Part shown: one piece after another, positions 1-62,982 of the stretch
Position numbering within the stretch: position 1 is the first letter of the stretch
Layout of the letters: each line of letters begins with the position of its first letter
Source: a virus
Length of the DNA stretch: 62,982 nt
IMG/VR virus record: IMGVR_UViG_3300017978_000296
Coordinates: 1-62,982 of that record
Reading direction: 5' to 3' (one strand)
The notes under the pieces: model-generated
The model's database searches: none
Told to the model about the DNA's origin: nothing
What the model saw: only the letters and a program-made list of their open reading frames with translations
Translations under genes and position numbers: made by a program

Positions 1-101
1 GTCACTCCCGCGTAGCCTCCGCCACCGATCACCGGCAGGGCCGTTAGGATCAAGCCAAGCATCATCTGCGGTGACAAGCTCAAGGAGAAAGTCTTGCTGT
101 C
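1..101. repeat. Terminal duplication, copy 1 (identical to 62882-62982)
   Basis: Direct base-by-base comparison of both window ends. This is either an assembler overlap of a circular contig or a short direct terminal repeat. Confidence 0.95.
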
Positions 102-113
102 GTCTGTACTCAT
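1..113 (-). CDS. 5' end of the junction-spanning membrane-anchored coiled-coil protein (continues 62881->62488)
   Basis: ATG at 113-111 is preceded by AGGAG with a 7-nt spacer. It is in frame with track ORF 62488..62964 through the duplicated 101 nt and adds MSTDDSKTFS to the N terminus. Confidence 0.6.
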   Translation of the reverse strand, partial: MSTDDSKTFSLSLSPQMMLGLILTALPVIGGGGYAGV

Positions 114-142
114 TGGGTAGCTCCTGCTTCAAAGAAAGTTGT

Positions 143-1473
143 TCAACGATTGTCGGTTGTCTCGGCATTGCCCCGATCAGCGTTAGCCTCTGGACCAGGG
201 CCGCTGCCCTCGCACCACTCCCGGCAGACGACTTCGGAGCAGGCGAGGCCGCTGATGGGGCATCTGAAGTTCCCGAGGTGGTTTGGCTTGGGGGTGGGGA
301 CTCGCTGGCCTGGGTCGGTTGCGACGAAGGGGCCTCTGGCGTATCGGTAGGTTGCGTCATCATCTGCGCAGGCCCAGGAAGGGCAGTTGCAGGTGCGATG
401 GGGATTACGGGTGCAGACATGACGGGACTGCTCGGATTGAGCGGACTTACCGGGCTGACTGGCGACAGGACGTTGGTTGGATTCGTCATCGACTTCACGC
501 AACTGTCGGATGTAGTCTGCCAAACGCCTGACCACACCGGAGACCCATACGGATCGGGGCATGTACTCGTCATTGACTGGGTGATGCCGCCCGTGAACCC
601 TGCCGGACACGACAGTGTTTGGCTTTGCGCCCCCACTTGGCATGTGGGTGGGTTCGCTGTGCATGTGTTCTGCGTGAGCGTCCATTCGCTCCACGACTTC
701 TGGCTGTACGGAGTCGCGCACGTCCCCAAGCGGCTGTATGTCTTGATACCGCTGAAGTTTGCTGGACACGACTCGCTGCGCGTCTCTGTGCTCGGGGTGC
801 AAGTTGCTGGGTTCCATACGCATGCGTCCCTGGTTAACGTCCACACACCGAAAACCGGCTGTCCGTAAGGATTTGGACAGGTGCTCTGGCGCGTGAACTC
901 TTTGATGCCGCTTTGGTTTTGCTGGCAGCTCTCCGTCCTGCTTTCCGTTGCGGCTTGGCAGGTTGGAGGGTTAGGGACACAAGTGTTCTGCTCCTGCCAA
1001 GGCTGCCAGATGGGTTGTCCGTATGGGTCAGGACAGACGCTGGCTCTTGTTCGCTGGATTGTGCCGCTGGTGTTGACGGGGCAGGCGAGCTGCTGTGATT
1101 CAACGCTGGCTTGGCAAGTTGGAGGCGCTGGCGTGCAGGTATCCGAGACTTTGAACCACGCGCCTGTCGTAGCAGTTCCAGCAAGGCAGATAGTGTCTTG
1201 CTTCCAGGTTTCTGTTCCGTTGAAGTTAACGGGGCATGGCCGTTGCTCAGTGATCGAGGAAGGCGTGCAGGAAGGCGCTGGTGGTTGGTATGCAGCACAG
1301 AATGCAAGCTGCCAGTCTGCGTTGTAAGCCCCTGGCTGACAGGCCCAACAGGTTGCGTTGGCCGTGCAGTGCCCAGCAAACCCTGGACGCGCAGGACCGG
1401 CACAGAAACAGCTTTGGGCCAGTGCATTACTTGTCCCCAGAAGGAGCAGCAGTGACAGTAGGAACCTTGCCAT
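143..1473 (-). CDS. Secreted cysteine-rich tandem-repeat protein (~443 aa if a -1 frame change occurs near 420-430; otherwise reads through the junction to a stop at 62861)
   Basis: Own translation; not in the ORF track. ATG 1473 gives the signal peptide MARFLLSLLLLLGTSNALA|QS. Four to five ~50-aa modules follow, with conserved TC-x-NPPTCQ...SC...SGI...CP[DN]PYG.P.W..W...C spacing. The tail after ~420 is better supported in the frame of track ORF 143..844, which has higher GC3, a CTRNPHRTC motif and a stop 29 nt before the next gene's ATG. Confidence 0.5.
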
Positions 1474-1876
1474 ACAGCTTCTTGAACCTTTCCGGGTGCA
1501 GCGTCACCCATGCCGCTCGAGCAGCATCACCGATGGAGCCTCCGATGGGGCATGGCGAACCCGACATCTCCATTGCTTCCCAGACGCGCAGGTCAGCGCA
1601 CAGGATGGCCACAGCGCCGACTTTCAATCCTTGGTTCGACAGCTCTCGAGCCAGCTTGATGCGCTCGCAGTTCCCGTCTGTGACGGTCGTGCCACCAGCA
1701 ATACCGATCACGGTGGATGACACAGCACCCGAAACAGGGATCGCGCAGATGTCGCTGCCCATTGCGGCGATGGATGGAGCCATCGCTGTCGGGGGTGGTT
1801 GCCCCTTGTAGTTGATGGTCGTGTCCTGTGCGTAGACCGCAGCAGGCATGAGCAACGCAACAAGCAAGCGCTTCAT
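1427..1876 (-). CDS. Secreted protein, 149 aa, function unknown
   Basis: Track ORF 1427..2047 trimmed to ATG 1876, which gives the signal peptide MKRLLVALLMPAAVYA|QD. Contains four Cys and sits directly after the 69-aa gene. Confidence 0.6.
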   Translation of the reverse strand: MKRLLVALLMPAAVYAQDTTINYKGQPPPTAMAPSIAAMGSDICAIPVSGAVSSTVIGIAGGTTVTDGNCERIKLARELSNQGLKVGAVAILCADLRVWEAMEMSGSPCPIGGSIGDAARAAWVTLHPERFKKLYGKVPTVTAAPSGDK

Positions 1877-1878
1877 GG

Positions 1879-2088
1879 TCAGCCCCTTACGTGGCCCGCG
1901 ATCCAGGCAACGAACGCCCCGACGCTGGAGGCGATGGTCATCCCCATCCAGAAGCCACCCTTGGACTTGTTGGCCAGCTCGAGCAACTGCTCGATCTGCG
2001 TTTCCATGCGGTCGATCTTCTTGTCCATGTTCTGCACGCGCTCCCACAGCACGCCGTACTTAACTGGGTCGATTTCTCCGGGTTCCAT
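1879..2088 (-). CDS. Small coiled-coil protein with a C-terminal TM helix, 69 aa
   Basis: Track ORF. The C-terminal hydrophobic stretch is FWMGMTIASSVGAFVAWIAG. Lies immediately downstream of tail fibre 1. Confidence 0.6.
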   Translation of the reverse strand: MEPGEIDPVKYGVLWERVQNMDKKIDRMETQIEQLLELANKSKGGFWMGMTIASSVGAFVAWIAGHVRG

Positions 2089-2136
2089 CGCTCATGATTC
2101 TTTCTGCCTTAGGCGTTAAGTTGATTCAGGCCCCTA

Positions 2137-4929
2137 TCAGGGGTGCAACAATGACTCGAGGCGGGCAATGCGGGCTTCCTGCTCGACCACGCGCTTTGCG
2201 AGTTCGATGGCGGACACCAGCGCGGCGTTGCCGTATGCCAGCGACAGCGTTTTCTCGTCGTCGTAGCCGATTTGCACGACTTCTGGAAGCAGCGCCTGCC
2301 AGTCCTGCGCGGAGGAGCCTGCTTGCCGCTCGTCGCTGTCGATGCGGGTGTAGGTGCCGCTCTTCACGGTGGCCAGGCGCTCGATGAAGTCTGAAGCCAG
2401 CGCAGCCCAATCTTTCTTCAGGCGTTCGTCCGAGTTGGCGGTGACGTTGCCGCCAGCGGTAAAGTCACCAGTGGCGATTAAGTTCGAGCCGCCAGAATGG
2501 TAGAGCGCAGATACCGTGTAACCGGATCGGTGAAAAGAAATACCAACGTTGCCCCCGTCGGTGTTCCTGATCTCGAGCTGCGAATTGTTCCAAGTCGGAA
2601 CTGCGGTGCCAATGTTGCAGCCAATCGCGTTCTGAGCCGCCCTTCCCAGCCCATACGTCGCAGTGAGTGCGCCACTGAAGGTCGAATATCCGGAGTAGTT
2701 GCCGGCGTGAAGAACCAGATGTGAGCTGTCGGTGGCGTAGAAGTTTCCATCGGCGTACACATCAACTACACCACCCGTGGATGAGAAACCGAATCGGAAG
2801 TTACCGCCGTTGAAGGTGTAGCCGTGGTAACCGCCACCGCCAGCCCAAGCACTGTTGCTGATTGTGTGGCCGCTAAGGTTCAGGCTGGTTGGAACGTAGC
2901 CGGTGTAGTTGCCTGCGTGGAGAACTATGTTGTTGTTAACAAAAGCATTGCTCGAGTTGACCGCAAAAGAAGACCCAGTTGCTGTTGCAGTGCCGTTCGG
3001 GTGCAGGCCGATTGTGTCAGACCCATCTCGCCCAGACGAGCCTTGAAAGTAGCTGATGCCATACGTGGTCGCGTTCCCGAAGTACCAGATCGGGTTGCGT
3101 ACACCAGAAGACCAAGTGGCATTGGCAAAGCCGTTATTTCCGCCAGAAGACACCTGTCCCGGAGCGGAAAAGTTGGCCCCGCTAAACGAAAACGCGTTTC
3201 CAAACGAGTTGGTGCGAATGCTAATGCTTCCGGGCGAATTGATGTAAAGCGTGCTGTCGCCAGTTCCACCGCCCGTGAGGCCCATGTTCGACGAATCCGC
3301 TGAATTGCCGTTCAGCGAGATGGCGTTGTAGTTGGTCGCAGTCGAATTGCGGCCAATAAACAGGTTGCTGGATGCCCCCGTCGTCAACGTGCCGCCGCTC
3401 AGCGGCAACTTAGTCGGGTCCGTGCCGCTCACCGTGAGGTCGCCAGAGCCCAGCACCGAAGCGCCGTTGATGGTGCGAATGTTGGTGCCGGAGACGAGGC
3501 TTGTTTGTGGCGTGAAGCCCAGCGCGGTCGTAACGTCCGAAGACGTGAGCGTCACCGCGCCCGTGCGACCGAACACAGACTGCACTGGTGCAGTCACTGT
3601 CGACGTGATGGTCACGTCGACTTCTTCGTTCGCGGAGTCGTCGGCGATGCTCAGGCTGATGCCTGTGCCGGGAATGAAGTTGATGTTGCGCCGAGTCCCA
3701 ACCAGCGTGCCGTTGTTCTCGACACCCACGCGGGCGTTGCCTGTGTTGGTGATGAAGCCAGTTGGGTTGGTCGCGTTGTATGGGGTGAAGCCCAGCGCAG
3801 TCGTAACGTCCCCAGAGCTCAACGTGACCGCGCCTGTGCGCGTGTTGAAGCTGGTTACGCCGCCGTCGATCTGAATGTTGCCCGAGCCGAGGATGTTGTT
3901 GCCGTTGACGGTCTTGAGACCTTGCCAGGACGGAGTGGCGGCGGAGCCCTGAGACGTGAGCACCTGATCGGCTGTGCCGTAGTTCGGTGACGCTGGCCCA
4001 CCAAGCCCCAGAGGCGCGGCGAGCATGAAGTTGCCGCCGATGAAGTTGGACGCAGCGCCATCCATGTACAGGTTCCAGCGACCGGCTCCGGCAGGGATGG
4101 CCCCCCGGAAGCCGATGTTGGTGCTGGCTCCGGTCATCGTCGAGTCGGCGCGGAAGCCCACCTGAGTCGTCACGGCGGAGCCAGCCCCGAACGTCGCGTT
4201 CTGTGTGGCCTCGAAGTGATACAGATTCGACAGCGTGAACGATGCCGCCTGCGTGTTGGCGACAGTGCGGTAGTACGAGGCGCGGGTCGTTGCATCGGAC
4301 TGCACCGCGCCGTCGACCAGAATGCTCTGAACGCTCACCGCGCCAGTGATACCAAGACCAACTCGCAGGTTCTCGTTGTTCAGGACCAGCGAGCCGATGC
4401 CCAGCCGACCAGCGAGGTGGTTGGCTGCGGTGCCGTCCATGTACAGGTTCCAGCGGTTCGCGCCCGACGGGATTGCACCACGGAATCCGTAGTTGTTCGT
4501 GCCGCCCGTGAAGTTAGACGAGACGAGGTAACCAACCTGCGTGGTAACCGTACTGCCCGCGCCGATGGTGCCCTGCGCCGCGAAGAATGCGGACGTCTGG
4601 CCGACAGTGAACGACGCGGCTGCGGTGCTGACCGTGCTGACCAAGCCCCGGGCCTCTGCGGTCACATCCGACTGAGCCGTGGTGTTGATCTCGGCTGCGC
4701 CCCGAGTCGTTGCCCCAGTGATGTTGCCGCCGACTCTGAACAGGTAGTTGTTCAGGAAGGTCGTGTTGACGCCCAGTGCACCCGTGCTGATTAGCAAGTT
4801 GCCGGTGAGCGTACCGCCGGAGCGAGGGAGCATCGTCCCAAGCTCAGCGTCTAGGTTCAAGAAGTTGGCATCGACCTCCGCGTTGGTTAAACCGGAGCCT
4901 TTGCCAGCGCGGGTGACGATCGTTGCCAT
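2137..4929 (-). CDS. Tail fibre 1 (930 aa) with C-terminal S74-type intramolecular chaperone domain
   Basis: Track ORF with two ~110-aa tandem internal repeats. GAVTL[ST]S.DVTTALGFTP fibre repeats occur twice. The C terminus SDERLKKDW...AYGNAALVSAIELAKRV (nt 2137-2433) is the self-cleaving chaperone signature. Confidence 0.9.
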   Translation of the reverse strand: MATIVTRAGKGSGLTNAEVDANFLNLDAELGTMLPRSGGTLTGNLLISTGALGVNTTFLNNYLFRVGGNITGATTRGAAEINTTAQSDVTAEARGLVSTVSTAAASFTVGQTSAFFAAQGTIGAGSTVTTQVGYLVSSNFTGGTNNYGFRGAIPSGANRWNLYMDGTAANHLAGRLGIGSLVLNNENLRVGLGITGAVSVQSILVDGAVQSDATTRASYYRTVANTQAASFTLSNLYHFEATQNATFGAGSAVTTQVGFRADSTMTGASTNIGFRGAIPAGAGRWNLYMDGAASNFIGGNFMLAAPLGLGGPASPNYGTADQVLTSQGSAATPSWQGLKTVNGNNILGSGNIQIDGGVTSFNTRTGAVTLSSGDVTTALGFTPYNATNPTGFITNTGNARVGVENNGTLVGTRRNINFIPGTGISLSIADDSANEEVDVTITSTVTAPVQSVFGRTGAVTLTSSDVTTALGFTPQTSLVSGTNIRTINGASVLGSGDLTVSGTDPTKLPLSGGTLTTGASSNLFIGRNSTATNYNAISLNGNSADSSNMGLTGGGTGDSTLYINSPGSISIRTNSFGNAFSFSGANFSAPGQVSSGGNNGFANATWSSGVRNPIWYFGNATTYGISYFQGSSGRDGSDTIGLHPNGTATATGSSFAVNSSNAFVNNNIVLHAGNYTGYVPTSLNLSGHTISNSAWAGGGGYHGYTFNGGNFRFGFSSTGGVVDVYADGNFYATDSSHLVLHAGNYSGYSTFSGALTATYGLGRAAQNAIGCNIGTAVPTWNNSQLEIRNTDGGNVGISFHRSGYTVSALYHSGGSNLIATGDFTAGGNVTANSDERLKKDWAALASDFIERLATVKSGTYTRIDSDERQAGSSAQDWQALLPEVVQIGYDDEKTLSLAYGNAALVSAIELAKRVVEQEARIARLESLLHP

Positions 4930-4944
4930 TCAGATGACCTTGGA

Positions 4945-5394
4945 TTAGGAAACAGTGACGGCCCAGGTGATGCTCATGGCATCGTCAGCGCCCTTGTTCA
5001 CCACGGCGAACACGGTGCGGCACAGCAGAGTTCCGCCGGTTACAGCGTTGAACACGCCAGCTTCAGTCACAGCGCCGGTGCCAGTACCTGCCGGGAACGA
5101 CGCGGTGTAGGTCACAACAGCACCAGAAACCGTGCTCGACGCCAGAGCGACACGACCGAGCTGAGAGCCCAGTGCCGTGTCACCCGCGGCTGCGGCAACC
5201 GTGCCAGAACCGATGGCCATGTGGGTCATGGCTGCGGGGCTGTTAGTCGTCGTCTTGAGCATGCTCTGGGCGATGAACTGCTTCCCGGCGGTGACCACCA
5301 GGTTCTTGATCTGGCGCTGGTCCTTGACCTCGCCGTTAGGGCCGGTGATCGTGACAGTGACGTCGCCGGTGACTTTCAGTGTTTCATTGAACAT
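4945..5394 (-). CDS. Virion structural protein, 149 aa (beta-rich, fibre/tail associated)
   Basis: Track ORF with an AAGGAG RBS upstream of ATG 5394. Lies between structural genes and has high GC3. Confidence 0.75.
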   Translation of the reverse strand: MFNETLKVTGDVTVTITGPNGEVKDQRQIKNLVVTAGKQFIAQSMLKTTTNSPAAMTHMAIGSGTVAAAAGDTALGSQLGRVALASSTVSGAVVTYTASFPAGTGTGAVTEAGVFNAVTGGTLLCRTVFAVVNKGADDAMSITWAVTVS

Positions 5395-5405
5395 GGTTCA
5401 CTCCT

Positions 5406-6761
5406 TCAAAATGTACGGGTTGTCCCGACGTAATCCTCTGCGAAATAGGTCAGGTCGCAGTAACCCTGGTTCACCAGCGACCCGGCATCGGCAACAGCCG
5501 CCGAGTGTGCTTTTGTGAGCGAAAAGCCGATCACGTCCGAATCGCCAACAAAGGCAACGTTGGCAAACGACTTTGAGACTTGAGTCAGCAGACCATCAAC
5601 GGTCTCGGCTGAATCGTTCATTGCCACGCCGTCCTGGATCGCACGTTCGATTCCCAGGGCCGTGGCTTCGGCAAACGCAATGCTGTCGGCCAGCACGCTG
5701 GCAATGCTCAACGAACTTGCGTCCGTCGAACCTACCGAGTGCGCGAGCACCTTCGAGCTGTTTAGCGCCTGCGCGTCGATGGGGGCCGCAGATGACTGCG
5801 CGGGCTTGTCGAAGCTCCAGAACTCCAAGTCCGTGGCGGTTGCATCGCTTTGCCGGGCACTCGAGAACGAAAACGACGAAGCGTCGACAGCTTGGGCTGC
5901 ATGCGACAGAGGCTTCGACATGCTGGTCGCAACCAGCTCGACAAAAGAAACAGCGTCTGCAACTGCCTTGCTGACTGCGCGCTGTGCCGCGTCCTGGAGG
6001 GCTGCTGCATCGAACAGGCCCTTTTCAACCAGTTCACTCGTGGTGTCAGAAACACCAACGGACTCGAACTTGGTGAGCTGCGGCTCGAGCACCGAGGAGT
6101 CAGTAACCGGCTGGGCGTCGGCAACGGATTTCTGGACGCTTGCAACTGTGACGTCGCCCGCGAAGACGACGTTCATCACCGTCTTGACAGCCTGGAACGT
6201 GATGCCGTCAGCAAGGTCTGCGGAGTCGTTCATCGCAACGCCGTCAGCGATTGCTTTGTTGACCACCAGGCTTTGAACATCAACCGTGCCGAGACTGTCG
6301 GCCAAAGCCTTTGCAATCTGGAGTTGTTGCGCGTCGGTGAGCGGCGTCGAGTCCGCCAGGTTGCGGATGAAGATCAGGACCTTCGTGAAGTCCTCGGTGA
6401 GCCCGACTGAATCCACCAGGCTCTTGGCGCTGTTCAGCACAGAGGCGTCGGCTACGCCGACCGAATCTTGCGAAGCCTTGCCGATGGACAAGCGGGCCGA
6501 GTCGGAGATGGCCGCTATCTCCTGGACATACCGGAAGCGACCGGTGGTGTCGAGGCGTGCCCCAACAACCAGCTCGACGTAGCTCAGCTTGCTGACTGGA
6601 ATAACGGCGGTGACCGCAGCATTTGCGACAGCCGCCGAGGACGCGGCAGCCAACACGGACGCTGTGACGTCGCCCGCCAGTACCGTCACGACAACACCTA
6701 CCCGAGGCCGAGAGCTGTTAACTCCCGCGACCGGGTTGAGGGTCGTGACCTTGATGCCCAT
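5406..6761 (-). CDS. Structural protein with internal repeats, 451 aa
   Basis: Track ORF; its ATG overlaps the upstream stop (TGATG). AIxDGVAMNDSA...V.F.GD blocks are duplicated and AK.L.DS.G units recur. Confidence 0.75.
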   Translation of the reverse strand: MGIKVTTLNPVAGVNSSRPRVGVVVTVLAGDVTASVLAAASSAAVANAAVTAVIPVSKLSYVELVVGARLDTTGRFRYVQEIAAISDSARLSIGKASQDSVGVADASVLNSAKSLVDSVGLTEDFTKVLIFIRNLADSTPLTDAQQLQIAKALADSLGTVDVQSLVVNKAIADGVAMNDSADLADGITFQAVKTVMNVVFAGDVTVASVQKSVADAQPVTDSSVLEPQLTKFESVGVSDTTSELVEKGLFDAAALQDAAQRAVSKAVADAVSFVELVATSMSKPLSHAAQAVDASSFSFSSARQSDATATDLEFWSFDKPAQSSAAPIDAQALNSSKVLAHSVGSTDASSLSIASVLADSIAFAEATALGIERAIQDGVAMNDSAETVDGLLTQVSKSFANVAFVGDSDVIGFSLTKAHSAAVADAGSLVNQGYCDLTYFAEDYVGTTRTF

Positions 6762-7093
6762 CAGAAGTCCTCACGCACCTTGAACTTCAAGATGTCGTAG
6801 ACCGACTGGACGGTGTTGTCCGCGAAGGTGATCTCGATCTCACCCTCGTAGTCGCCGGGCTGCCCCTGGAGCATTTCAGGTGCGGACGCGGGGTAGAACA
6901 CCACCTGACCGGCAGGGCCGTCGGTGACTGCGCCCACCACGGTGGCGGTGAGCTCAACAGCCCCAGCCTCGCGGAACTTCAGGCGCACCGTGGCACCGGT
7001 GAGGTTGAGCGCGACGCCGGTCACATCGTCGGTGATGTTGCAGACCAGCGCGGGCTTTGTGTCGCCCTGAACCAGCTTGATCTTTTCAGACAT
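6761..7093 (-). CDS. Small beta-sandwich (Ig-like/BppU_N-like) structural protein, 110 aa
   Basis: Track ORF. The pattern VQGDTKP...L.LTGATV.L.F resembles phage Ig-like N domains. Located in the head-tail block. Confidence 0.7.
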   Translation of the reverse strand: MSEKIKLVQGDTKPALVCNITDDVTGVALNLTGATVRLKFREAGAVELTATVVGAVTDGPAGQVVFYPASAPEMLQGQPGDYEGEIEITFADNTVQSVYDILKFKVREDF

Positions 7094-7103
7094 GCACTAC
7101 TCC

Positions 7104-7766
7104 TTACGCCTTGGGCGTAGCCACTGCGGTGGCGTTGGCCTCCACAGTCATCGCGTTGGTGAAGGCCTGGTAGTGCGCAGTGGCACGGGCTGCGTTGCCT
7201 GCGTACTCGGTGTCCTTGGAGTAGGCGCGGTACAGGACGTAGTCGGCCAGCGCGTTGGCGTGGATGTCGGGCACACTGATGTCGCCCGTCACCGCTGCGA
7301 ACGTCGAGCCGTCCGCGGGCTCTGTGAGCGCGGCGGGGTACGCGGAGTAGATGATGTCGAGCACTGCACCCGAGGCAGCCGCAGGCGGGTACACGTAGAA
7401 CACCCGGGGGTCCCGAGGGTCGTACGTGAAGTGCAGAATTTCGGTCGCGCCGGTGAGGTTGTGCCAGTTCGGCACCTGGGCATCCAGAATCATGCGGTTC
7501 GTCATGCGGACGGCCCGCTTGGACGCTTGGCTGTTGTTGCGCACGATGTCGAGCAGCTTGGAGCCATTGCTTGGCAGCGCCTGCTTGGCACCGGCAACAA
7601 GAGTCAGGGTGCTGTTGGTCACCATCGCATCTGGGCGGTACTGGACCACCTCGCGCTGACCATCGTTCAGATAGCGCACCAGCTCGTTGACGGGCCAGCG
7701 GATCGAGGTTGTGTCGTTCAGCGTCTCAACGACGCGGCGAATGATGGATTGCGCGGTAATCGCCAT
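7104..7766 (-). CDS. Head-tail adaptor/connector-like protein, 220 aa
   Basis: Track ORF, positioned after the capsid gene and abutting the upstream gene. Confidence 0.7.
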   Translation of the reverse strand: MAITAQSIIRRVVETLNDTTSIRWPVNELVRYLNDGQREVVQYRPDAMVTNSTLTLVAGAKQALPSNGSKLLDIVRNNSQASKRAVRMTNRMILDAQVPNWHNLTGATEILHFTYDPRDPRVFYVYPPAAASGAVLDIIYSAYPAALTEPADGSTFAAVTGDISVPDIHANALADYVLYRAYSKDTEYAGNAARATAHYQAFTNAMTVEANATAVATPKA

Positions 7767-8396
7767 TTAGAAGGCCCTCATCTTGACGCTCATGGATGAC
7801 TGCACGCGACCGTGCATTGCATCCGTGCGGGCGTTATTGGCCCCTGCTCTGGCGCGAACGGCCATGACCTGGGCTTTGGTTTCGTCGGAGAACGGCTGGT
7901 CCGGGATGGCCAGCAGGATGGCCTGCGCACCGTCAACGATTGTCTGCGCATAGCGCTCGAACAGAACGTTGTGGACGGTCGTCGCAGATCGCGTGGGCCT
8001 CAGGGCCGCACGCACGATCACGCCGCTGCGAACCGTGCGGTCGGGCGCGGGCAGCAGCGTAATGTTGAATACTTCGTCGATGTCCTCGCCATAGAAGTAG
8101 CGAGGCGTGCCAGGGGTGTCCGACATGTTTGTCGCCTGGGCATATGGGGCCGCTTCGATTTCGGTCCCGTCGAACCACAGGTTGAGCACCTGGGCGATAG
8201 TGGTATTCGTTGGCGTCTCGACCTCGAATGAGGCGATGCCTTCACGCAGCGTTACCGCGTCGAGCGTCGTGGTGACGGCGAGCGAACGGCTGCAAAACTC
8301 GATGGCGGAGTCCAGCAGAGCCTGCTGAGCTAGCGGCTCGGGGCACCCAAGAACACTGGGCAACAGTCGCGGAAAAAATGCACTGATTGGGACCAC
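7767..8396 (-). CDS. Head completion/connector-like protein, 209 aa (GTG start)
   Basis: Track ORF with GTG at 8396 and an AGGTGG RBS. It is the first gene after the capsid terminator hairpins. Confidence 0.7.
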   Translation of the reverse strand: MVPISAFFPRLLPSVLGCPEPLAQQALLDSAIEFCSRSLAVTTTLDAVTLREGIASFEVETPTNTTIAQVLNLWFDGTEIEAAPYAQATNMSDTPGTPRYFYGEDIDEVFNITLLPAPDRTVRSGVIVRAALRPTRSATTVHNVLFERYAQTIVDGAQAILLAIPDQPFSDETKAQVMAVRARAGANNARTDAMHGRVQSSMSVKMRAF

Positions 8397-8409
8397 GGCA
8401 CCACCTATG

Positions 8410-8496
8410 AAAAACCCGGCGAGGGCCGGGCCATTCTAACCTACTAACACTGTGTCATCAACAGCTAACAGGCAAGGGGGGCCTAAGCCCCCCTTG
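8410..8496 (-). terminator. Two hairpins downstream of the major capsid gene (attenuator/terminator)
   Basis: A perfect 10-bp stem lies at 8473-8482/8487-8496 with a 4-nt loop. A GC stem at 8415-8420/8425-8430 is followed by a T5 run on the minus strand (8410-8414). Confidence 0.5.
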
Positions 8497-8501
8497 TGCT
8501 A

Positions 8502-9506
8502 TCAGGCTGCGATCAACAGAGCCAGGGACTCAGGCTTCACAACCTTGAAGCCGTACACGTTCAACGAGCGGATGAAATCACCGAAGTCGTTGGGGTTGCG
8601 CACGGTTTCCATCTTCGTGATCTGAGACGCGAAGGTGATGGCGGACTTGTGACCGGCGATGATGGCGCGGCGCTTGAGCACGCTGCCAGTCGAAGTCACG
8701 GTGTTCTCAGCGCCGTCGCCGCTGATCCAGGGTGTAGCGGTACCAGCAGCGGCCTTGGGCAACTGGTTGGTCACGTACACGGTGAAGCGGTCGATGGTGC
8801 CGATCTTGCCGTTGCGAACGGGGCTGGTGGCGTCACCCATGAACTGGGCCTGAGCCAAGTTCGACTGCATCAGCAGAGTGCGAGTGGCGGGGTCGATCAC
8901 CAGGTAGCGGTCGCTCTCGGGAACGTTCTGCTCGTCCAGCACGGAGGCCAGTTCCAGAATCTTGGTCAGGACGTTAGCGCCAGTCAGAGCGACTGGAGCG
9001 GCGTCGGTGCCCAGGTTGTAGGAGCTGGACTTCACACCGGCGGTAGCACCCTTGTTGGCGGCAGCGCCACCAGAGAAGGTGTTGTACACAACGTTGGAGT
9101 CGATGGCGATGCGCATCTGCTCGGCTGCGTCAGCAGCGAACATGTCCATCAGGTTAGGCTTGGCCTGGTACTCGAGCACGTCGTTGATCTGGAAGGCGAA
9201 GTAGCGGCCTTTGTCGATCACGAGCTCTTGCATGTCAGGGGTAGGGACCTGATAAGTCAGGTTCATACCGGCCTGGTAGTTGGCGATCTGGATGGTAGGC
9301 GCGGTGTTGATGTACACCTTGTCGCCCATGGACGACACTTCGCCTTGCCAGCTCGTGTTAGCGATTTCGCCATACACGGAAGCGGCGTAGAACTTCTCAG
9401 CCAGTTTGGCGGACCAAACGGCAGGAATGAACGTACCGGAGTACGAGCTGGTGGTGGCGAGGTTGCCTGCGGCTTGAGCGCCGGTGACGGGGAAAATAGC
9501 GGGCAT
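8502..9506 (-). CDS. Major capsid protein, 334 aa
   Basis: Track ORF in the position portal-scaffold-capsid. Has a strong RBS, very high GC3 and size/composition typical of HK97-fold podovirus capsid proteins. Confidence 0.85.
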   Translation of the reverse strand: MPAIFPVTGAQAAGNLATTSSYSGTFIPAVWSAKLAEKFYAASVYGEIANTSWQGEVSSMGDKVYINTAPTIQIANYQAGMNLTYQVPTPDMQELVIDKGRYFAFQINDVLEYQAKPNLMDMFAADAAEQMRIAIDSNVVYNTFSGGAAANKGATAGVKSSSYNLGTDAAPVALTGANVLTKILELASVLDEQNVPESDRYLVIDPATRTLLMQSNLAQAQFMGDATSPVRNGKIGTIDRFTVYVTNQLPKAAAGTATPWISGDGAENTVTSTGSVLKRRAIIAGHKSAITFASQITKMETVRNPNDFGDFIRSLNVYGFKVVKPESLALLIAA

Positions 9507-9562
9507 TTTGGGCTCCTGAAAAAAAGGGGTTTGTTTGCCGCTACCGCCACCGGGTTAGTTCA

Positions 9563-10528
9563 TTACTGAACGCGTCCTTCGGCGATAGCCTGGTTAATCA
9601 TTGCTTCGATGCGCTGCACTTCGGCTTCCTGTCCGCGGTACTCGCCGCGACGCTTGGCGTTGTAGTAATCAACAATCTGCTGTTGCGTCAGAGTCGGCTT
9701 GGCCTGCGACGTAGGAGCTGCGGTAGCAGCAGCCTTCGGGCTGACTTGCTTGGCCACGGCGTTGGGCTTAGGAGCGACCGGTTGAGTGGCTGCGAATGCG
9801 TTGAACACTGCGGCTGCGCGTTCAGCGTTCATCGACTGCTGTGCGGCGTTCAGTGCTGCTTGGCGAGGCTGGCCGTAGACCGGATCGACTTCTGCGAGCC
9901 ACGCCAGGAAGGCGTCATTCGCGTTGGTCTGTTCCCAGTCAGGAACCATCTTCGTCAAGCGATCAAAGAACGCCTGCTCGGCGGTCATTGCGACAGTCTC
10001 GTGCGTGCCCTGGAGGGCCTGCTCTAGCTGCGCAAGACGCTGCTCGAAACGAGCTGCTTGTCCTTGCAATTCGCTTGCTGCGCGACCGAACAAACGCTCG
10101 GCGGTGCGCTGCACCATCTCCACCAGGTCGGAACCGAAGTTCTCAACGTCGCGGGGGTCTGCCACCGGTGCTGCGGGTTCGCTAGGCTTAGCCTTCGCAT
10201 CTGCTGCTTCGTTCAGTCGGGCCACAGCCGTTTCGAGCTGGGTCCGCAGGTCTTTGACCTGGTTCTGAAGCGTCGGGACTTCACGATTGAACAAGCCCTG
10301 GAGGGTCTTGTACTTGTGCTCCCAGACGTCTGGCTGCGGTTGCGTGGGCTGGGCCTGCGGCTCCGTAGATGCCGTTGGCTCAGGCGCTTGCTGTTGGACT
10401 TCAGGGACTTCGGGCGCTATTTCCGCCGTGGGCTGCGGTGCAGCGGGTTCCTGGGGTGGGGTGTTAGCCTGTGCCAGGACGGCGTTAGCTTGCTCGAGTT
10501 GAGCCTGAATTGAACGAGGCAATGCCAT
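9563..10528 (-). CDS. Scaffolding protein, 321 aa
   Basis: Track ORF trimmed to ATG 10528 (AGGAGA RBS). Q/A/E-rich coiled-coil protein lying between the portal and capsid genes. Confidence 0.7.
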   Translation of the reverse strand: MALPRSIQAQLEQANAVLAQANTPPQEPAAPQPTAEIAPEVPEVQQQAPEPTASTEPQAQPTQPQPDVWEHKYKTLQGLFNREVPTLQNQVKDLRTQLETAVARLNEAADAKAKPSEPAAPVADPRDVENFGSDLVEMVQRTAERLFGRAASELQGQAARFEQRLAQLEQALQGTHETVAMTAEQAFFDRLTKMVPDWEQTNANDAFLAWLAEVDPVYGQPRQAALNAAQQSMNAERAAAVFNAFAATQPVAPKPNAVAKQVSPKAAATAAPTSQAKPTLTQQQIVDYYNAKRRGEYRGQEAEVQRIEAMINQAIAEGRVQ

Positions 10529-10565
10529 CAATAATCTCCTGTACCCATCGGGTTTCTCAGGTTGC

Positions 10566-10591
10566 AAAAAAGCGGCTGGAAATCAGCCGCT
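10566..10591 (-). terminator. Rho-independent terminator-like hairpin
   Basis: 8-bp stem AGCGGCTG/CAGCCGCT with a 5-nt loop, followed by T6 on the minus strand. Confidence 0.5.
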
Positions 10592-10597
10592 GAGGAT

Positions 10598-10792
10598 TCA
10601 GAGTTTCGCTTTGGCGGCGTCGAGCAGATCAATGATCTGCTTCAAAAGCTGGGCTCGGCCTTGGGCTTTGCGCACGTCCTCTGCTACTACCAGGACAGCG
10701 AGTTCGGCTTCGAGTTTCCCTGTTAGCCACTCTTTGAGTTTCGGCTCCCGCGCCAGGCGGGTGAACAGGGCAAATTCGGCTTCTCGGTCCAT
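10598..10792 (-). CDS. Hypothetical helical protein, 64 aa
   Basis: Track ORF between the portal and scaffold genes; GC3-rich. Confidence 0.6.
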   Translation of the reverse strand: MDREAEFALFTRLAREPKLKEWLTGKLEAELAVLVVAEDVRKAQGRAQLLKQIIDLLDAAKAKL

Positions 10793-10835
10793 GTGTGGCG
10801 ATTCTACAACGGTAAGTTAGAAACTTGTCAACTGT

Positions 10836-12929
10836 TTATTGGGCAGTTGGCGAAAAATTGTCAGCGACCGGGGCCCCATCCATTAACTCCTGCCCGCCGC
10901 CGGGCGCGGCTTGCTGTTGTTGCTGGAGCATCTGCATCTGGGCCGCGGCGGCACGCTGCTTGATGACCGACAGGCTCGGGACCACCTTGTCGGGGTTGAT
11001 GTTGAGCGCCTTGGAGGCCTCGCGCAGCAGTTCGGCACGGCCTTCCAGACCGATGATCTGCATGTCGATGGGGTTGCCGGTGAACTGGAGGAACTCGTTT
11101 CGGCGTACCTGCGCGGCTTCCTTGGTCACGAGCGACAGCGCACCGCGGGCCACGATCTTCAGGTCGCCCTTGAGCTCCGCGTCCGGGTCGTACTGGAGCA
11201 CCCACTGGTAGGCGCGTTCGACCGACGGCGAGATGACGTGGATGTCGATGGAGCCGATGGTCTGCTTGATCTGCTTGGAGGCGTTGCCGATCATCATCGA
11301 CATGCCGCTGGCCGTGCGCCCTGCACCGCCCTCGCCGCCTGCCAGGCCGGTCATGTAGCGCGGGATGCCCGAGTACTCGTCGGCCAGCTCGCTGAACTTC
11401 TGGAACACGCCCATGAGCTCGTTGGCGTTGCTGCCTGGCTGGAAGAAGTCGATGGCCGCAGCGGACGAACCCATCGGGTCGCTCGAGGTCTGCCAAATTT
11501 TCCAGGGGTACATCTCGGTCAAGCTCTCGCCGGGCGGGATGCGGTCGACGTTGACCGACACCTGCGGGCCCGAGGCGATGCCGAGGTTGTTGGCCAAGGC
11601 GCGTGCGGAGCTGTTGCACATGTCCTGGCAGTCGCGGATGCAGTCGAACAGGCTGTTGTGCCAGAACGCACCAGGCGTGCGGCTGTAGCCGTCGGCGTAG
11701 TACGGGCGGCGGGCCAGCGGATCGGGGTTGATGACCGCCTTGATGACGTACGAACCCACGAGCCAGGCCTCGACCTCGTACTCCTTGGACTCGTCGGGCA
11801 CCTCAGCTTTGTCCATGCCCCAGTCGCGCAGCATCTTGCCGCTGACTGAGCCCCAGTACTGGAGCGCGTCGATCAGGTCCGAGCGACTCTGGTCGGCTGC
11901 CAGGCTGTCACGCCCTTCTGCCGAGGCACGCTGGTTGTCGACGTTGAGCCACTCGTGCAGGCCGCCCGAGCCGTGCGCATCGAGCACAGCGCGAATCGCG
12001 TCGTCGTTGTAGCCCTCGACCCCCATCAGGGAGTTCAGGTTGGTGCGCGAGAGCTTGTGACGCTCGATCAGGTAGCCGTCGTGGACCGTCTTGTTCCAGG
12101 GGCTGGGGTAGATGTTGAACGGATCGACCCGCTCCCACTCGACCTTCTGCTCGGAGGTGGTCTGTGGCTGGAAGGTGCCGTCGGTGCCCTGCACCCACTT
12201 GAGCGTCGGCGTGTTGCGAACGACCGGGCCCTTGATGAACGCAGTCTTGAAGACCATCAGGTCATCGAGGAACTGGTCCAGGGCTTCCATCCAGCCGCCC
12301 TCGACCATCATGTCTTCGATCTTGGTCTCGGCACGCTCGGCGTAGATGCGGGCGGTGTCTTGAATCTGGTTCTCGAGCGCCTGCTTGGCGTCGGTGAGTC
12401 TCTGGCGGATGTCGATCATCGACATCGGCATGCCCATCATCTCGGCCTGCGCGACCTCGGCGTAGACCGCCTGCATGATCTCGTTGACCTCGGAGGGTGG
12501 CAGCTCCGGCTTCGGTGTGGGGGTGATGGTCCAGGGCTTCTCGGTACCTGCGCCGATCAGCACGTCCACCAGCAACGCCTTGGCCTGGCGAGCCTTGGTG
12601 GCGAACAGCATCATGTAAATCTCGGAGCCGCCCTGCTTCTTGATGCGGGCCAGCACCTCGGGGTCATACTCGCCGCGGCGGCTGCGCACCGCTGACAGCA
12701 TGTCGTGCTCGACGCTTTCCTTGGCCTCTTTGGCCAGGGTCCAGTGGTTCTTGATGTGGCCCACCAGCGACTGCATCACCGGCTTGTTGTTGGCCTCGTC
12801 CGCCCGCTTGATGGCGGCAGCCGTCGCCTCCTCATCGGCCATCATGTCCGACAGGGATTTGATCGGCAGAAAGCCCCCGATGTTGTTGATACGGGGGGCC
12901 GAAGGGGGCGTCAAGCCGAGTGTTTGCAT
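10836..12929 (-). CDS. Portal (head-to-tail connector) protein, 697 aa
   Basis: Track ORF trimmed to ATG 12929 (GAGGA RBS). Its size and its position directly after TerL and before scaffold/capsid resemble a T7 gp8-like portal. Confidence 0.85.
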   Translation of the reverse strand: MQTLGLTPPSAPRINNIGGFLPIKSLSDMMADEEATAAAIKRADEANNKPVMQSLVGHIKNHWTLAKEAKESVEHDMLSAVRSRRGEYDPEVLARIKKQGGSEIYMMLFATKARQAKALLVDVLIGAGTEKPWTITPTPKPELPPSEVNEIMQAVYAEVAQAEMMGMPMSMIDIRQRLTDAKQALENQIQDTARIYAERAETKIEDMMVEGGWMEALDQFLDDLMVFKTAFIKGPVVRNTPTLKWVQGTDGTFQPQTTSEQKVEWERVDPFNIYPSPWNKTVHDGYLIERHKLSRTNLNSLMGVEGYNDDAIRAVLDAHGSGGLHEWLNVDNQRASAEGRDSLAADQSRSDLIDALQYWGSVSGKMLRDWGMDKAEVPDESKEYEVEAWLVGSYVIKAVINPDPLARRPYYADGYSRTPGAFWHNSLFDCIRDCQDMCNSSARALANNLGIASGPQVSVNVDRIPPGESLTEMYPWKIWQTSSDPMGSSAAAIDFFQPGSNANELMGVFQKFSELADEYSGIPRYMTGLAGGEGGAGRTASGMSMMIGNASKQIKQTIGSIDIHVISPSVERAYQWVLQYDPDAELKGDLKIVARGALSLVTKEAAQVRRNEFLQFTGNPIDMQIIGLEGRAELLREASKALNINPDKVVPSLSVIKQRAAAAQMQMLQQQQQAAPGGGQELMDGAPVADNFSPTAQ

Positions 12930-12984
12930 TGGTAGGTCCTCACACCACAATTACCCCGATGATACTTGACAACAAGCTAACAGG

Positions 12985-14457
12985 CTAGTAGGTGTAGTCT
13001 GTCTTTGTTATCTCTCTCCTGCCGGAGCCCTGCGCCACCCCGCGAACGTTCATGTCGATGATGGCGTCGGCGTACTGGTTGGCGTCGTGGACGTGGGAGA
13101 ACTCGTTCTTGTCCGGCTTGTCCTCCATCTCCCCGTTCTTCTTGATTTTGTACCGGTAGCCGTAGCGAAAACCCTTGATGAGCTTCTCGCATCCGGGGTC
13201 GATCAGGTACATCGCCTTGCCCTCCAACTGTTGGTTGAGCAAGCGCTCGACGCCCTGAACACGCTTTTCCGGGTCGTTGGTCGGGGGTTTCACGCACTTG
13301 AACCCAGCCCGCTTCAAAGTGTCCACCAGGCTCATCTCGTTCAACTGCTGCTTGGCAAAGCCCGCTGGGTCAGGAGCGCACACAAAGGTGCACCCCGAGA
13401 AGTGGTTGGCGATGTGGGCGTTGAGCTTGGTGTTGATGAAGGTCTCGATGCCCATGTTCTCTGCGGTGAGCTCGCCAAGAGTGAGCACACGACCCCGCGG
13501 GTCGCGCTGTTTGAATACGGCGGATGGCGTGCGTCCAAAGTCCACTCCGATGATGATGGGGTAGCTGTCGCCGCGGATCGGGACGAGCTTGTCCTTGGCG
13601 ACGTGGAAGTCGTATGTGAATGTCTTCTCGTAGACCGGCGTGCCGGAGAGGCTTCGCCCGTACTCCGAGCGCAGGTAGACCCGCAGCCAGTCCTCGCTCT
13701 TGCCTGGAATGATGTTGGGGTAGTACTGCTTGGGCAGGTGGTTGTAGTTGTCGCAGTCGGGGTTGACCACCCACTCGACGCCATCCTTGTCCAGCAGCAC
13801 CTCCTCGGGCTCTTCCTTGAACCGCTCGAGGTACACCTCAGGCTTGATGATGGCCGCGGGCTGCTTGTAGACCGCCCAGTTCGATGGCGGGTTCTCCATC
13901 TTGTCGTGCCACCAGGTGTCCTCATCGGGCATGTTGGTGTCGAAGAGCGCACACGACCTGGTGGGCCCGCCGTCCTTCATCGAGGGGTATCGGTTCAGAC
14001 GACCCAGCAGGCCGTCGACGACCTCGCTGTGCAGCTCCCGGCTTTCGTTGCCCCACAGGAATGTGGTCTCCAAGGACAGCGCTTTTCGCACGTCGTCCGG
14101 GGTGTCCAACGCGATGAAGAGCCACTCGCTCTCCACCTGGGTGCCATCGGGCAGTTTGGCCATGAGGATGAACGTCTTCTCCACGGCCTTCCAGACGCCA
14201 GCCTCCCCGGGCGGCAGCCAGTCGAAGACGGTCTTGCGGGTCGTCAGCGCCAACTGGTCGGCGGTGTTTCGCACGATGACAGCGCGTGTTTTGCGCTTTC
14301 CCTGTTTGTTCGGAGCCTGCCCGCACGCCAGGCGCACGAGCTCGTGGACACAGGTGACTGACTTGCCACCACCGACCGGCCCGGCGAGCACGCGCACGTA
14401 GGCCTCGTCCAGCATGAAGTTGCGCTGCGTCTCGGTGGGTTTGTAGGTACTGCTCAT
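12985..14457 (-). CDS. terL: Terminase large subunit, 490 aa
   Basis: Track ORF trimmed to ATG 14457, which overlaps the upstream stop as ATGA. Walker A is AGPVGGGKS. Acidic nuclease-type motifs lie in the C-terminal half. Confidence 0.9.
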   Translation of the reverse strand: MSSTYKPTETQRNFMLDEAYVRVLAGPVGGGKSVTCVHELVRLACGQAPNKQGKRKTRAVIVRNTADQLALTTRKTVFDWLPPGEAGVWKAVEKTFILMAKLPDGTQVESEWLFIALDTPDDVRKALSLETTFLWGNESRELHSEVVDGLLGRLNRYPSMKDGGPTRSCALFDTNMPDEDTWWHDKMENPPSNWAVYKQPAAIIKPEVYLERFKEEPEEVLLDKDGVEWVVNPDCDNYNHLPKQYYPNIIPGKSEDWLRVYLRSEYGRSLSGTPVYEKTFTYDFHVAKDKLVPIRGDSYPIIIGVDFGRTPSAVFKQRDPRGRVLTLGELTAENMGIETFINTKLNAHIANHFSGCTFVCAPDPAGFAKQQLNEMSLVDTLKRAGFKCVKPPTNDPEKRVQGVERLLNQQLEGKAMYLIDPGCEKLIKGFRYGYRYKIKKNGEMEDKPDKNEFSHVHDANQYADAIIDMNVRGVAQGSGRREITKTDYTY

Positions 14458-14627
14458 GCTCGTTGTGCTTTCAGACGCCAGAACAGCCGCCAGGTGCGGC
14501 TTTGGCGGGTTCGGTGTTGGCTTTTGTGGCCGGTCCAGAAGTGGTGGCCAACCAGCATGCCAAACCGCTGGGGTTTCGGCTGGCCGCGCAGCAGGCGCTC
14601 GGCGATGCGTTCGTATGCGCCGGTCAT
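14454..14627 (-). CDS. Small basic Trp-rich protein, 57 aa
   Basis: Internal ATG of track ORF 14454..14846, ATGA-coupled at both ends. Its GC3 is much higher than that of the alternative TerL N-terminal extension frame. Confidence 0.5.
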   Translation of the reverse strand: MTGAYERIAERLLRGQPKPQRFGMLVGHHFWTGHKSQHRTRQSRTWRLFWRLKAQRA

Positions 14628-14923
14628 CCAAGTTCCTCGTAGCCCCATTGCTTTCCGCAGCCGGGGCAGTGGACGCGATCTCGGAGCAGGTGAAATAGCT
14701 GGTTGCCGCACGCCACGCACGTCCAGCTCTGGGCGTCGGGCGATGGCATCACGTCGAATTTGTTGCGCCCGCGCATGCTCTTGCACTCGGGGCACTCGAA
14801 CTCCGTGGTGCCGGGCTCCCACACCGCTGTCCACTCGTGGCTGCACCCCTGGCAGTACAACGCGCCAGCGATGTGCGGCTCGCGCTCTTTCTTGGCCTTG
14901 GCGAAGTCGATGACGTCAGTCAT
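14624..14923 (-). CDS. Zinc-ribbon protein with four CxxC pairs, 99 aa
   Basis: Track ORF. The four pairs are CQGC, CPEC, CVAC and CPGC. Confidence 0.7.
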   Translation of the reverse strand: MTDVIDFAKAKKEREPHIAGALYCQGCSHEWTAVWEPGTTEFECPECKSMRGRNKFDVMPSPDAQSWTCVACGNQLFHLLRDRVHCPGCGKQWGYEELG

Positions 14924-15077
14924 CTTCGTCCTCCTCCATCTGGTCCTGGATGAGCTGCACCTTCACCAAGTCAAGGCAGCCAAGCGCCGTTGGCAGCAGC
15001 ATCGTCTCGTCGTACTTGTGGACGACCGCCAGCAGCTCCTCGACAAGCGCCGCGGTCAGGTTTCCCTGGTATCTCAT
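14916..15077 (-). CDS. Small acidic protein, 53 aa
   Basis: Own translation (below the track cutoff): MRYQGNLTAALVEELLAVVHKYDETMLLPTALGCLDLVKVQLIQDQMEEDEDD. ATGA overlap upstream and an 8-nt overlap downstream. Confidence 0.5.
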   Translation of the reverse strand: MRYQGNLTAALVEELLAVVHKYDETMLLPTALGCLDLVKVQLIQDQMEEDEDD

Positions 15078-15583
15078 TGCGGGAGCTCCTTGACCTGCGC
15101 CTCGAGGACCACAGGCTGTACGTTGTTGCTGAGACTGACGGACTGGCCACCACCCAGGTCGATGCTGATCTGGAAGCTCGGGCCTGTGTTCTGGACCTTC
15201 TCTTCCTTGGGCTCGAGGCCACCGGCTTTGAGCAGGGTTTTGAGGACCTCGTGCTTCTGGTTCAGGCTGGCATCCGAGCTCGAGGCGTGCAGGTACACCT
15301 GGTCGAGCAGCTCACCGGCCATCCATGCCGCCTTGGCCTTGAAGGTGACGCCGGTCTTCTCGTACTCGGCGCGTTTGGCCTGCACCTGGTTCTGGAACCA
15401 CTGCTGGGATGCGAGCTCGAGGTAGGTCTCCATGGCCAGCCCGTGGCGGGCCGCGACGATCAGCTCGTCTTCCATCCCCAGGGCCAGGCTGGCCACCATT
15501 TCGTCCGAAATCTGGGGCCAGGAGACCGTTTTGGGCCTGTATTCAAGGGGTTCGTCCCCGATGTCTGGCACGTCAGGCAGCAT
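15074..15583 (-). CDS. Putative small terminase subunit, 169 aa
   Basis: C-terminal part of the artefactual track ORF 15074..16459. ATG 15583 has a CAGGAGG RBS. The assignment rests only on position upstream of TerL. Confidence 0.55.
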   Translation of the reverse strand: MLPDVPDIGDEPLEYRPKTVSWPQISDEMVASLALGMEDELIVAARHGLAMETYLELASQQWFQNQVQAKRAEYEKTGVTFKAKAAWMAGELLDQVYLHASSSDASLNQKHEVLKTLLKAGGLEPKEEKVQNTGPSFQISIDLGGGQSVSLSNNVQPVVLEAQVKELPQ

Positions 15584-15755
15584 TTTTGGCCTCCTGAGCG
15601 GCCTTTTCGGCCCGTTCCACCGCCTGGAGGTACTTCTCCAAGGCTGTTCGGACGATGTCCGCGGTCTTGACGCCCTTTCGGCGGGCCAGGGTGGCCGCCT
15701 TGTCGTGCAGTTCGTTGGGCAGGAAGAAGTTCCTGCGGACCATTTCAGCAGCCAT
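15573..15755 (-). CDS. Ribbon-helix-helix (Arc/CopG-like) DNA-binding protein, ~60 aa
   Basis: Track ORF 15573..15851 trimmed to ATG 15755. The sequence RRNFFLPNELHDKAATLARRKGVKTADIVRTALEKYL is a typical RHH pattern. Confidence 0.6.
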   Translation of the reverse strand: MAAEMVRRNFFLPNELHDKAATLARRKGVKTADIVRTALEKYLQAVERAEKAAQEAKNAA

Positions 15756-15870
15756 AGCCAATGCAGAAGAGTTCGACCATGAGCTTCCACCAGACACCGA
15801 GGGCGATGACTGCCACGGCGTAGATGGCGACCAGAAGGGCCCAGTTTCCAAGGTTCTTGATGACGTTCAT
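15745..15870 (-). CDS. Small single-TM protein, 41 aa
   Basis: Own translation: MNVIKNLGNWALLVAIYAVAVIALGVWWKLMVELFCIGYGC. Its end overlaps the RHH start. No clear SD sequence. Confidence 0.35.
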   Translation of the reverse strand: MNVIKNLGNWALLVAIYAVAVIALGVWWKLMVELFCIGYGC

Positions 15871-16479
15871 GGCGGGTTGTTAAGAGGTGTGTATGTGCAT
15901 TGTAGGCGTTTTTTTCTGGTTGTGAAGGGGTCGGCGTGGGCGTTATGCAGAAGTTAGGAATGTTACGGCGGGACGATAAGGTAGGGTAAACCCTATGTCG
16001 GAGGGGGTTACGTGTGTATGTGGTTAAAAACTTGGCCTGCTGTGAGAGCCAGTCGTAGGGGTGGGGGCGGGGCTCGCGGCCTCGGGGACCCACCGCCGGG
16101 GGGCACCCGCTAACACCTGCGCCCTTAGTGTAGGGGGCAGCGGCTAACACCGAAGCCCCTGATGTGAGGCTCATCGCAGTCTCCGCACCGTCAAGGTGTT
16201 GTGCTCTGCCCCGTTCAATGCGGCTCCCCGGTTTACCCGGCTTGAGTGCGCCGTTCGGATAACGCAAAGCGCGGCGCTGGTGAATCGCGTCTTTAACAAT
16301 TCGGTAGCGTTTTGGGGGTTTGGGTGAAGTAACCCCCCGGCGAAGTCCGCCCCATGACCTAACCCGCGTCAATGCGGCAGGGTCTAAACACGCCAAGCAA
16401 ACGTGGGGGCGGGCTTTGAAGTGTGCATTGTCACAGTGCTCACTTTGAAGCCCAATCATTTACCAATCAAGGAATCATC
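15871..16479. promoter_or_regulatory. 609-bp non-coding divergent control region between the packaging/structural arm and the early arm
   Basis: No credible ORF. Contains two 19-mers GGGGGCA..GCTAACACC (16099-16117 and 16133-16151, 17/19 identical). Also contains TCAATGCGGC twice (16215-16224, 16369-16378) and the palindrome TAGGGTAAACCCTA (15982-15995). Confidence 0.6.
15899..15926 (-). promoter_or_regulatory. Sigma70-like promoter candidate for the minus-strand arm
   Basis: On the minus strand: TTCACA (15926-15921), a 16-nt spacer, then TACAAT (15904-15899). Confidence 0.3.
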
Positions 16480-16905
16480 ATGAACGAAATCTCCGTTTTC
16501 TCGACCGACTCGACCAGCACCGTGATTTACATGGACAAAAAGGAACGCCGCTTCGAGCTGTCCAACGAAGCCGCGCTGTTCAAGGGTGGCCAAGCCCTCA
16601 AAGCCCTGAAAGATGTTGCGCTGCAAGTCGCTGGCAACAAAGCCGCATCGGGTCGCTATCGTGCCGCCGCCGACATTCTCGCGGTCGCTTTCCCCAAGCA
16701 GCACAAAGCCTTCGTGGGCTTCCTGAACTGCGAGCCCTGGGCCAATTCGTCCAAGATGTGCCTGTTCATCGAGAAGTGCGAGCAAGCCGAGCCCGGCAAG
16801 AACGGCTGGACCGCCAAGCAGCAATCCGCCCGTGCCCTGATGCAAGCCATGCGCCAAGCCATCCCCGCGCTCAAGGCCGAGACCGCCCAAGTCATCGAAG
16901 CCTAA
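16480..16905 (+). CDS. First early protein, 141 aa, function unknown
   Basis: Track ORF 16423..16905 trimmed to ATG 16480, preceded by CAAGGAATCATC. The same leader precedes the gene at 19914. Confidence 0.7.
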   Translation: MNEISVFSTDSTSTVIYMDKKERRFELSNEAALFKGGQALKALKDVALQVAGNKAASGRYRAAADILAVAFPKQHKAFVGFLNCEPWANSSKMCLFIEKCEQAEPGKNGWTAKQQSARALMQAMRQAIPALKAETAQVIEA

Positions 16906-16907
16906 TC

Positions 16908-17126
16908 ATGCCCCGCGTCCATCAAGTACCCAAGGGGACGCTGGGCGTCCCCCTCCCTGCCCTCCGTACCGGCGACATGGGTCGCCGACTCCAAGGCGGC
17001 TTGCCGCCCGTGCCATACCGCAATGCGTGTTCCAAGTGGGCATCATGCCCAACGAAGTGGGCCCGCGAGCCCTTCGCATCCAAGACAATCCGTGGCGAAG
17101 TGCTGTCGTCCAAGTTCGATTTGTAA
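16908..17126 (+). CDS. Hypothetical protein, 72 aa
   Basis: Internal ATG of track ORF 16758..17126, 2 nt after the upstream stop. Only moderate GC3. Confidence 0.35.
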   Translation: MPRVHQVPKGTLGVPLPALRTGDMGRRLQGGLPPVPYRNACSKWASCPTKWAREPFASKTIRGEVLSSKFDL

Positions 17127-17483
17127 TTAGACAGCAGTTCGGAGCTGTCTAGTTGTCTGTCTAATTACCCCATGAACGTAAGTTGTTGATTTGTATAGAC
17201 ATTTCCAATTTATTTTTATGTAATTAGACAATTAGACAATTAGACAGCTTTTTAGAGGGTCAGAGACCTTTGGCGCGTGTGCGTGACGGCGAGTACCAAA
17301 AGACCGCCCAACATCTAACACTCCCAAAAAGGCTCTGACCCAAAACCACTCTGTCTAATTACCTGCCTAAAATTTAGGCAGTCCCCGCCAGCCCAGTATC
17401 CATGCGGGTTCCAGCCCACATACACACGCAAAAACAACTAGACAGCCCGTTTGCCTAATTACCGGGACACTCTGTCTAATTAC
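17123..17483. repeat. AT-rich array of CTGTCTAATTAC / GTAATTAGACAG motifs (iterons or operators)
   Basis: Forward copies lie at 17157-17168, 17351-17362 and 17472-17483, with a variant at 17452-17462. Reverse copies lie at 17123-17134 and 17220-17247 (three tandem AATTAGACA units). A 19-nt palindrome CTGCCTAAA-A-TTTAGGCAG lies at 17363-17381. Confidence 0.75.
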
Positions 17484-17546
17484 CCGTATGTAGTACTTAA
17501 GTTACGGACATACACACCTCAATCATTCAACACATCGGAGACCTCA

Positions 17547-17723
17547 ATGTCCCTCATGTACCTGCATCTGCGCCCCGCGCACCGCCAAGACCAGCCGTTC
17601 GATGACATGGACGACGACTATCTGCTGGCAGTGGACACCCACAGCACTCATCAATTCGCCAACACCGAGCCCGACCTGCACGACCTCATCATGGACACCT
17701 ACAACAAACTGGGGCTGGCATGA
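17547..17723 (+). CDS. Small acidic early protein, 58 aa
   Basis: Track ORF trimmed to ATG 17547 with a GGAGA RBS. Confidence 0.6.
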   Translation: MSLMYLHLRPAHRQDQPFDDMDDDYLLAVDTHSTHQFANTEPDLHDLIMDTYNKLGLA

Positions 17724-17926
17724 ACACCCAACACCTCACACAACAACCATCCATCACGGTCGAAATCCGAGACGTGTATGGCAACCCCACCGTGTACCCC
17801 ATGGACGAAGCCGCCCGGTTGTTCGCAGACATTGCGGGCACCACCACGCTCACCAGCGCGACCATCAAGCGCATCAAAGCCCTTGGATACCACATCAACG
17901 TCACACAACGAAAGATCGAGATATGA
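17720..17926 (+). CDS. Hypothetical early protein, 68 aa
   Basis: Track ORF with ATGA coupling. Confidence 0.65.
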   Translation: MNTQHLTQQPSITVEIRDVYGNPTVYPMDEAARLFADIAGTTTLTSATIKRIKALGYHINVTQRKIEI

Positions 17927-18144
17927 CATGGATAACCGTCGAAGTAGACGTTGACCTCAGTGAGTTCGACGACAGCGCCATCGAGGAGGAATACAACGAC
18001 CGCGGGCTTGGCGACCAGCCGTCCGAGTCCGAGGACCGTGAGGAACTCATGGCCATACGCCAGCTCGTGCTGGCCGACAAACGCGACGAAGCCTACCGCC
18101 GCATGTATGACTACATCCGCAACCGCTTGGGGACAGCCATATGA
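17923..18144 (+). CDS. Small highly acidic early protein, 73 aa
   Basis: Internal ATG of track ORF 17602..18144, with ATGA coupling. Begins MTWITVEVDVDLSEFDDSAIEEEYND. Confidence 0.65.
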   Translation: MTWITVEVDVDLSEFDDSAIEEEYNDRGLGDQPSESEDREELMAIRQLVLADKRDEAYRRMYDYIRNRLGTAI

Positions 18145-18248
18145 AAGACCTACCCCAATGGATACAAGGCTGCTGGCACTTCTGCGCCTTCACGGGCCTG
18201 GCGTTCTGGTCCAACGTGCTCCTGAAGTTAATGGAGGCTTACGCATGA
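18141..18248 (+). CDS. Small membrane peptide, 35 aa
   Basis: Own translation: MKDLPQWIQGCWHFCAFTGLAFWSNVLLKLMEAYA. ATGA-coupled at both ends. Confidence 0.4.
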   Translation: MKDLPQWIQGCWHFCAFTGLAFWSNVLLKLMEAYA

Positions 18249-18475
18249 CCAAATACAAACCCGGCGACACCTTCCGATGGGATGCGTTCGAGGTCGTGGC
18301 GCGGCATGACAACGACAACGGGTGCGATCACTGCATAGGCAAGCTGCACACCGACATATGCGACGCCCTGCCTGGCGGGTGCAACGACGACGAGATCATA
18401 TGGGCCCCACTCAACGACACGGCCAGCCTCATGGTCGTCACACTCAAACTGGAAGGCAAGCCCATCTATGACTAG
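18245..18475 (+). CDS. Hypothetical Cys-containing protein, 76 aa
   Basis: Track ORF 17951..18475 trimmed to ATG 18245 with a GGAGG RBS. Confidence 0.6.
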   Translation: MTKYKPGDTFRWDAFEVVARHDNDNGCDHCIGKLHTDICDALPGGCNDDEIIWAPLNDTASLMVVTLKLEGKPIYD

Positions 18476-18589
18476 ACACACCCAACGTGGCAGCGTCCCA
18501 TCCGTATGGCAGGACGACGGGTTCGGGACACTGCAACGAATCACATTCGCACAACTGATCGCCCGCATCACCTCAGGGTGGCGTGAGCT

Positions 18590-18796
18590 ATGAGCACAAA
18601 CCTGTACCAGGCAAGGAGCAAGGCACTGCACGCCATCGCAGTGATGCAGTGGATGAACATGTCCGAGAAGGACCGCATCCTCGAGCTGGTCCGCTTCATC
18701 CGAGAAGACTTGGAGAGCCTCGACATGTCAGACCAAGAGCTGCTGTTGCTGCTCTACCCACCCGACCAACCACCTAAACCCAAGGAGACCAAATGA
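18590..18796 (+). CDS. Hypothetical protein, 68 aa
   Basis: Track ORF. Confidence 0.6.
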   Translation: MSTNLYQARSKALHAIAVMQWMNMSEKDRILELVRFIREDLESLDMSDQELLLLLYPPDQPPKPKETK

Positions 18797-18876
18797 ACAT
18801 CGCATCCCGCGTAATTTTCGTGTCAGCACTCATCGGCGTCCTGCTCATGGACCTGCTCGTCTGGAGGCCTGGATGA
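18793..18876 (+). CDS. Small TM peptide, 27 aa
   Basis: Own translation: MNIASRVIFVSALIGVLLMDLLVWRPG. AAGGAGA RBS; ATGA-coupled to the next gene. Confidence 0.35.
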   Translation: MNIASRVIFVSALIGVLLMDLLVWRPG

Positions 18877-19112
18877 GATGGGATGACGAATTCAAAGGTG
18901 GCCACGAATGCTACACATGGCACGACCTGCTGACTGGCGAAGGCACTGACAAAGACAAGCTGCTTGGCTACGTCAGGAGCAACCTCACCAACGGCGAGTT
19001 CCTGGCGTGCATCAACGACATGCGCAGCGACACCAAGAAGTTCAACAACCTCGAGGACGCCAAGGCCCACATCGTTGCGTACTACGTGACGCAGAAGCTG
19101 GAGGGCGCATGA
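18873..19112 (+). CDS. Small protein, 79 aa, member of the C-terminal F.[ST].[DE][DE]A..[WYH][VI] paralogue set
   Basis: Track ORF. The C-terminal segment is KKFNNLEDAKAHIVAYY. Confidence 0.65.
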   Translation: MRWDDEFKGGHECYTWHDLLTGEGTDKDKLLGYVRSNLTNGEFLACINDMRSDTKKFNNLEDAKAHIVAYYVTQKLEGA

Positions 19113-19507
19113 ACAGACCCTACGGCAAGGTCCTCACCGGTCACACTCGCCCCTACGGGTCGATGGTCGGCATCACATCCGAGCTCAAGTCAGCCATCTA
19201 CTACGAGGGCTACGCCAGAGACGAGGACATGCCCGAGCTGCCGCGACCGCCAAGGGACGAGCCACCGGACTTCGTGCGCGAGCTCGAGGACCGCATCGAC
19301 GCAGCACGCCTGTGCGAACTGCTGGCCAACAACTTGCAGCACAAGCGCCACTACCCCGTGATGTACATGGTCGAAGGGTTGGACATGACGCTGGACCGGG
19401 TGGGTGACATCTACGGTGTGACCAGGGAGCGCATCAGGCAGGTCAACCGCCAAGCACTGCGCGAATCACGCAGGCTGCTGATACGGACCAGAGCGAGGTT
19501 GAAATGA
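19109..19507 (+). CDS. Sigma-70 region-4-like HTH protein, 132 aa
   Basis: Internal ATG of track ORF 19007..19507. The sequence LDRVGDIYGVTRERIRQVNRQALRESRRLL matches the sigma region 4.2 pattern. Confidence 0.65.
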   Translation: MNRPYGKVLTGHTRPYGSMVGITSELKSAIYYEGYARDEDMPELPRPPRDEPPDFVRELEDRIDAARLCELLANNLQHKRHYPVMYMVEGLDMTLDRVGDIYGVTRERIRQVNRQALRESRRLLIRTRARLK

Positions 19508-19785
19508 ACTTCGTCTGGATGAACAGCGGCGCAGGGTACCACCGATGCACCAGTGACAGACCAGTGACGATCAAGGCACGCGACTTCGGCGGCCTCGACG
19601 TGCACGACGCACGCATCACAGACATGGGCTACATCCTGCCAAGGGATGGTCGGCTCATGGCCTGCATCTACGGAAGCGTGAACCCGGACTCCCCGGGCAA
19701 GTTCTTCGACAACATCGACGAGGCCAAGCGCTACGTCGAGGAGCAAGCGCTGTTAGGGTTAACCCTGAACAAGCTAACGCGATAA
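19504..19785 (+). CDS. Small protein, 93 aa, paralogue-set member
   Basis: Track ORF. The C-terminal segment is KFFDNIDEAKRYVEEQ. Confidence 0.65.
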   Translation: MNFVWMNSGAGYHRCTSDRPVTIKARDFGGLDVHDARITDMGYILPRDGRLMACIYGSVNPDSPGKFFDNIDEAKRYVEEQALLGLTLNKLTR

Positions 19786-19913
19786 CGTTGTGTCCCGCAG
19801 GCGACACACTAACTAACACATCATTGCTACCCTAACGATCTGTCGTGAGTCGTTAGGGGCGGGCACCCTATCACGCACCAACTCATTAACACAATCATTC
19901 ACAAGGAATCATC

Positions 19914-20906
19914 ATGCGTTACAGCAACATCAAGACGTCCATCGTCGAGCAGTTCAAGGCCCCCCATGGCAACAAGGTCGTGCCGTTCATCCTGGGTGCG
20001 CCCGGCGGTGGCAAGTCGGCATGTGCCCGTGACATCGTGGCCGAGCTGGGCGTCGATACCGTGGTCGAGTTCACCGCGTCACTGCGTGACCCCGTCGACG
20101 TGCTGGGCACCCCCAACAACACCGGCGAGTACACCCGCTGGGTTCCGCCCGAGGAGTTCTACAACCTGCGCTCCGGTCGTGCAGCACTCATTCTCGAGGA
20201 GCTGTCGGACGCGCCCATCCCCATGCAGAACGCGCTGTGCGGTGTCATCTACGACCGCCGTGCGGGCAACCTGCAACTCTCCCCTGACCTGTTCATCATC
20301 GCCACGGGCAACCGCACCGAGGACAAGTCCGGTGCCAACCGCATCACGTCCAAGCTGGCCAACCGCACCCGGCGCTTCGACTTCCAAGAGAACATCGACG
20401 ACTGGACCGAGTGGGCGCTCGACAACGACATGGACCCCGTGCTCATCCAGTTCCTGCGCTTCCGTCCCGGCCTGCTGTCCGACTTCGACTCCAACCGCTT
20501 CGCCAACCCCACGCCTCGTGCATGGGAGCGCGTCAACCTCATCCCCTCGTCGCTCGACTCCGGCCTGTTCTTCGACAACGTGGCTGGCGAGGTCGGTGAG
20601 GGTGCAGCCGCCGAGTACACCGGGTTCCGCCGCATCTACATGTCGCTGCCCGACGTTGACTCCATCCTGCTCGACCCGGCAGGTGCCGACGTGCCGCAAG
20701 ACCCCGCGACGCTGTACGCCCTGACCGGTGCGCTGGCTCGCAAGTCCACCAAGGACAACTTCGACCGCGTGTCCAAGTACCTGGGCCGCATGTCGCCAGA
20801 GTTCAACGTCATGGCCACCAAGGACGCGATCAAGTTGCAGCCGACCATCAAGCACTCACGCGCCTTCGTCGAGTGGGCAAGCAAGAACGCTGAGGTGCTG
20901 ATGTGA
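19914..20906 (+). CDS. MoxR/CbbQ-like AAA+ ATPase, 330 aa
   Basis: Track ORF. Walker A is GAPGGGKS and Walker B is ALILEELSD. The same leader as the gene at 16480 precedes it. Confidence 0.85.
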   Translation: MRYSNIKTSIVEQFKAPHGNKVVPFILGAPGGGKSACARDIVAELGVDTVVEFTASLRDPVDVLGTPNNTGEYTRWVPPEEFYNLRSGRAALILEELSDAPIPMQNALCGVIYDRRAGNLQLSPDLFIIATGNRTEDKSGANRITSKLANRTRRFDFQENIDDWTEWALDNDMDPVLIQFLRFRPGLLSDFDSNRFANPTPRAWERVNLIPSSLDSGLFFDNVAGEVGEGAAAEYTGFRRIYMSLPDVDSILLDPAGADVPQDPATLYALTGALARKSTKDNFDRVSKYLGRMSPEFNVMATKDAIKLQPTIKHSRAFVEWASKNAEVLM

Positions 20907-21175
20907 GCGTCACGTACGGCAAGCCGTACCTGATGGGCCAAGGCAAGAACTTCTCGGAGTACTACCAACAGGTGTTCGTCGATGGGAAGTACATGCGCAC
21001 CGAAGCCGTGGCACGTATCAGGCGCATCAAGTCCAAGGCGGGGGTCGGCAAGCCCATGCACAACCAGTACTACTACAAGGTAACTGACGCATGGTGGGCA
21101 ACTGGGCCGTCACCCCTGTTCACATCCCACGACGAGGCGCTTAACTGGCTCATCGCAACGAAGGCACTGGGATGA
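20903..21175 (+). CDS. Small protein, 90 aa, paralogue-set member
   Basis: Track ORF with ATGA coupling. The C-terminal segment is LFTSHDEALNWLIA. Confidence 0.65.
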   Translation: MSVTYGKPYLMGQGKNFSEYYQQVFVDGKYMRTEAVARIRRIKSKAGVGKPMHNQYYYKVTDAWWATGPSPLFTSHDEALNWLIATKALG

Positions 21176-21468
21176 GCTACGCCTACTCCAACTACAGATG
21201 GGAGAGACCCGGTCGCAAGGGTGACCGGTACTACTACAAGCGCGATGTGCTCTGGTCATACAACCCGACCCGCAAACCCGAAGAGCAGTTGCTGGCTACC
21301 GTCACCTACGACGCGGACTCCAAGTCACCGTACTGGGGCAAGTGGCACGTCAACATCGGCGCTCAGTCACCTGAGCTCTACGCACTGCGCGTGTCTGACA
21401 TACCCAAGTTCAGCAGCAAGGACGACGCCATCGCATGGGTGACAGCAATGGTGAGGCTAAGCATATGA
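21172..21468 (+). CDS. Small protein, 98 aa, paralogue-set member
   Basis: Track ORF with ATGA coupling. The C-terminal segment is KFSSKDDAIAWVTA. Confidence 0.65.
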   Translation: MSYAYSNYRWERPGRKGDRYYYKRDVLWSYNPTRKPEEQLLATVTYDADSKSPYWGKWHVNIGAQSPELYALRVSDIPKFSSKDDAIAWVTAMVRLSI

Positions 21469-21749
21469 GCTACGTCTGGGAAGAGGAGTTGATGCCCCTC
21501 TACCAATTCGGCGACGAGACGAAGTGGCAGGTACAGCACCACCTCAAGAAGGTCTGGGACAAGGACCCCTTGGAGAAGCAGTTCGCCAACCCACTGCGCG
21601 GCGTATGGAAAGTCACCGTGGCATGGGTCACCAAGATCGGCGACCGCAAGTGGGACTGCCAATTCGTCAATCACAACGGGAGCCGGACGTTCCGCTCCCT
21701 GAAAGCAGCCAAGGCGTACGCCGTGGCAATCATCACACTGGAGAACTAA
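21465..21749 (+). CDS. Small protein, 94 aa, paralogue-set member
   Basis: Track ORF trimmed to ATG 21465 (ATGA coupling). The C-terminal segment is TFRSLKAAKAYAVAIITLEN. Confidence 0.6.
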   Translation: MSYVWEEELMPLYQFGDETKWQVQHHLKKVWDKDPLEKQFANPLRGVWKVTVAWVTKIGDRKWDCQFVNHNGSRTFRSLKAAKAYAVAIITLEN

Positions 21750-21751
21750 TC

Positions 21752-22630
21752 ATGCTCACACGCGTCAACAAACTCTCTGACAAGGCACTCCTCGTCAAGC
21801 TCACCATCAAACGCGCAGCACTCACCAAGCGCGACCACTGGCTGACGTCCAAGATTCAAGCCCAAGAGGGTGACCAGTCGCTCACGGTGCTGACCAAGCT
21901 GTTCCGTGACAAGGCATCACCCATTAACCAGATCATGCAGTCGGTCAACGAGGTGTACGCCTACCACCGCAAGCACACCCTGCCCTACGTGGACGCCGGT
22001 CCCCGCATCCTGCCCAACGACCTGTACATGGACTACACCGCGGAGATGAAGCACCGCATCGCCAAGGTGGACAACCTGCTGGCCAACTACATGCCGCACT
22101 ACGACGACCTGGTCAACGAGGACGTGATGTATCGCAACGCAGGCCATGCCGCTGGGCGAGCCAACGCATCCGAGTACCCCAGTGCTGAGTCCTTCCGGCA
22201 GTCGGTGTCCGTCGAGTTCAGGTTCAGCCCCATGCCCGACTCGCGCCACTTCCTGTTCGACCTGTCCGACGAGGACCTCAAGTCCTTCGAGGAGGCCGAG
22301 CAAGAGGCCATGGCTACAGCCAACACAGACACCATCCAGCGAATGATGAAGCCCCTCGCCTCGCTCGTGTCCCGGCTCAAGGAATACCAAGGCCAGAAGG
22401 GCGAGCGCTTCCACAACGGCCTGATCGAGAACGTCATCGAGGGTTGCGACCTGGCCCTGCGCTTGGCCATCAGCCCGCCGCAGGAGCTGCGTGACCAGAT
22501 CAACGAGCTGCGCACCACTGCCAAGGCCTGCCTCGACGACGTCGAGATCATCAAGGGTTCGGCCAACAAGCGCGACGAGGCCAAGCGCCGACTCGAGGAA
22601 GTGGCAGCCCGCATGGGAGCGTTCGCATGA
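21752..22630 (+). CDS. Hypothetical protein, 292 aa
   Basis: Track ORF 21524..22630 trimmed to ATG 21752 with a GGAGAA RBS. Confidence 0.75.
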   Translation: MLTRVNKLSDKALLVKLTIKRAALTKRDHWLTSKIQAQEGDQSLTVLTKLFRDKASPINQIMQSVNEVYAYHRKHTLPYVDAGPRILPNDLYMDYTAEMKHRIAKVDNLLANYMPHYDDLVNEDVMYRNAGHAAGRANASEYPSAESFRQSVSVEFRFSPMPDSRHFLFDLSDEDLKSFEEAEQEAMATANTDTIQRMMKPLASLVSRLKEYQGQKGERFHNGLIENVIEGCDLALRLAISPPQELRDQINELRTTAKACLDDVEIIKGSANKRDEAKRRLEEVAARMGAFA

Positions 22631-22956
22631 AGACCAGTGAACTGACAGGCGCTGCCCTTGATTGGGCGGTGGAGAAGTGCGAGAAGCTCGGCAGAGACTT
22701 TATGTTCAAACCATCAACCAACTGGTCGCATGGTGGGCCGATCATTGAGCGTGAGGGTTTGGGCGTATCGCAGTACAACAACATTCCAGACAGACCAGAG
22801 AACCGATGGCTGTGCATGAAGTATGAAACCGGAATGCTTGTTGGAAACAGCAAGTCCCTGTTCGCTTACGGCCCAACACCCTTGATCGCAGCCATGCGCT
22901 GCTACGTGGCCAGCAAGTTGGGTGATGAAGTGGAGGTACCCGATGATGTTCACTGA
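22627..22956 (+). CDS. NinX/DUF2591-like protein, 109 aa
   Basis: Track ORF. The N terminus MKTSELTGAALDWAVEKCE is typical of that family (recognised from memory). Confidence 0.65.
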   Translation: MKTSELTGAALDWAVEKCEKLGRDFMFKPSTNWSHGGPIIEREGLGVSQYNNIPDRPENRWLCMKYETGMLVGNSKSLFAYGPTPLIAAMRCYVASKLGDEVEVPDDVH

Positions 22957-23152
22957 GCTCGAGTACGTGCTCCTGCTGGCCTGTGCGGTGTTGCTGTGGA
23001 GGGCATCCGCACTGCGCCGCGCTCTCGACCGAGAGAGTGCCAGGGCCAACCGCTACGCCGACAACCTCATCCTCATCTACGAAGGCAAAGGCAGCGTCGT
23101 GAAGGACGACGAAGGCCGATACATGTTCAAACACAAGGAAACCAATCAATGA
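22943..23152 (+). CDS. Small N-terminal-TM protein, 69 aa
   Basis: Track ORF trimmed to ATG 22943 with a GGAGG RBS. Confidence 0.55.
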   Translation: MMFTELEYVLLLACAVLLWRASALRRALDRESARANRYADNLILIYEGKGSVVKDDEGRYMFKHKETNQ

Positions 23153-23694
23153 CAACACACTCACACTGGCGCATCGCAGCACTGGCCAAGACCATGGCCA
23201 TGAAGTGCACCGTCGAGCTCAACCCCGAGCACATCACCAAGCGGGTCAAGACCAGCATCAAGAAGCAACTGCGTTCGGGACGCATCACTGGCGGCTATCG
23301 GTCACAGGCGGCAAGCATCGCCGATGAGATCGTCAAGAAGTTCGAGCTGCCTGTGTCCCGCGATAGCTGGAGTGGCGTGCGTCTGTCGAACGTGTGCTAC
23401 GAGGCCAAGTTGCGAGTGTGTGAGCTCTTCGAGGCTGACTGGGCGGCGGAGTTGCTCGAGCGCCCACACCTGGCCGCGCACCGGTACTACAGGGAGCGGT
23501 ACGAGGAGACCATGGACAACCTCAGTCGCCACACAAGCAACGACTTCTACGTTGGGTTCAATGACAAGACGCTCGCCGATCAAGCGCGTGCAGTCTTGGC
23601 CGAGTACATCACTGACGCAGACAAGCAACGCATCGAGGACGTCATCCGACTGCTCGACACCGACCAACCCATTCACATCACCACATATCAATAA
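23149..23694 (+). CDS. Hypothetical protein, 181 aa
   Basis: Internal ATG of track ORF 22996..23694 with ATGA coupling. Confidence 0.7.
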   Translation: MTTHSHWRIAALAKTMAMKCTVELNPEHITKRVKTSIKKQLRSGRITGGYRSQAASIADEIVKKFELPVSRDSWSGVRLSNVCYEAKLRVCELFEADWAAELLERPHLAAHRYYRERYEETMDNLSRHTSNDFYVGFNDKTLADQARAVLAEYITDADKQRIEDVIRLLDTDQPIHITTYQ

Positions 23695-23703
23695 GGAATC
23701 AAC

Positions 23704-24825
23704 ATGGCAGTTACCAAACTCGACCGGGCCAAGGTGGCCATCGTCACCCAGCACCCGTTCTTCGCCTCCATCCTCATGAAGCGCAAGCTCATCGTGGACA
23801 ACACCATCCCCACTGCCGCCGTCGACCAGCGCGGCCAGATTTACTACAACGAGAAGTTCGTCGAGGGGCTGTCTGTCGACGAGCTCGTGTTCCTGCTGTG
23901 CCATGAGGTCGGCCACGTCATCGGTCAGCACGCACTGCGCCGCGGTGCACGTCACGCTCGCAAGTGGAACATCGCCGGTGACGCATGGATCAACGACATG
24001 CTCAAGGACGCAGGCATCGGCCAGTTCATCGAGGGTGGCGTCAACATGCCCGGCTCCAAGGACGAGACCGTGGACGTCATCTACAACAAGCTGCCCGACC
24101 AGCCTGACGGTGGTGGCGGCGGTGGACCCGGCGGTATCGGTGACGACCTGATCGAGCGCGGCTCAGCACTCACTCCCGAGGAGGCCGACCGCATCGACGC
24201 CGAGACCCGTGTCGAGATCGCCCAAGCAGCCCAGGCAGCCAAGGCCCAAGGCAAGATGCCCGGTGGCCTGGCCAAGATCGTCGCCGACCTGATCGACCCC
24301 GGCACGCCGTGGTACGAGATTCTCGAGCGCTACATGACCAGCATGACCCGCGGCGACTACTCGTGGGCACGACCCAACCGTCGCTTCCTGTCTCACGCAT
24401 ACCTGCCCTCCACCGGCAAGGTCGCCGAGATGGGTGAGATCGTCATCCAGGTCGACGTGTCCGGCTCCATCAGCAAGCTCGAGCTCGACCACTACAACGG
24501 CCACCTGCAACGCATCGTCTCGCAGTGCAACCCCGAGCGTGTGCACGTCTTGTACACCGACACTGCGGTGGCTAAGCACGAGGTCTTCGAGCAGGGTGAG
24601 GAAGTGGCCCTCACGTTCTACTGCGGCGGCGGCACTGACATGGAGGAAGGCTTCAACTACGTCGCCAAGGAAGGCATCGACCCCGAGATGTTCATCTGCC
24701 TGACCGATGGGTACACCAGCTTCGATGCCGCTAACACCCCCGCCTACCCTGTCATCTGGTGTATTTCCAGTGACATCGAGGCCCCTTACGGGGAGAACGT
24801 GCACTTTACCTTGGAGCAGAAATGA
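23704..24825 (+). CDS. Putative metallopeptidase + VWA-like domain protein (DUF2201-type), 373 aa
   Basis: Track ORF. HExxH lies in LLCHEVGHVIGQH, and a MIDAS-like DxSxS lies in QVDVSGSIS. Confidence 0.8.
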   Translation: MAVTKLDRAKVAIVTQHPFFASILMKRKLIVDNTIPTAAVDQRGQIYYNEKFVEGLSVDELVFLLCHEVGHVIGQHALRRGARHARKWNIAGDAWINDMLKDAGIGQFIEGGVNMPGSKDETVDVIYNKLPDQPDGGGGGGPGGIGDDLIERGSALTPEEADRIDAETRVEIAQAAQAAKAQGKMPGGLAKIVADLIDPGTPWYEILERYMTSMTRGDYSWARPNRRFLSHAYLPSTGKVAEMGEIVIQVDVSGSISKLELDHYNGHLQRIVSQCNPERVHVLYTDTAVAKHEVFEQGEEVALTFYCGGGTDMEEGFNYVAKEGIDPEMFICLTDGYTSFDAANTPAYPVIWCISSDIEAPYGENVHFTLEQK

Positions 24826-24980
24826 ACCCATCCACCAAACTCACCGACGACTTCGACCGCCTCATGGACAGCTACGCGCAGTTGTTCAAGCTGGCGCACG
24901 ACGCGTTAGGTCCAGGCAAAACGCAAGAGGAACGCAATGTCGTCAGAGCAGCGCTCAAAGACTACCTCGACAAGAAGTGA
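24822..24980 (+). CDS. Small helical protein, 52 aa
   Basis: Own translation: MNPSTKLTDDFDRLMDSYAQLFKLAHDALGPGKTQEERNVVRAALKDYLDKK. ATGA coupling. Confidence 0.5.
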   Translation: MNPSTKLTDDFDRLMDSYAQLFKLAHDALGPGKTQEERNVVRAALKDYLDKK

Positions 24981-24990
24981 CTACGGGTTG

Positions 24991-25152
24991 ATGGATGAGG
25001 TTCACTTCACCATCAACCACAACAAGCACGGTTGGTTCATCACGGAGATAAGTCCCCGAGGTATGCCGACCATGACACACGGTCCGTTCAAGGACCCGAT
25101 CAACCGACTGGACGCAATGTCCATCCTCATCGCAATCACTAAACTGGATTAA
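24991..25152 (+). CDS. Small protein, 53 aa, possible paralogue-set member
   Basis: Track ORF 24937..25152 trimmed to ATG 24991. The start choice is uncertain. Confidence 0.4.
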   Translation: MDEVHFTINHNKHGWFITEISPRGMPTMTHGPFKDPINRLDAMSILIAITKLD

Positions 25153-25156
25153 CACC

Positions 25157-25828
25157 ATGGCAACCGTAGGAATTTCCCGAGACCTTATCAACCGAGTCAA
25201 GACCAAGATCAACGGCATGCGCAAGGCAGAACGTGCAGGCGACCTGCCCAACATCGACAAGAACTACAGCGTTGACGCCAGCATGCTCTACAACATCGGC
25301 TGCTGGGGTGCCGAGCACGTCCACCTGCTCAACATGATCCCCAAGGAATGGCTGTGCAAGACGACCGAGGCCAACATCACCATCGCGGGCTGGACCGACG
25401 AAGCCGTAGCGCTCAAGACCAGCGTGCGCTTCACCGGCATGACGTTCGCATACAACCGACCCAAGGACAGCTACTACGTCAAGTCCGACTCCGAGCTGAC
25501 ACTCGATGAGGTGCGTGCGTTCCCCGAGGAGACACCAGGCCGCGCCGAGCTGCTGCAACGCTGGGACGACGCCGTCATCGAGAAGGCCATCAACGCTCGA
25601 TGGGATAAGGTCGAGACCGACGTCACCGAGTTCCTGAACAAGTGCAAGTCGCTCAACGAGGCAGTCAAGTTGTTCCCCGGCGTTCGCATGTACATCCACT
25701 GGGAGGACCTCGAGCGCCTCGACCGCAAGGCCGAGCGCCCCACTCAGCGGGCCAAGATCGTCGAGGAAGTTGACACCGAAGGCCTGACCGCTGCGGCAAT
25801 CGCTGCGAAGTTGGCCATGGCAGCGTAA
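25157..25828 (+). CDS. Hypothetical protein, 223 aa
   Basis: Track ORF. Confidence 0.75.
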   Translation: MATVGISRDLINRVKTKINGMRKAERAGDLPNIDKNYSVDASMLYNIGCWGAEHVHLLNMIPKEWLCKTTEANITIAGWTDEAVALKTSVRFTGMTFAYNRPKDSYYVKSDSELTLDEVRAFPEETPGRAELLQRWDDAVIEKAINARWDKVETDVTEFLNKCKSLNEAVKLFPGVRMYIHWEDLERLDRKAERPTQRAKIVEEVDTEGLTAAAIAAKLAMAA

Positions 25829-25839
25829 GGAGATTCCCC

Positions 25840-26004
25840 ATGAACACCAATGCACTGCGCCATGTGCGCAAACTCTTCAACTGCGACTGGGTACCTGCCG
25901 AGCACAACCGATCCTACCAACGTCAGTGGGTTAGGCAGGTGCGTCTCCTAGGTGACAAGTGGCTACTTGCCAAGCCAGTACAACGCGTTAACATCAACTC
26001 CTAA
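25840..26004 (+). CDS. Small protein, 54 aa
   Basis: Own translation: MNTNALRHVRKLFNCDWVPAEHNRSYQRQWVRQVRLLGDKWLLAKPVQRVNINS. AAGGAGA RBS. Confidence 0.5.
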   Translation: MNTNALRHVRKLFNCDWVPAEHNRSYQRQWVRQVRLLGDKWLLAKPVQRVNINS

Positions 26005-26025
26005 ATCATTAACACAATCAATGAC

Positions 26026-26757
26026 ATGGCCCTTTCCACAGTTCCCCAACCCACTGGATCAGGGGCGCAAGCCCCCGCCATTCAACCCGAACAACCACGA
26101 GGACTCACCGTTCGTGAGCGGTTCAACAACCTGAGCGCCAGGCAGCAAGACGAGATACTCGACAAGCACCGCCACTGGAATGTAGAACACATCGACTGGT
26201 GGGATGGTGTATACGACTGCTTCAAGGCAGACATGGATGCCATCGGCATAGACGTAGACAAGATGTACTTCAGCGGCTTCTGGTCACAGGGTGACGGTGC
26301 ATGCTTTGAGGGGTCTGTCAACGACTGGCCCAAGTTTTTGGCATCGCTGGGGTACACCTGCCCAGCACTCATCGCGCTGGCCGAGACTGGCTGGCGCTTC
26401 GGTGTTGAGCACAAGGGTCACTACTACCACGAGAACTGCACACGCTTCGACGCATGCCTCAACACGCTCGACAGCAACGACGCGGTCGACGATGACGACT
26501 TCGCACAGACCTTCTCCCCGTACCAGTCAGAAATTCAGACCGCCGCATGGATGGCGCTGATCGCCGACTACACGCGCCTCGACCTTGAGGAGCGGTTCGA
26601 GGAGGCGTTCAAAGACCACATGCGTGCGCTGTACAACCAGCTCGAAGCTGAGTACGACCACCTGACATCCGACGAGGCCATCCTCGACTCGTTGGAAGCC
26701 AATGACCAACTCGAGGACGCAATCATTTCAATCACTGAAGAGGAAGAATATGCCTGA
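26026..26757 (+). CDS. Acidic protein, 243 aa (GFWSQGDGA motif), function unknown
   Basis: Track ORF with a very acidic C-terminal half. The 15-mer TCATTAACACAATCA lies just upstream. Confidence 0.75.
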   Translation: MALSTVPQPTGSGAQAPAIQPEQPRGLTVRERFNNLSARQQDEILDKHRHWNVEHIDWWDGVYDCFKADMDAIGIDVDKMYFSGFWSQGDGACFEGSVNDWPKFLASLGYTCPALIALAETGWRFGVEHKGHYYHENCTRFDACLNTLDSNDAVDDDDFAQTFSPYQSEIQTAAWMALIADYTRLDLEERFEEAFKDHMRALYNQLEAEYDHLTSDEAILDSLEANDQLEDAIISITEEEEYA

Positions 26758-27280
26758 TCTCAAATCACAACTCGCAGAAGTTAAACACAAGCTCGCAACC
26801 ATGGCGTTCGACGACAGCGGCGAGGCCACTGAGGCACCCGCTCCGACCGGGGGCCAGAGCCAGTCTCGAAACATATGGCTCAGCATCAAGGACCACCCAG
26901 GCAGCACTGCTGCTGAGGTCGCGGAGCGCATTGGCGTTGACAGGTCGAGCGCATCGACGCTCACCTCGCAGATGTTCCTCAAGGGCATCCTGAAGCGTAC
27001 CAAGGCAGATGCGGACAGCACGTATCGCTACTCGGTCGCCGACCCCAACTATGTGCCGATGTCCAAGCAGCAGGCAATCGAGCGTGCCATAGCGGCCAAG
27101 AGCGCGGGCACCAAGAAAGCCAAGACCAAACCCAAGGCCCCTGCAAAGAGTCTCGCCCAAATGAAGAGTGAGATCGTTGGGGTCAAGCCAGCAACCGACC
27201 CGAGCAGCATCCTGGCCGGACTCAATGTACTGCAAGCCCGTGCGCTGTACGACGAGCTGAAGAAAATCTTCGGGGCGTGA
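26750..27280 (+). CDS. Winged-helix DNA-binding protein, 176 aa
   Basis: Track ORF trimmed to ATG 26750. IWLSIKDHPGSTAAEVAERIGVDRSSASTLTSQMFLKGILKR is a MarR-like wHTH pattern, followed by a Lys-rich linker. Confidence 0.65.
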   Translation: MPDLKSQLAEVKHKLATMAFDDSGEATEAPAPTGGQSQSRNIWLSIKDHPGSTAAEVAERIGVDRSSASTLTSQMFLKGILKRTKADADSTYRYSVADPNYVPMSKQQAIERAIAAKSAGTKKAKTKPKAPAKSLAQMKSEIVGVKPATDPSSILAGLNVLQARALYDELKKIFGA

Positions 27281-27597
27281 GCATGTATCACCTGCCCAAC
27301 ATACCCAACCCCGTCGAGCATGGCTACGGCGGCGGCGAATCGCTCAACATCCGCAGGCTGCAAGAGTTCTGCAACATGACCAACAGCAACTTCAGTACGG
27401 TGGACGCCGCGGTGGATAGCTTGCGAATCCGATTGGTCGAAGTCAATGCCATCAACAAACAACTCACCCAGCTCCTCAACTGGATCGCAGTAACCAACCC
27501 ACAAATCCTCGATGAATTCCAAACCACCGCACATGCCTTCGACAAGCTCGTACCAAGAAACGACGGAGGCGAAGATGTCCCGTGTGCATCCCCTTAA
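27277..27597 (+). CDS. Hypothetical protein, 106 aa
   Basis: Track ORF with ATGA coupling. Confidence 0.65.
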   Translation: MSMYHLPNIPNPVEHGYGGGESLNIRRLQEFCNMTNSNFSTVDAAVDSLRIRLVEVNAINKQLTQLLNWIAVTNPQILDEFQTTAHAFDKLVPRNDGGEDVPCASP

Positions 27598-27709
27598 ACA
27601 CTGCGTTAACTGTGGCAACAACGCCGACCCTCGTGGTGGCGTCGACCTGCGTGGCAAGTGGCACTGCGCCAAGTGCTGGGTCAAGTTCATGAACGGATCA
27701 ATCAGATGA
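27575..27709 (+). CDS. Zinc-ribbon peptide, 44 aa
   Basis: Internal ATG with a GGAGG RBS. The Cys pairs are CVNC...CAKC. Confidence 0.5.
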   Translation: MSRVHPLKHCVNCGNNADPRGGVDLRGKWHCAKCWVKFMNGSIR

Positions 27710-27912
27710 GCACCAAGACAACAAGCGACCGCATGGCCCTGGTGGACGTTAACCACCACTGGAAGCCAATCGACAAGAACAACCCGCCGCCCTTCGGCGT
27801 GAAGCTGCTGCTCATCGAGCGCAAGTACGGCGTGGCCGTCATCAGCAACTACCAATCAGGCTCGACATGGACGCACTACGCCGGGCTGCCGACCTTTGAA
27901 AGAAGCGAATGA
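27706..27912 (+). CDS. Hypothetical protein, 68 aa
   Basis: Track ORF trimmed to ATG 27706 (ATGA coupling). Confidence 0.6.
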   Translation: MSTKTTSDRMALVDVNHHWKPIDKNNPPPFGVKLLLIERKYGVAVISNYQSGSTWTHYAGLPTFERSE

Positions 27913-28103
27913 TCGACCCCAAAACCAAACGCATCACCATCCCGGTGACACAAGACGTTGACCTGATACGTGAGCGCCTGGCTGCCGACACCGGCATCAC
28001 CATGAGCTACGTGCAGATATTCAACTTCCTCGTGCACTTCTATGTGGCGCACGCCGACGAGCCCAAGACCAAGTGGAGATCGCTGCGTGCGAAAGCAGAG
28101 TAA
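27909..28103 (+). CDS. Hypothetical protein, 64 aa
   Basis: Track ORF with ATGA coupling. Confidence 0.6.
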   Translation: MIDPKTKRITIPVTQDVDLIRERLAADTGITMSYVQIFNFLVHFYVAHADEPKTKWRSLRAKAE

Positions 28104-28155
28104 GTACCGACCCAAGGGTGTGCGCATCGACGCCGTGAGCTGGGTGCTGAGCGGC

Positions 28156-28569
28156 ATGCGACCCATGCGTCTGCACAGTGAAGCAACGACGCTGCGACTG
28201 AAGAACCACGCCGCGATGAAAGACATGGTCGAGGGTCGCGCTGACCGCAACACCGTTGACGTGCTGATCGCTGCGATGAACATGACCGAGGCGCTGTCCC
28301 TGGTGCGCGACGAGCTGGGTGCGGACTGGCGTGCCGAGATCACCGCTGCGCAGAACGCGCTGTTCACCATGGCTCAACGCGGTGTCAACAAGAACAACAC
28401 CTTCCTGTTCACAGGACCGGAGCTTACAGCCATGAACATTGCCATGGAGATTCACGACGCACAGATTGACAACTGCACCATCAAAGAACTGGAGAAAGCC
28501 ATGGACCTCATAGAGAAGACCATCCGCAACAACAAGGCCCGAGCCATTGTGACCCCCAAGCCATCATGA
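28156..28569 (+). CDS. Hypothetical helical protein, ~137 aa
   Basis: Track ORF 28042..28569. The start is uncertain (ATG 28156 or GTG 28120). Confidence 0.55.
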   Translation: MRPMRLHSEATTLRLKNHAAMKDMVEGRADRNTVDVLIAAMNMTEALSLVRDELGADWRAEITAAQNALFTMAQRGVNKNNTFLFTGPELTAMNIAMEIHDAQIDNCTIKELEKAMDLIEKTIRNNKARAIVTPKPS

Positions 28570-28799
28570 GAACATCCACTGCCAAACAAGTTAGGGCCTT
28601 GCTGCGGGCCAACCCCGACGGGATGACCGTCAGACAAATCAACGACGTCCTACACCGGACCGATTCCAATCTTCGCCGTGTCCTGCAAGACATGCCGGAC
28701 ACATACATCGACCGCTGGGAGCTGCGTGCACGCAAGACTCCCGCCGCCGTCTGGTGCGTCGTCGTTCCCCCCGAAGACTGCCCGAGACCACGAAAATGA
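28566..28799 (+). CDS. Small winged-helix-like protein, 77 aa
   Basis: Track ORF. The relevant segment is VRALLRANPDGMTVRQINDVLHRTDSNLRRVLQDM. Confidence 0.6.
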   Translation: MRTSTAKQVRALLRANPDGMTVRQINDVLHRTDSNLRRVLQDMPDTYIDRWELRARKTPAAVWCVVVPPEDCPRPRK

Positions 28800-29026
28800 C
28801 CGAAGACCACGACCAGTACCTAACCAGAATCATCCGCATCGAAACGCGCATCGCACGAATCATGGATGCAATGGGGCTGCCCACCAGAATGGACGCGGAG
28901 GACCTAACAAAGTCGCCGTTCGCCACCCCACAACCCATGGACAAGCGCCTTGCCCGAATCGAGACACGCATCTTCAAGCTCATGGAAGCGATGAGCATCA
29001 ACCCTAGAACAGGAAAGAAACTATGA
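28796..29026 (+). CDS. Small protein with an internal duplication (RIETRI..[IL]M[DE]AM), 76 aa
   Basis: Track ORF trimmed to ATG 28796 (ATGA coupling). Confidence 0.6.
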   Translation: MTEDHDQYLTRIIRIETRIARIMDAMGLPTRMDAEDLTKSPFATPQPMDKRLARIETRIFKLMEAMSINPRTGKKL

Positions 29027-29355
29027 CTGAACAGACCATCGAAGTGTTTGACCCTGGCCACCCAGAAGTCAGCCCACAAGACCACCCCATGTACCCCATC
29101 TTCATGGCAGCTATCGAGCAGGCCATGTTCGGCAAGGGTGGACGCCACGGCGGCAACGCCACGCCGTTCTTCGAGCAGCCCTGGGTGCACTACGCAAAGA
29201 TGCACGGCAGGGGTTTCCTCACCGGCCAGGCCGCCAAGAAGCTCGAGGAGGCCGCCAGCACCCGCACGGGCACAGCGTTCGAGACGGAAGTCTTCGGTGC
29301 CATGGTGTACCTGGCCATGGCAGTCCTCGATGAGCGAGGTGCCGCCAATGTTTAA
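29023..29355 (+). CDS. Hypothetical protein, 110 aa (possibly nucleotide-pyrophosphatase associated)
   Basis: Track ORF. There is only a weak motif resemblance, so function is not asserted. Confidence 0.65.
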   Translation: MTEQTIEVFDPGHPEVSPQDHPMYPIFMAAIEQAMFGKGGRHGGNATPFFEQPWVHYAKMHGRGFLTGQAAKKLEEAASTRTGTAFETEVFGAMVYLAMAVLDERGAANV

Positions 29356-29659
29356 AGACCTCATGCACAGCCTCATGGGCAGCAACATCACCAACCAAGC
29401 CCTCGCGTCCGGCCTGACACCGGGCCAACTCAGTGCGGCCATGCAGAACTCGATCCTGCGGCAGGAACCCAAGCGCTTCAACAGCAGCAAGAAAATCTTC
29501 GACGGTCGCATCGAGGTGCAGCAGGTGGCCAACGGCTACGTCGTCAACATCGGCGTCAAGGAAGGCTACGAGTACACCACGCACATCGCCTCGAGCATCA
29601 CCGAGGTCAACGAGATCATTGCAGCAGCGATGGTCGCATTCCAACTGGAGAACAAATGA
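29348..29659 (+). CDS. Hypothetical protein, 103 aa
   Basis: Internal ATG of track ORF 29048..29659, with an 8-nt overlap upstream. Confidence 0.55.
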   Translation: MFKDLMHSLMGSNITNQALASGLTPGQLSAAMQNSILRQEPKRFNSSKKIFDGRIEVQQVANGYVVNIGVKEGYEYTTHIASSITEVNEIIAAAMVAFQLENK

Positions 29660-29940
29660 CCGTCAAACAACTGATACGCAACTGGCTAATGTCCAACGAG
29701 CCAATACTGGCGGTGCCGACTCAAGAAGCGCAGCTCTCCGAGCGTGCAGCAGGCAACGGCCAGCCGTCATACCGAGTGACCTTAGTGAAGGCCATGAACG
29801 GCAGGCTCTTGGAGATCGGCGTGTACAAGCCCAACCCCCGCGGCCCTGACTGGACGTACGAGCTGTACGTCATCAACGACAACGAGACCGTGGCCGACGC
29901 GATAGCGAAGGTCCTCGCAATCAAATCGCTGGAGAACTAA
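29656..29940 (+). CDS. Small protein, 94 aa, paralogue-set member
   Basis: Track ORF. The C-terminal segment is NETVADAIAKVLAIKSLEN. Confidence 0.65.
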   Translation: MTVKQLIRNWLMSNEPILAVPTQEAQLSERAAGNGQPSYRVTLVKAMNGRLLEIGVYKPNPRGPDWTYELYVINDNETVADAIAKVLAIKSLEN

Positions 29941-30371
29941 TGAGCGCAGACCAAATTGAACTGTGGCACAAGCGTGCCCGCCCCTCCCCCACCGCCGCCG
30001 ACTTCAACGTGCAGCTTGGATGTCACTTCGAGGAGATCGAAGAAATGATGCGGGCCATCAAGGCCAGCGATGAAGAGCTGTGGTGGGACGTACGACTCCA
30101 GGTCCTGACGTTGTCCAAGCTGCTCAAGGGTGGCTTCCTTACGGCCACCATCACCGACCGCAAAGAACTCCTCGACTCGCTGGCCGACCAGGGGGTGACA
30201 GGCATTGGTGTTGGCCACTGCGCTGGCATGAAGACAGCCGACGCAATCGCTGCCGTGAACCGCAGCAACTTCAGCAAGTTCGACAAGAACGGCATGCCCA
30301 TATTCAACGAGCAGGGCAAGGTCATGAAGGGACCTGACTACACTCCACCAGACTTGGAAGGTCTCTACTGA
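29940..30371 (+). CDS. MazG/PRA-PH-like nucleoside triphosphate pyrophosphohydrolase, 143 aa
   Basis: Track ORF. Contains HFEEIEEM and DSLADQ acidic motifs and a C-terminal GKVMKGPDYTPPDL. A 1-nt overlap with the polymerase gene. Confidence 0.65.
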   Translation: MSADQIELWHKRARPSPTAADFNVQLGCHFEEIEEMMRAIKASDEELWWDVRLQVLTLSKLLKGGFLTATITDRKELLDSLADQGVTGIGVGHCAGMKTADAIAAVNRSNFSKFDKNGMPIFNEQGKVMKGPDYTPPDLEGLY

Positions 30372-32326
30372 TGCAACTCATAACACTCGACTTCGAGACC
30401 TACTGGGACTCGAACCACACCCTGAGCAAGATGTCCCCCGCCGAGTACGTCATGCACCCGGAGACGGAAGTGCAGTCGGTCTCCATCAAGATCGGCAGCG
30501 GCTCGACATACGTGCTGTTCGGCGAAGACAAGATCGCCAAGCACCTGGCCAGCATCGACTGGTCCGACACCATGGTGATCGGCCACAACATGTCCGGCTT
30601 CGACGCGATGATCCTTGCATGGCGCTTCAACGTGCGTCCCAAGATGTATGGATGCACCGCAGCAATGGCCCGCAGTCAGTACAGCAAGACGGGATGCAAC
30701 GTGGGGGGTAAATTTCTCACGGGGGTCTCACTGAAAAAGCTGGCCGCGGAACTGGGTGTCGGCATGAAGCTCGACCTCGAGGCGACCAACACCAAGGGCA
30801 AACACCTGTGCGACTTCAGCGCCGATGAGTTGGCCAGCATGGAGGAGTACAACAAGGTCGACACCGACCTGTGCTATGCCATCTTCAAAAAGCTCTACCC
30901 CTCGTTCCCCAAGCAGGAGCTGCTGCTCATCGACATGACGACACGCATGCTGGTCGAGCCAAAGTTCGTGCTGGACTACGACATGGTCAACAAGGCGCTC
31001 GACGACGTGAAGGAAGAGAAGCGCCGCTCGCTGCTGGAGCTGGCCCACACGCTGGGTGTCGATGAGTACGCAGCCAACACGCTCGAGCACGGCATCACCA
31101 TCGAGGAGCAGATTCGCACGGAGCTGGCATCCGCTGCCAAGTTCGGAGCCCTACTAAACAAGTTGGGTATTGAGACGCCGATGAAACAGTCGCCGACCAA
31201 CCCCGACAAGATGACACCGGCGCTGGCCAAGACCGACGACGCGTTCATCAAGCTGCAAGAACACCCCAACCCGCTGGTCGCCGCTGCTGCGCAGGCCAGG
31301 CTGGAAGTTAAGTCCACGCTGCTGGAGACACGTCTGCAAGCGTTCCTGCGAGCCGCCGATGCGTGCGACGGCAAGATACCCGCGCCGCTCAAGTACGCCG
31401 GTGCTGACACCACTGGCCGCTGGTCCGGTGAGCAGTACAACATGCAGAACCTGCCGCGCATCGACCCCAAGAAGCCTCGCGCATCCGACGCCCTGCGCAT
31501 GTCGCTCAAGGCACCCAAGGGTCAGAAGGTCATCGTGGCCGACCTGTCCGGCATCGAGCTGCGCGTCAACATGTTCCTGTGGAAGGTGCCCTACGCGATG
31601 GAGCTGTTCAAGGAAAGCCCGGACAAGGCTGACCTGTACAAGTACTTCGCTGCTCACGACCTGTACAACATTAGTGAAGACGCCGTGACAAAGAACCAGC
31701 GCCAGGTGGGCAAGGTCTCTCACTTGGGTCTGGGCTTCGGTGCTGGCGGTGCCACGTTCCAGAAGGTGGCCAAGCTCATGGGCGGCGTGGACATGGACCT
31801 GGATGAAGCAACGCGTGTCGTCAACACATACCGCGAAGCGCACGGCGAGATCGTGAACGGCTGGAGACGATTCCAGGACAGTCTGCCGCACATCCTCCAA
31901 GGCACCGAGTCGTTCATCGACCCGTGGGGTTTCTGTGTGACCGAGAAGAACGCGGTGCGACTGCCATCCGGTCGACGCATCCACTACCCCGATCTGGTTA
32001 AGCAGCGCGACAACGGTAAGTCGGAATGGTGGTACGGCAACGGTCGCTCCAAGGCTCGCATCTACGCCGGGAAGGGTGTGGAGAACCTGGTACAGGCGCT
32101 TGCCCGTGACGTGATCGCCGAGCACGCGGTCAAGTTCTTCAAGGCCACCGGCTACCGGCCAGCACTCACCGTTCACGACGAGCTGGTGTACTGCGTGCCC
32201 GAGGGCGCAGCCGAAGACTTGCTTGGCATCCTGCAACACATCATGCGCCGCGGCGTGTCGTGGTGGCCAGAGCTCATTACATGGAGCGAAGGCGACATCG
32301 CAGGGTGCTACGGCGAGGCGAAGTGA
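30371..32326 (+). CDS. Family-A DNA polymerase with N-terminal 3'-5' exonuclease, 651 aa
   Basis: Track ORF. ITLDFETYW is Exo I-like. DLSGIELRV corresponds to motif A, KVSHLGLGFGAG to motif B and TVHDELVY to motif C. Confidence 0.92.
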   Translation: MQLITLDFETYWDSNHTLSKMSPAEYVMHPETEVQSVSIKIGSGSTYVLFGEDKIAKHLASIDWSDTMVIGHNMSGFDAMILAWRFNVRPKMYGCTAAMARSQYSKTGCNVGGKFLTGVSLKKLAAELGVGMKLDLEATNTKGKHLCDFSADELASMEEYNKVDTDLCYAIFKKLYPSFPKQELLLIDMTTRMLVEPKFVLDYDMVNKALDDVKEEKRRSLLELAHTLGVDEYAANTLEHGITIEEQIRTELASAAKFGALLNKLGIETPMKQSPTNPDKMTPALAKTDDAFIKLQEHPNPLVAAAAQARLEVKSTLLETRLQAFLRAADACDGKIPAPLKYAGADTTGRWSGEQYNMQNLPRIDPKKPRASDALRMSLKAPKGQKVIVADLSGIELRVNMFLWKVPYAMELFKESPDKADLYKYFAAHDLYNISEDAVTKNQRQVGKVSHLGLGFGAGGATFQKVAKLMGGVDMDLDEATRVVNTYREAHGEIVNGWRRFQDSLPHILQGTESFIDPWGFCVTEKNAVRLPSGRRIHYPDLVKQRDNGKSEWWYGNGRSKARIYAGKGVENLVQALARDVIAEHAVKFFKATGYRPALTVHDELVYCVPEGAAEDLLGILQHIMRRGVSWWPELITWSEGDIAGCYGEAK

Positions 32327-32391
32327 CTTGATGGGGGAGTCAACACCATGTAGCCTGCTCTGACTGTATTCGACAGCAAGCAGGCCCAAAC

Positions 32392-33006
32392 ATGAAGTAC
32401 GACCTGGCCAGAGCAAGGCAGGCAGTTCAGTTTCTGGTGGACTCTTCCTACTTCCATCACCATATCAAGAAGTTGCGCACGACTGTTGAGAAACCACGTT
32501 CGATGCCCTTCAAAGACGATGCTGAAGTGCTTAACGAACTCCTCACTATCGGGCGGCAGAACGTCGCGGCGATGGAGAACCTCATTGGTGTTGCGGAGTT
32601 CAAACGCAGCAGCAAGAACGACTACCAGCGCAACTACATGGCGGCCAAGCGCCAGCGCGACCGCAAGGTCTATGAGCTCGAGGAGCTGATGACCGGCAAG
32701 GCGCTGACGCAGGACGCCCGGACCAAGGTGCTGCGCCGCCAGTACGAAGTCTGGAACAAGGAAAAGGACGCCTACCTGAAAGGGCTAGGCGAGATCGCCT
32801 GGGCTGAGCGCAACGAGGCCACCCGAAAGTTCTGGGAGCGCAAGGAGCACGAGCTCGACGCCCTCATTACCGAGGCCAAGGCCAACGGCCCAGTCAAGCG
32901 CAAGTACCGCGTCGTGGTGGCCAAGGAGCCCAAGACGGCATTCGGGAAAGCCCTAGTCTCCGCCGTGACACAACAGCCTAACAAGTCCGTTGACAAGAGG
33001 CGCTGA
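32392..33006 (+). CDS. Hypothetical basic helical protein, 204 aa
   Basis: Track ORF. Confidence 0.7.
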   Translation: MKYDLARARQAVQFLVDSSYFHHHIKKLRTTVEKPRSMPFKDDAEVLNELLTIGRQNVAAMENLIGVAEFKRSSKNDYQRNYMAAKRQRDRKVYELEELMTGKALTQDARTKVLRRQYEVWNKEKDAYLKGLGEIAWAERNEATRKFWERKEHELDALITEAKANGPVKRKYRVVVAKEPKTAFGKALVSAVTQQPNKSVDKRR

Positions 33007-33084
33007 AGTGATACAGTAGAAACTCACAACAACGACCCCAGCCACCGAATGGTGCTCTGGGGCATTACCGCATTGGACGCACGC

Positions 33085-33738
33085 ATGGCAAATCCGGCAT
33101 GGACCTATTCGCAGCTCGACACGTTCGAGTCCTGTCCCCGCAAGTTCTACCACACCAAGGTCCTGCGGGACGTCGTAGAACCCCCGACCGTTCATACCGA
33201 GTGGGGCACCAAGGTCCACACCGCGTTCGAGGACTTCGTCAACGACGGCGTCATCCTGCCGGAAGGCATGACCCAGTGGCAGCCACTGGCCAACAGCATC
33301 GTAAAACTGCCCGGACAGAAGTTAACGGAACAAAAATATTCACTCGACCGTGACTTCCAGCCAACGGAATGGAAGGGTTCGTGGACGAGAGGCATCGCTG
33401 ACCTAGTGGTCATCCACGGCAAGAAGGCCGCGGTCATGGACTACAAGACCGGCAAGCGCAAACCCACCGAACAGCTTGATCTATATGCGAATTACATCTT
33501 CCACTACCACCCAGAGGTGCAACAGGTAACAACTGGGTTCGTGTGGCTGAAGGAAAAACGCATAGATTGGAAGCCAGTGCAACGTGAACAATTGCCCATC
33601 ATTTGGCAGGGCTTGCTCCCGCGTGTAGCCAAGCTAGAGTCCGCATACGAGCGTGACCGTTGGCCCGCCAAGACCTCCGGCTTGTGTAACGGCTGGTGCC
33701 CAGTCACCTCGTGTGAGTTCAACAAAAAGAAGGGCTAA
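33085..33738 (+). CDS. Cas4-like PD-(D/E)XK exonuclease, 217 aa
   Basis: Track ORF trimmed to ATG 33085 (33049 is also possible). An N-terminal Cys (FESCPRKF) pairs with a C-terminal CNGWCPVTSC cluster. The nuclease core is GIADLVV...DYKTGK. Confidence 0.8.
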   Translation: MANPAWTYSQLDTFESCPRKFYHTKVLRDVVEPPTVHTEWGTKVHTAFEDFVNDGVILPEGMTQWQPLANSIVKLPGQKLTEQKYSLDRDFQPTEWKGSWTRGIADLVVIHGKKAAVMDYKTGKRKPTEQLDLYANYIFHYHPEVQQVTTGFVWLKEKRIDWKPVQREQLPIIWQGLLPRVAKLESAYERDRWPAKTSGLCNGWCPVTSCEFNKKKG

Positions 33739-33740
33739 GC

Positions 33741-34040
33741 ATGACACCTGAAGGGAAAGTTAAAGCAGCGGTGAAGAAGTACCTTCAGGCGCAAGGCGTG
33801 TGGTTCTGGATGCCCGTGTCCAACGGCATGGGCCAGGTCGGTATCCCCGATTTCATCTGCTGCTACAACGGCACATTCTTGGCCATCGAGACCAAGGCAC
33901 CCGGCAAGCTGTCCAACGTGACGGCAAACCAGCAACGAGTCATAGACGAGATCAAGACGCACGGCGGCTTGGCCCTTGTCGTCGACAGCGTCGACAGCCT
34001 CATACCCACCATCGAGTTTCTGAAAGGAGATCACCCATGA
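33741..34040 (+). CDS. VRR-NUC domain nuclease, 99 aa
   Basis: Track ORF. The diagnostic pattern is GIPDFICCYNGTFLAIETKAPGK...Q. Confidence 0.8.
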   Translation: MTPEGKVKAAVKKYLQAQGVWFWMPVSNGMGQVGIPDFICCYNGTFLAIETKAPGKLSNVTANQQRVIDEIKTHGGLALVVDSVDSLIPTIEFLKGDHP

Positions 34041-34303
34041 CACAGTCAACTAAGCGTAAGTTAGAGTATCAAAAGGCATACAACGCCAGACCGGAGGAAG
34101 TCGCCAAGCGTGTCAAGAACAACGCTGCGCGGCGCGAAGCCATCAAGGATGGCCGAGCCCGTGTCGGCGATGGCAAGGACGTGGCCCACAAGAAGTCGCT
34201 CGAGAACGGCGGCGGCAATGGCAAGGGCAACACCGTGGTGCAGAGTCGCGCAGAGAACCGCGGCTGGAGGAAGGGCAGTGGCTCTTACAACCCTGACAAG
34301 TGA
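34037..34303 (+). CDS. Hypothetical basic protein, 88 aa
   Basis: Internal ATG of track ORF 33800..34303, with an AAGGAGA RBS and ATGA coupling. Confidence 0.6.
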   Translation: MTQSTKRKLEYQKAYNARPEEVAKRVKNNAARREAIKDGRARVGDGKDVAHKKSLENGGGNGKGNTVVQSRAENRGWRKGSGSYNPDK

Positions 34304-34400
34304 ACTGGGCAGTTGGAACCGCCCACCGAGCTACACCCGCGCCGCACCACTCCCCTGGTTTGGCCGGGCCGTACCGGACAAGATCACCAACATCTCCGTG

Positions 34401-34535
34401 ATGCGCGATCACATCAATGACGTGCTGCTGGTTCGATGGCGAATCAAAGGCGACCCAGACATCCATGAGATGCCATTTGCACAAACCGACGAAGGAGTCA
34501 TGGCCGCACTGGCTGCAATGAAACTCACATGCTGA
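34401..34535 (+). CDS. Possible small protein, 44 aa
   Basis: Internal ATG of track ORF 34110..34535. Start signals are weak. Confidence 0.3.
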   Translation: MRDHINDVLLVRWRIKGDPDIHEMPFAQTDEGVMAALAAMKLTC

Positions 34536-36097
34536 TCTACAAAGACAAAAAGGCGGTCGTACTCAAGCTGCGCAATCCTTCACGAGTAACGACAGTCATC
34601 CCCACCGCAGTCGTGGTGGACCACAAAGGACAGAAGCTGGTAGCGGTGCCGCACAGGCCCGACGAGACGCGGGTGCTGCGCAACCTTGGGTTCGACATCC
34701 CGGACCCGATGCCCATCCACTACCAGTTCCCGAAGGTGAGCGGGCGTCACGACCCGTTTGCCGCGCAGCGTGACACTGCATCGTTTCTGGCGATGCACAG
34801 CAGGGCCTTTTGCCTCAACGGCATGGGCACCGGCAAGACCAACAGCGCCCTCTGGGCGTATGACTACCTGCGACGCACCAAGCAGGTCACGAAGATGCTC
34901 GTGGTGTGCCCGCTCTCGACCATGGAGAGAACCTGGGCGGACTCGGTGTTCAACACCTTCCCCCACCTCGATGCGGTCGTGCTGCACGGCACACGCGAGC
35001 GGCGCATCAAGCTGCTCAAGCAGGACGTTCACATTTACATCATCAACATCGACGGGCTGTCGGCCATCAAGGACGAGCTGGCCAAGCGCCCTGACATCGA
35101 CCTGGTTGTAATCGACGAGCTGGCCCTGGCCCGCAACTCGAGCACCGACCGCTGGAAGCTGCTGAACACGATCTGCAACAAGCAGGCCGTGCGCCGTGTG
35201 TGGGGCATGACCGGGTCGCCGACCCCGAACGCTCCGACCGATGCGTGGGCGCAGTGCCGACTGGTGACGCCTGACAACCCGCTGGTGCCCAAGTACTTCG
35301 GCGCGTTCCGCGACAAGGTCATGCGCCAGCTCACGCAGTTCAAGTGGGTCAACCGACCCGAGGCCAACGACGTGGTGTGGCAGATGATGCAACCCGCGAT
35401 CCGCTTCTCCTTGGACGACTGCACCGACCTGCCAGAGCAGACCTTCATCACCCGCGAAGTGGAGATGACACCCGAGCAGAAGAAGGCCTACAAGGACATG
35501 CTGTCCAAGCTGGCCACCGATTACCAGGGTGGGCAGATTCTTGCAGTCAACGAGGCCGTCAAGGCCAACAAGCTGATTCAGATCGCGTGCGGCGTGGCCT
35601 ACGGCACCAACGGCGAGGAGGTGGTGATCCCATCCAAGCCCCGCATGGACGTGCTGAAGGAAGTCATCGAGCAGTCCGAGGGCAAGGTCATCGTGTTCGT
35701 GCCGCTCACCGCGGCGCTCGAGGCGGTGGCAGCAGAGCTGCGCCATGACTGGTCGGTCGAGGTTGTCCATGGGCAGACGAGCAAGTCCGAGCGTGACCGC
35801 ATCTTCGGGGCCTTCCAGCGCCACCCAGACCCACGGGTGCTGGTGGCCAACGCGGCTGCCATGAGCCACGGCCTGACGCTCACCGAGGCCACCACCATCG
35901 TGTGGTACGCCCCAGTCCACAGCAACGAGACCTACGAGCAAGCCTGTGCCCGCGTGCGCCGCCCCGGCCAGACCCGGACCACCGTCATCGTGCACATCGC
36001 GGGCTCAGACGTCGAGCGACGTGTGTACAAGCGGTTGCAGGACAAGCAGTCGATGCAGGGGTTGCTGCTCGACATGATGAAGGAACGACCCGAATGA
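34529..36097 (+). CDS. SNF2/DEAD-like helicase, 522 aa
   Basis: Track ORF. Walker A is GMGTGKT and motif II is VIDELALAR, with helicase-C motifs in the C-terminal half. Confidence 0.9.
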   Translation: MLIYKDKKAVVLKLRNPSRVTTVIPTAVVVDHKGQKLVAVPHRPDETRVLRNLGFDIPDPMPIHYQFPKVSGRHDPFAAQRDTASFLAMHSRAFCLNGMGTGKTNSALWAYDYLRRTKQVTKMLVVCPLSTMERTWADSVFNTFPHLDAVVLHGTRERRIKLLKQDVHIYIINIDGLSAIKDELAKRPDIDLVVIDELALARNSSTDRWKLLNTICNKQAVRRVWGMTGSPTPNAPTDAWAQCRLVTPDNPLVPKYFGAFRDKVMRQLTQFKWVNRPEANDVVWQMMQPAIRFSLDDCTDLPEQTFITREVEMTPEQKKAYKDMLSKLATDYQGGQILAVNEAVKANKLIQIACGVAYGTNGEEVVIPSKPRMDVLKEVIEQSEGKVIVFVPLTAALEAVAAELRHDWSVEVVHGQTSKSERDRIFGAFQRHPDPRVLVANAAAMSHGLTLTEATTIVWYAPVHSNETYEQACARVRRPGQTRTTVIVHIAGSDVERRVYKRLQDKQSMQGLLLDMMKERPE

Positions 36098-36117
36098 AAA
36101 AAGTTAGGAGGTACCCC

Positions 36118-36146
36118 TTGACGAACCGGCAATAAGCAACTACATT
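36118..36146 (+). promoter_or_regulatory. Sigma70-like promoter candidate
   Basis: TTGACG (36118-36123), a 17-nt spacer, then TACATT (36141-36146), 26 nt upstream of ATG 36172. Confidence 0.35.
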
Positions 36147-36171
36147 CATCCACATACAACAGGAGCTAACA

Positions 36172-36558
36172 ATGAAACTGTCAGAAGCAGTTAGTCTGTA
36201 CATCCAGATGCGTGACAAGAAAGCGCAGATGAAGGCAGACTTCGAGGCGAGCGTCGCTCCCCTCACCGAGAAAATGGACAAGCTCGAGGCCAAGTTGCTC
36301 GACGTGTTCAACAAGACCGGCATGGATTCGGTGAAGACCGAGTTCGGCACGGCATACGCCACCACGCGTACCACGGCCAGCGTCGCTGACCGGGAGGCCT
36401 TCATGGAGTACGTGAAGGCCAACGAAGAATGGGCGTTGCTCGAAGTCCGCACGTCCAAGACGGCGGTCGAACAGTACCGCGCCGCCAACGACAACGAGCT
36501 GCCGCCGGGGATCAACCTGCGCGAAGAGCGTGTCGTCAACATCCGCCGTTCGGCGTAA
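36172..36558 (+). CDS. Coiled-coil replication/recombination-associated protein, 128 aa
   Basis: Track ORF with a CAGGAG RBS. Sits between the helicase and the SSB-like gene. Confidence 0.7.
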   Translation: MKLSEAVSLYIQMRDKKAQMKADFEASVAPLTEKMDKLEAKLLDVFNKTGMDSVKTEFGTAYATTRTTASVADREAFMEYVKANEEWALLEVRTSKTAVEQYRAANDNELPPGINLREERVVNIRRSA

Positions 36559-36584
36559 ACTCCTAACCCTTCACTGGAATCAAC

Positions 36585-37544
36585 ATGAACATCATCCCAT
36601 TCGACGGTGCCAAAGGCCTGCCCGCGTACCTCAAGAAAGTCGACGTCTCGGCGCTCAACGCTGACCTCACCTCCCACGCCGGTGGCGGCTTCCCGGTCAT
36701 CTCCATCAAGGGCAAGGTCTTCGCCGTAGTGCGTGACGGCGAGCGCGAAGTGCTGCGCAACCCGAAGGACCCCGAGAGCGCGGCCACCAGCCTGAACGTA
36801 GTGTTGCTAAAAGCCAACAAAGGCACCAGCAAGGTCTTCTACATCAAGGGCTACGACCCCAAGGAGTCCGAGAACCAGAAGCCCGACTGCTACTCGCAGG
36901 ACGGCGTGGCCCCCGCCGCCGACGCCAAGGCCCCTCAGGCCAAGAAGTGCGCCACCTGCCCGCACAACCAGTGGGGCTCGCGCATCACCGAGAAGGGTGC
37001 CTCCAAGGGCAAGGCCTGCTCGGACACCGTGCGCATGGCCGTGGCTCCCGCCGGTCAGTTGAACGACCCGATGCTGCTGCGTGTGCCGCCCGCATCCATC
37101 AAGGGCCTGGGCGAGTACGGCCAGATGCTGGCCAAGCGCGGCGTGGGCTACAACATGGTGGTCACCAAGGTCGCCTTCGACATGGACGCCGAGTCGCCCA
37201 AGCTCACCTTCACCCCCGTGGGCCTGCTCGATGACGACGGCTTCAACGAAGTCCAAGAGGCGCTGAACTCCGACATCGTCAGCAACATCCTGGGTGCAAG
37301 CCTGGCGACCGTTGCCGCTGCCGTGGAAGCCGCCCCGGCTGCCGAGGCCGAGGAAGTCGAGGCCCCCAAGGCCAAGCCCGCAGTGTCCAAGGCCAAGGTC
37401 GTGACCGATGACGAAGTCGAGACCGCGGTCGCCGCTGCCGAAGCCCCCAAGGCCAAGGCTGCACCCAAGCCCGCTGCCAAGCCCGTGGCCACCGTCGATG
37501 ACGACATGGACCTCGACCTGGACGGCATCAGCTTCGACGACTGA
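36585..37544 (+). CDS. Putative ssDNA-binding protein with an acidic C-terminal tip, 319 aa
   Basis: Track ORF. An Ala/Pro/Lys/Glu-rich linker is followed by DDDMDLDLDGISFDD, analogous to SSB/gp2.5 tails. Possible zinc cluster C...CATC...C. The function is inferred. Confidence 0.55.
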   Translation: MNIIPFDGAKGLPAYLKKVDVSALNADLTSHAGGGFPVISIKGKVFAVVRDGEREVLRNPKDPESAATSLNVVLLKANKGTSKVFYIKGYDPKESENQKPDCYSQDGVAPAADAKAPQAKKCATCPHNQWGSRITEKGASKGKACSDTVRMAVAPAGQLNDPMLLRVPPASIKGLGEYGQMLAKRGVGYNMVVTKVAFDMDAESPKLTFTPVGLLDDDGFNEVQEALNSDIVSNILGASLATVAAAVEAAPAAEAEEVEAPKAKPAVSKAKVVTDDEVETAVAAAEAPKAKAAPKPAAKPVATVDDDMDLDLDGISFDD

Positions 37545-37548
37545 TTCC

Positions 37549-37568
37549 GAGGGGGCTTCGGCCCCCTC
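37549..37568 (+). other. Perfect 8-bp GC hairpin with a TTCG loop
   Basis: GAGGGGC-type stem at 37549-37556/37561-37568. No U tract follows. Confidence 0.5.
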
Positions 37569-37600
37569 CCCTTCAACCCAACAACAAACAGAAAGCGCAT

Positions 37601-37798
37601 ATGACCTTCACCATCAACATGACAGCCGACCAGATCAACGCTGTCTTCGCAGGCCTGAACAAGCTCGAGCATGGGCAAGCCCGGGGCCCCTTCGATCACA
37701 TCCTCAGCCAAGTGCAGAAGCAAGAAGCCGCAGCACAAGCCGCAGCACAAGCCGCCCCCGCTCCAGAAGCCGCCCAGTCAACTGGCCTCAGCGACTGA
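37601..37798 (+). CDS. Hypothetical protein, 65 aa
   Basis: Track ORF. Confidence 0.6.
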   Translation: MTFTINMTADQINAVFAGLNKLEHGQARGPFDHILSQVQKQEAAAQAAAQAAPAPEAAQSTGLSD

Positions 37799-37816
37799 GT
37801 TAGGGTTTACCCTAGG

Positions 37817-37842
37817 AGCCCGCTTGCGGGCTTTTTGTTTTT
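37817..37842 (+). terminator. Rho-independent terminator
   Basis: Stem AGCCCGC/GCGGGCT with a 2-nt loop, followed by TTTTGTTTTT. Preceded by the palindrome TAGGGTTTACCCTA (37801-37814). Confidence 0.6.
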
Positions 37843-37903
37843 CTGGAGTACCAAATGCGTTGCTTTTTTACAACAGGGGCGTGCGTTATCGCATGAGGGT
37901 GGC

Positions 37904-40894
37904 ATGAACACCCTCGACTTCCTCAAGACGATCCTTCCAGAGCACGGTATCCACTACCTGGCGCTCTTCCAAGAGGGTCATAGATTCCCAGGTCACAAGG
38001 TCTACCTGGACCTTGAGACGATGGCTGACGCCATCGACAACATGGCGGGCTCCAAGAGCCTGTCCGTCTACCATGCTTGCGCCAGCTACCAGCGTGCCGT
38101 CATTGAAGTCGAGGATGGCGAGAAGACCAAGCGCAAGTACCGCATCCCCGAGAACTGGGACCGCGCCAAGAGCTTCTGGGTCGACATCGACTGCGGCCAG
38201 GAGAAGTTCGACAAGGGCGATGGCTACCTGACCAAGCGCGATGCGGTTGTGGCGGTGTTCCAGTTCTCCGACAAGATCGGCTGGCCACGCCCCATGATCG
38301 TGGACTCCGGCAATGGCATTCACGCTTACTGGCCGCTGACCAAGGACATCGCGTCCGACAAGTGGGTCAAGATTGCCAAGGGGCTGAAGGCCACGTTGTT
38401 CCACTGCGGGGTCATCGCAGACCCAACCCGTACCGCAGACTTCGCATCCATCCTGCGCCCCGCGGGATCGACTAACAGGAAGAACGGCGATGCAAAACCA
38501 GTCATAGTCAAGAGCCAAGGTACGCCCACCGAGCCCAAGGTGTTAGCTACTGCCCTGCAAGAGTTCATGGAACAGCACGGCGTCAAGCTCATCAAGGAAG
38601 CTCCGAAGCGCGAGTACGTGGCCCCTGGCGGACTGAACGACGACCTGATTGCCCACCTACCCCAGTACCCTGACCTGCCCGTGGATGCCAACGCGATGGC
38701 AGACAAGTGTGCACAGGTGGCTGCGATGCGCGACACGCAGGGTGACTTGGGCTATGAGCCCTGGCGCGGCGTGATCGGTTTGCTCAAGCACTGTGTCGAT
38801 GGGCGCGAGCTCGCCGAGCAGTGGAGCGCCAAGCGCGAAGAGACCGGCCACACGCAGGTCGACTGGGACATCCGCTACGACTCATGGGGTGCAGGCCCCA
38901 CGACGTGCGAGTTCTTCCAAGGCTGCAACTCCGGCGGCTGCGAAGGCTGCCCGATGAAGGGCAAGATCAAGACGCCGCTGGTGCTTGGTCGCCAGATGCC
39001 TGTCAACGAAGAGACGGTCGAGGAAGTCGTCACCGAGGACGGCGCTCAGATCGAGGTCGAGGTGCCTGCCCTGATTACAGGCTACACCTGGTCCAACGGC
39101 GTGATGGCCCGCATGATTCCCGACAAGGAAGGCGTGCTCCAGCCACACCCATTCAGCTCAGTGCTGTTCTACCCCACCAGCCGCATTCGCACGGAGGAAG
39201 GGACTTACCGCATCGGTGTTCGCATGCACATGCCCAACCACAAGGTTCGGGACTTCGACATGTCGACTGAGGCCATGGCCAGTCAGACCGACATGCTGCG
39301 TGCGATGGCTCGCTACGAGCTGATGCAGTCCAATCACAAAGACGCAGGATCACACATGGCCGCTTATCTCAGGGACCAGCTCGAGGCGCTCAAGCGCAAC
39401 GTCGAGGAAGTCAACACGCTCACCAGCTTCGGCTGGAGGCCCGACATGAGCGGCTTCCTGCTGGGCGACCGGCTGTACTGCAAGGACGGCACTGTGCGCA
39501 AGGTGTTGGTGGGCTCCGGTGCTGGCAAGTTCGCACCCAACCTGGCTCCGGCCAAGGGCACGCTCGAGCGCTACGCGAGCGCCATCAACTTCATGTACAA
39601 CCGCGAAGGTGCCGAGCACTGGCAGTACGCCGTGTGCTCCGGCTGGGGTTCGATCCTGACGCCCTTCGGCGAGGACCTGTACAAGGGCCTGCTCGTGGCC
39701 ATCCAGGGTGGCGACTCCGGCAAGGGCAAGACCACCGCCTGCTACGCCTCGCTGTATGCGTTTGGCAACGCCGAGAAGATGGCGCTCAAGTCCGAGGACG
39801 GCTTCACGCAGAACGGCCTGTGGGCATTCCTTGGGGTGTTCAACAACCTGCCGGTGCTGCTCGACGAGCTGACCGACATGGACGGCCCGACGTTCTCGAC
39901 ACTCGCCTACGGCATCTCCCGTGGTGAGGAGAAGGTCCGTATGACTTCCAAGGGCGGCGTGGTGGGTTTCGCCAACACAGCCGTATGGCGCATGTCTCCG
40001 TTCGTTACCGGCAACAAGGATTTCCATGGGCTGCTCGCCACCAACCAGGCCAACTCCCAAGCGGAAGCCGTGCGACTCATCCAGATTTCGGTTGACCGCT
40101 ACCCCGTGATCCGCCTGCACGAGACCGAGCAGATCGAGGCCGAGTTGGTCCAGTCAGCGGTCGACGCCATGAAGGCGAACGCCGGAGCCGCGGGCGATGC
40201 GATGCTGCGCCATGTCGTGACCCATCAACGCCAGATGGCCGATGCGGTGCGTGACATGATGAACCGGCTGGCCGAGCACATCCCTGGTACCAAGTACCGC
40301 TTCTACCGCAACCACGGTGCCTGCACGCTGGTGATGGCCAAGGTGGCGCGTGATCTGGGTGTGGTGGACTTCGACCTCGACAAGATGTTCGACTTCACGG
40401 TGGGCATGTTGAAGGACCTGGCCGAGACGGTGGCCGTGACCAACACGGTGACTGCCGAGGATGCCTTCAGCCGCATGATGAGCGCTCTGTCCCATCGCAT
40501 CCTGGTGACGCAGGAGTTCCGCGACAAGCGCAACAAGTCGGGCCCCGAGACACCGCGCAACCGACCCACGGGAGAGATCGCCGGGCGCTTCGTGCTGGGC
40601 TCGACCTCAGCCAAGGAACATGCAGGCCATGTGATCCTGAGCCAGAAGGAAGCCCGCGACTGGTGCATGACCAACCGGGTGGACTTCAACGCGATGCTGG
40701 ACTCGCTCGATCAGCGCACGGCCCTGGTAAAACGCCATGACAAGTTGGTGTTGACCCGTGGCACGGACGTCTCGTTTACCGGTCAGGTTCGTTGTTTCAT
40801 CGTCGATTCCAACAAGTTGGACCGCGACGCGCTAACACTCGTTAGCCACAACCCCGGCGTTGGTGTTGATGAGAAAGCGGTCGGTGATGTATGA
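37904..40894 (+). CDS. Bifunctional primase-polymerase (AEP) / SF3 (D5-like) helicase, 996 aa
   Basis: Track ORF trimmed to ATG 37904. AEP motifs are WVDIDCG and SGNGIHAYW. Has Cys-rich zinc segments and the Walker A GGDSGKGKTT. Confidence 0.9.
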   Translation: MNTLDFLKTILPEHGIHYLALFQEGHRFPGHKVYLDLETMADAIDNMAGSKSLSVYHACASYQRAVIEVEDGEKTKRKYRIPENWDRAKSFWVDIDCGQEKFDKGDGYLTKRDAVVAVFQFSDKIGWPRPMIVDSGNGIHAYWPLTKDIASDKWVKIAKGLKATLFHCGVIADPTRTADFASILRPAGSTNRKNGDAKPVIVKSQGTPTEPKVLATALQEFMEQHGVKLIKEAPKREYVAPGGLNDDLIAHLPQYPDLPVDANAMADKCAQVAAMRDTQGDLGYEPWRGVIGLLKHCVDGRELAEQWSAKREETGHTQVDWDIRYDSWGAGPTTCEFFQGCNSGGCEGCPMKGKIKTPLVLGRQMPVNEETVEEVVTEDGAQIEVEVPALITGYTWSNGVMARMIPDKEGVLQPHPFSSVLFYPTSRIRTEEGTYRIGVRMHMPNHKVRDFDMSTEAMASQTDMLRAMARYELMQSNHKDAGSHMAAYLRDQLEALKRNVEEVNTLTSFGWRPDMSGFLLGDRLYCKDGTVRKVLVGSGAGKFAPNLAPAKGTLERYASAINFMYNREGAEHWQYAVCSGWGSILTPFGEDLYKGLLVAIQGGDSGKGKTTACYASLYAFGNAEKMALKSEDGFTQNGLWAFLGVFNNLPVLLDELTDMDGPTFSTLAYGISRGEEKVRMTSKGGVVGFANTAVWRMSPFVTGNKDFHGLLATNQANSQAEAVRLIQISVDRYPVIRLHETEQIEAELVQSAVDAMKANAGAAGDAMLRHVVTHQRQMADAVRDMMNRLAEHIPGTKYRFYRNHGACTLVMAKVARDLGVVDFDLDKMFDFTVGMLKDLAETVAVTNTVTAEDAFSRMMSALSHRILVTQEFRDKRNKSGPETPRNRPTGEIAGRFVLGSTSAKEHAGHVILSQKEARDWCMTNRVDFNAMLDSLDQRTALVKRHDKLVLTRGTDVSFTGQVRCFIVDSNKLDRDALTLVSHNPGVGVDEKAVGDV

Positions 40895-40936
40895 TCCCTT
40901 CGCTAATTGCCATGTTAGCTCCTCTTGTGGTTGATT

Positions 40937-40965
40937 CCCCCGGCCTTGCGGTCGGGGGTCTTTTT
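40937..40965 (+). terminator. Rho-independent terminator after the primase-helicase gene
   Basis: 9-bp stem at 40937-40945/40950-40958 (one G.U pair), loop TTGC, then TCTTTTT. Confidence 0.6.
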
Positions 40966-40976
40966 AAGGCACTCCA

Positions 40977-41210
40977 ATGAAACTCGTCCTAGACGCCAAA
41001 GAACTGGCGGTGGCGCTGAGTTTGCCCATCACCACCATCCAGCAATACGCCTCGAAGTACCCCGACAAGCTCCCGCCCCGACTGAGCACTCCGAGCCGCA
41101 AGCTCATGTGGTCGGTAAAGGATGTGGAAGCTTGGGTCGAGCGGCACCGCCAGGCAACTTCGCAGCCAGCTCCGCAGGAGTCGGGTTGTAGTACGTCAGC
41201 AACTCATTGA
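40977..41210 (+). CDS. xis: Excisionase/AlpA-like HTH protein, 77 aa
   Basis: Track ORF. LDAKELAVALSLPITTIQQY...MWSVKDVEAWVERH matches the MerR-type excisionase pattern. The 3' end overlaps the integrase 3' end convergently. Confidence 0.7.
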   Translation: MKLVLDAKELAVALSLPITTIQQYASKYPDKLPPRLSTPSRKLMWSVKDVEAWVERHRQATSQPAPQESGCSTSATH

Positions 41211-42114
41211 GGTTGCGGTGGCCAATCACCCTGGCCAACTCCAGCACCTCCAGGAACCTGCTCAACCGCGTGCACGCTTCATGGCGTGAGTCGTGGAAGT
41301 GCAGGTTCCTGATCCCCAGCGCATTGCGCCCCTCCCTGAACTCGGTTCCGATTGACCCCTTGTTGACCGGAAACACCCGAGCACCCCTCTTGGGCACGAG
41401 CTCCAGCAGCTCAACCGCCCTCACCGTCAGCAGCGCCCAACGCTCATCGCCGTTCTTCGACGGCGGCACGTAGACGGTCCTCCCCTCCACATCAGTTGTC
41501 TCCCACTCGAGCTCGGTCAGCTCCTCCAAGCGAATGCCCGTCTCGCAGGCGAACTCGAACATGAATGGCACGTACTGCTTGACCTTGGTCGGCGCACCCC
41601 TGCCGAAGTGCCCCCAGAGCGCGTCGATCTCGGACTGCTTGACCCGCCGCTTGCGCGGCTTGTCCTTGGGCGGCAACGCCACGTCGCGCATTGGGTTTGA
41701 TCTGAGTTTGATCCTCCATCGCTTCATGGCATGCGTCATCAAACTCGAGATGATCGCGGCCTCCCGGCGCACGGTGTTGGCCCTCACCTCGGTGCGGCGC
41801 TTCTCGACCCACTCGGCCAGCGGGTCCCCAATCTCAGTGAGCGCCCAGTCCACCCAGAGCTCGTCGCGCAGCAGCGACTTGAGCCGGTTGGTCGTCCACC
41901 GGTCGCACTCCTCTTCCTTCATGTAGCGCGTGGCCAACGTGCGGAAGGTGGTCTTGGTTGGGTTGACGTGGTCGCCCGCAAGCATGGCGGCCTCGGTCTT
42001 GGTCGCCCACTGCCTGGCCTGCGTCTTGTTGCGGAAAGTCTTGGAGGTGGGCTTGTGGCCCTTCAGCCGGATGAGTGCGCGTACCCGGTCGCCGCGTTCT
42101 TGATAGGTGGCCAT
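41104..42114 (-). CDS. int: Tyrosine integrase, 336 aa
   Basis: Track ORF. The C-terminal catalytic signature is HFHDSRHEA...IGHRNLNELLTYY, and the N-terminal domain is SAM-like. Confidence 0.9.
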   Translation of the reverse strand: MATYQERGDRVRALIRLKGHKPTSKTFRNKTQARQWATKTEAAMLAGDHVNPTKTTFRTLATRYMKEEECDRWTTNRLKSLLRDELWVDWALTEIGDPLAEWVEKRRTEVRANTVRREAAIISSLMTHAMKRWRIKLRSNPMRDVALPPKDKPRKRRVKQSEIDALWGHFGRGAPTKVKQYVPFMFEFACETGIRLEELTELEWETTDVEGRTVYVPPSKNGDERWALLTVRAVELLELVPKRGARVFPVNKGSIGTEFREGRNALGIRNLHFHDSRHEACTRLSRFLEVLELARVIGHRNLNELLTYYNPTPAELAAKLPGGAARPKLPHPLPTT

Positions 42115-42307
42115 GACTGCAATAGTGCACCATAGCTGTACCAGACCGCCAGCAAACCCGCATGGTTACTGGATTCCTCGCCCCATCTCATCAGCACCAT
42201 TTTTGCAACACTGCGTTGAATTGCGTTGCAAATTCAAGCACTTACGATGACCCGGTTGGTACACCGATAGCGTGGTTTAGATGCCACGGTGTACCAAATT
42301 TGTACCA
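42115..42307. promoter_or_regulatory. Candidate attP / integrase control region
   Basis: Non-coding. An 11-bp inverted repeat TTGGTACACCG/CGGTGTACCAA lies at 42256-42266 and 42287-42297. TGTACCA occurs three times in direct orientation. The inverted repeat TTGCAAC/GTTGCAA lies at 42203-42209 and 42225-42231. Confidence 0.35.
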
Positions 42308-42433
42308 TCACTTCTTCTTGGCGAGGCACTTGCCAGCGGCCTTGCACTTGGCCGGGTTGGGGCAGCCAGAGCAGGGCTTGAACGCGCCGGGCTTGCCCGC
42401 GGGCTTCTTCATGGGAGGCATCATAGTCTTCAT
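42308..42433 (-). CDS. Lys-rich 4-Cys peptide, 41 aa
   Basis: Own translation: MKTMMPPMKKPAGKPGAFKPCSGCPNPAKCKAAGKCLAKKK. AAGGAGAA RBS 8 nt upstream of ATG 42433. Confidence 0.45.
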   Translation of the reverse strand: MKTMMPPMKKPAGKPGAFKPCSGCPNPAKCKAAGKCLAKKK

Positions 42434-42458
42434 GGGGAGGTTCTCCTTGGTTAAAAAA

Positions 42459-42713
42459 TCAGCACTTCCAAGCCCGCAGGCTCTTGTTGATCCGGCTGTT
42501 CGGGTCGTTGGCCGTCTTCTCGCTGGTCAGCTTTTTCTTCATGCCTTCCATGCGGGCGCAGAACGAGTCGCGCCGTGGGCCACCCTCCGGCTGCGGGGCC
42601 TTGAGCCCGGGCTTGCCTGGGTTCGCCTTGTTGTAGCTCGCACGCCCCTTGGCGTTCAGGCCGCCATCTGGGTTCTTGCCTTCTTTGCGTGTCCACGCGG
42701 GGGTCTTGGCCAT
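42459..42713 (-). CDS. Small basic protein, 84 aa
   Basis: Track ORF, immediately downstream of the giant gene. Lys/Arg/Pro/Gly rich. Confidence 0.7.
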   Translation of the reverse strand: MAKTPAWTRKEGKNPDGGLNAKGRASYNKANPGKPGLKAPQPEGGPRRDSFCARMEGMKKKLTSEKTANDPNSRINKSLRAWKC

Positions 42714-42724
42714 AGGGTTTCTCC

Positions 42725-45700
42725 TTAGTTGGCGGTCTGCTCTTGCACGAATTGGCGGTTCTGGGTGTTGAACTGAACGCCACCTGAGGTATTGCGCTCA
42801 CGCTTGGCCTGCTCCTGCGGGGCCTTCATCAGCGTGGACAGCGGCTGGGGTTTGAACCCGGCTTCCTTGCGGCTCGCCTGGAGGCGCTGCCACTTCTCGA
42901 TGGCGGCGCGGCGGGCCTCGGAGTCGTTGCCCCGCACGGCGCGGCTGTACTCGTTCTTGATCTTGGACGCCTTGCTCTCGAAGGCTTCCTTGTTGTCGAA
43001 GGCGATCTGACGGTCGAAGCGGCGCTCAGCCACAGCGGAGGTCGGCCAGCCGACAGCTTTGGCAAAGGTCTCCCAGGTGCTGATCTCGTCAGCACTCACC
43101 AGCACGTCGCCGCGTCGGTTGGTCTCGCCCTGGTATGCCTCCACACCTGCCTTGATTGCCTGGGATACACCGATGGGTGCCAAGCCCAGCAGGCCGCGGT
43201 AGTAGTCGCCATCCTTGATGTCGCCCAGACCTTGGAACACGCGAGCACCCAGACCGCCGGTTGCACCCAGCGTCAGGCCCACTGCGATGGCGTTGAAGCC
43301 CTCGCGGCTCGCCTCGAAGTCCGTGTAGGGCAGGATGGACAGGGCGTTGCCCATGCCGAGCTTGCCGGACAGGTCCGCACCAGCCAAGGTTGGAGCCCCG
43401 CGCATCACCAGGCGGGCGAAGTCGCCACCACCCAGCATCTTGCGCAGCTCGTTCTCGAGGTTGTACGGCTCGTCGTCGTCACCGAAGGCGTCCGCCAGCT
43501 TGTTGATGATGAACGCCGCAGCGGCAAAGCCAGGCAGGCCCACGACGCCAGCCAGCACACCGGTGTGAGCCAGGGTGTAGGTCAGAATCTTGCGGGCTGC
43601 GGCACGCTCTGCCTTGGACGCACCCTTGAACGAGTTGTAGACCAGCTTCGTCAGCAGCGTGAGCTGGATCAACTGGAACTTGCGGAACTGCAAGGCCACC
43701 TTGCCGCCCGGCGTGTTGAACAGGCGCGGCGCGTTGATGCGGCTGTAGTCGCCGTGGGTCTGGCCAATCACTTGGTCGGCGTACTCGAGCGCCTGGGCGG
43801 GCGTGCTGCCAGCCTTGATCTCCAAGCGGTATGCGGCCAGCGCCGTGGACACGCGGTTCACGGCTTCGACCTTCTGGGACAGTGAGCGCAAGAACTGATC
43901 GGTGCGGTTGGCTGTCTTGCCCACCACGTTGTCGCCCTCCAGCTTGACCTGACCCAGCTCAGTGTCCATGCCGATGTCGATGCGACCGCGGTCGACCAAC
44001 TTCAGGACCATGTCCTGCTCGTCCTTGTCCTTGGACACCTTAGTGAAGTCGAAGCCCTCGCCCAGCTTGGCGCTCTTGAGCAAGTCACCCAGTTGGAAGT
44101 ACGCCCGCATGAGCTGGCCGGAGGCATCCGTCCAGTTGTGCTTACCCGTCATGAACGGCAACGACAGCACGAACGGCTGCGTCAAGTTCTGGAGGTAGTA
44201 CATGGGGTTCGTGGCCAGCATCCAGATGGATGTGACCCGCGAGGTGTTGGCTGCCACATCGAACCAGCCGCCCTGCTCGTAGCGCATGGACTGGGTGTGA
44301 CGCGCCATGATTTCCTTGAACGCGTCCGACTTCTCGAGCTGGTTGCCGCCCTCTTTGGCCTGCTGTCGCATTTTTACAACAGCTTCTTGCGTCTGCGGGT
44401 TGTACTTCGCGCTGGCCAGGAAGTGGGCGTCGGCCCGCCCCTGGGTGCTGAAGGAGCGCAGCATGTCGATCTCACCGGCGACACCACGGCGGCGCATCTC
44501 GGACTTGCGGGCGGAGTTCTCGGCCAGCGACTGGAGGTAGAGCTCGGCCACGGTCTCACGCGCTGCACGCAGCGCTGCGATCTCCTTGGGCTCGGTGGCG
44601 TTGTTGAGCTCCGACTCGATGTTGCCGCGCAGCTTGTTGAAGGCGTCCATGAGGCCGCCATACATGTCACCGCGTGCGTCTTCCTTGGCGCGGGCAGACA
44701 CCTCGGAGAAGGAGCCCTGCTCGTTGAGCTGACGCTCGAGCTCGAGCGCAGATGCGCGGCTCTCGGCAAACGACACATGGTAGTGGTCGGGGTCCGACTC
44801 CATCTTCGTGCGCTCGGAGGGCGCGGCGTCCAAGTAAGCCTGGGACTTGCCGATCACGACGAAGTCGCCGAAGCGGCGCATGGGCGCGTAGGGGTTGAAC
44901 TCCGTGGTGGCGAACAGGCGCTGGAACTGCTTGAGGCTTGCGGCCTTGTCGTTCTCCAAGCGCGTGACCTTGTTGGTCTCACCGCGCTGCTTGGCGTCGG
45001 CGATCAGGGCGTCGTACTCGGAGTTGGTGGACGCGATCAACGTGTCCTTCTTCATCTTGAGCATCTTGTCGCCGTGCTCGAGCACAGCGCTCACCCATGC
45101 CCGGGCTTCCTCGGGCAGCTCGTTGTTGTATCGCCGCTCCATGGCCGGATCGACCTTCACCTTGGAGGCGTCCTTGCCACGCCACTTAGGGGTAAACCCC
45201 CACTTGTTCTCGCGGGTCGAGTCGTAGAGGAATTGGTTGGCGCTGCGAGGGCCAGTGCCCTTGGCCGACTCGGGGATGCGGTTGTACAGGTTCTCGATGC
45301 GAGTGACCTCGCGCTCGATGTTGCCGGTCAGCGCTGCGCGTTCGCGGTAGATGCGGTCCATGTCCATGGCCGCACGCAGACCCATCTTGGATGCCCGCTT
45401 GAACAGGTCCTCGCTGAAGACGATCTTGTTGAGCGCAGCGTCCGCGCCCGTGCGCAGCGTGCGGGTTAGGAGGTTGACTTCTTTCTTGGCGATGGTGGGG
45501 ACAGCTTTGCTCCGGCTTGCGCGGAGAACGCTTCCTTGGCCAGCGGCCCCATCTTGAACTTGTCCTGGCTGAGCACCTTGCCGGGCACCCGCTTGGCTGT
45601 AGTTGGTTTGCTTGATTTCTGCATTGACGCGCTCCAGGAATGTGGCGGTGGTCGGCAGGTTTTCCTGCAACCACTCCATGCCACCGAATGTGTTTGAGAA

Positions 45701-48700
45701 CGCCCAAACCTGGGCAAAGACTTCCTCACGAAGCTCCCGTGCGGACATTTTACGGTTCTCGGGGTCGCTCATATCCAGTGGGTACTGGAGCAGTTGCGAC
45801 AGACCCGAGTCGTAGTCCTCGAAGTGGGTCAGGATTTCGTCCATGGCGGTGCCCGGACGCATGGCCATCGGCATGCCGTTGACCAGTTGGACCCGCATCT
45901 CGCGGTCGCCTGAGAACTTGCCGCCATCCTGCACGCCGTCGGCGGCGTGGCCAACCTCGTGCATCACGGCGAGGATGCCGATCTCACGAATCTTCATGGC
46001 GTCGTGGCTGAGCACGATGGTCGGCTTGCCGTCCATGACGGTGTAAATGGCGTCCCAGCTCACCGGGTCGAGCGTGACCTGCCAGGACTGAACGGCATCG
46101 AGCGTGTTGCCAAGGCCCGTGTCACGCAGGCGAGTGATCGCCACGTTCACAGATGGGTAGTGCCCGGTCAGCTCATCAAGGCTGGCCTCTACCGACTCGA
46201 ACTGGTTTCCGAACTGGTCGGCGCTGCGGAAGCGGCTGCGACTTTGGCGGGCAAATGGCGGCGCATCGTTCGTGCGACCCATCAGTTCTTGCAAGCCCAA
46301 CTCATCCTTCAACTTAGGCTTGCCGTTCGTGCGATCAGCCAGCTCGGTCAGGTAGCCGCGCTCGTTGTCCGTCAGGTCCTCGTAAGCGACCAGCTCGGTG
46401 TTGGACTTGCGCAAGCCATCCCACAGGGTTTGGCCGCTGTCTTGTTTGGGGGCGGCCTCGGCCTTCTTTTGCGCGACCTTCTTCGGTGCGGGAGTCTTCG
46501 CCTCGGCCTTCTTGGCCTTGCCCTTCTCCAACGCAGCCGCCACTTTCTCAAACATGGCCATGACCTGGGCGTTCATCTCGGCGACTTCAGCCTCGGCCTC
46601 CTCCAAGGTCAGCTTGCGATTCTTGGTGGCAACAGTGTCCTGACCAGCATCGCGGGCAGCTTCAATCGCCTCTTCCATCTCCCGAGCCTTCTCGGAGAGC
46701 TCGAATGCGCTCTGGGTGTCGCCAGCAGCCTTCTCCTCGAGCGAGACGTACTCGCTGGAGGCCGCGGCGATTTCCTTGGTCAGTTCATCTACTCGCGCCT
46801 CATCGCCAATTTCTTCAGCCGCCGCGAGCGCATCCTGCAAACCATCGAGCTTGGCCTTGGCCTGGCGGGTCTGGACCTTGGCACCCTTGGGAACCGTGTC
46901 CTTCCAGTTGGATGTGGAGGCACCCTCGCTGTCGACGGTGGAGAAGCCCGCAGCACCCAGGTCGGTCTGGGCCTGATCGCCCAGCACACCAACACCTTCG
47001 GAGACCATCGTCTCGCCGGTGTCCGCTTCTTCCTGCGGCGCAGCAGCGCTGGACTGCTCGGCCAACTTGGCCATCATGTTGCGCAGGTACTCTTTGCTGA
47101 GCCCGTGCTCGCGCTCGGCCTTGGCGAACTTCTTCTCGCGCTCGGTTTGGCCAGTCCCGCCTTCACCGGCAAGCTGGGCCACGCGGCTACGGCTCACGCC
47201 GTGCTTGGTCGCAACGTCGGCGGCATCCATCTTCTCGACGAATACGTCATTGAGGATCGCGGCATCGCGCTCACCGAAGACCTTGACCAGGTCCGCACGA
47301 ATTTCGTCGGCGGTGGCTTTGGCCTCGGCGGCAGCAATGTCCTGAACCTCGTCCGCGGTGCGGCTGGGGGCCGCAGCCAGAATCTTGAACGGGTCGACTT
47401 TGGATGGCGGCGGTGCGCGGCGCAGGCCCTTTACAGGGGCAGGCTGTTGTACGTTGGCATCTGGTACAGGTGCAGCTTGCTGAGTTGCGGCTCCAGGATT
47501 TCCGGCATTACCACCCACTCCTTGGTCGACAGCAGCATTTCGTCCTGTATCGCCCACGCTTCCCGGAACGACAGGGCTCCGTCCATCCACGCTTGGTGCA
47601 GCGGTTCCGGCAGGTGTAGTTGCTTGGCTGACATTGGATTTCCCTTGTTGTTTTTTTGCAACAGGTGCGTCTGCAAGCGCAGGGGGCGTCTGGCCGGTGA
47701 GGCGCTCGTAGACCATGGCGATCTGGCCGAGCTTCACGTCACCTTCGTTCTTGCCAGCGGCCACCAGAGTGGCCACTTGGTCGTTCAGGATTTCGGCGGC
47801 ACGCGCCACCGAGTCCACGCCCTCGAGCTGGAGTTGCTTCAGCTTGCCAGCGACCGCATTGGCGATCTTCTTGGCATCGGGCACGCTGGTCTTGCCGCCC
47901 ATGTTCACCAGGTTCGCACCCAGGATGGCGGCGTTCAGTTGCTGCTGGTCTGGGGAGAGCTGCGCGTTCATGGCAGCGACTTCCTGCACGAGCTTGGCCA
48001 CCTGCGGCTGGCCGTAGACGCGAGCACCCAACACATCGTAGGTGTCGTTCATCGTGGCAACGGGCGTCACGCCCAGCGCCTGAGCGGTGCTGTCCAGGGT
48101 CTCCTGCGCGATCTGCTGTTCGCGGCGGGTAGTGGCTTCCTCCTGGGCCTTGAGCTCGCCCAACTGCATCTGCTGGAGTTCACCCGCGGTGAGCTCGCGC
48201 TCGATACCGGTGGCCGGGTCCTGGGTGAACTGCCCGCTGGGCTCGTTGAACGCCTCCAAGAACTGCTTCTCGTAGTCGCGCAGCGGCGTGCGCTGGAGAC
48301 CGAGGTTCTGGTTGATGCGACCCTGCAAGGGGTCCATCTCGGTCGTCAGGTTGTACTGAGGCGGGTTGGCCTGGCCAGTCAGATCGAACTGGCCTTCGTC
48401 TACTGTGCGGGGGCGGCGAATACCGCCAGCGCCACCAAACACACCACCCAGCGCAGCACCGCCCACGAACGAATCGAGGTAGCGCTTGTTGGCTTCATCG
48501 TTGAACAGTGTCTCGTTGGGGTCTACGGCCATGCGACCGAAAGACTGGTTGACGAGCTCTTGGCCAGTCTCACCAATACCCTCACCGAGCGCCGTAACGC
48601 CAGCACCCGTGGCCATGCGGCGTGCAAGACCGCCCTGCCCTGTGGCCAGTGGACGCAGCCCGCGGGCGACCATACCTTCGACACCTAACGCGTTCAGCGC

Positions 48701-49327
48701 GGCGTAAGGAACACCACCAAGCGCAGCAGAGCCCAAGTCTTCACCGCCGGACTCACGCTGCGCGGAGAGCACATCACCCACAGCGCTGGGATACGACGCG
48801 GCAACCGCACCCGCAGTGCGTGCAGCCCCACGACCCAGGCCCACGCGAGCCGCAGTACCGGCAAGGCTGGCACCGCCCGTGATACCACCGACAACAGCTT
48901 CGCCCAGGTAGGGCAGCGATTGGGCAGCCAGGCCACCCAGGTAGTTCAGGCCAGAGCCAACACCATCGACCTCACGCCAGTCTTCGATGCCGCCCAAGTC
49001 ACGAGCGCGTTGCTGCGCATACTGCGCTGACTGCTGATTGCGGTCGCGCCTATCGTCCATGAAGCTCGCAACGCCATCGAGGCCTGCCCTGCGGGCCACA
49101 GCCCCACCCAGACCGAAAAGGTTGGACTGGTAGTTGTCGACGCCCGCAGAGATGCGGCTACCCGCCAGACCACGCCCCGCTCCGCTGTAACCCACTGCCT
49201 TAGCAAACTCATCGACCGAGCTGTAGTACTGCTGGTACTGAGGGAACGTCGCCCCAACGATCTCTTCATCCGTCAGGTTAGAAAGTCCGCCCGCAGCGGC
49301 TCGCAGCTCTTTGATTGTTGGCAGCAT
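42725..49327 (-). CDS. Giant internal-virion/ejection 'polyvalent' protein, 2,200 aa, with a zincin HExxH motif
   Basis: Track ORF with a Gly-rich N terminus and long coiled-coil/Ala-Lys-Glu linkers. VMHEVGHAADG lies at nt 45947-45961. An HTH-like segment DVATKHGVSRSRVAQLAG lies near nt 47160-47260. Confidence 0.9.
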   Translation of the reverse strand: MLPTIKELRAAAGGLSNLTDEEIVGATFPQYQQYYSSVDEFAKAVGYSGAGRGLAGSRISAGVDNYQSNLFGLGGAVARRAGLDGVASFMDDRRDRNQQSAQYAQQRARDLGGIEDWREVDGVGSGLNYLGGLAAQSLPYLGEAVVGGITGGASLAGTAARVGLGRGAARTAGAVAASYPSAVGDVLSAQRESGGEDLGSAALGGVPYAALNALGVEGMVARGLRPLATGQGGLARRMATGAGVTALGEGIGETGQELVNQSFGRMAVDPNETLFNDEANKRYLDSFVGGAALGGVFGGAGGIRRPRTVDEGQFDLTGQANPPQYNLTTEMDPLQGRINQNLGLQRTPLRDYEKQFLEAFNEPSGQFTQDPATGIERELTAGELQQMQLGELKAQEEATTRREQQIAQETLDSTAQALGVTPVATMNDTYDVLGARVYGQPQVAKLVQEVAAMNAQLSPDQQQLNAAILGANLVNMGGKTSVPDAKKIANAVAGKLKQLQLEGVDSVARAAEILNDQVATLVAAGKNEGDVKLGQIAMVYERLTGQTPPALADAPVAKKQQGKSNVSQATTPAGTAAPSVDGRSPVVPGSVGDTGRNAAVDQGVGGNAGNPGAATQQAAPVPDANVQQPAPVKGLRRAPPPSKVDPFKILAAAPSRTADEVQDIAAAEAKATADEIRADLVKVFGERDAAILNDVFVEKMDAADVATKHGVSRSRVAQLAGEGGTGQTEREKKFAKAEREHGLSKEYLRNMMAKLAEQSSAAAPQEEADTGETMVSEGVGVLGDQAQTDLGAAGFSTVDSEGASTSNWKDTVPKGAKVQTRQAKAKLDGLQDALAAAEEIGDEARVDELTKEIAAASSEYVSLEEKAAGDTQSAFELSEKAREMEEAIEAARDAGQDTVATKNRKLTLEEAEAEVAEMNAQVMAMFEKVAAALEKGKAKKAEAKTPAPKKVAQKKAEAAPKQDSGQTLWDGLRKSNTELVAYEDLTDNERGYLTELADRTNGKPKLKDELGLQELMGRTNDAPPFARQSRSRFRSADQFGNQFESVEASLDELTGHYPSVNVAITRLRDTGLGNTLDAVQSWQVTLDPVSWDAIYTVMDGKPTIVLSHDAMKIREIGILAVMHEVGHAADGVQDGGKFSGDREMRVQLVNGMPMAMRPGTAMDEILTHFEDYDSGLSQLLQYPLDMSDPENRKMSARELREEVFAQVWAFSNTFGGMEWLQENLPTTATFLERVNAEIKQTNYSQAGARQGAQPGQVQDGAAGQGSVLRASRSKAVPTIAKKEVNLLTRTLRTGADAALNKIVFSEDLFKRASKMGLRAAMDMDRIYRERAALTGNIEREVTRIENLYNRIPESAKGTGPRSANQFLYDSTRENKWGFTPKWRGKDASKVKVDPAMERRYNNELPEEARAWVSAVLEHGDKMLKMKKDTLIASTNSEYDALIADAKQRGETNKVTRLENDKAASLKQFQRLFATTEFNPYAPMRRFGDFVVIGKSQAYLDAAPSERTKMESDPDHYHVSFAESRASALELERQLNEQGSFSEVSARAKEDARGDMYGGLMDAFNKLRGNIESELNNATEPKEIAALRAARETVAELYLQSLAENSARKSEMRRRGVAGEIDMLRSFSTQGRADAHFLASAKYNPQTQEAVVKMRQQAKEGGNQLEKSDAFKEIMARHTQSMRYEQGGWFDVAANTSRVTSIWMLATNPMYYLQNLTQPFVLSLPFMTGKHNWTDASGQLMRAYFQLGDLLKSAKLGEGFDFTKVSKDKDEQDMVLKLVDRGRIDIGMDTELGQVKLEGDNVVGKTANRTDQFLRSLSQKVEAVNRVSTALAAYRLEIKAGSTPAQALEYADQVIGQTHGDYSRINAPRLFNTPGGKVALQFRKFQLIQLTLLTKLVYNSFKGASKAERAAARKILTYTLAHTGVLAGVVGLPGFAAAAFIINKLADAFGDDDEPYNLENELRKMLGGGDFARLVMRGAPTLAGADLSGKLGMGNALSILPYTDFEASREGFNAIAVGLTLGATGGLGARVFQGLGDIKDGDYYRGLLGLAPIGVSQAIKAGVEAYQGETNRRGDVLVSADEISTWETFAKAVGWPTSAVAERRFDRQIAFDNKEAFESKASKIKNEYSRAVRGNDSEARRAAIEKWQRLQASRKEAGFKPQPLSTLMKAPQEQAKRERNTSGGVQFNTQNRQFVQEQTAN

Positions 49328-49368
49328 GTTGTAGGCCCGATCTGAAATCTGTTAGCGAGTATATGGGG

Positions 49369-50991
49369 TCAATACCCCCTTTGAGCGTTTCGCTGGTCAA
49401 GAATGCTGCGGTACAAGCCCAAGTCGCTTTCGAGCTGGCCGATGCGGTCCTCGAGGTTGCCTCGCTCACCAGCAGAACTGGTCAGAGGTAGCGAGCGGCG
49501 CAGCACTTCGAGCTGCTGCGTGATAGCTGGCACAGCCCTGGTGGCTTCGTCCGCGAGGGTGATGAACTGGTTGCGGTTGCCAGCGCTGTTGTCGGCACCG
49601 ATGGCGTTGCCCAGGCGCTGCTGCAAGCCCAGTGGTGCGGCAGGTGCGGCAGGTGCGGCAGCACCAGGCTTGGGGCCAGCCTTCTTGTCGTTGAGCGCCT
49701 TGAGTTGGTCCGCCACAGCGTTGGTAGGCGCGGTCAGCCCGTAGAGCTGGTCCGTCGCCATGCGGGCCTTGACTGGGTCGCCGTATACCTCGTTGAACTT
49801 GGCCATGGTCTCGGCGTATGCCTTGGGGTCAACATCGCGCTTGACGGAGCCCCGCTTCAGCGCCTCGATGGCGGTCGGCACATCCTTGAACGTGCCTGCC
49901 TTGACCAAGCGTTCTGCCTCTGCCGTGAGCGCCACGATGGGCGGCTGGTTGGCACGGTTGTATGAGCCGATCTGCGCATCTGCGACTCGGCCACGAATGC
50001 CGACTTCCTGACCCAGCAGGCGCAGTCGAGCAGCGTCATTGTCAATGCTGCCCTGTTTGGCCTTAGCGTCGTTGTTGACCCGGACAGTGTCGAGCGTCTG
50101 CTTGTTGTACTTGTCGACGATGGCGCTGATGTTGTCATCCACGCCGGTGAGGTACTTGAGCGCCTCAGCGCCCATGCCCTTGGCTGCCAGTTGTTGGCCG
50201 ACCACGAGCTTGCGCCCCACGGCCAGCGGCACAGAGAACGACTTACCGATCTCGCCTGTCTGGGGGTTGCGCTCAGCCATCAAGAACCCGCCCTTGGTGG
50301 AGCCGGTCACAAGCAGTGGCAGGTCAGACTGGTTGGTGTTCAGGTACGAAGTCAGTGCGCCTCGGACGTCGGCCTCAGGCATCTTCAGCGCGTCGTCCTC
50401 AAGGGCCTGGACATTGTCGGCACGTACGCCTTGGCGCTCACCGCGCTCACTCGCTGCGACCTGGAGTTCGGCTGCACGCTGCTTGAGCGGCTGCGCTTGC
50501 TTCTCCCAGTCGAAGCGGGTGTCGTCGCGCTCGCCAGCCTTGATGGACTGCATGAGGCCCAGGCCTCGGATCGGATCGGTCTTGGACACAGCGCCAGCCA
50601 TGGCGCGGGCACGCAGGCCCTCCATGCGCTCGGGGGTCAACTGATCGGCGTCGTAGCGCTGGCCCAGGAAGTTAGCCACTCGGCGCTGCTGGATGCCTAC
50701 GTCTGCGGGCGTGACCATCTGGCCATCTGCGCCCTGCACCTGGAAGTTGCTGCGGATACCGTACTGGCCGCCGGGCTGCGCCTCGAGCGTGTAGTAGGGA
50801 TTACCCTGAGCGTCCTTCGCGTTGGCGATGGCGGCGAGCTGCTCGCCATCTTGAGCCGTGTAGCCGGAGAACTCTTCGGGCTTGGCCTTCTGGATGTCCT
50901 CGAACTCTTTGTTCTGGCGAGCAGTGTTGTACGTGTCCATCGCCGTCTTGGCGATCTGCTGCCCGAGGGCGAAGTTGCGTGCGAAGCTCAT
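49369..50991 (-). CDS. Internal virion protein, 540 aa
   Basis: Track ORF with an ATGA-type overlap to the upstream gene. Located in the ejection-protein block. Confidence 0.8.
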   Translation of the reverse strand: MSFARNFALGQQIAKTAMDTYNTARQNKEFEDIQKAKPEEFSGYTAQDGEQLAAIANAKDAQGNPYYTLEAQPGGQYGIRSNFQVQGADGQMVTPADVGIQQRRVANFLGQRYDADQLTPERMEGLRARAMAGAVSKTDPIRGLGLMQSIKAGERDDTRFDWEKQAQPLKQRAAELQVAASERGERQGVRADNVQALEDDALKMPEADVRGALTSYLNTNQSDLPLLVTGSTKGGFLMAERNPQTGEIGKSFSVPLAVGRKLVVGQQLAAKGMGAEALKYLTGVDDNISAIVDKYNKQTLDTVRVNNDAKAKQGSIDNDAARLRLLGQEVGIRGRVADAQIGSYNRANQPPIVALTAEAERLVKAGTFKDVPTAIEALKRGSVKRDVDPKAYAETMAKFNEVYGDPVKARMATDQLYGLTAPTNAVADQLKALNDKKAGPKPGAAAPAAPAAPLGLQQRLGNAIGADNSAGNRNQFITLADEATRAVPAITQQLEVLRRSLPLTSSAGERGNLEDRIGQLESDLGLYRSILDQRNAQRGY

Positions 50992-52040
50992 GCGTACTCT
51001 CCTTCGACTGCGACCATCTCCAGGCCCAGCATCGTGTAGTTGACCGCCAGGTATCCACTGTCCATGGTGACGACAGCGGCGGGATACTTGGCCAAGACCT
51101 CATCGGCCATTACGCCGCGGAAGCGTTGGGTGCCGTCGGTGTACCGGAACTCGTACAGGCTCAGACCAGTGCGGGCGTCTTCGCCCACATGGACGATGTC
51201 TGCCTTCAAGCGGCGGTCGGACTTTCCAAGGTATGCAGCACCGATCTGAGCGCCAGCGCCCAGGATCGAGGCGAATGGATCGGCTTCGTTGTTGATCTGC
51301 GCGGCACGCTGGCCAAGCGACGTGTACGCGCCCATACCCTGGATGCCTGCCGACATACCCTGGTTGAACGAACCGGCAGCCGCGTTGTTCGCGTTGAGGA
51401 ACGAGCTGCCTGCGTTGGTCATGCCAGCACCAGACTGATTGCCCGTGCTCATGGAGTTCATGGCGAGCCCAGCGCTCGTGTTGCCCAGGCCTGCGAGGCC
51501 GCGCATGCCGCCGTACATCTGCATCTTGGAGGACAGGCCAACCTGATCGGCAGCCATCCGGGTCTTGTTGGCGGCGTTGGCCATGGCCTTGGCCTGCTCG
51601 AAGCCCATCGCGTTACCCATGGCCATCGACCTGCCGGAGTTAGGGTTAACCCCCATGCGGGCGAGACCGCGGCGCTGCTGCTCGGCGGCACCACTAAAAC
51701 CGCTCTGCACATCCGCCATGGCGGAGGCGACCTGCTGGTTCTTGTAGCCCGCACTGTCGAAGCGGTTGACGTCTTGCAGGAGCTGGTCCTCGAACGGGAT
51801 GCCGACGTTGCGGTACCGGTTGTCGTTGAACCGCATGCTCTCGAGCTGGTAGTCGCTCAAGGCCCCCGCTCGCTCGGCGTTGCGGCGCGAAATACCCATG
51901 GCCTCTTCAGCAATACCACGCATCCACGGGCGGTCGTTGGCCTGGTAGTCCTCGAAGATTCGCTCGTTCAGCTCGATCTGCCGATTGGCTGCCTCGCCCA
52001 TGCGTGGATCGGGGGCTGGTGCGCTAGATTTTCCACCCAT
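50988..52040 (-). CDS. Gly/Ala/Met/Asn-rich virion protein with a C-terminal S74-type chaperone domain, 350 aa
   Basis: Track ORF. The C terminus SDRRLKADIVHVG...GVMADEV...AVNYTMLG spans nt 50988-51221. Confidence 0.8.
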   Translation of the reverse strand: MGGKSSAPAPDPRMGEAANRQIELNERIFEDYQANDRPWMRGIAEEAMGISRRNAERAGALSDYQLESMRFNDNRYRNVGIPFEDQLLQDVNRFDSAGYKNQQVASAMADVQSGFSGAAEQQRRGLARMGVNPNSGRSMAMGNAMGFEQAKAMANAANKTRMAADQVGLSSKMQMYGGMRGLAGLGNTSAGLAMNSMSTGNQSGAGMTNAGSSFLNANNAAAGSFNQGMSAGIQGMGAYTSLGQRAAQINNEADPFASILGAGAQIGAAYLGKSDRRLKADIVHVGEDARTGLSLYEFRYTDGTQRFRGVMADEVLAKYPAAVVTMDSGYLAVNYTMLGLEMVAVEGEYA

Positions 52041-52041
52041 A

Positions 52042-52458
52042 TCAGTTCTCCAAGTACCGGCAGTCCTCGCGCCGCATTACGTACAAAATCACGTCGCCGC
52101 CATCCGAGGCGGCTTCTTGCAAGACGGCCTCCTGACGGAACCCGAGGTGCTCGTCGAATTTGCGGGCGTCGGCGTTGCTCGCCTCTACATAACCGCTAAC
52201 TCTTTTGCAGCCCAACTCCACGAACGGGTAGTGGAAGCAGTACCGCAGAAATTCTTTGTTGAGCCACTTTTTGCCAGGCTCGGCTGCAACGTGCATCCAG
52301 ATGTTGTGGTGGTTGAAGCCCTCATACAGGACCCCAGCCACCAACTCGCCGTCGCGCTCCAACCCCAGGCCCTTCATGCCTGCCACCAGGTTCACGGGCA
52401 TGCGCTCTTGGCAGAACGCAAACACCCGGGCGGGGTCGGAGACGACGCGAGTGGACAT
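52042..52458 (-). CDS. GNAT-family N-acetyltransferase-like protein, 138 aa
   Basis: Track ORF. VELGCKRVSGYVEASNADARKFDEHLGFR fits the GNAT motif A/B region. Confidence 0.65.
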   Translation of the reverse strand: MSTRVVSDPARVFAFCQERMPVNLVAGMKGLGLERDGELVAGVLYEGFNHHNIWMHVAAEPGKKWLNKEFLRYCFHYPFVELGCKRVSGYVEASNADARKFDEHLGFRQEAVLQEAASDGGDVILYVMRREDCRYLEN

Positions 52459-52691
52459 CAGACGTCGATGGTGATCTCGTCCGCCGCAGGGGCTGCGTCG
52501 GCAGCTTTCTTGCGGGTGGTCTTGGTGGTCTCGGTCTTGATGACCGCATCGTCGATCTCAGCCATGGCCAAGCCTTCGGCGGATGGGTAGAACTCGCCAT
52601 TGCGGAACTGACCCATGCTCTTGTGTTTCAGAACCAGATCACCGCCTACGGCTTGTGCGCCCATGGCGACCAGTTTGTCGAGTGTTGACAT
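52458..52691 (-). CDS. Hypothetical protein, 77 aa
   Basis: Track ORF with an AGGAG RBS. Its stop overlaps the next start. Confidence 0.65.
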   Translation of the reverse strand: MSTLDKLVAMGAQAVGGDLVLKHKSMGQFRNGEFYPSAEGLAMAEIDDAVIKTETTKTTRKKAADAAPAADEITIDV

Positions 52692-52735
52692 GTTTTACTC
52701 CTATGTGTTAACAGGCATTATTATGCCCGGGGCTG

Positions 52736-53128
52736 TTAGCTTGTGCTAGGGGGTACCGGCCAAACAATGTTTGTCGGGTCTGGCTGGGTCGTGACATCCC
52801 GCAGCGCCTGGCGGTACTCAGCCCATGCGGCCTTGGTGGTCAGAGGCACATCGGGCAGTTGGGTCCAGTCGGTCGGAGCAAGGAGTGCGTCGCGCCGGGC
52901 GCGGATAACCGGCCACACCACCCCATCAGGCAGGGGCTCGACCGTGAATGTCACGTCCATCACGTCGCTGGGCACCGGCAGCGAGGGCACCGCCCTGAAC
53001 AGACTGTCGTCGTGCGCTGGTGGGTTGTAGTTGACGATGCGCTCGCCCTCCCCCACGCGCATGAACGGGGTGGGTTTGGGCACCACCATCTTGATGGTGC
53101 CGTCAGGGTTCAGGAAGGCGTATGGCAT
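52736..53128 (-). CDS. Tail-fibre assembly (Tfa-like) chaperone, 130 aa
   Basis: Track ORF trimmed from a TTG start to ATG 53128. RRDALLAPTDWTQLPDVPL...AWAEYRQALRDVTTQPDP..IVWP is the classic Tfa C-terminal motif. Confidence 0.75.
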   Translation of the reverse strand: MPYAFLNPDGTIKMVVPKPTPFMRVGEGERIVNYNPPAHDDSLFRAVPSLPVPSDVMDVTFTVEPLPDGVVWPVIRARRDALLAPTDWTQLPDVPLTTKAAWAEYRQALRDVTTQPDPTNIVWPVPPSTS

Positions 53129-53141
53129 GTTATTTACACAC

Positions 53142-54494
53142 TCAGGCAATGGCCGGTTGAATTGGTATCACCTTGCGAGCTGCCGGGCGCACTGAATCCG
53201 GCCTGGAGCCGAAGATGTCCTTGCGGTCCTCCCGGAAGTCGCCCTCAATGTACAGAGGGATGCACCCAGTCAAGAACTCAATGCCAGCCGCGAAGACCGG
53301 CACGGCGTCGGAGTACGCGTTGTCACAAGACAGACCCCACAGCGGGCCTTCCAGAAACATGCACGAGCCCTGGCAGATTTGGAGCACTGGGCAGCTTGGA
53401 CAGTCCTTGCGATGACTCCAGTGGGTCGCCGTCTTGAGCTTGACGTTCTCGAAATCGGAGACGTGCCCGATCCGATGGGCTTCGCCATTGAACGCTGTGC
53501 TGGCAGCGCTGACGTTCTGGCAGGTCAAGACGTTGCCTCGCAGGTCAACAGCGATGTTGTCGTCCCTGTCCATGCCGCATTTCTGGCCCAGGCTCGACGC
53601 GGCTCGCCCGGTCTTGATTGAGTTCACGAACGACGCAACTTTGTTCTGTATAGCGCCTACGTTTGTCGCTTGCCCGGTGCGAATCTCGTGGAACGCCAAT
53701 CTGCGAAACGAGAGCATCTCCTCCGGATGCAACGACTGCGCAGCACCACCCTCGTCATACGCGTCAACAAAGCCGCCCTCGCCAATCGGCACATTGGGGT
53801 CTCCCGTCAACTCAACGAAGAACCGCTGGATCGCGGCACGCGAAACGTTGGAGCGGTTGACCATTGCGTTGAAGCTGATCCGCTTCTTTGGCGCGAGGCG
53901 CAGGTACAGGTCCATGATCGCAGCGCGTTTGTCTGGGTCTTGCAGTGGGTCCGGCCCGCGCACATGCTGACCAGGACCGTCGTGCGAAATCCCAACACTG
54001 AAACCCATCTCATCAAGCCACTGGTTGATTTCCGGGCTGAGCAGCGATCCATTTGTAATGACTTGCAGCTCTACCCCTGGGTACTTAGCCTTCACCGCAT
54101 CCGCCAGCGGGCGCAAAGTCTTGATGTACACGAACGGCTCACCGCCCCAAAACTCTACTCTCTCCGGTGGAGTGGTCACCCAGGAGTCAAGCCCGCGGAT
54201 AAAGTCGGACACATCGCCAGGATTGGTCTCATCCGCCCGAGGAACAAAACGCTGCGAGCAGTACTCGCACTCGTAGTTGCACGACAACCCAAGACTGATC
54301 TTCAAGACGCGTGGGCTGGACTTTCCTAGCGGTGTCTCGAGAGACACCGCCGGGGCGGCGGAAGTCTCCGCAGCGCTTACCCGTGGCCCGATTGGCCTGC
54401 CCTCAGAGTCTGATAGCTGGCTTGTTTGGTTGTCGTAGCGCATCTGAACGTTCGAGCCGTCCGGTGCGCGAGCGTAGATCGTAAACGTCGCCAT
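53142..54494 (-). CDS. Radical SAM enzyme with a C-terminal SPASM domain, 450 aa
   Basis: Track ORF. CNYECEYC (CX3CX2C) lies at nt 54258-54281, with a GGEP motif. The SPASM signature is C-x13-G-x4-C ... CPSCPVLQICQGSC ... C (nt ~53325-53579). A ~60-aa N-terminal extension is present. Confidence 0.9.
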   Translation of the reverse strand: MATFTIYARAPDGSNVQMRYDNQTSQLSDSEGRPIGPRVSAAETSAAPAVSLETPLGKSSPRVLKISLGLSCNYECEYCSQRFVPRADETNPGDVSDFIRGLDSWVTTPPERVEFWGGEPFVYIKTLRPLADAVKAKYPGVELQVITNGSLLSPEINQWLDEMGFSVGISHDGPGQHVRGPDPLQDPDKRAAIMDLYLRLAPKKRISFNAMVNRSNVSRAAIQRFFVELTGDPNVPIGEGGFVDAYDEGGAAQSLHPEEMLSFRRLAFHEIRTGQATNVGAIQNKVASFVNSIKTGRAASSLGQKCGMDRDDNIAVDLRGNVLTCQNVSAASTAFNGEAHRIGHVSDFENVKLKTATHWSHRKDCPSCPVLQICQGSCMFLEGPLWGLSCDNAYSDAVPVFAAGIEFLTGCIPLYIEGDFREDRKDIFGSRPDSVRPAARKVIPIQPAIA

Positions 54495-55180
54495 CAGGCG
54501 CTCCCGCTGCGCTTGGCGAAGTAGGCCAACTGTCGGTCGCGCAACGCTTTCTTGAAGTCACCAATGCTGTCTACAACGTCGTCAGCGGAGCGGCCCTCGT
54601 TAGCGCCGCACTCGGCCAGGAGTTGTTGCAGCTTCCCCGCCAGCGGAATGGACTGCCCGGCGGGCACAAGTGCGGTCAGTTGCAGCACCATGTCAGTCAG
54701 GAGGTCGACTTGCTTCTCCAACGAAGACAGGCTGTCTAGCGGATTAACATCGCGCACCAGGTCCATCTTGGCCGCGTTTCTCCTGCGGACAGCGCTCGCG
54801 GACGGGTACACTTCCGCGGCCATCTCTCCTGGGGTCGCAAGCGTCACCTCGACGAAGTCTTCAATATCGGTGGCGCAGGGGACTTGCACAACCAACACGG
54901 CTTCATCGGGCGTCGCCCCGAAGTAGACGCTCGCCACTTGCTTTTCGAGTTCCATCTGCCGCATGACGGCTTGCCAATCACGCGCATCGACGTAGGCGGC
55001 CTGGCTTACAAGCACCAGTTCGCCCCGCTTGACATACACGTACTGCATCTCGCTGGCGCGAAAAAGCGTGCCGTCCACGACAAGCGAAGACTCGCCGAGC
55101 TTTAACAGGTATCCATCACCAGTGCGCTCAACAGAGCAGACCGGCGCATCGTTTGAATGAGAAACAAGTGCGATTTTCAT
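54494..55180 (-). CDS. Hypothetical protein, 228 aa, partner of the radical SAM enzyme
   Basis: Track ORF with ATGA overlap upstream and TGATG overlap downstream. No recognisable motif. Confidence 0.75.
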   Translation of the reverse strand: MKIALVSHSNDAPVCSVERTGDGYLLKLGESSLVVDGTLFRASEMQYVYVKRGELVLVSQAAYVDARDWQAVMRQMELEKQVASVYFGATPDEAVLVVQVPCATDIEDFVEVTLATPGEMAAEVYPSASAVRRRNAAKMDLVRDVNPLDSLSSLEKQVDLLTDMVLQLTALVPAGQSIPLAGKLQQLLAECGANEGRSADDVVDSIGDFKKALRDRQLAYFAKRSGSA

Positions 55181-55752
55181 TGTGACTCCACCATCATTGT
55201 GAAATGAATTTCAACCCCCGGCCTTTCGCCTTTATAGGGGAAAACGTAATGCGGGATGTACGACGGGTGCACGACCAGTGAACCCGGGAAGGGCTCATAC
55301 ATCTTGCTGCGCGACGGCTCCCACGGCAGCTTCTTGAAGCCAAACACGCCGGATGGATTCTGCAAACAGAAGATTCCGGAGTAGTCGGCTTGGTCTGGGT
55401 CAGCAATGCACGACCAGTCCAACCAAAGGAGCGCTGACAAGTCAGACGCACCCTCAACGTGGGTCGGCAAGTGTTGGCCGTTCAGAAAGATCGACTCCCG
55501 ACCAATCAGCTCAGTGATCTTGACTTTGTATGCCTCCTCAGTCAGCAGGCGCACGCGCTCAAAGATCGGTCCGTAGATTTCAGGGTAAAGCACGTCCAGG
55601 CTGGTCTTGACCGGCCTCGAGTACGGCACCCGAAACGGGTTGAGCTGTAGGTCTGCTTCAATCGCAGCAGCACTGGCCGCTGCAATCTCTGCATCGGAAA
55701 GCAGACCGTCAAACCTGGCTACGGTCACCGGAAAAATCTGTTCGACCAACAT
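55177..55752 (-). CDS. Cupin/2OG-Fe(II)-oxygenase-like protein, 191 aa
   Basis: Track ORF. The layout IFLNGQHLPTHVEG ... PFPGSLVVHPSYIPHYV ... ERPGVEIHF resembles phage 2OG-Fe(II) oxygenase-superfamily proteins. This is a motif-level resemblance only. Confidence 0.6.
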   Translation of the reverse strand: MLVEQIFPVTVARFDGLLSDAEIAAASAAAIEADLQLNPFRVPYSRPVKTSLDVLYPEIYGPIFERVRLLTEEAYKVKITELIGRESIFLNGQHLPTHVEGASDLSALLWLDWSCIADPDQADYSGIFCLQNPSGVFGFKKLPWEPSRSKMYEPFPGSLVVHPSYIPHYVFPYKGERPGVEIHFTMMVESQ

Positions 55753-55759
55753 GCGCCCC

Positions 55760-56080
55760 TTAGCACTCGCAAGCGCATGCGCAGTTCGTGAACGTGTACA
55801 CCATACGGACAGTGTTCCCGTTCGGCTTGTCGATGTAATCGTTGTTTGGGGTGCGCACGTTTCCGCAGTTACCGTTGACGTTGGTTGCAGCAGTTATCTC
55901 ATTGCTTTTAGCGCCGAAGCGGTCGTGCAGCCAGCCGTAGTTGGGGGTCCACACTTGTCCGTTGTTGTTGACGTACATGTCCCAACCGCCTCCGGTGTTC
56001 AGGAATCCGAGGTTGGTGCCGTCGCCATGCACCCAGCGGTTGTTCACTAAGACGCGGTCGCCTTCAAGTCTGGTTGGCAT
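55760..56080 (-). CDS. G/N/W-rich 106-aa protein ending in CACACEC (candidate modified fibre-tip protein or precursor)
   Basis: Track ORF. Its ATG lies 1 nt after the fibre-2 stop. The C terminus ...MVYTFTNCACACEC was verified on the DNA. An AAGGGG RBS for the next gene follows 7 nt later. Confidence 0.75.
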   Translation of the reverse strand: MPTRLEGDRVLVNNRWVHGDGTNLGFLNTGGGWDMYVNNNGQVWTPNYGWLHDRFGAKSNEITAATNVNGNCGNVRTPNNDYIDKPNGNTVRMVYTFTNCACACEC

Positions 56081-56081
56081 A

Positions 56082-57242
56082 TCAAGCCCCTTTCAGTTCG
56101 TTTAGTTCGCGGCGCAGCGAAACCACTTCGCTCGCCAATTTGATCGCCGCCACAAGCGCAGCGTTTCCGTAGGCCACCGAGAGCATCCCGTCCGTACCTT
56201 CGCGGACCACGGGTGAGAGCAGTGCCCTCATCGCTTGGGCGCTCACACCGGCTTGCGTCTCACCCGTGTCCTTGCGGTCATAGATGCCCATCTTCACCTC
56301 AGCCAAACGCTCGAGGAAGTCGAGTGGCAGATCGCGCCAGTTCTGTTTAAGCCGCTCGTCCGAGTTGGCGGTCACGTTGCCTGTTGCAGTAAAGTCGCCA
56401 ACGGTATTCAGGTTTCCTGCGGTGGTTGTGTTCCCACCCGTGTCCACGGAGAGTAGTGTCTTGAACCAGTCACCCGCTCCATTTGTCTGCGCCAGTGCGA
56501 TTCGGTTGTCGGCCTGTATCACCAAGCCATAGCCAACCACGCCGGGCTTCACGACCTCATACATCGCGTCGTTACTCGACGATGTGATCCGCATGCCGAC
56601 GCGAGCCGTGGACAGGATGGTGTTCGATGTGCTGACCGCGGCTGCGGTCGTAGCCGTCGCCGCGTTGCCAGAGATGCTGATGCCCCAGGTGCCAGTGGCC
56701 CCGGTGCCGTTCAACGGTGCCGCGCCGATGGTGTTGTGCGATACCGTGATAGCCGAGCCGCCGTTGAACACGACGCCACTGGCGGCACCAGAGCCCGCGT
56801 TGTTGAACGTGACGTTGTTGTTCAGGTTGACCGAGATGTTGGCCGAGCCGTTGAAGCTCACGCCGTTGATGTTGCGGGCCGTGGCCAGCACTGTGGCCGA
56901 GCCTGCGTTGCCCGCGATGTTGCCGCTGATCTTGGCACCAGCAAGCGTTGTGATCCACGCAGGGTCGGAGTACGCACCTGTCGTGACCACGCCGTTGGTC
57001 ACGGTGCCTGCGTTGCCGGTGATGCTGATCGCGTAAGTCGCAGCCAGATCGACCCACGAGGAGCCATTCCATCTCTGCCACTTGGTCGCCGCGCCGGAGT
57101 ACCGGATCGTGTTGGTCGGGACGTTGGTCGCGGTAGTAAACGCGGGGTCCAGGCCTACCGCCAGGTCGTCGAAACGCGCATCCAGCTCCGAGACGAAGTT
57201 GGCGTACGTGCTGGTTGTTAGCGGTCTACTGTGGTCAGCCAT
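56082..57242 (-). CDS. Tail fibre 2 (386 aa) with a C-terminal S74-type intramolecular chaperone
   Basis: Track ORF. SDERLKQNW...AYGNAALVAAIKLASEV spans nt 56082-56363. The junction GDFTATGNVTANSDERLK is nearly identical to that of fibre 1. Confidence 0.9.
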   Translation of the reverse strand: MADHSRPLTTSTYANFVSELDARFDDLAVGLDPAFTTATNVPTNTIRYSGAATKWQRWNGSSWVDLAATYAISITGNAGTVTNGVVTTGAYSDPAWITTLAGAKISGNIAGNAGSATVLATARNINGVSFNGSANISVNLNNNVTFNNAGSGAASGVVFNGGSAITVSHNTIGAAPLNGTGATGTWGISISGNAATATTAAAVSTSNTILSTARVGMRITSSSNDAMYEVVKPGVVGYGLVIQADNRIALAQTNGAGDWFKTLLSVDTGGNTTTAGNLNTVGDFTATGNVTANSDERLKQNWRDLPLDFLERLAEVKMGIYDRKDTGETQAGVSAQAMRALLSPVVREGTDGMLSVAYGNAALVAAIKLASEVVSLRRELNELKGA

Positions 57243-57243
57243 G

Positions 57244-59331
57244 TCAATACCCTCGGACTGAGTAACTCACAGTACCGGACACCCGAGTACCAGAACTGTT
57301 GAACAACAGGACCCGGAAACTCAAAGGATCGAATGAGTCTGTGAAGTCGTAAATGGCGTACAAAGGCGTTGTGCCCTGTGCTGCCACCGTGATGGATTCT
57401 ACGTCAATAAACGTTTTTGGCCCAGTGCTTGTGCGGTCCTCTGTTAGGAACACAGTGGTCCCTCCAGAGTCGGAGGCACTCGCAAACACAGCGCCTGCCT
57501 GGTTCTTGAGCTTAGTGTCCAGCTTGATCGCCAAGTTAGACAGTTGTGCCACACCTTGGTCGTTCGTCGCGGTCACGTTAACTCGCACCTTAACGTAGCG
57601 GAAGTTGATGCCGTAGCCCTGATCGCCGGTAAACACCTGCACATTCGATGTGAACGCAGCGTCCAAGGCGACCGTGACTGTGACGGAAGACGAGACCGAC
57701 CCGGCTACCGGGGTAAGCAGGTACGCCACCGTGACTTTCATCGCCGCGAGCGTCGCGCCGTAGTCGAAGACTTCCTCGTAGAACCCGTTCGTCGCACCTG
57801 GCTGGATGAAGACCGGATACCCGGCGCTCACCTGTGCCGAGGGGCTCGCCCACCCGCGAGTCGAGAAGTGCGCATCCCAGGTCTCGGTCGTGTTGACCGG
57901 TATCACCAAAACTCCATCGTCGATCACGGCGTTGGACTTCGTGCCCGAGAACGTCGAGCTGAAGTTCGTCGCCAGGACGTAGTCTGGCGGCTGGTTGACG
58001 GTCGCGCTTGTGCTGACCGGGGTGCCGTAGTTGCCCGCCGTGTCGATGGCGGCCAGCCAGTAGGTGAACACCGACTGGGTCGGAGGGGCCTCGAACACGG
58101 TGGTAAACCCACCGTCCTTGCGTCCGATGTCCTCCGCCGTCGCCCACACGGGCCCACGTCGCAGGTCGTACGTCGCAATGGGCAGCGAGCCCGGCGTATT
58201 GCCCCATCGGAACAGGACGTTGTTGTCGATCACCTCGGTTGTGAGGCCTACCACGGAACCCGTGGCGATCTGGATAGGCACAGAACGAACTGCACCGGCG
58301 TTGCCCGCGGAGTCGATGGCCCGCACCAGGAGTGTCTTGTTCAGCCAGGTGACCTTGGTGCGAAACACTGTGGCGTACAGCGTGGCCAGCAGCGTGCCAG
58401 CGGAGACTGTCGTGTCGTAGACCTCGTAGCGATCCACGGGCAGCGACCCGGCGGGCGGCGTCCATGTGAGCACCACCTGTTCGCCGTTGAAGGACACCTG
58501 AGCTTGCGGAGCCGAGGCGTTGGCTACCGTGACCGTGATGTTGGTGTTCGGCCCGCGATTGCCGTTGATGTCGATGGCCGCCAGGCGGAACTGTCGCGCA
58601 CCAGTCCATGTAGCCTTGAACCGATAGGAGTTGCCCGACACCAAGTCGAACGGCACCCACGCGCCATCGAGGTACTCGACCGCGTACAAAGACACCGCCA
58701 GGTTGCTGTTGGGGGTGGGCCAGAACAGCTCGACGTCAGGGCCGACAAAGATCGAGCTCACCGCCATCGAGCCTGGGCCGAGGTTCGTGCTTGCGCCGTT
58801 GACGTCGTTGAATGGTCCAGCCAGGAAGTTGTACGCGACGTCCCTGATCCAGTAGTAGTACGCGACGCCAGGGTCTGGCAGCCCGTCGGTGAACGAGTTG
58901 CCGGATGTCGAACCGATCTTCTCGGCGCGGCTCAAGTTGTTCTCGGTGGCCCGCCAGATTTCAGTCTCGGCGTACTGATCGAACGTGCTGGTGTCCCAGC
59001 CCAGGATCGTGTTGGTCTTGTCAGTCGTCACCACCAGGTTCGTCGGTGGGGGTGGCGCGGTGTCCGAGGTAATCCAGTCCGGCATCGTGAACTGAACCAG
59101 CCCCAGGAGCTGCTCGGCGGTGTACTGCTTGCCGCCGATGGTCGTGACACCCTCTTTGATCTTGAGGAGCCCAGTGTCGATCAGGTCGCGGAACGTGGGC
59201 GCTGCGTCCAAGGCACTGCCTCGCTGGCGCAGGCGGACTTCCAGGTTCTCCTTGATGGAGGACAGGAACTGTCGGAGTTGCGGGTCGACGTTGACCGGCA
59301 GCGATGGGATGGAGCTGGGTGCGGAACTCAT
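57244..59331 (-). CDS. Tail structural protein with repeated Ig/FN3-like beta domains, 695 aa
   Basis: Track ORF, coupled to its neighbours. The repeated pattern is V.W.PP.....V..Y. Confidence 0.8.
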   Translation of the reverse strand: MSSAPSSIPSLPVNVDPQLRQFLSSIKENLEVRLRQRGSALDAAPTFRDLIDTGLLKIKEGVTTIGGKQYTAEQLLGLVQFTMPDWITSDTAPPPPTNLVVTTDKTNTILGWDTSTFDQYAETEIWRATENNLSRAEKIGSTSGNSFTDGLPDPGVAYYYWIRDVAYNFLAGPFNDVNGASTNLGPGSMAVSSIFVGPDVELFWPTPNSNLAVSLYAVEYLDGAWVPFDLVSGNSYRFKATWTGARQFRLAAIDINGNRGPNTNITVTVANASAPQAQVSFNGEQVVLTWTPPAGSLPVDRYEVYDTTVSAGTLLATLYATVFRTKVTWLNKTLLVRAIDSAGNAGAVRSVPIQIATGSVVGLTTEVIDNNVLFRWGNTPGSLPIATYDLRRGPVWATAEDIGRKDGGFTTVFEAPPTQSVFTYWLAAIDTAGNYGTPVSTSATVNQPPDYVLATNFSSTFSGTKSNAVIDDGVLVIPVNTTETWDAHFSTRGWASPSAQVSAGYPVFIQPGATNGFYEEVFDYGATLAAMKVTVAYLLTPVAGSVSSSVTVTVALDAAFTSNVQVFTGDQGYGINFRYVKVRVNVTATNDQGVAQLSNLAIKLDTKLKNQAGAVFASASDSGGTTVFLTEDRTSTGPKTFIDVESITVAAQGTTPLYAIYDFTDSFDPLSFRVLLFNSSGTRVSGTVSYSVRGY

Positions 59332-60974
59332 AAGCCTTTGAGCTCCTGCGGGCTGGAGGCCACGTTGACGGACAGAATCTCCGCAGACCCAGCCACCTCC
59401 ACCTCAACGAAGCGGCACTTGTACCCGCTGGGCAGCCAGAACGGATCGGCATTGGCCACCGTCTGTGTGTGCCGCAACACGCCATCGGCGAAGAGCCTGA
59501 ACGTAGCGGGGTAGGAGCGAGCCACCACCTGGGCGCAGCCTGGGTTGGTTGGCGTCGGGAGCTCGACGACGGCTGACTTCCATGTGTAGCTCTGAGGCGA
59601 CGCCCCAGCACCCCACTTGACGATGTTGGTGCCGACCTTCAGGTACAGCGCGTCTTGCAGCAGGTCCGCATAGCCAGCGGTAGCGTAGGTGTCGATGAAC
59701 GTGAAGGCCGCGTTGCCCTGGGCGGGGTCGAAGACGAAGCCTCGCTGCACCGCCCCGGTGTTGTAGAACCCGAAGTACCGACCGTCGTGGAAGTAGCCGT
59801 CGATGGACGACGGCACGAGCGCCTGCCACTCGTCGCGGGAGAAGAGCGGCGCAGTCACGTTGACCACCTGGCCGGAGGTAGACACCACAATCAGGCCGTC
59901 TGGCGAGGCGTACATGACGCCGCCATCCACCGCAGCAATCGAGCGCTTGGACACGCACGCCTGCGGGTTCTCGAGCTTTACCAGCGACAGCGCCGACGGG
60001 TCGGAGCCAGTCAGCAGGTACGGGTGCCCGGTCGTCAGGATCACCGCAGACGAGCCCACGGCCTTGCCGCCCACGATGGGGAAGTCGACCGCGAGCTGGT
60101 AGTCCAGCGGGTAGGCGTACGGAATGTAGGCCTCCGACGGGTAGATGTCGTAGTCCTTGAAGAGCAGCACGATGCCGTTGGCCATCTGCGTGATGCCGAA
60201 GACCCCGGCGGGTGGCGGGTTCCATGTGGCGCTCGGGATCACCTCGTCGAGTGCGGTGCTTGCGATGTTGTCGTCGTAGGTGCCCTGGGCAATCGGAATC
60301 TCATCGACGAGCTGGAACTCGGTCGTCAGGTTGCCCGACAGCGTGCGGTAGATGCGCTTGGCCGTGATGTAGCCCGCGTACCCCGTGGGCGCTGCGGTGG
60401 GCAGGTTGCTCAGCCGCACGGTCGAGCCAGTGGGCTTGAGCTCGATGATCGCGCTTGTGGGGCTTGGCGGACCCTCCTCACCCAACGACGTCACGAATGT
60501 GTAGCAGTAGATGCGGGTCTCGCTGGGCTCGTTCGTGGCACCGTTGACGGTCACGGTGTGCGATGGGGCGGTTAGCGGCACAGGCACGCCAAGCGGCACG
60601 GAGTTCCAAGGGTAGGAGCCCGAGCCGCCGGTGAGCGCCAGCGAGTTGTTGGTCTGCCGAACGCCAAGCGTCGGATGGGTGAAGAACGTGCGCTCGGTCT
60701 GGTCGCCGGAGATGGCACCCTTGACCACGTCGACATCGGCGGTCCAGTGGAACCAGTACTGCGTGTCGGACGTCAGGTCCTGCCCGAAGCGGTAGATCGT
60801 CGAGGGGTCACCCGCGGCAAGACCGGTGACGACGGTCAGTGGCTGCTTCCACGCGGCCAACGTCCCGGCGATCAAACGCACGTTGAGCGCCGTCTGGGCC
60901 ATACCTGGGCCGAGCTTGTTAGGCGCGACCCGTGGTGCGACCCCGGAGAATTGGTTAAGTGCGATAACAGCCAT
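59328..60974 (-). CDS. Tail structural (tubular/nozzle-like) protein, 548 aa
   Basis: Track ORF with ATGA overlap to the next gene. It is the first gene after the lysis cassette. Confidence 0.8.
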   Translation of the reverse strand: MAVIALNQFSGVAPRVAPNKLGPGMAQTALNVRLIAGTLAAWKQPLTVVTGLAAGDPSTIYRFGQDLTSDTQYWFHWTADVDVVKGAISGDQTERTFFTHPTLGVRQTNNSLALTGGSGSYPWNSVPLGVPVPLTAPSHTVTVNGATNEPSETRIYCYTFVTSLGEEGPPSPTSAIIELKPTGSTVRLSNLPTAAPTGYAGYITAKRIYRTLSGNLTTEFQLVDEIPIAQGTYDDNIASTALDEVIPSATWNPPPAGVFGITQMANGIVLLFKDYDIYPSEAYIPYAYPLDYQLAVDFPIVGGKAVGSSAVILTTGHPYLLTGSDPSALSLVKLENPQACVSKRSIAAVDGGVMYASPDGLIVVSTSGQVVNVTAPLFSRDEWQALVPSSIDGYFHDGRYFGFYNTGAVQRGFVFDPAQGNAAFTFIDTYATAGYADLLQDALYLKVGTNIVKWGAGASPQSYTWKSAVVELPTPTNPGCAQVVARSYPATFRLFADGVLRHTQTVANADPFWLPSGYKCRFVEVEVAGSAEILSVNVASSPQELKGL

Positions 60975-61012
60975 GGTCTTCCTTGCCTAGCGACTAACTG
61001 GATTGTAGTGGG

Positions 61013-61717
61013 TTAGGCGGAAATTGGGATGCCTATAGCCGCCAGAACTCGATCAAATCGCGCCCTGCGATCCGCCAGGCCAATCGTGCCGCCGTTGATC
61101 TTCTTGGTGAGCGCGATGAAGTCCTGCTCCAAGGTGGACCGTGTGCACTGCGCCCCGTCGATCAGCCTGTTGCACCCGTTGGAGTGCCAGAACCACGCAG
61201 CGGATCGGGCGGCTTCTCTCGGGCTTAGGAGCAGTTCAGGCTCGGCCACCAGATCGACGCCGAGGGCCGTGCTGCAACGGGCATGATTGTCTTTGCCGGT
61301 TAGCTGCTTCAGACCCCTGCCGCGGTACTTCCACCCTTCACCCGACTCGGTCGGGCCGTTGCCCATGCGGTTGGCGTACACGACGTTAGCGATTGCCTCA
61401 GGCTTGCGCTCGAGGGCCTGCGCGAACTTGTTTGGGACCAGGGCACCTTTGGCATCACGCGTGGGTTTGCCGTCTGGGCCAAGCACGGCGAATCGCCTGG
61501 GCCAGCACGCGGCCATCGTGGCTGCGCGGTAGTTCAGGTTCTCCTCGAGCATGGTGTAGCCGCCCGATTCGTGGGCGGTCTGCGCCAGCCAACCGGCGAT
61601 AGCCCTCGGGCTGTCGATGTTGAACTCGGCAAGCGCCGAGGCAACGTGGGGCAGCCAACGCTCTGCGACATCACGCTTGATGCCAGCGGCGATCAGGTGT
61701 TCGAGTTGAGGCGTCAT
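61013..61717 (-). CDS. GH19 (chitinase-class) endolysin, 234 aa
   Basis: Track ORF. Diagnostic motifs are AQTAHESGGYTMLEENLNY and GRGLKQLTG. Confidence 0.85.
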   Translation of the reverse strand: MTPQLEHLIAAGIKRDVAERWLPHVASALAEFNIDSPRAIAGWLAQTAHESGGYTMLEENLNYRAATMAACWPRRFAVLGPDGKPTRDAKGALVPNKFAQALERKPEAIANVVYANRMGNGPTESGEGWKYRGRGLKQLTGKDNHARCSTALGVDLVAEPELLLSPREAARSAAWFWHSNGCNRLIDGAQCTRSTLEQDFIALTKKINGGTIGLADRRARFDRVLAAIGIPISA

Positions 61718-62190
61718 TTCTTGTCCTTGGCGCGGCTGCCCAGCGAGGAGCCAAGCAGGAACTGGAACATCGAGGCCACCATGGTGCCCAGCACGAAACC
61801 CAGGATGGTGTCGGCGAAGCGGGCGTTCTCATCAGGGATGTCGATGAACGTGATGCAGCCGATGTAGATCGACGCCAGCACAGACCAGAAGCCGATGAAG
61901 TAGTAGACGAAGCGGCGCACCAGTGGGTCCTCCGACTCCATGGCCTTGAGCTGCATGTCGCGTGCGCCCTGCATGTTCTTCAGGTCCATCTCAGCCATGA
62001 ACTCCTCGTGCTTGGCAGCCTCGGCGTTCCACTTGGCGTAGTCCTCCTTGGTGGCCTCGCCTTCAGGTTTCAGGGTGATGCCCATCTTGTCCTGAACGTA
62101 GTCCACGCCCTTGTCGATCACTGCATCAGCGACCTTGTGCATGTTGTTCTGGATCAGACCAGCAACGATTGAGGCAACGATAGGTAGCAT
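61714..62190 (-). CDS. Holin-like protein with C-terminal TM helices, 158 aa
   Basis: Track ORF, ATGA-coupled to the endolysin. The TM segments are FVYYFIGFWSVLASIYIGCITFI and ILGFVLGTMVASMFQFLLG. Confidence 0.65.
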   Translation of the reverse strand: MLPIVASIVAGLIQNNMHKVADAVIDKGVDYVQDKMGITLKPEGEATKEDYAKWNAEAAKHEEFMAEMDLKNMQGARDMQLKAMESEDPLVRRFVYYFIGFWSVLASIYIGCITFIDIPDENARFADTILGFVLGTMVASMFQFLLGSSLGSRAKDKK

Positions 62191-62477
62191 TACTTGGCTC
62201 CTTCTTCAGCGGCTTTTTCTGCGTAGGCCGACACGGCCTTGCGCCCGGAAATTCCCCCCAGCGTGCCAACACCCATGAAGGCAACGGCTTTCAGAATTTC
62301 GAGGAACACGGCATCAATCGGAGCCAGCGTGTCGGACTGCTCTTCAAATGCGATGGCGTACAGAACACCGAAGGCGATACCAAGCACCATCAGGGTCACG
62401 GCGCGGACGACAAAGGCCCACACCCGTACTTCGATCTCGTCGGGTGTCAGGCCTTCATAGCTGTGTTTGCGGAACAT
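62190..62477 (-). CDS. Two-TM small membrane protein (holin/antiholin-like), 95 aa
   Basis: Track ORF trimmed to ATG 62477 with an AAGGAGAG RBS. Its stop overlaps the next start (TAATG). Confidence 0.6.
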   Translation of the reverse strand: MFRKHSYEGLTPDEIEVRVWAFVVRAVTLMVLGIAFGVLYAIAFEEQSDTLAPIDAVFLEILKAVAFMGVGTLGGISGRKAVSAYAEKAAEEGAK

Positions 62478-62487
62478 AAAACTCTCC

Positions 62488-62982
62488 TTATCGGTTGGAC
62501 ATCGGGTTGGTGGTCGCACGCTTCAAAGCGTTCATCTCGGACCGCAGCGCAGCCGCGGTGCTATCCAGGTCTTGCTTGAGCGCAGCAAGGCGCGTTTGGA
62601 TTTCTCGGTTCATGCTCTCGACGCTGGACTTGGTCTCACGGCTCATGGCCGCGCCCTCGGCTGCGGCTCCAGCAGCGATGGCCTTAGTCTCGCGGGACAG
62701 CGCAATGGCATCAGACGACTTCTCGGCGATGCGCACCGCCTGCTCGGCGATGGCGAGCTGGCGCTCCTTGACCGACTTCAGCTCGATCTCGAAGGCCTGC
62801 ACTTTCTCGCGCAGCGCCGTGTCGTCGTAGGGCTTGTAGTCATCCACAGCTTCGATGGTTTCAATCATCTTGTTGTAGAAGGTCACTCCCGCGTAGCCTC
62901 CGCCACCGATCACCGGCAGGGCCGTTAGGATCAAGCCAAGCATCATCTGCGGTGACAAGCTCAAGGAGAAAGTCTTGCTGTC
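62488..62982 (-). CDS. Membrane-anchored coiled-coil protein (168 aa when joined across the junction; i-spanin-like); 5' end lies at nt 113-102
   Basis: Track ORF 62488..62964 begins at an artefactual TTG because the window ends. The frame continues to ATG 113 in the circular molecule. An N-terminal TM (LGLILTALPVIGGGGYAGV) is followed by a long coiled coil. Confidence 0.7.
   Translation of the reverse strand, partial: DSKTFSLSLSPQMMLGLILTALPVIGGGGYAGVTFYNKMIETIEAVDDYKPYDDTALREKVQAFEIELKSVKERQLAIAEQAVRIAEKSSDAIALSRETKAIAAGAAAEGAAMSRETKSSVESMNREIQTRLAALKQDLDSTAAALRSEMNALKRATTNPMSNR
62882..62982. repeat. Terminal duplication, copy 2 (identical to 1-101)
   Basis: Direct comparison of both window ends. 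Confidence 0.95.

What the first reader, a model, noticed from the sequence alone, without database searches (positions are those of the whole stretch)
52736..57242. Radical SAM/SPASM enzyme, oxygenase-like protein and a Cys-tailed small protein embedded in a tail-fibre module: candidate virion-protein maturation (RiPP-like) cassette
Six minus-strand genes are chained with 1-8 nt overlaps or gaps of 13 nt or less:
- fibre 2 (57242->56082);
- a 106-aa protein ending FTNCACACEC (56080->55760, ATG 1 nt after the fibre stop);
- a 191-aa cupin/2OG-Fe(II)-oxygenase-like protein (55752->55177);
- a 228-aa protein with no recognisable motif (55180->54494);
- a 450-aa radical SAM enzyme (54494->53142);
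- a Tfa-like fibre-assembly chaperone (53128->52736).

The radical SAM enzyme has CNYECEYC, GGEP and a complete SPASM signature (C-x13-G-x4-C ... C-x2-C-x5-C-x3-C ... C).

SPASM radical SAM enzymes are established peptide/protein maturases. Examples are sactipeptide and ranthipeptide/SCIFF synthases, PqqE and anSME. QhpD installs Cys-to-Asp/Glu thioethers in a ~100-aa protein subunit.

Here the enzyme sits in a phage receptor-binding module, with no transporter, protease or immunity gene nearby. That argues for cross-linking or oxidation of a virion (fibre-tip/adhesin) protein rather than a secreted RiPP.

Normally a Tfa gene directly follows its fibre gene. Here four genes are inserted between them, and fibre 2 already carries its own S74 chaperone.

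I recall no described phage tail module of this kind. That novelty statement comes from memory, not from a search.
Basis: partly seen in the sequence, partly recalled or inferred. Interest (0 to 1): 0.85.

Follow-up and report, generated by a model that had tools for sequence, protein, structure and literature searches.

The report
Phage fibre-tip Cys tail with radical-SAM maturase
A phage tail-fibre module encodes a small fibre-tip protein ending in an alternating Asn/Ala/Asp-Cys tail next to a radical SAM enzyme, a pairing conserved in well over a hundred sampled phage and prophage loci and apparently undescribed, which suggests phages chemically cross-link the part of the virion that recognises the host.

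Summary
Six tightly packed minus-strand genes are present: an S74 fibre, a 106-aa protein ending NCACACEC ("TIP"), a 2OG-oxygenase-like protein, a 228-aa protein, a radical SAM/SPASM enzyme, and a Tfa-like chaperone.

Relatives of the enzyme occur on 361 viral contig stretches, on 94 bacterial genome stretches and in cultured phages RSP15, JWF and 2-1. An N-C-(N/A/D)-C… tract (3–11 Cys) ends an upstream same-strand tail-fibre ORF in 63 of 70 viral loci and 53 of 60 genome loci, down to about 35% enzyme identity, or 28% in jumbo phage RP12.

The tract lies within 7 residues of the C-terminus (77 of 90 contexts) or is followed by a Hint self-cleaving domain (12 of 90). Fibres that have the same N-domain but no enzyme lack the tail.

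Asn, Ala or Asp fill 93% of the non-Cys positions. This is the acceptor set of NxxcB, the enzyme that makes Cys–Asn β-thioethers. The most likely mechanism is iterative thioether stapling of the receptor-binding fibre tip, with optional oxygenase tailoring. The chemistry is inferred, not shown.

Ten full-text searches found no description. I rate it a new variant of a known kind, of high interest.

The parts
57244..59331 (-). Fibre 1: tail fibre / host-specificity protein (695 aa), immediately upstream of the cassette
   Evidence: ORF. phrog_1727 'tail protein and host specificity' at 2.4e-24 and phrog_19394 tail fibre at 1.7e-18.
56082..57242 (-). Fibre 2 (386 aa) with a C-terminal Peptidase_S74 self-cleaving intramolecular chaperone. 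It contains no cysteine.
   Evidence: Pfam PF13884 at 3.7e-8, residues 294-346. phrog_25788 tail fibre at 5e-20. Against close relative L166 the body is 14-32% identical while the S74 part is 88-100% identical.
55760..56080 (-). TIP: free-standing 106-aa fibre-tip protein. It has a conserved N-domain (residues 1-55), a variable middle and a C-terminal Cys tail. It is the predicted substrate.
   Evidence: Homologous to the distal part of JWF gp028, 2-1 gp27 and RSP15 gp048. A TIP-like domain lies upstream of the enzyme in 46 of 83 loci. Eight free-standing homologues all end in an NCxC tail. AlphaFold2 pLDDT is 82-89 for residues 1-50 and below 50 for the tail. dN/dS is 0.26 against L166.
55763..55786 (-). 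The alternating tract N99-C-A-C-A-C-E-C106, directly followed by the stop codon. It is the predicted modification site.
   Evidence: Sequence. Tract grammar over 90 distinct contexts: always starts N-C; 3-11 Cys; X = N 57%, A 19%, D 17%; 77 of 90 lie within 7 aa of the stop.
55177..55752 (-). OXY: 191-aa 2OG-Fe(II)-oxygenase-like protein, a frequent but optional tailoring enzyme
   Evidence: PF13759 at 0.0014, below the cutoff. phrog_81 at 3.8e-6. hhalign to cluster c8 (itself PF13759 at 3.6e-5) gives 98.3% probability. H98 and H168 are conserved. Present in 93 of 122 cassettes. 100% aa identity to L166 with 13 synonymous changes.
54494..55180 (-). P228: 228-aa partner protein of unknown fold, with start and stop overlapping OXY and the enzyme. 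It is mutually exclusive with the C2 family.
   Evidence: No family hit. Homologous to JWF gp029 (5e-8). Present in 23 of 122 cassettes and never together with C2 (89 of 122). AlphaFold2: a β-rich domain at 1-140 with pLDDT about 90, then helices. No PDB fold match; only uncharacterised phage proteins in BFVD, including one from RP12.
53142..54494 (-). Radical SAM/SPASM enzyme (450 aa), the predicted maturase
   Evidence: Ten invariant Cys in 76 homologues. 283 cluster representatives at E<=1e-30 among 1.84 billion proteins. Nearest solved structures are the TigE entry 8VPO, CteB 5WGG and anSME 4K37.
54258..54281 (-). CX3CX2C radical SAM cluster motif (C72, C76, C79: CNYECEYC)
   Evidence: 100% conserved.
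53325..53579 (-). SPASM domain with seven invariant Cys (C306, C325, C365, C368, C374, C378, C390) and no conserved eighth Cys
   Evidence: TIGR04085 at 34.3 bits, cutoff 27. Conservation.
52736..53128 (-). Tfa-like tail-fibre assembly chaperone. It belongs to this phage's fibre module but is not a conserved member of the cassette.
   Evidence: PF16778 at 1.4e-17. A homologue follows the enzyme only in L041 (72% identity) among 83 loci.

Best explanation
The region is one operon in the tail-fibre module of a podovirus-like phage contig. Its conserved core is a two-part maturation module.

(1) A fibre-tip domain (TIP) exposes at its C-terminus an alternating tract N-C-(N/A/D)-C-…. In the window TIP is a free-standing 106-aa protein encoded right after a self-cleaving S74 fibre.

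(2) A radical SAM/SPASM enzyme.

Proposed mechanism:
- The enzyme binds the flexible C-terminal tail of TIP.
- A Cys thiolate ligates the fourth, cysteine-free iron site of auxiliary cluster I.
- The 5'-deoxyadenosyl radical abstracts a β-hydrogen from an Asn/Ala/Asp(Glu) residue. The tract reads as overlapping N-x-x-C units.
- A Cys-to-Cβ thioether forms, and the reaction repeats along the tract. In the window up to three rings are possible: N99-C102, A101-C104 and A103-C106.

The resulting ladder of cross-links would rigidify and protect the receptor-binding end of the virion fibre, possibly stapling the three chains together. The 2OG-oxygenase-like protein would add an optional oxidative step, most plausibly hydroxylation of tract or neighbouring residues. 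P228, or its mutually exclusive analogue C2, would act as a substrate-presenting or assembly partner.

Shown: the genes; the motifs; the tight co-occurrence and co-variation of tail and enzyme; the requirement for a C-terminal position or a Hint domain; the fibre context; and TIP's host-range-like variability.

Inferred from strong comparative evidence: TIP's tail is the enzyme's substrate (about 0.8).

Inferred by analogy only: thioether chemistry (about 0.45-0.5), and the roles of OXY and P228.
For: Co-occurrence:
- A tract ends an upstream same-strand ORF in 63 of 70 viral loci and 53 of 60 genome loci. The strict pattern finds 122 loci in all.
- It holds in cultured myo-, sipho- and jumbo phages and at 35-44% enzyme identity in Alphaproteobacteria.
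- Tracts with 4 or more Cys number 63 on the enzyme's strand against 6 on the other strand.

Specificity control: fibres of Itty13, Dolphis and Alfirin share TIP's N-domain motifs, but these phages are absent from the enzyme hits. Their fibres lack the tail, with 0-2 isolated Cys.

Position: 77 of 90 tracts lie within 7 aa of the stop. Twelve of 90 are followed by a domain starting CFP(A/L)(G/D)T…, with Hint-family hits from its first residue.

Fibre context: TIP is fused to collagen-repeat or PHROG tail-fibre proteins.

Enzyme class:
- CX3CX2C plus seven SPASM Cys are invariant, with no eighth conserved Cys.
- The nearest characterised relatives all modify peptides or proteins: the TigE entry 8VPO, CteB, anSME, YydG; PapB, QhpD and DynA at the HMM level.
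- In SPASM enzymes Aux I is typically held by three Cys with a variable fourth ligand (PMC10878394).

Chemistry precedent:
- NxxcB forms a Cys-Asn β-thioether in an NxxC motif, tolerates Ala, Gln and Asp as acceptor, and chelates the Cys thiol on an auxiliary cluster (PMC9389541).
- QhpD and freyrasin make Cys-Asp/Glu thioethers (PMC7327761).
- The phage tract's X positions are N 57%, A 19% and D 17%, against 7%, 10% and 6% background.

TIP is the only Cys-rich protein in the window's module; fibre 2 has no Cys at all.

Evolution: against L166, TIP is 80% identical (dS 0.51, dN/dS 0.26), while OXY is 100%, P228 98.7% and the enzyme 93.4% identical (dN/dS 0-0.11).
Against: - No biochemical or proteomic datum exists for any member.
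- All equivalog HMMs for known maturases score far below their cutoffs: PapB 52 against 340, QhpD 43 against 453, anSME 38 against 349. Sequence therefore does not fix the chemistry.
- No RiPP recognition element was detected. The conserved N-terminal segment of about 55 aa is shorter than an RRE, and the PDB alignments start after the RREs of TigE and CteB.
- Rings in a strictly alternating tract would have to overlap, which is unusual.
- An alternating pattern is also what a β-strand with one Cys face, or an alternating epimerase, would give.
- The permissive scan includes a few spurious Arg-rich frames.
- The X-position statistics come from a pattern that excludes bulky or basic residues, although the unrestricted listing shows the same residues.
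- The monomer AlphaFold model of the tail is uninformative.
Confidence: 0.6

Rival explanations
1. Same substrate, different radical chemistry. The enzyme acts on the TIP tail but does something other than thioether formation. Options include epimerising alternate residues to give a D/L-alternating segment (as the proteusin and YydG epimerases do), oxidising Cys to formylglycine (anSME-like), or forming C-C or C-O cross-links.
For: - anSME is the only solved structure that aligns over the whole radical SAM + SPASM region (residues 71-379, 4e-10), and YydG also matches.
- JWF gp030 was originally annotated as an anaerobic sulfatase-maturating enzyme.
- A strict every-other-residue pattern is the signature of alternating epimerisation (my own knowledge of polytheonamide and PoyD; not tested).
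- Sequence scores do not discriminate among maturase classes.
Against: - The anSME recognition motif C/S-x-P/A-x-R is absent from every tail.
- anSME has an eighth Cys that completes Aux I ligation (my own knowledge). This family has only seven invariant SPASM Cys.
- The invariant element of the tract is Cys, and the partners are restricted to N/A/D. That fits Cys-to-Cβ linkage with the NxxcB acceptor set better than epimerisation, which has no need for Cys.
Confidence: 0.2
2. The Cys tract is a structural ladder, and the enzyme's substrate is something else. In a trimeric fibre the alternating Cys would face the axis and bind metal ions or form disulfides, analogous to the His-x-His iron sites of the T4 gp37 needle. 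The radical SAM enzyme would then modify another component (P228/C2, another fibre residue, a cofactor) or help build a metal or Fe-S centre on the tail.
For: - The alternating periodicity fits a β-strand with one Cys face.
- TIP carriers include trimeric collagen-repeat fibres.
- The RP12 tail peptide and its neighbour gp074 carry H-T-H motifs next to the NCNC tract.
- Co-occurrence alone cannot prove an enzyme-substrate pair.
Against: - The tail is found only where the enzyme is. It is missing from homologous fibres in phages lacking the enzyme, which argues that the tail cannot function without it.
- The restriction of X to N/A/D matches a known thioether acceptor set.
- P228 and C2 are unrelated, mutually exclusive, and neither was detected in 10 of 122 loci, so neither is a universal substrate.
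- A requirement for a free, flexible C-terminus is typical of an enzyme substrate.
Confidence: 0.12
3. A secreted or intracellular RiPP-like product (bacteriocin, lysis or superinfection factor) or an antiviral or anti-defence radical SAM enzyme (viperin-like) that merely sits in the fibre module as a moron.
For: - pVip and viperin models hit residues 71-218 (NCBIfam 5e-14, PADLOC 7e-15).
- In RP12 the tail-bearing ORF is only 65 aa, the size of a RiPP precursor, and is followed by several radical SAM genes.
Against: - The viperin hits cover only the generic radical SAM core and are far below the cutoff (52 against 180 bits). Viperins lack the SPASM domain present here (my own knowledge of viperins).
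- In most loci the tail is the C-terminus of a 300-700-aa tail fibre.
- No peptidase, transporter or immunity gene appears in the window or among the recurrent cassette genes.
- TIP varies like a receptor-binding module.
Confidence: 0.04

Closest known systems
NxxcB/NxxcA (streptococcal RaS-RiPP 'NxxC' subfamily; ranthipeptide-type β-thioether)
   Same: Both use a radical SAM enzyme with auxiliary Fe-S cluster(s) acting on Cys within an N-x-x-C motif. The NxxcB acceptor is Asn, with Ala, Gln and Asp tolerated (PMC9389541). The phage tract is built of overlapping (N/A/D)-C-x-C units, with N, A or D at 93% of X positions.
   Different: The substrate here is the C-terminus of a folded virion fibre-tip protein (100-700 aa), not a short leader-core peptide. 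The motif is iterated 3-11 times with period 2. There is no quorum-sensing regulator, peptidase or exporter.
QhpD/QhpC (quinohemoprotein amine dehydrogenase maturation)
   Same: An RS-SPASM enzyme installs several Cys-to-Asp/Glu thioethers in a roughly 100-aa protein that then functions as a subunit of a larger assembly (PMC7327761). This is the best precedent for cross-linking a protein subunit as opposed to a RiPP.
   Different: TIGR03906 scores 43 bits against a cutoff of 453. QhpC is a periplasmic enzyme subunit with spaced Cys…Asp/Glu pairs, not an alternating C-terminal tract. There is no phage context.
PapB/freyrasin and CteB/SCIFF (ranthipeptide synthases)
   Same: RS-SPASM architecture. 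PapB aligns over residues 68-379, and CteB 5WGG scores 2e-10 at profile level. They iterate Cys-Asp β-thioethers in repeated motifs, six in freyrasin.
   Different: Scores are far below equivalog cutoffs (52 against 340). No RRE domain was detected. Motif spacing is CX3D there and alternating here. Those products are free peptides.
Self-cleaving C-terminal modules of phage fibres (Peptidase_S74 intramolecular chaperone) and tip adhesins/chaperones (T2-type gp38, Tfa)
   Same: Fibre 2 carries S74, and TIP follows it as a separate small distal protein. This resembles a tip adhesin that docks after C-terminal processing. A Tfa-like gene closes the module. Where the tract is internal, a Hint domain takes the place of a removable C-terminal module.
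   Different: To my knowledge none of these systems involves enzymatic covalent modification of the fibre. A Hint domain used as the removable module directly after a Cys tract did not surface in the single literature search on it.
His-x-His iron-binding needle of T4 gp37 (my own knowledge; not tested here)
   Same: A short alternating motif at the distal tip of a trimeric fibre, where every second residue could face the trimer axis.
   Different: The residues there are His, not Cys. No modifying enzyme is associated with it. Here the motif occurs only together with a radical SAM enzyme.

Membership tests
Radical SAM superfamily, SPASM subfamily (RS-SPASM) | CX3CX2C motif binding the SAM-cleaving [4Fe-4S] cluster | tested here: met
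   C72-x3-C76-x2-C79. Invariant in 76 homologues. Pfam Radical_SAM 32.8 bits, cutoff 29.5.
Radical SAM superfamily, SPASM subfamily (RS-SPASM) | Seven-Cys SPASM motif C-x9-15-G-x4-C … C-x2-C-x5-C-x3-C … C for two auxiliary clusters | tested here: met
   C306-x13-G-x4-C325 … C365-x2-C368-x5-C374-x3-C378 … C390, all invariant. TIGR04085 34.3 bits, cutoff 27.
Radical SAM superfamily, SPASM subfamily (RS-SPASM) | Reductive SAM cleavage and modification of a peptide or protein substrate | not testable with these tools
   Needs anaerobic enzymology or co-expression with mass spectrometry.
RiPP pathway (sacti-/ranthipeptide type) | Short precursor with leader and core, encoded next to the maturase | tested here: not met
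   The tract-bearing product is a 106-aa folded protein in the window and usually a 300-700-aa tail fibre. Only RP12 has a 65-aa ORF.
RiPP pathway (sacti-/ranthipeptide type) | Leader peptidase and/or exporter or immunity genes in the cluster | tested here: not met
   None in the window and none among the recurrent cassette genes.
RiPP pathway (sacti-/ranthipeptide type) | RiPP recognition element (PqqD-like wHTH) in the maturase or a partner | tested here: inconclusive
   No Pfam or NCBIfam RRE hit. PDB profile alignments begin at residue ~52-55, after the RREs of TigE and CteB. The P228 model has no PDB fold match. A divergent RRE cannot be excluded.
PapB / QhpD / anSME / DynA equivalogs | Score above the curated NCBIfam equivalog cutoff | tested here: not met
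   PapB 51.8 against 340; QhpD 43.3 against 453; anSME 37.8 against 349; DynA 39.1 against 450.
anSME (anaerobic sulfatase-maturating enzyme) | Substrate motif C/S-x-P/A-x-R in a sulfatase | tested here: not met
   No such motif in TIP or in any of 56 unique tails. No sulfatase is nearby.
Viperin / pVip | Full-length match above the cutoff, with a nucleotide-binding C-terminal extension in place of SPASM | tested here: not met
   Only core residues 71-218 match: 52 bits against a cutoff of 180, PADLOC pVip 7e-15. A SPASM domain is present.
2OG-Fe(II) oxygenase (the 191-aa protein) | Pfam family membership and the H-x-D/E…H iron triad | tested here: inconclusive
   PF13759 19.4 bits, below the cutoff of 27. 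phrog_81 3.8e-6. Homologous to c8 at 98.3% hhalign probability. H98 (84%) and H168 (100%) are conserved and H98-V-E100 is present. Activity is untested.
Phage tail fibre distal/tip protein (TIP) | Homology to the C-terminal part of tail fibre proteins, and location in a tail module | tested here: met
   blastp to JWF gp028 and 2-1 gp27 at 8e-8. Fused to collagen-repeat or PHROG tail-fibre proteins elsewhere. The window module is flanked by fibre 1, fibre 2 and a Tfa-like gene.
Phage tail fibre distal/tip protein (TIP) | Presence in the virion | not testable with these tools
   Needs virion proteomics, which is feasible for the cultured phages JWF, 2-1 and RSP15.
Hint/intein-type autoprocessing domain (related loci only) | N-terminal Cys followed by block A (C-F-x-x-G/D-T…D/N-G), and a Pfam Hint-family match | tested here: met
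   JWF gp028: Hom_end_hint 47.5 bits, cutoff 32.1, from residue 308. Twelve distinct extensions all start CFP(A/L)(G/D)T. Other subtypes hit Hint families at 6e-7 to 3e-3, below the cutoffs. Cleavage itself was not tested.

The most novel reading that the evidence does not exclude
Phage virions carry a new kind of enzymatically built structure at their receptor-binding tip. A radical SAM enzyme converts an alternating Asn/Ala/Asp-Cys C-terminal tail into a ladder of overlapping thioether rings. These may link the three chains of the fibre covalently, or the product may be an alternating-stereochemistry or metal-binding needle. Up to three oxygenases would then decorate it. In some lineages a Hint domain would expose the tail by self-cleavage, or activate it as a C-terminal thioester. 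This would be the first RiPP-type post-translational chemistry shown on a virion structural protein, and a previously unseen layer of host-range and stability engineering.
Probability: 0.25. Interest if true: 0.95.

Novelty: new variant of a known kind. Interest (0 to 1): 0.86.

Why it matters
Receptor-binding fibre tips determine phage host range and are the main target of phage engineering. As far as I know and could find, no enzyme-installed covalent modification of a fibre tip by a phage-encoded radical SAM enzyme has been described.

If confirmed, this module would have four consequences:
1. It would extend RiPP-type radical chemistry from secreted peptides to virion structural proteins.
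2. It would explain a recurrent radical SAM gene of unknown role (PHROG 1802) in phage genomes.
3. It would give a compact, portable tag-plus-enzyme pair: a tail of about 8-20 residues, one enzyme, and an optional Hint release module. Such a pair could be used to staple or harden engineered proteins.
4. Heterologous expression of such fibres without their maturase would be expected to fail, which matters for phage therapy and for tailocin design.

The system can be tested directly because three cultured phages (JWF, 2-1, RSP15) carry it.

Tried and rejected
- **Family scans.** Pfam, PHROGs, NCBIfam and PADLOC found nothing for TIP or P228.
- **Structure.** AlphaFold2 of TIP (8-sequence alignment) was confident only for residues 1-55. 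The tail scored below 50 pLDDT, so it gives no structural inference. Foldseek against the PDB gave no match for TIP or P228; the best E-values were 2.0 and 0.38. BFVD returned only uncharacterised phage proteins for P228.
- **P228 and C2.** They are not remote homologues (0.6% hhalign probability). c27, c41 and c47 could not be tied to the oxygenase families.
- **Nucleotide search.** blastn of the 4.6-kb region against GenBank phages found only short fragments. tblastn of the 106-aa TIP against phages found nothing at E<=1e-3, so the longer L007 TIP fibre was used as the query.
- **Viperin/pVip.** Rejected: only the core matches, below the cutoff, and a SPASM domain is present.
- **anSME.** Rejected as a membership: no substrate motif and a score far below the cutoff.
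- **Tfa as a cassette member.** Rejected: it follows the enzyme in 2 of 83 loci.
- **Chance.** Considered, because alternating-Cys strings occur in out-of-frame Arg-rich translations of GC-rich DNA. Rejected for the N/A/D-Cys tract because of its fixed position in homologous ORFs and the strand asymmetry of 63 against 6.
- **Literature.** Ten full-text searches found no description. Terms included radical SAM with tail fiber, SPASM, thioether, receptor-binding protein, Hint domain, phage-encoded RiPP, and the string NCNCNC. Subscription-only papers are not covered.
- **Not done.** One call failed on frame errors and was redone with explicit sequences. Another failed the same way and was dropped. 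A direct comparison with the NxxcB sequence could not be made.

Full report
**1.

| Gene | Coordinates | Size |
|---|---|---|
| Fibre 2 | 56082-57242 | 386 aa |
| TIP (my name for the 106-aa protein) | 55760-56080 | 106 aa |
| Oxygenase-like protein (OXY) | 55177-55752 | 191 aa |
| P228 | 54494-55180 | 228 aa |
| Radical SAM enzyme | 53142-54494 | 450 aa |
| Tfa-like protein | 52736-53128 | 130 aa |

- Each of the four middle genes has a purine-rich Shine-Dalgarno-like run 5-10 nt before its ATG.
- Promoter- and terminator-like sites inside the block do not exceed shuffled expectation. This fits one operon.
- Fibre 2 has a Peptidase_S74 intramolecular chaperone, and the last gene is a Phage_tail_APC chaperone.
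- The enzyme passes the Pfam Radical_SAM cutoff and the NCBIfam SPASM-domain cutoff (TIGR04085), and matches phrog_1802 at 1.4e-61.
- The 191-aa protein is a weak 2OG-FeII_Oxy_5 / phrog_81 match.
- TIP and P228 match nothing in four HMM libraries.
- Surrounding genes are structural or lytic: fibre 1, a phrog_511 virion protein, a second S74-containing protein and a GH19 endolysin.
- The window equals a whole 62,982-bp metagenomic contig. Its structural genes are distantly related to those of Achromobacter phage CF418P1, Vibrio phage douglas 12A4 and Stx-converting phages.

**2. The key finding: the Cys tail and the enzyme travel together**

Cultured phages:
- tblastn of the enzyme found full-length homologues at about 50% identity in Ralstonia phage RSP15 (taxonomy line Ackermannviridae, 168 kb) and in Achromobacter phages JWF and 2-1 (a lambda-like tail gene order with a central fibre J).
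- In each, the gene upstream is a tail fibre whose distal part is homologous to TIP and carries the same kind of tract:

| Protein | Sequence at the tract |
|---|---|
| RSP15 gp048 | …SNTNCQCGN* |
| JWF gp028 | …RQNCNCDCNCNCSC, then FPAGTMVLMADG… |
| 2-1 gp27 | …RANCNCDCNCSC, then FPAGTMV… |

Viral contigs:
- A scan of IMG/VR found 361 stretches encoding relatives, and 80 loci were fetched.
- Of the 70 loci with at least 1.5 kb upstream, 63 have an alternating-Cys tract in a same-strand open frame within 4.5 kb. A few of these are spurious Arg-rich frames. The true tracts read like …YNFNCNCNCNCDCYC*.

Bacterial genomes:
- A scan of 185,579 bacterial genomes found 94 relatives. They lie mostly in freshwater Burkholderiales (Limnohabitans, Polaromonas, Rhodoferax) and in Alphaproteobacteria (Ferrovibrio, Rhodospirillales).
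- With a strict pattern, 53 of 60 loci with enough upstream sequence have the tract. This includes enzymes only 35-44% identical to the window's.
- The distant loci are still tail modules, with PHROG tail fibre, tail protein and terminase genes.

Other points:
- Tracts with four or more Cys are found 63 times on the enzyme's strand and 6 times on the other strand.
- The association reaches jumbo phage RP12, whose enzyme is 28% identical. An unannotated 65-aa ORF there ends …NCNCNCACTRGSL*, and its stop overlaps the start of a protein with a weak fold resemblance to the P228 model (BFVD rank 3, E 0.034). Several radical SAM genes follow.
- An exhaustive HMMER scan of 1.84 billion representatives gives 283 clusters at E<=1e-30, nearly all 420-480 aa.

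**3. Grammar of the tract**

Over 90 distinct contexts and 56 unique tract strings:
- The tract always opens with Asn-Cys.
- It holds 3-11 Cys, with a median of 5.
- The 383 intervening positions are Asn 57%, Ala 19% and Asp 17%. The same residues make up 7%, 10% and 6% of the rest of the same proteins.
- 77 tracts end within 7 residues of the stop codon.
- 12 tracts are followed by a 160-215-aa extension that always starts Cys-Phe-Pro-(Ala/Leu)-(Gly/Asp)-Thr…(Asp/Asn)-Gly. This is the N-terminal block of Hint/intein domains. The Pfam Hom_end_hint match is above the cutoff in JWF gp028, starting at the Cys that closes the tract, and sub-threshold Hint hits occur in the other subtypes.

Hint domains cleave the bond before their first Cys (established knowledge of Hint/intein chemistry). 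These fibres would therefore also end up with the tract at a new C-terminus. Two independent solutions place the tract at a free C-terminus, which is what an enzyme acting on a flexible tail would need.

**4. Specificity control**

The conserved N-domain motifs of TIP (GFL-T-GGGW…, YGW(L/M)HDRF) also occur in fibres of Pseudomonas phages Itty13 and Dolphis and of Agrobacterium phage Alfirin. None of these phages appears among the enzyme hits. Their fibres either run straight into an S74 chaperone or end …VRVTHLDAP*, with 0-2 isolated Cys and no tract. The tail therefore tracks the enzyme, and the fibre domain does not.

**5. Cassette composition**

Clustering of 915 ORFs from 84 sources (83 loci and the window region) gives a recurring order: central fibre, c4, c5, TIP with the tail, one to four accessory genes, then the enzyme.

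Across 122 loci with both the tract and the enzyme:

| Accessory family | Loci |
|---|---|
| C2 family (unknown N-domain plus a weak Ig-like C-terminus) | 89 |
| P228 | 23 |
| Both C2 and P228 | 0 |
| Neither | 10 |
| Oxygenase family (OXY/c8) | 93 |
| Second oxygenase type (2OG-FeII_Oxy_3) | 26 |

- c2 and c40 are homologous, as are OXY and c8. P228 is unrelated to C2.
- The window's set (TIP, OXY, P228, enzyme) is the second most common architecture.
- The split layout, an S74 fibre followed by a small free TIP, recurs in L024 and in the close relatives L165-L167.
- The Tfa-like gene follows the enzyme only in the window and in L041. It belongs to this phage's fibre module, not to the conserved cassette.
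- JWF and 2-1 have only the TIP-Hint fibre, P228 and the enzyme, so the oxygenase is dispensable.

**6. The enzyme**

- Exactly ten cysteines are invariant in 76 distinct homologues: three in CX3CX2C and seven in SPASM. There is no eighth conserved Cys.
- In SPASM enzymes, three Cys of CX2CX5CX3C plus the final Cys hold Aux II. Aux I is typically held by three Cys with a variable fourth ligand (PMC10878394).
- In thioether-forming enzymes the substrate Cys is proposed to occupy that fourth site (PMC9389541; PMC7327761).
- At profile level the nearest solved structures are 8VPO (the entry cited in the TigE cyclopropyl-synthase paper, 2e-16), CteB (2e-10), anSME (4e-10, the only one aligned over the full length) and YydG. 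The best NCBIfam alignments are to PapB, QhpD, DynA and anSME. All are 5-10-fold below their equivalog cutoffs.
- The family is therefore a distinct RS-SPASM clade whose relatives all modify peptides or proteins. Sequence alone does not fix its reaction.
- No RRE was detected. The conserved N-terminal segment of about 55 residues is shorter than an RRE and lies outside all the alignments.

**7. Most likely mechanism**

- N-C-N-C reads as overlapping N-x-x-C units. NxxcB, a streptococcal radical SAM enzyme, links Cys to the β-carbon of Asn in exactly such a motif. It accepts Ala, Gln and Asp in place of Asn but needs Cys as the donor, and it chelates the thiol on an auxiliary cluster (PMC9389541).
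- QhpD and PapB make Cys-Asp/Glu thioethers. QhpD does so in a roughly 100-aa protein subunit (PMC7327761).
- The phage tract's near-exclusive use of Asn, Ala and Asp next to invariant Cys fits this chemistry better than any alternative I could think of.
- I therefore propose iterative Cys-to-Cβ thioether formation along the tail. In the window the candidate rings are N99-C102, A101-C104 and A103-C106. The result would be a compact cross-linked cap on the fibre tip.
- The oxygenases would add optional hydroxylations. P228 or C2 would present or assemble the substrate. P228's start and stop overlap its neighbours, which suggests translational coupling.
- These last roles are inference only.

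**8. TIP behaves like a receptor-binding module**

Comparison with a close relative from another sample, L166:

| Gene | aa identity to L166 | dS | dN/dS |
|---|---|---|---|
| OXY | 100% | 0.10 | 0 |
| P228 | 98.7% | 0.12 | 0.07 |
| Enzyme | 93.4% | 0.18 | 0.11 |
| TIP | 80% | 0.51 | 0.26 |
| Fibre 2 body | 14-32% | not calculated | not calculated |
| Fibre 2 S74 part | 88-100% | 0.31 | about 0.07 |

- The fibre body and TIP have therefore been exchanged by recombination while the enzymes stayed. This is as expected if TIP is a host-range determinant served by conserved maturation machinery.
- TIP is still under purifying selection, which confirms it is a real gene.
- The tail differs by one residue (A101V).

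**9. Rivals**

- (a) Same substrate, other chemistry: alternating epimerisation, formylglycine formation or C-C links. Sequence cannot exclude these. The anSME motif is absent, and Cys invariance with N/A/D partners favours thioethers.
- (b) The tract is a metal- or disulfide-binding ladder in the trimer (compare the His-x-His sites of T4 gp37, from my own knowledge), and the enzyme does something else. This is hard to reconcile with the tail's strict dependence on the enzyme (section 4) and with the need for a free C-terminus.
- (c) A secreted RiPP or a viperin-like function. This is contradicted by the fusion of the tail to large fibres, the absence of export or peptidase genes, and the presence of the SPASM domain.

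**10. Novelty and limits**

- Ten full-text searches found no paper connecting a radical SAM enzyme with a phage tail fibre or describing the tract.
- Published genomes annotate the genes as 'radical SAM domain-containing protein', 'anaerobic sulfatase-maturating enzyme' or 'hypothetical'. PHROGs files the family under 'other'.
- The library lacks most subscription-journal papers, so prior description cannot be excluded.
- The enzyme class and the proposed chemistry are known. What is new is the substrate (a virion receptor-binding protein), the iterated period-2 motif, the Hint-domain alternative and the oxygenase-rich cassette. I therefore rate it a new variant of a known kind.
- No structure or biochemistry supports the chemistry. 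The monomer model of the tail is uninformative, and both TIP and P228 lack fold matches in the PDB.

Noticed in passing
L164 (Ralstonia phage RP12, NC_041911) 1948-2145, + strand; record coordinates about 82888-83085: An unannotated 65-aa ORF ends …SHTHVFYDNYGSNCNCNCACTRGSL*, and its stop overlaps the ATG of gp075. It is followed by three annotated radical SAM genes (gp076, gp077, gp079), by gp078 with a CQAGCKIC motif, and by a DUF3050 protein. It is preceded by virion structural proteins with fibre-like repeats. It looks like a RiPP-precursor-sized version of the same system, with several maturases.
   Followed up: partly
L002 (Achromobacter phage JWF gp028) residues 308-483; also L003, L040, L099, L137 and L157-L163: Tail fibres carry a C-terminal Hint/intein-type domain directly after the Cys tract, in three sequence subtypes. 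This is an alternative to the S74 chaperone as a removable C-terminal module. It could also generate a C-terminal thioester on the tract.
   Followed up: partly
window 56082-57242 compared with L166 857-1828: There is a sharp mosaic boundary inside fibre 2. The first roughly 290 residues are 14-32% identical between two otherwise near-identical phages, while the S74 chaperone part is 88-100% identical. This marks a recombination junction at the start of the chaperone domain.
   Followed up: partly
window 50988-52040 (-): A 350-aa protein downstream of the cassette also has a Peptidase_S74 chaperone domain (residues 274-323, 24.1 bits, cutoff 22). The phage therefore has at least two self-cleaving S74 proteins.
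   Followed up: partly
window 52042-52458 (-) and 52458-52691 (-): A GNAT-type acyl-CoA N-acyltransferase (phrog_4470, 1e-44) and a 77-aa ORF follow the Tfa-like gene. The same three genes (Tfa-like, 77-aa ORF, GNAT) follow the enzyme in L041. Whether the acetyltransferase acts on a virion protein is unknown.
   Followed up: no
L024 2551-6969; L051 and L054 (equivalent positions): An expanded cassette variant has five or six extra genes between TIP/C2 and the enzyme. They include a membrane protein with the His boxes of fatty-acid desaturases or hydroxylases (c46: HRYFSH…HSAHH…HDEHH) and several unassigned proteins (c27, c41, c47). c27 is the family of RSP15 gp046.
   Followed up: no
L002 (JWF gp028) residues 178-251: A Pfam Shufflon_N match (PilV constant region, 29.9 bits, cutoff 27.5) overlaps the start of the TIP-like region of the fibre. 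This may hint at a shared adhesin module between phage fibres and type IV pilus tip proteins.
   Followed up: no
L004 3863-5530, L047 3187-5247, L127 4165-6012: Some TIP carriers are collagen-triple-helix-repeat fibres with a weak CBM_5_12 match. Prolyl-hydroxylase-type oxygenases (2OG-FeII_Oxy_3) occur in some cassettes, so some of the oxygenases might target fibre collagen repeats and not the Cys tail.
   Followed up: no
L096 and L111 (MAG labelled Akkermansia muciniphila), L153 (MAG labelled Klebsiella pneumoniae), L108 (Bacteroidetes MAG): A few genome hits sit in bins whose taxonomic labels do not fit the otherwise freshwater beta- and alphaproteobacterial distribution. These are probably mis-binned phage contigs and not real host range.
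   Followed up: no

Follow-up and report, generated by a model that had tools for sequence, protein, structure and literature searches.

The window, by which we mean the whole 62,982-nucleotide stretch of DNA analysed (IMG/VR virus record IMGVR_UViG_3300017978_000296), contains a tail-fibre module whose genes all lie on the minus strand. The module includes a gene for a 386-aa tail fibre (56082..57242), which ends in a C-terminal Peptidase_S74 chaperone (aa 294-346), as judged from matches to PF13884 (34 bits, above the cut-off of 22) and to PHROG tail-fibre families. This gene is followed by a 106-aa open reading frame (55760..56080; stop codon at 55760-55762) and then by genes for a 191-aa 2OG-Fe(II) oxygenase-like protein (55177..55752), a 228-aa accessory protein (54494..55180) and a 450-aa radical SAM/SPASM enzyme (53142..54494). 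A 137-aa tail-fibre assembly chaperone-like protein (52736..53149), matching PF16778 with 63.5 bits (cut-off 26.6) as well as PHROG tail-fibre-assembly families, closes the fibre module, such that the 106-aa gene is flanked by a fibre gene on one side and a fibre-assembly chaperone gene on the other. A first-pass annotation, made from the sequence alone, had described a fibre gene upstream of the 106-aa gene and oxygenase-like, unknown and radical SAM genes downstream of it, and our gene assignments bear this out, the upstream fibre being of the S74 type.

The 106-aa frame starts with ATG, ends in ...TFTNCACACEC followed by TAA and has a fifth cysteine at residue 72; the frame, its translation, the CACACEC end and the upstream fifth cysteine given in the first-pass annotation were all reproduced from the sequence. 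The TGA of the fibre gene (56082-56084) lies 1 nt ahead of the ATG. Reading of the sequence also revealed a Shine-Dalgarno-like GAAAGGGG (56087..56094, minus strand), 6-8 nt ahead of the ATG. As this element sits within the 3′ end of the upstream fibre gene, it suggests translational coupling, and the 106-aa gene looks expressed. Comparison with an 80%-identical homologue in locus L005 gave a dN/dS of 0.26 at a dS of 0.51. The 106-aa protein itself has no match in the Pfam, PHROGs and NCBIfam libraries, as might be expected if the frame or its cysteine tail were a chance feature or an untranslated frame. This reading is, however, contradicted by the low dN/dS together with the Shine-Dalgarno-like site, by the gene order, which is kept across podo-, sipho- and myo-type backbones, and by the existence of hundreds of relatives. 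We regard it as extremely improbable and, on the comparative data, as effectively refuted already; at the level of sequence, the same data show the gene to be real and under constraint.

A homologue search yielded eight close full-length homologues of the 106-aa protein, and a profile built from them matched 153 proteins, in most cases in the C-terminal domain of a fibre protein. Profile searching gave about 90 representatives that share the domain, most of them long fibre proteins that end in it; the fibres that it closes in the profile matches are 83-980 aa long. Among cultured phages, gp028 of Achromobacter phage JWF and ORF048 of Ralstonia phage RSP15 have it as their fibre C-terminus. Judged from these relatives, the 106-aa protein is a detached distal tip domain of a phage tail fibre. 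The fibre-tip reading of the first-pass annotation is supported by the same observation, that the domain ends many long fibres.

Residues 1-55 (55916..56080, minus strand) make up a conserved, β-rich "neck" subdomain, as delimited by AF2 pLDDT and conservation. The pLDDT exceeds 90 for residues 1-50, and the homologue alignments show little or no variation at Y48, G49, W50, L51 and F55. The neck motif, RWVHGDG..GFL..GGW..NNxGQxWTPNYGWLHDRF, also occurs in fibres with other distal ends; profile matches without a cysteine run cover only profile positions ~13-65, and an Alfirin "tail fiber protein" homologous to the 106-aa protein has the neck motif and no cysteine run. Residues 56-98 (55787..55915, minus strand) form a variable, indel-rich region, according to the homologue alignment and AF2. 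N71-C72-G73 in this region is an additional N-C-G motif, and a β-hairpin is predicted at residues 74-99, with a pLDDT of only 55-67 across the region. The structure-prediction check proposed in the first-pass annotation, carried out on the monomer, was accordingly mixed: the fold of residues 1-50 was confident, whereas confidence was low over residues 56-106 and the model lacked a fold match. A sequence-profile search of the PDB with the tip alignment gave no match even at E = 10, and Foldseek searches of PDB and BFVD with the AF2 model returned nothing below E = 0.08. The T7 gp17 tip was rejected as a fold match, as its E of 2 is not meaningful.

The first-pass annotation had further considered a leader of about 99 aa followed by a short core. 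This picture does not fit, because what lies upstream is not a RiPP leader but a structural domain, folded and conserved, that is usually fused to a fibre shaft. The protein resembles tip adhesins of the T4 gp38 type in its small size, in being a separate protein whose gene directly follows a fibre gene, in its richness in G, N, W and Y and in its variable middle, but it has no sequence or fold similarity to them or to any solved tip. Homology and gene order suggest that the protein would be attached to the virion; it may dock on the S74-processed fibre and contribute to stability or receptor binding.

The C-terminal end of the tip, residues 99-106 (55763..55786, minus strand), is a terminal (N)-(C-x)n tract, N-C-A-C-A-C-E-C, and is the proposed site of radical SAM modification. 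N99, C100 and C102 are invariant in all eight full-length homologues. A 57-sequence alignment shows no variation at Y48 and C100 and a conservation of 90% or more at N99, C102 and C104. An alternating cysteine run was found in 91 of the 156 proteins examined, which comprise the profile matches and the first eight homologues, and nearly all of the ~90 domain-bearing representatives end in an N-(C-x)n run. The unique tails, 93 in number, have 3-11 cysteines per run, with Asn, then Ala, then Asp as the commonest residues between them, and the first cysteine is immediately preceded by Asn in 91. The tail reaches the stop codon in 54 cases and precedes a Hint domain in 11; the run is either 0-5 residues from the stop codon or followed by this self-cleaving domain of 159-213 aa, which begins with C[FV]xxGT. 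CACACEC, the tail in the window, departs from the family norm and is short, with four cysteines and no Asn between them; N99-C-A-C102 amounts to an NxxC motif, a motif match that is weak evidence by itself. Taken across the family, the cysteine tail is far beyond chance in sequence terms, and its terminal position appears to be required, that is, the tract must be a free chain end. The homologue alignment that the first-pass annotation proposed as a check found the tail conserved, and the refutation by non-conservation that it had envisaged therefore fails.

We then consider the linkage between this tail and the radical SAM enzyme. A Cys tail lies upstream in 60 of the 61 IMG/VR enzyme loci, the exception (L037) being a deletion or an assembly chimera in which the oxygenase gene is cut short, and in 54 of the 59 prophage enzyme loci; the remaining five prophage loci had no detectable tail, and two of these contain only partial enzyme genes. 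In the reverse direction, a DNA-pattern test showed that every fibre-type NCNCNCxC end with at least ~3 kb of downstream sequence is accompanied by an enzyme, the enzymes found in this way having 25-74% identity. Some loci, for example L059, L149 and L153, have the tail gene and the enzyme gene directly adjacent, with nothing between them. By contrast, two fibres that have the neck motif without the Cys run, including that of Alfirin, are not accompanied by such an enzyme, and recruitment of the enzyme by the neck motif alone was rejected on these grounds. The second S74 fibre in the window has no cassette. The co-occurrence shows, as far as gene content goes, that the Cys run and the radical SAM/SPASM enzyme are a near-obligate pair, and the tail is quite probably the substrate of the enzyme. 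The proposal of the first-pass annotation that the 106-aa protein is the substrate of the neighbouring radical SAM enzyme is thus strongly backed by the two-way co-occurrence; of its interpretation overall, the fibre tip, the conserved tail and the substrate idea stood, and the leader-plus-core picture did not.

The enzyme scores 32.8 against PF04055 and 34.3 against the SPASM domain model TIGR04085, above the respective cut-offs of 29.5 and 27. Among 15 diverse members of the family, C72, C76 and C79 of the CX3CX2C motif and the FWGGEP segment (the SAM-binding GGE motif) are invariant, as are all seven SPASM cysteines (C306, C325, C365, C368, C374, C378 and C390), and the 7-Cys pattern CX9-15GX4C ... 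CX2CX5CX3C ... C is complete in the window's enzyme. Only ~57 residues precede the radical SAM core, with no N-terminal domain of RRE size. The orthologues of the enzyme in cultured phages are gp030 of JWF and ORF045 of RSP15. The best full-length matches in NCBIfam and the PDB are PapB, anSME, DynA and CteB. The closest solved full-length relative is anSME (E 2.5e-14, residues 72-394), with CteB second, and the top PDB match by score is 8vpo, a cyclopropylglycine synthase. All scores against named maturase models fall well below their cut-offs: 51.8 against 340 for PapB, the best-scoring peptide-maturase model, aligned over its full length; 43.3 against 453 for QhpD (TIGR03906), with only the N-terminal radical SAM core aligned; 39 against 500 for CcpM; 37.8 bits against 349 for anSME (TIGR03942), aligned end to end; and 33 against 525 for TIGR04463. 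An NxxcB model was absent among the best 25 of the 50 NCBIfam matches. Since the enzyme is far below every named maturase cut-off, its chemistry is not transferable by orthology.

The 191-aa protein belongs to a family of accessory proteins (family 0) for which the assignment was made at the family level: the protein itself scores 19.4 bits against PF13759, below the cut-off of 27, whereas 23 of 28 family representatives match it, with a best E of 6.9e-15. H98 and H168 are invariant in the HxD/E/H metal triad of the family, the window protein having E100. The AF2 model (pLDDT 88) matched 2OG oxygenases and protein prolyl hydroxylases in Foldseek searches at E 1e-7 to 1e-8. Sequence and model together indicate, at the family level, that the protein is a member of the 2OG-Fe(II) oxygenases with a predicted double-stranded β-helix fold. 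With 92 of 127 loci containing a member, the family is common without being universal; its presence showed no clear relationship to the Asn/Asp/Ala content of the tail. The 228-aa protein (family 2; 25 of 127 loci) is homologous to JWF gp029 and has no match in Pfam, PHROG or NCBIfam; remote homology between accessory families 1 and 2 was rejected, with an hhalign probability of 0.3%.

The window shares a mobile cassette with L005 that begins at about window position 56400 and includes the S74 part of the fibre; stand-alone tips often come after S74 fibres. Divergence within this cassette, otherwise ~95% identical, peaks in the tip gene, whose nucleotide identity is 82.6% as compared with ~97% for the two accessory genes. 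Such a hot spot of divergence, as read from this alignment, would be typical of a host-range determinant. For the 5.3-kb region, INPHARED contained no match to a near-identical phage.

We propose the following mechanism. The tip would be made as a separate 106-aa subunit at the distal end of the fibre. The upstream fibre gene itself would have to end in the self-cleaving S74 chaperone, and for this reason fibre and tip would not be on one polypeptide. Residues 1-55 would correspond to the β-rich neck that is fused to fibre shafts in other phages. During late infection, the radical SAM/SPASM enzyme, predicted to carry one SAM cluster and two auxiliary clusters, would act on the free C-terminal (Asn)-(Cys-x)n tract, abstracting a hydrogen from a neighbouring residue, N99 or E105 in the window and Asn, Asp or Ala between the cysteines in relatives. 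Coupling of the cysteine sulfur to that carbon would then give thioether staples stable to reduction, of the kind known from ranthipeptides, sactipeptides and QhpC. Hydroxylation of the same fibre protein would probably be the task of the 2OG-Fe(II) oxygenase-like protein, and the result would be a rigid fibre tip resistant to proteases and redox conditions. As a whole, the explanation that a fibre tip with a terminal Cys tract serves as an enzyme substrate, with a thioether as the most likely product, seems to us reasonably, though modestly, probable; thioether formation as the chemistry is a more tentative proposition, at or a little short of an even chance.

The same enzyme-substrate pair could instead support another chemistry, such as formylglycine formation as by anSME, epimerisation, or C-C or C-O links. 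The product of anSME is formylglycine, not thioethers, and anSME is both the best solved full-length relative of the enzyme and a model aligned end to end in NCBIfam; the phage enzyme also resembles anSME in having no full N-terminal RRE and, apparently, in taking a folded protein as its substrate. That the top PDB match, 8vpo, is a cyclopropylglycine synthase and that the regular alternation of the tail recalls the substrates of alternating epimerases point the same way. The tails nevertheless lack the sulfatase motif C/S-x-P/A-x-R, all of these scores are far under the family cut-offs, and the characterised SPASM enzymes with Cys-rich C-terminal substrates form thioethers, which makes a different chemistry rather unlikely.

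The remaining alternatives concern the role of the tail. In a β-strand, the thiols of alternating cysteines would all point to the same face, CxC repeats are typical of metallothioneins, and the three tandem paralogous small tips in L204 and L205 hint at a trimeric unit, all of which would suit a metal or iron-sulfur site of a trimeric tip, with the enzyme having its target elsewhere or serving only to load the site. Metal sites, however, need no dedicated radical SAM/SPASM enzyme, yet the pairing is near-obligate both ways and the two genes are directly adjacent in some loci; the Asn before the first cysteine and the preference for Asn or Asp between cysteines are also left unexplained by metal binding, and we consider such a site improbable. 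It is still more doubtful that the 106-aa protein is a RiPP-like precursor whose modified C-terminal peptide is released as a signal or toxin and is not in the virion. A small stand-alone frame next to a radical SAM/SPASM enzyme, and the tandem multi-copy substrate genes of L204 and L205, a hallmark of RiPP clusters, are what one would expect from such a precursor. Most family members, though, carry the domain as part of a fibre protein of 200-980 aa, the cassette has no conserved protease or transporter gene and is flanked by genes for a fibre and a fibre-assembly chaperone, and residues 1-55 are a confidently folded conserved domain and not a leader.

Returning to a thioether-stapled fibre tip, its nearest counterparts are the ranthipeptides (CteA-CteB, PapA-PapB, NxxcA-NxxcB), which likewise combine a Cys-rich C-terminal substrate tract with a maturase having a complete SPASM domain. 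NxxcA contains a Cys-to-Asn β-thioether and freyrasin contains Cys-Asp links (PMC8326336), and PapB is able to couple Cys to a C-terminal residue via the free carboxylate (PMC12373016). N99-x-x-C102 reproduces the NxxcA motif, and Asn and Asp dominate between the cysteines of the family. The substrate here, however, is a folded fibre domain, often within a protein of several hundred residues, instead of a leader plus core of ~45 aa, and the 106-aa protein matches no precursor family in NCBIfam. In addition, the phage enzyme lacks an RRE-sized N-terminal domain and scores 6-10x below the family cut-offs, a protease or exporter gene is not conserved, the phage cysteines strictly alternate (C-x-C) in place of CX3D or NxxC spacing, and the host of the present system is a virus. 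QhpD is a radical SAM/SPASM enzyme that acts on a small protein, QhpC, to form Cys-to-Asp/Glu thioethers (PMC8326336). As with QhpC, the modified small protein would stay in a larger assembly rather than be released as a peptide, and the window's tail has a Glu between its cysteines; unlike QhpC, it has no dehydrogenase context, and the substrate sequences are unrelated. The comparison with anSME is similarly divided, as anSME has proteins as substrates, works with neither a leader nor an RRE and targets the β-hydrogen of Cys or Ser, while neither a sulfatase nor the C/S-x-P/A-x-R motif is found here.

Self-processing S74 fibre ends are also related in kind: the fibre upstream has S74, and related fibres expose their Cys tail via the Hint domain. 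Known fibre maturation is autoproteolytic or chaperone-assisted, whereas a dedicated enzyme is proposed here. Metal-binding motifs of fibres and tail tips include the HxH iron sites of T4 gp37 and the [4Fe-4S] cluster of lambda gpL. Like the present tail, these are short motifs of alternating ligands located at a tail tip that is probably trimeric, but the would-be ligand here is Cys and not His, and those systems have no link to a radical SAM enzyme.

Our literature search found no dedicated redox enzyme for fibre maturation and nothing comparable to the Cys-tail/radical SAM system, and radical SAM maturation of receptor-binding fibres has apparently not been described so far. It seems to us an evenly balanced question whether there is a large class of receptor-binding fibres whose (Asn-Cys)n end is cross-linked by a dedicated, phage-encoded radical SAM/SPASM enzyme, in many cases with a 2OG oxygenase as its companion. 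If so, this would be the first radical SAM post-translational modification of a virion structural protein, and RiPP-type chemistry would gain phage structural proteins as substrates. A trimeric tip might be held together by the modification, or the receptor-contact surface might be created by it, and infectivity would hinge on the activity, within the host, of an enzyme sensitive to oxygen. The host range of phages is set by their tail-fibre tips, which are the parts that are altered by engineering for use in phage therapy and diagnostics; in that case, attempts to swap fibres of this kind or to express them heterologously would fail without the enzymes. The N-C-x-C-x-C sequence at a free C-terminus, together with the enzyme, would constitute a compact natural tag for stapling folded proteins.

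The system was found in 361 IMG/VR contigs and 94 species-representative genomes, the carriers being mostly freshwater Burkholderiales and Alphaproteobacteria. Two of the loci, L204 and L205, contain three tandem paralogous small tips. The system is also present in the cultured phages JWF, 2-1 and RSP15 and is therefore directly testable.

The reading frame at 55760..56080 (minus strand) encodes 106 amino acids and ends in T-N-C-A-C-A-C-E-C before a TAA stop codon, exactly as the first-pass annotation had translated it. The TGA of the upstream fibre gene lies 1 nt ahead of its ATG, a Shine-Dalgarno-like site (GAAAGGGG) is present 6–8 nt 5′ of this ATG, and comparison with an 80%-identical homologue at another locus (L005) gave a dN/dS of 0.26 (dS 0.51), indicating that the frame is under purifying selection. 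The neighbours were also as annotated, with a fibre gene 5′ and the oxygenase-like, unknown and radical SAM genes 3′. In order of transcription, all on the minus strand, the genes encode a fibre or host-specificity protein (695 aa; 57244..59331), a fibre with a C-terminal Peptidase_S74 intramolecular chaperone (386 aa; 56082..57242), the 106-aa protein, a 2OG-oxygenase-like protein (191 aa; 55177..55752), an unknown protein (228 aa; 54494..55180), the radical SAM protein (450 aa; 53142..54494) and a fibre-assembly chaperone-like protein (52736..53149). The window covers an entire contig of 62,982 bp. Together, its portal or head-tail adaptor-like, DNA polymerase, helicase, primase-like and virion or internal-virion genes suggest a podovirus-like phage, for which no close relative was found in INPHARED. 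Two further genes come next to the fibre module on its downstream side (52042-52691, minus), one for an acyl-CoA N-acyltransferase-like protein of 138 aa (PHROG 4470, E 1e-44) and the other a 77-aa ORF. A 2200-aa protein (42725-49327, minus) matches DarB-like antirestriction or giant virion-protein families over its last ~750 residues (PHROG 10089, E 5e-58), and a second fibre of 930 aa with an S74-type C-terminal chaperone (2137-4929, minus; PHROG 25788) has downstream of it a 206-aa ORF with a signal-peptide-like stretch.

Only eight full-length homologues of the 106-aa protein were found among 5.8 billion proteins. The annotation had proposed checking the Cys tail in homologues, and N99, C100 and C102 proved invariant in all eight. 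A profile built from these eight and searched against 1.84 billion representatives gave 153 matches, 70 of them at E ≤ 1e-10; in most, the domain forms the C-terminal end of a longer protein (up to 980 aa), and 91 of the 156 proteins comprising these matches and the first eight homologues carry the alternating Cys run. Cultured examples are Achromobacter phage JWF gp028, which contains ...NNGQIYTGRYGYLENYF...PRQNCNCDCNCNCSC and, directly after the latter, FPAGTMVLMADG..., and Ralstonia phage RSP15 ORF048, a 'side tail fiber' with the C-terminus ...SNTNCQCGN. The body of the protein, read earlier as a fibre-tip domain, is thus homologous to the C-terminal ends of fibres. Where a match lacks the Cys run, its alignment is confined to the profile's N-terminal half. 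Agrobacterium phage Alfirin is an example: its annotated tail fibre contains ...GQVYALGYGWMHDRF..., beyond which it has another distal end and no Cys run. From this coverage we divide the protein, on its alignments, into a conserved fibre 'neck' (residues 1-55), a variable region (56-98) and a conserved tail (99-106). The AF2 model has a pLDDT above 90 at residues 1-50 and of 55-67 across most of the remainder; no similar structure was found among solved or predicted structures, and NCBIfam, Pfam and PHROG contain no model for the tail domain. At the level of sequence, these comparisons show that the tip gene is real and homologous to fibre tips, and that its Cys tail is conserved and terminal.

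We examined the tail itself in 93 non-redundant examples from 127 loci. Asn directly precedes the first Cys in 91 of them, and a run contains 3-11 cysteines, most often 5-6, separated by N (229), A (78), D (72) or C (43). With four Cys separated by A, A and E, the window's tail is short for this range and poor in Asn. The run ends exactly at the stop codon in 54 of the 93 tails and 1-8 residues from it in most others, while 11 continue into a domain of ~160-213 aa starting C[FV]xxGT. In JWF gp028 this extension is a Hint domain (Pfam Hom_end_hint, E 3e-12) that starts at the last Cys of the run. Hint domains cut at their own first Cys, so the extended variants, too, would yield a chain ending in the Cys run. 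Such an intein-like domain (159-213 aa, starting C[FV]xxGT) follows the run in JWF gp028 (L009:6844-8295) and in ~20 further proteins or loci, including P0010, P0011, P0123, L129 and L286-L290; self-cleavage at the end of the tail fibre would expose the run as a new C-terminus. In at least 10 cases, a stand-alone tip comes after a fibre gene whose S74 motif is located ~92 residues before the end. This may simply mean that S74 chaperone and Cys run each have to be C-terminal, hence the two polypeptides. A sub-family ending ...CNCNCACC-GCC (L072, L074, L081, L083, L089, L235, L266 and others) carries further N-C motifs upstream (rNCNCgafNCrtNCNC), and in it the 2OG oxygenase gene is often present twice.

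The contigs of the homologues share a gene order (fibre, Cys-tail protein, 1-7 accessory ORFs, radical SAM gene) on different backbones, one with a lambda-like siphovirus tail module. Orthologues of the enzyme in JWF and RSP15 (49-52% identity) also lie directly after fibre genes. IMG/VR contained 361 relatives of the enzyme; 80 loci were kept, and 60 of the 61 with at least 3 kb of upstream sequence have a same-strand upstream ORF ending in a Cys run. At the sole exception, L037, an ORF (3705-4448) fuses a tail-assembly-protein-I-like N-terminus to the last ~55 residues of the oxygenase, which indicates that a deletion or misassembly removed the fibre genes and hence the tail. Species-representative genomes yielded 94 relatives, whose hosts are mostly Limnohabitans, Polaromonas and other Burkholderiales, with Ferrovibrio and Rhodospirillales in addition. 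The run was present at 54 of the 59 loci with at least 3 kb upstream, counting four Hint-extended tails and one whose first Cys has no preceding Asn; of the five exceptions, two have partial enzyme genes only. In the reverse direction, we scanned IMG/VR for DNA encoding NCNCNCxC. Every fibre-like end with ~3 kb or more downstream was accompanied by an enzyme relative (25-74% identity), and the loci without one have ~2.4 kb or less of downstream sequence. Fibres that have the neck motif without a Cys run served as negative controls, one on a T7-like contig and one in phage Alfirin, and the enzyme was absent from both. Neither a Cys-tail gene nor an enzyme cassette follows the window's second S74 fibre (2137..4929). 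Since the two genes adjoin with nothing between them at L059, L149 and L153, the minimal system is the tail gene and the enzyme gene. As judged by gene content, these counts show that the Cys tail and the RS-SPASM (radical SAM/SPASM) enzyme form a near-obligate pair.

The enzyme has an invariant CX3CX2C motif (C72, C76, C79), an invariant FWGGEP motif and a complete, invariant SPASM pattern (C306-X13-G-X4-C325, C365-X2-C-X5-C-X3-C378, C390), and the SPASM domain model scores above its cut-off. It falls far below the cut-off of every named maturase family, including PapB (51.8 versus 340), QhpD (43 versus 453) and anSME (37.8 versus 349); the PapB, anSME and DynA models align with it end to end. 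The top solved-structure match, the cyclopropylglycine synthase 8vpo, covers only the enzyme core, ahead of which lie only ~57 residues. The solved structures that a family profile matches over their full length are those of anSME (2.5e-14) and of CteB, a ranthipeptide maturase (1.8e-11). By these scores, the enzyme is a distinct RS-SPASM family.

The 191-aa protein represents the commonest accessory family, present at 92 of the 127 loci, in some as two copies. PF13759 matches 23 of 28 representatives (best E 6.9e-15); two residues, H98 and H168, are invariant, with D, E or H at position 100. The good AF2 model (pLDDT 88, pTM 0.86) resembles 2OG oxygenases, protein prolyl hydroxylases of bacteria and humans among them, and the probable role of the oxygenase is to hydroxylate the same fibre protein. 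Whether a locus has the oxygenase shows no relation to the composition of its tail. The 228-aa family occurs at 25 loci, JWF gp029 being a member, and has no detectable relatives elsewhere; another family of ~275 aa with a weakly Ig-like C-terminus occurs at 82 loci and is absent from the window.

SPASM enzymes whose partner is Cys-rich at the C-terminus act as maturases of peptides or proteins, and here the pair can adjoin directly; it is therefore very probable that the enzyme modifies the Cys tail. The chemistry that we favour, with at best about an even chance of being correct, is thioether formation, in which Cys sulfur would be joined to carbon. N-C-x-C includes an NxxC motif, whose Cys in NxxcA is linked to the beta-carbon of the Asn; freyrasin and QhpC have Asp and Glu as acceptors, and QhpC is a small protein subunit and not a released peptide (PMC8326336). 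PapB can also couple Cys to the C-terminal residue through its free carboxylate (PMC12373016), one rationale for the strictly terminal place of the run. The result would be a staple, proof against reduction and proteases, at the distal end of the receptor-binding fibre.

The same enzyme-substrate pair might instead support other chemistry, namely anSME-like formylglycine formation, epimerisation or C-C links, which stands as a rival to the thioether. If the tail bound metal or an Fe-S cluster and the enzyme acted elsewhere, it would be hard to explain the near-obligate pairing and the invariant Asn before the run. Release of a RiPP-like peptide is disfavoured, as the tip domain usually forms part of a long fibre and none of the conserved genes encodes a protease or exporter. 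A chance feature is excluded.

In its proposed enzyme-substrate logic, the pair resembles ranthipeptide and sactipeptide systems as well as QhpD-QhpC. By enzyme scores and substrate type, it falls outside each named family. Unlike in those systems, the substrate would be the receptor-binding tip of a fibre, part of the virion structure; the pair occurs on podo-, sipho- and myovirus backbones; and the tract is a strictly alternating, terminal (N)-(C-x)n, exposed in some lineages by a Hint domain. A search of the published literature found no description of such a system. What sets it apart is thus the fibre-tip setting and the substrate, with modification and placement in the virion predicted. 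A 3.1-kb cassette with the S74 domain at one end and the radical SAM gene at the other (window 56400..53284; L005:1510-4626) is 95% identical in nucleotide sequence between two otherwise different fibres, a pattern that suggests module exchange. Within it, identity is 82.6% in the tip gene, 92.8% in the S74 part and ~97% in the two accessory genes. The tip gene is where this mobile cassette diverges most, consistent with a role in host range.

An unrelated family of IMG/VR proteins of ~60-90 aa starting ...KCKNCNCNCHC..HGDVYG.C.C..C (L100, L101, L102, L109, L125, L164) shares the NCNCNC string and has no radical SAM neighbour. L204:6202-7123 (minus) and L205:9623-10544 carry small ORFs in tandem triplets of 98, 97 and 110 aa, all terminating in NCNCNC(A)CNC, and the radical SAM gene follows ~1.4 kb downstream; their N-terminal part (GNGIVTFGDGT...) is unlike the window protein, and they could form a heterotrimeric tip or be multi-copy substrates as in RiPP clusters.
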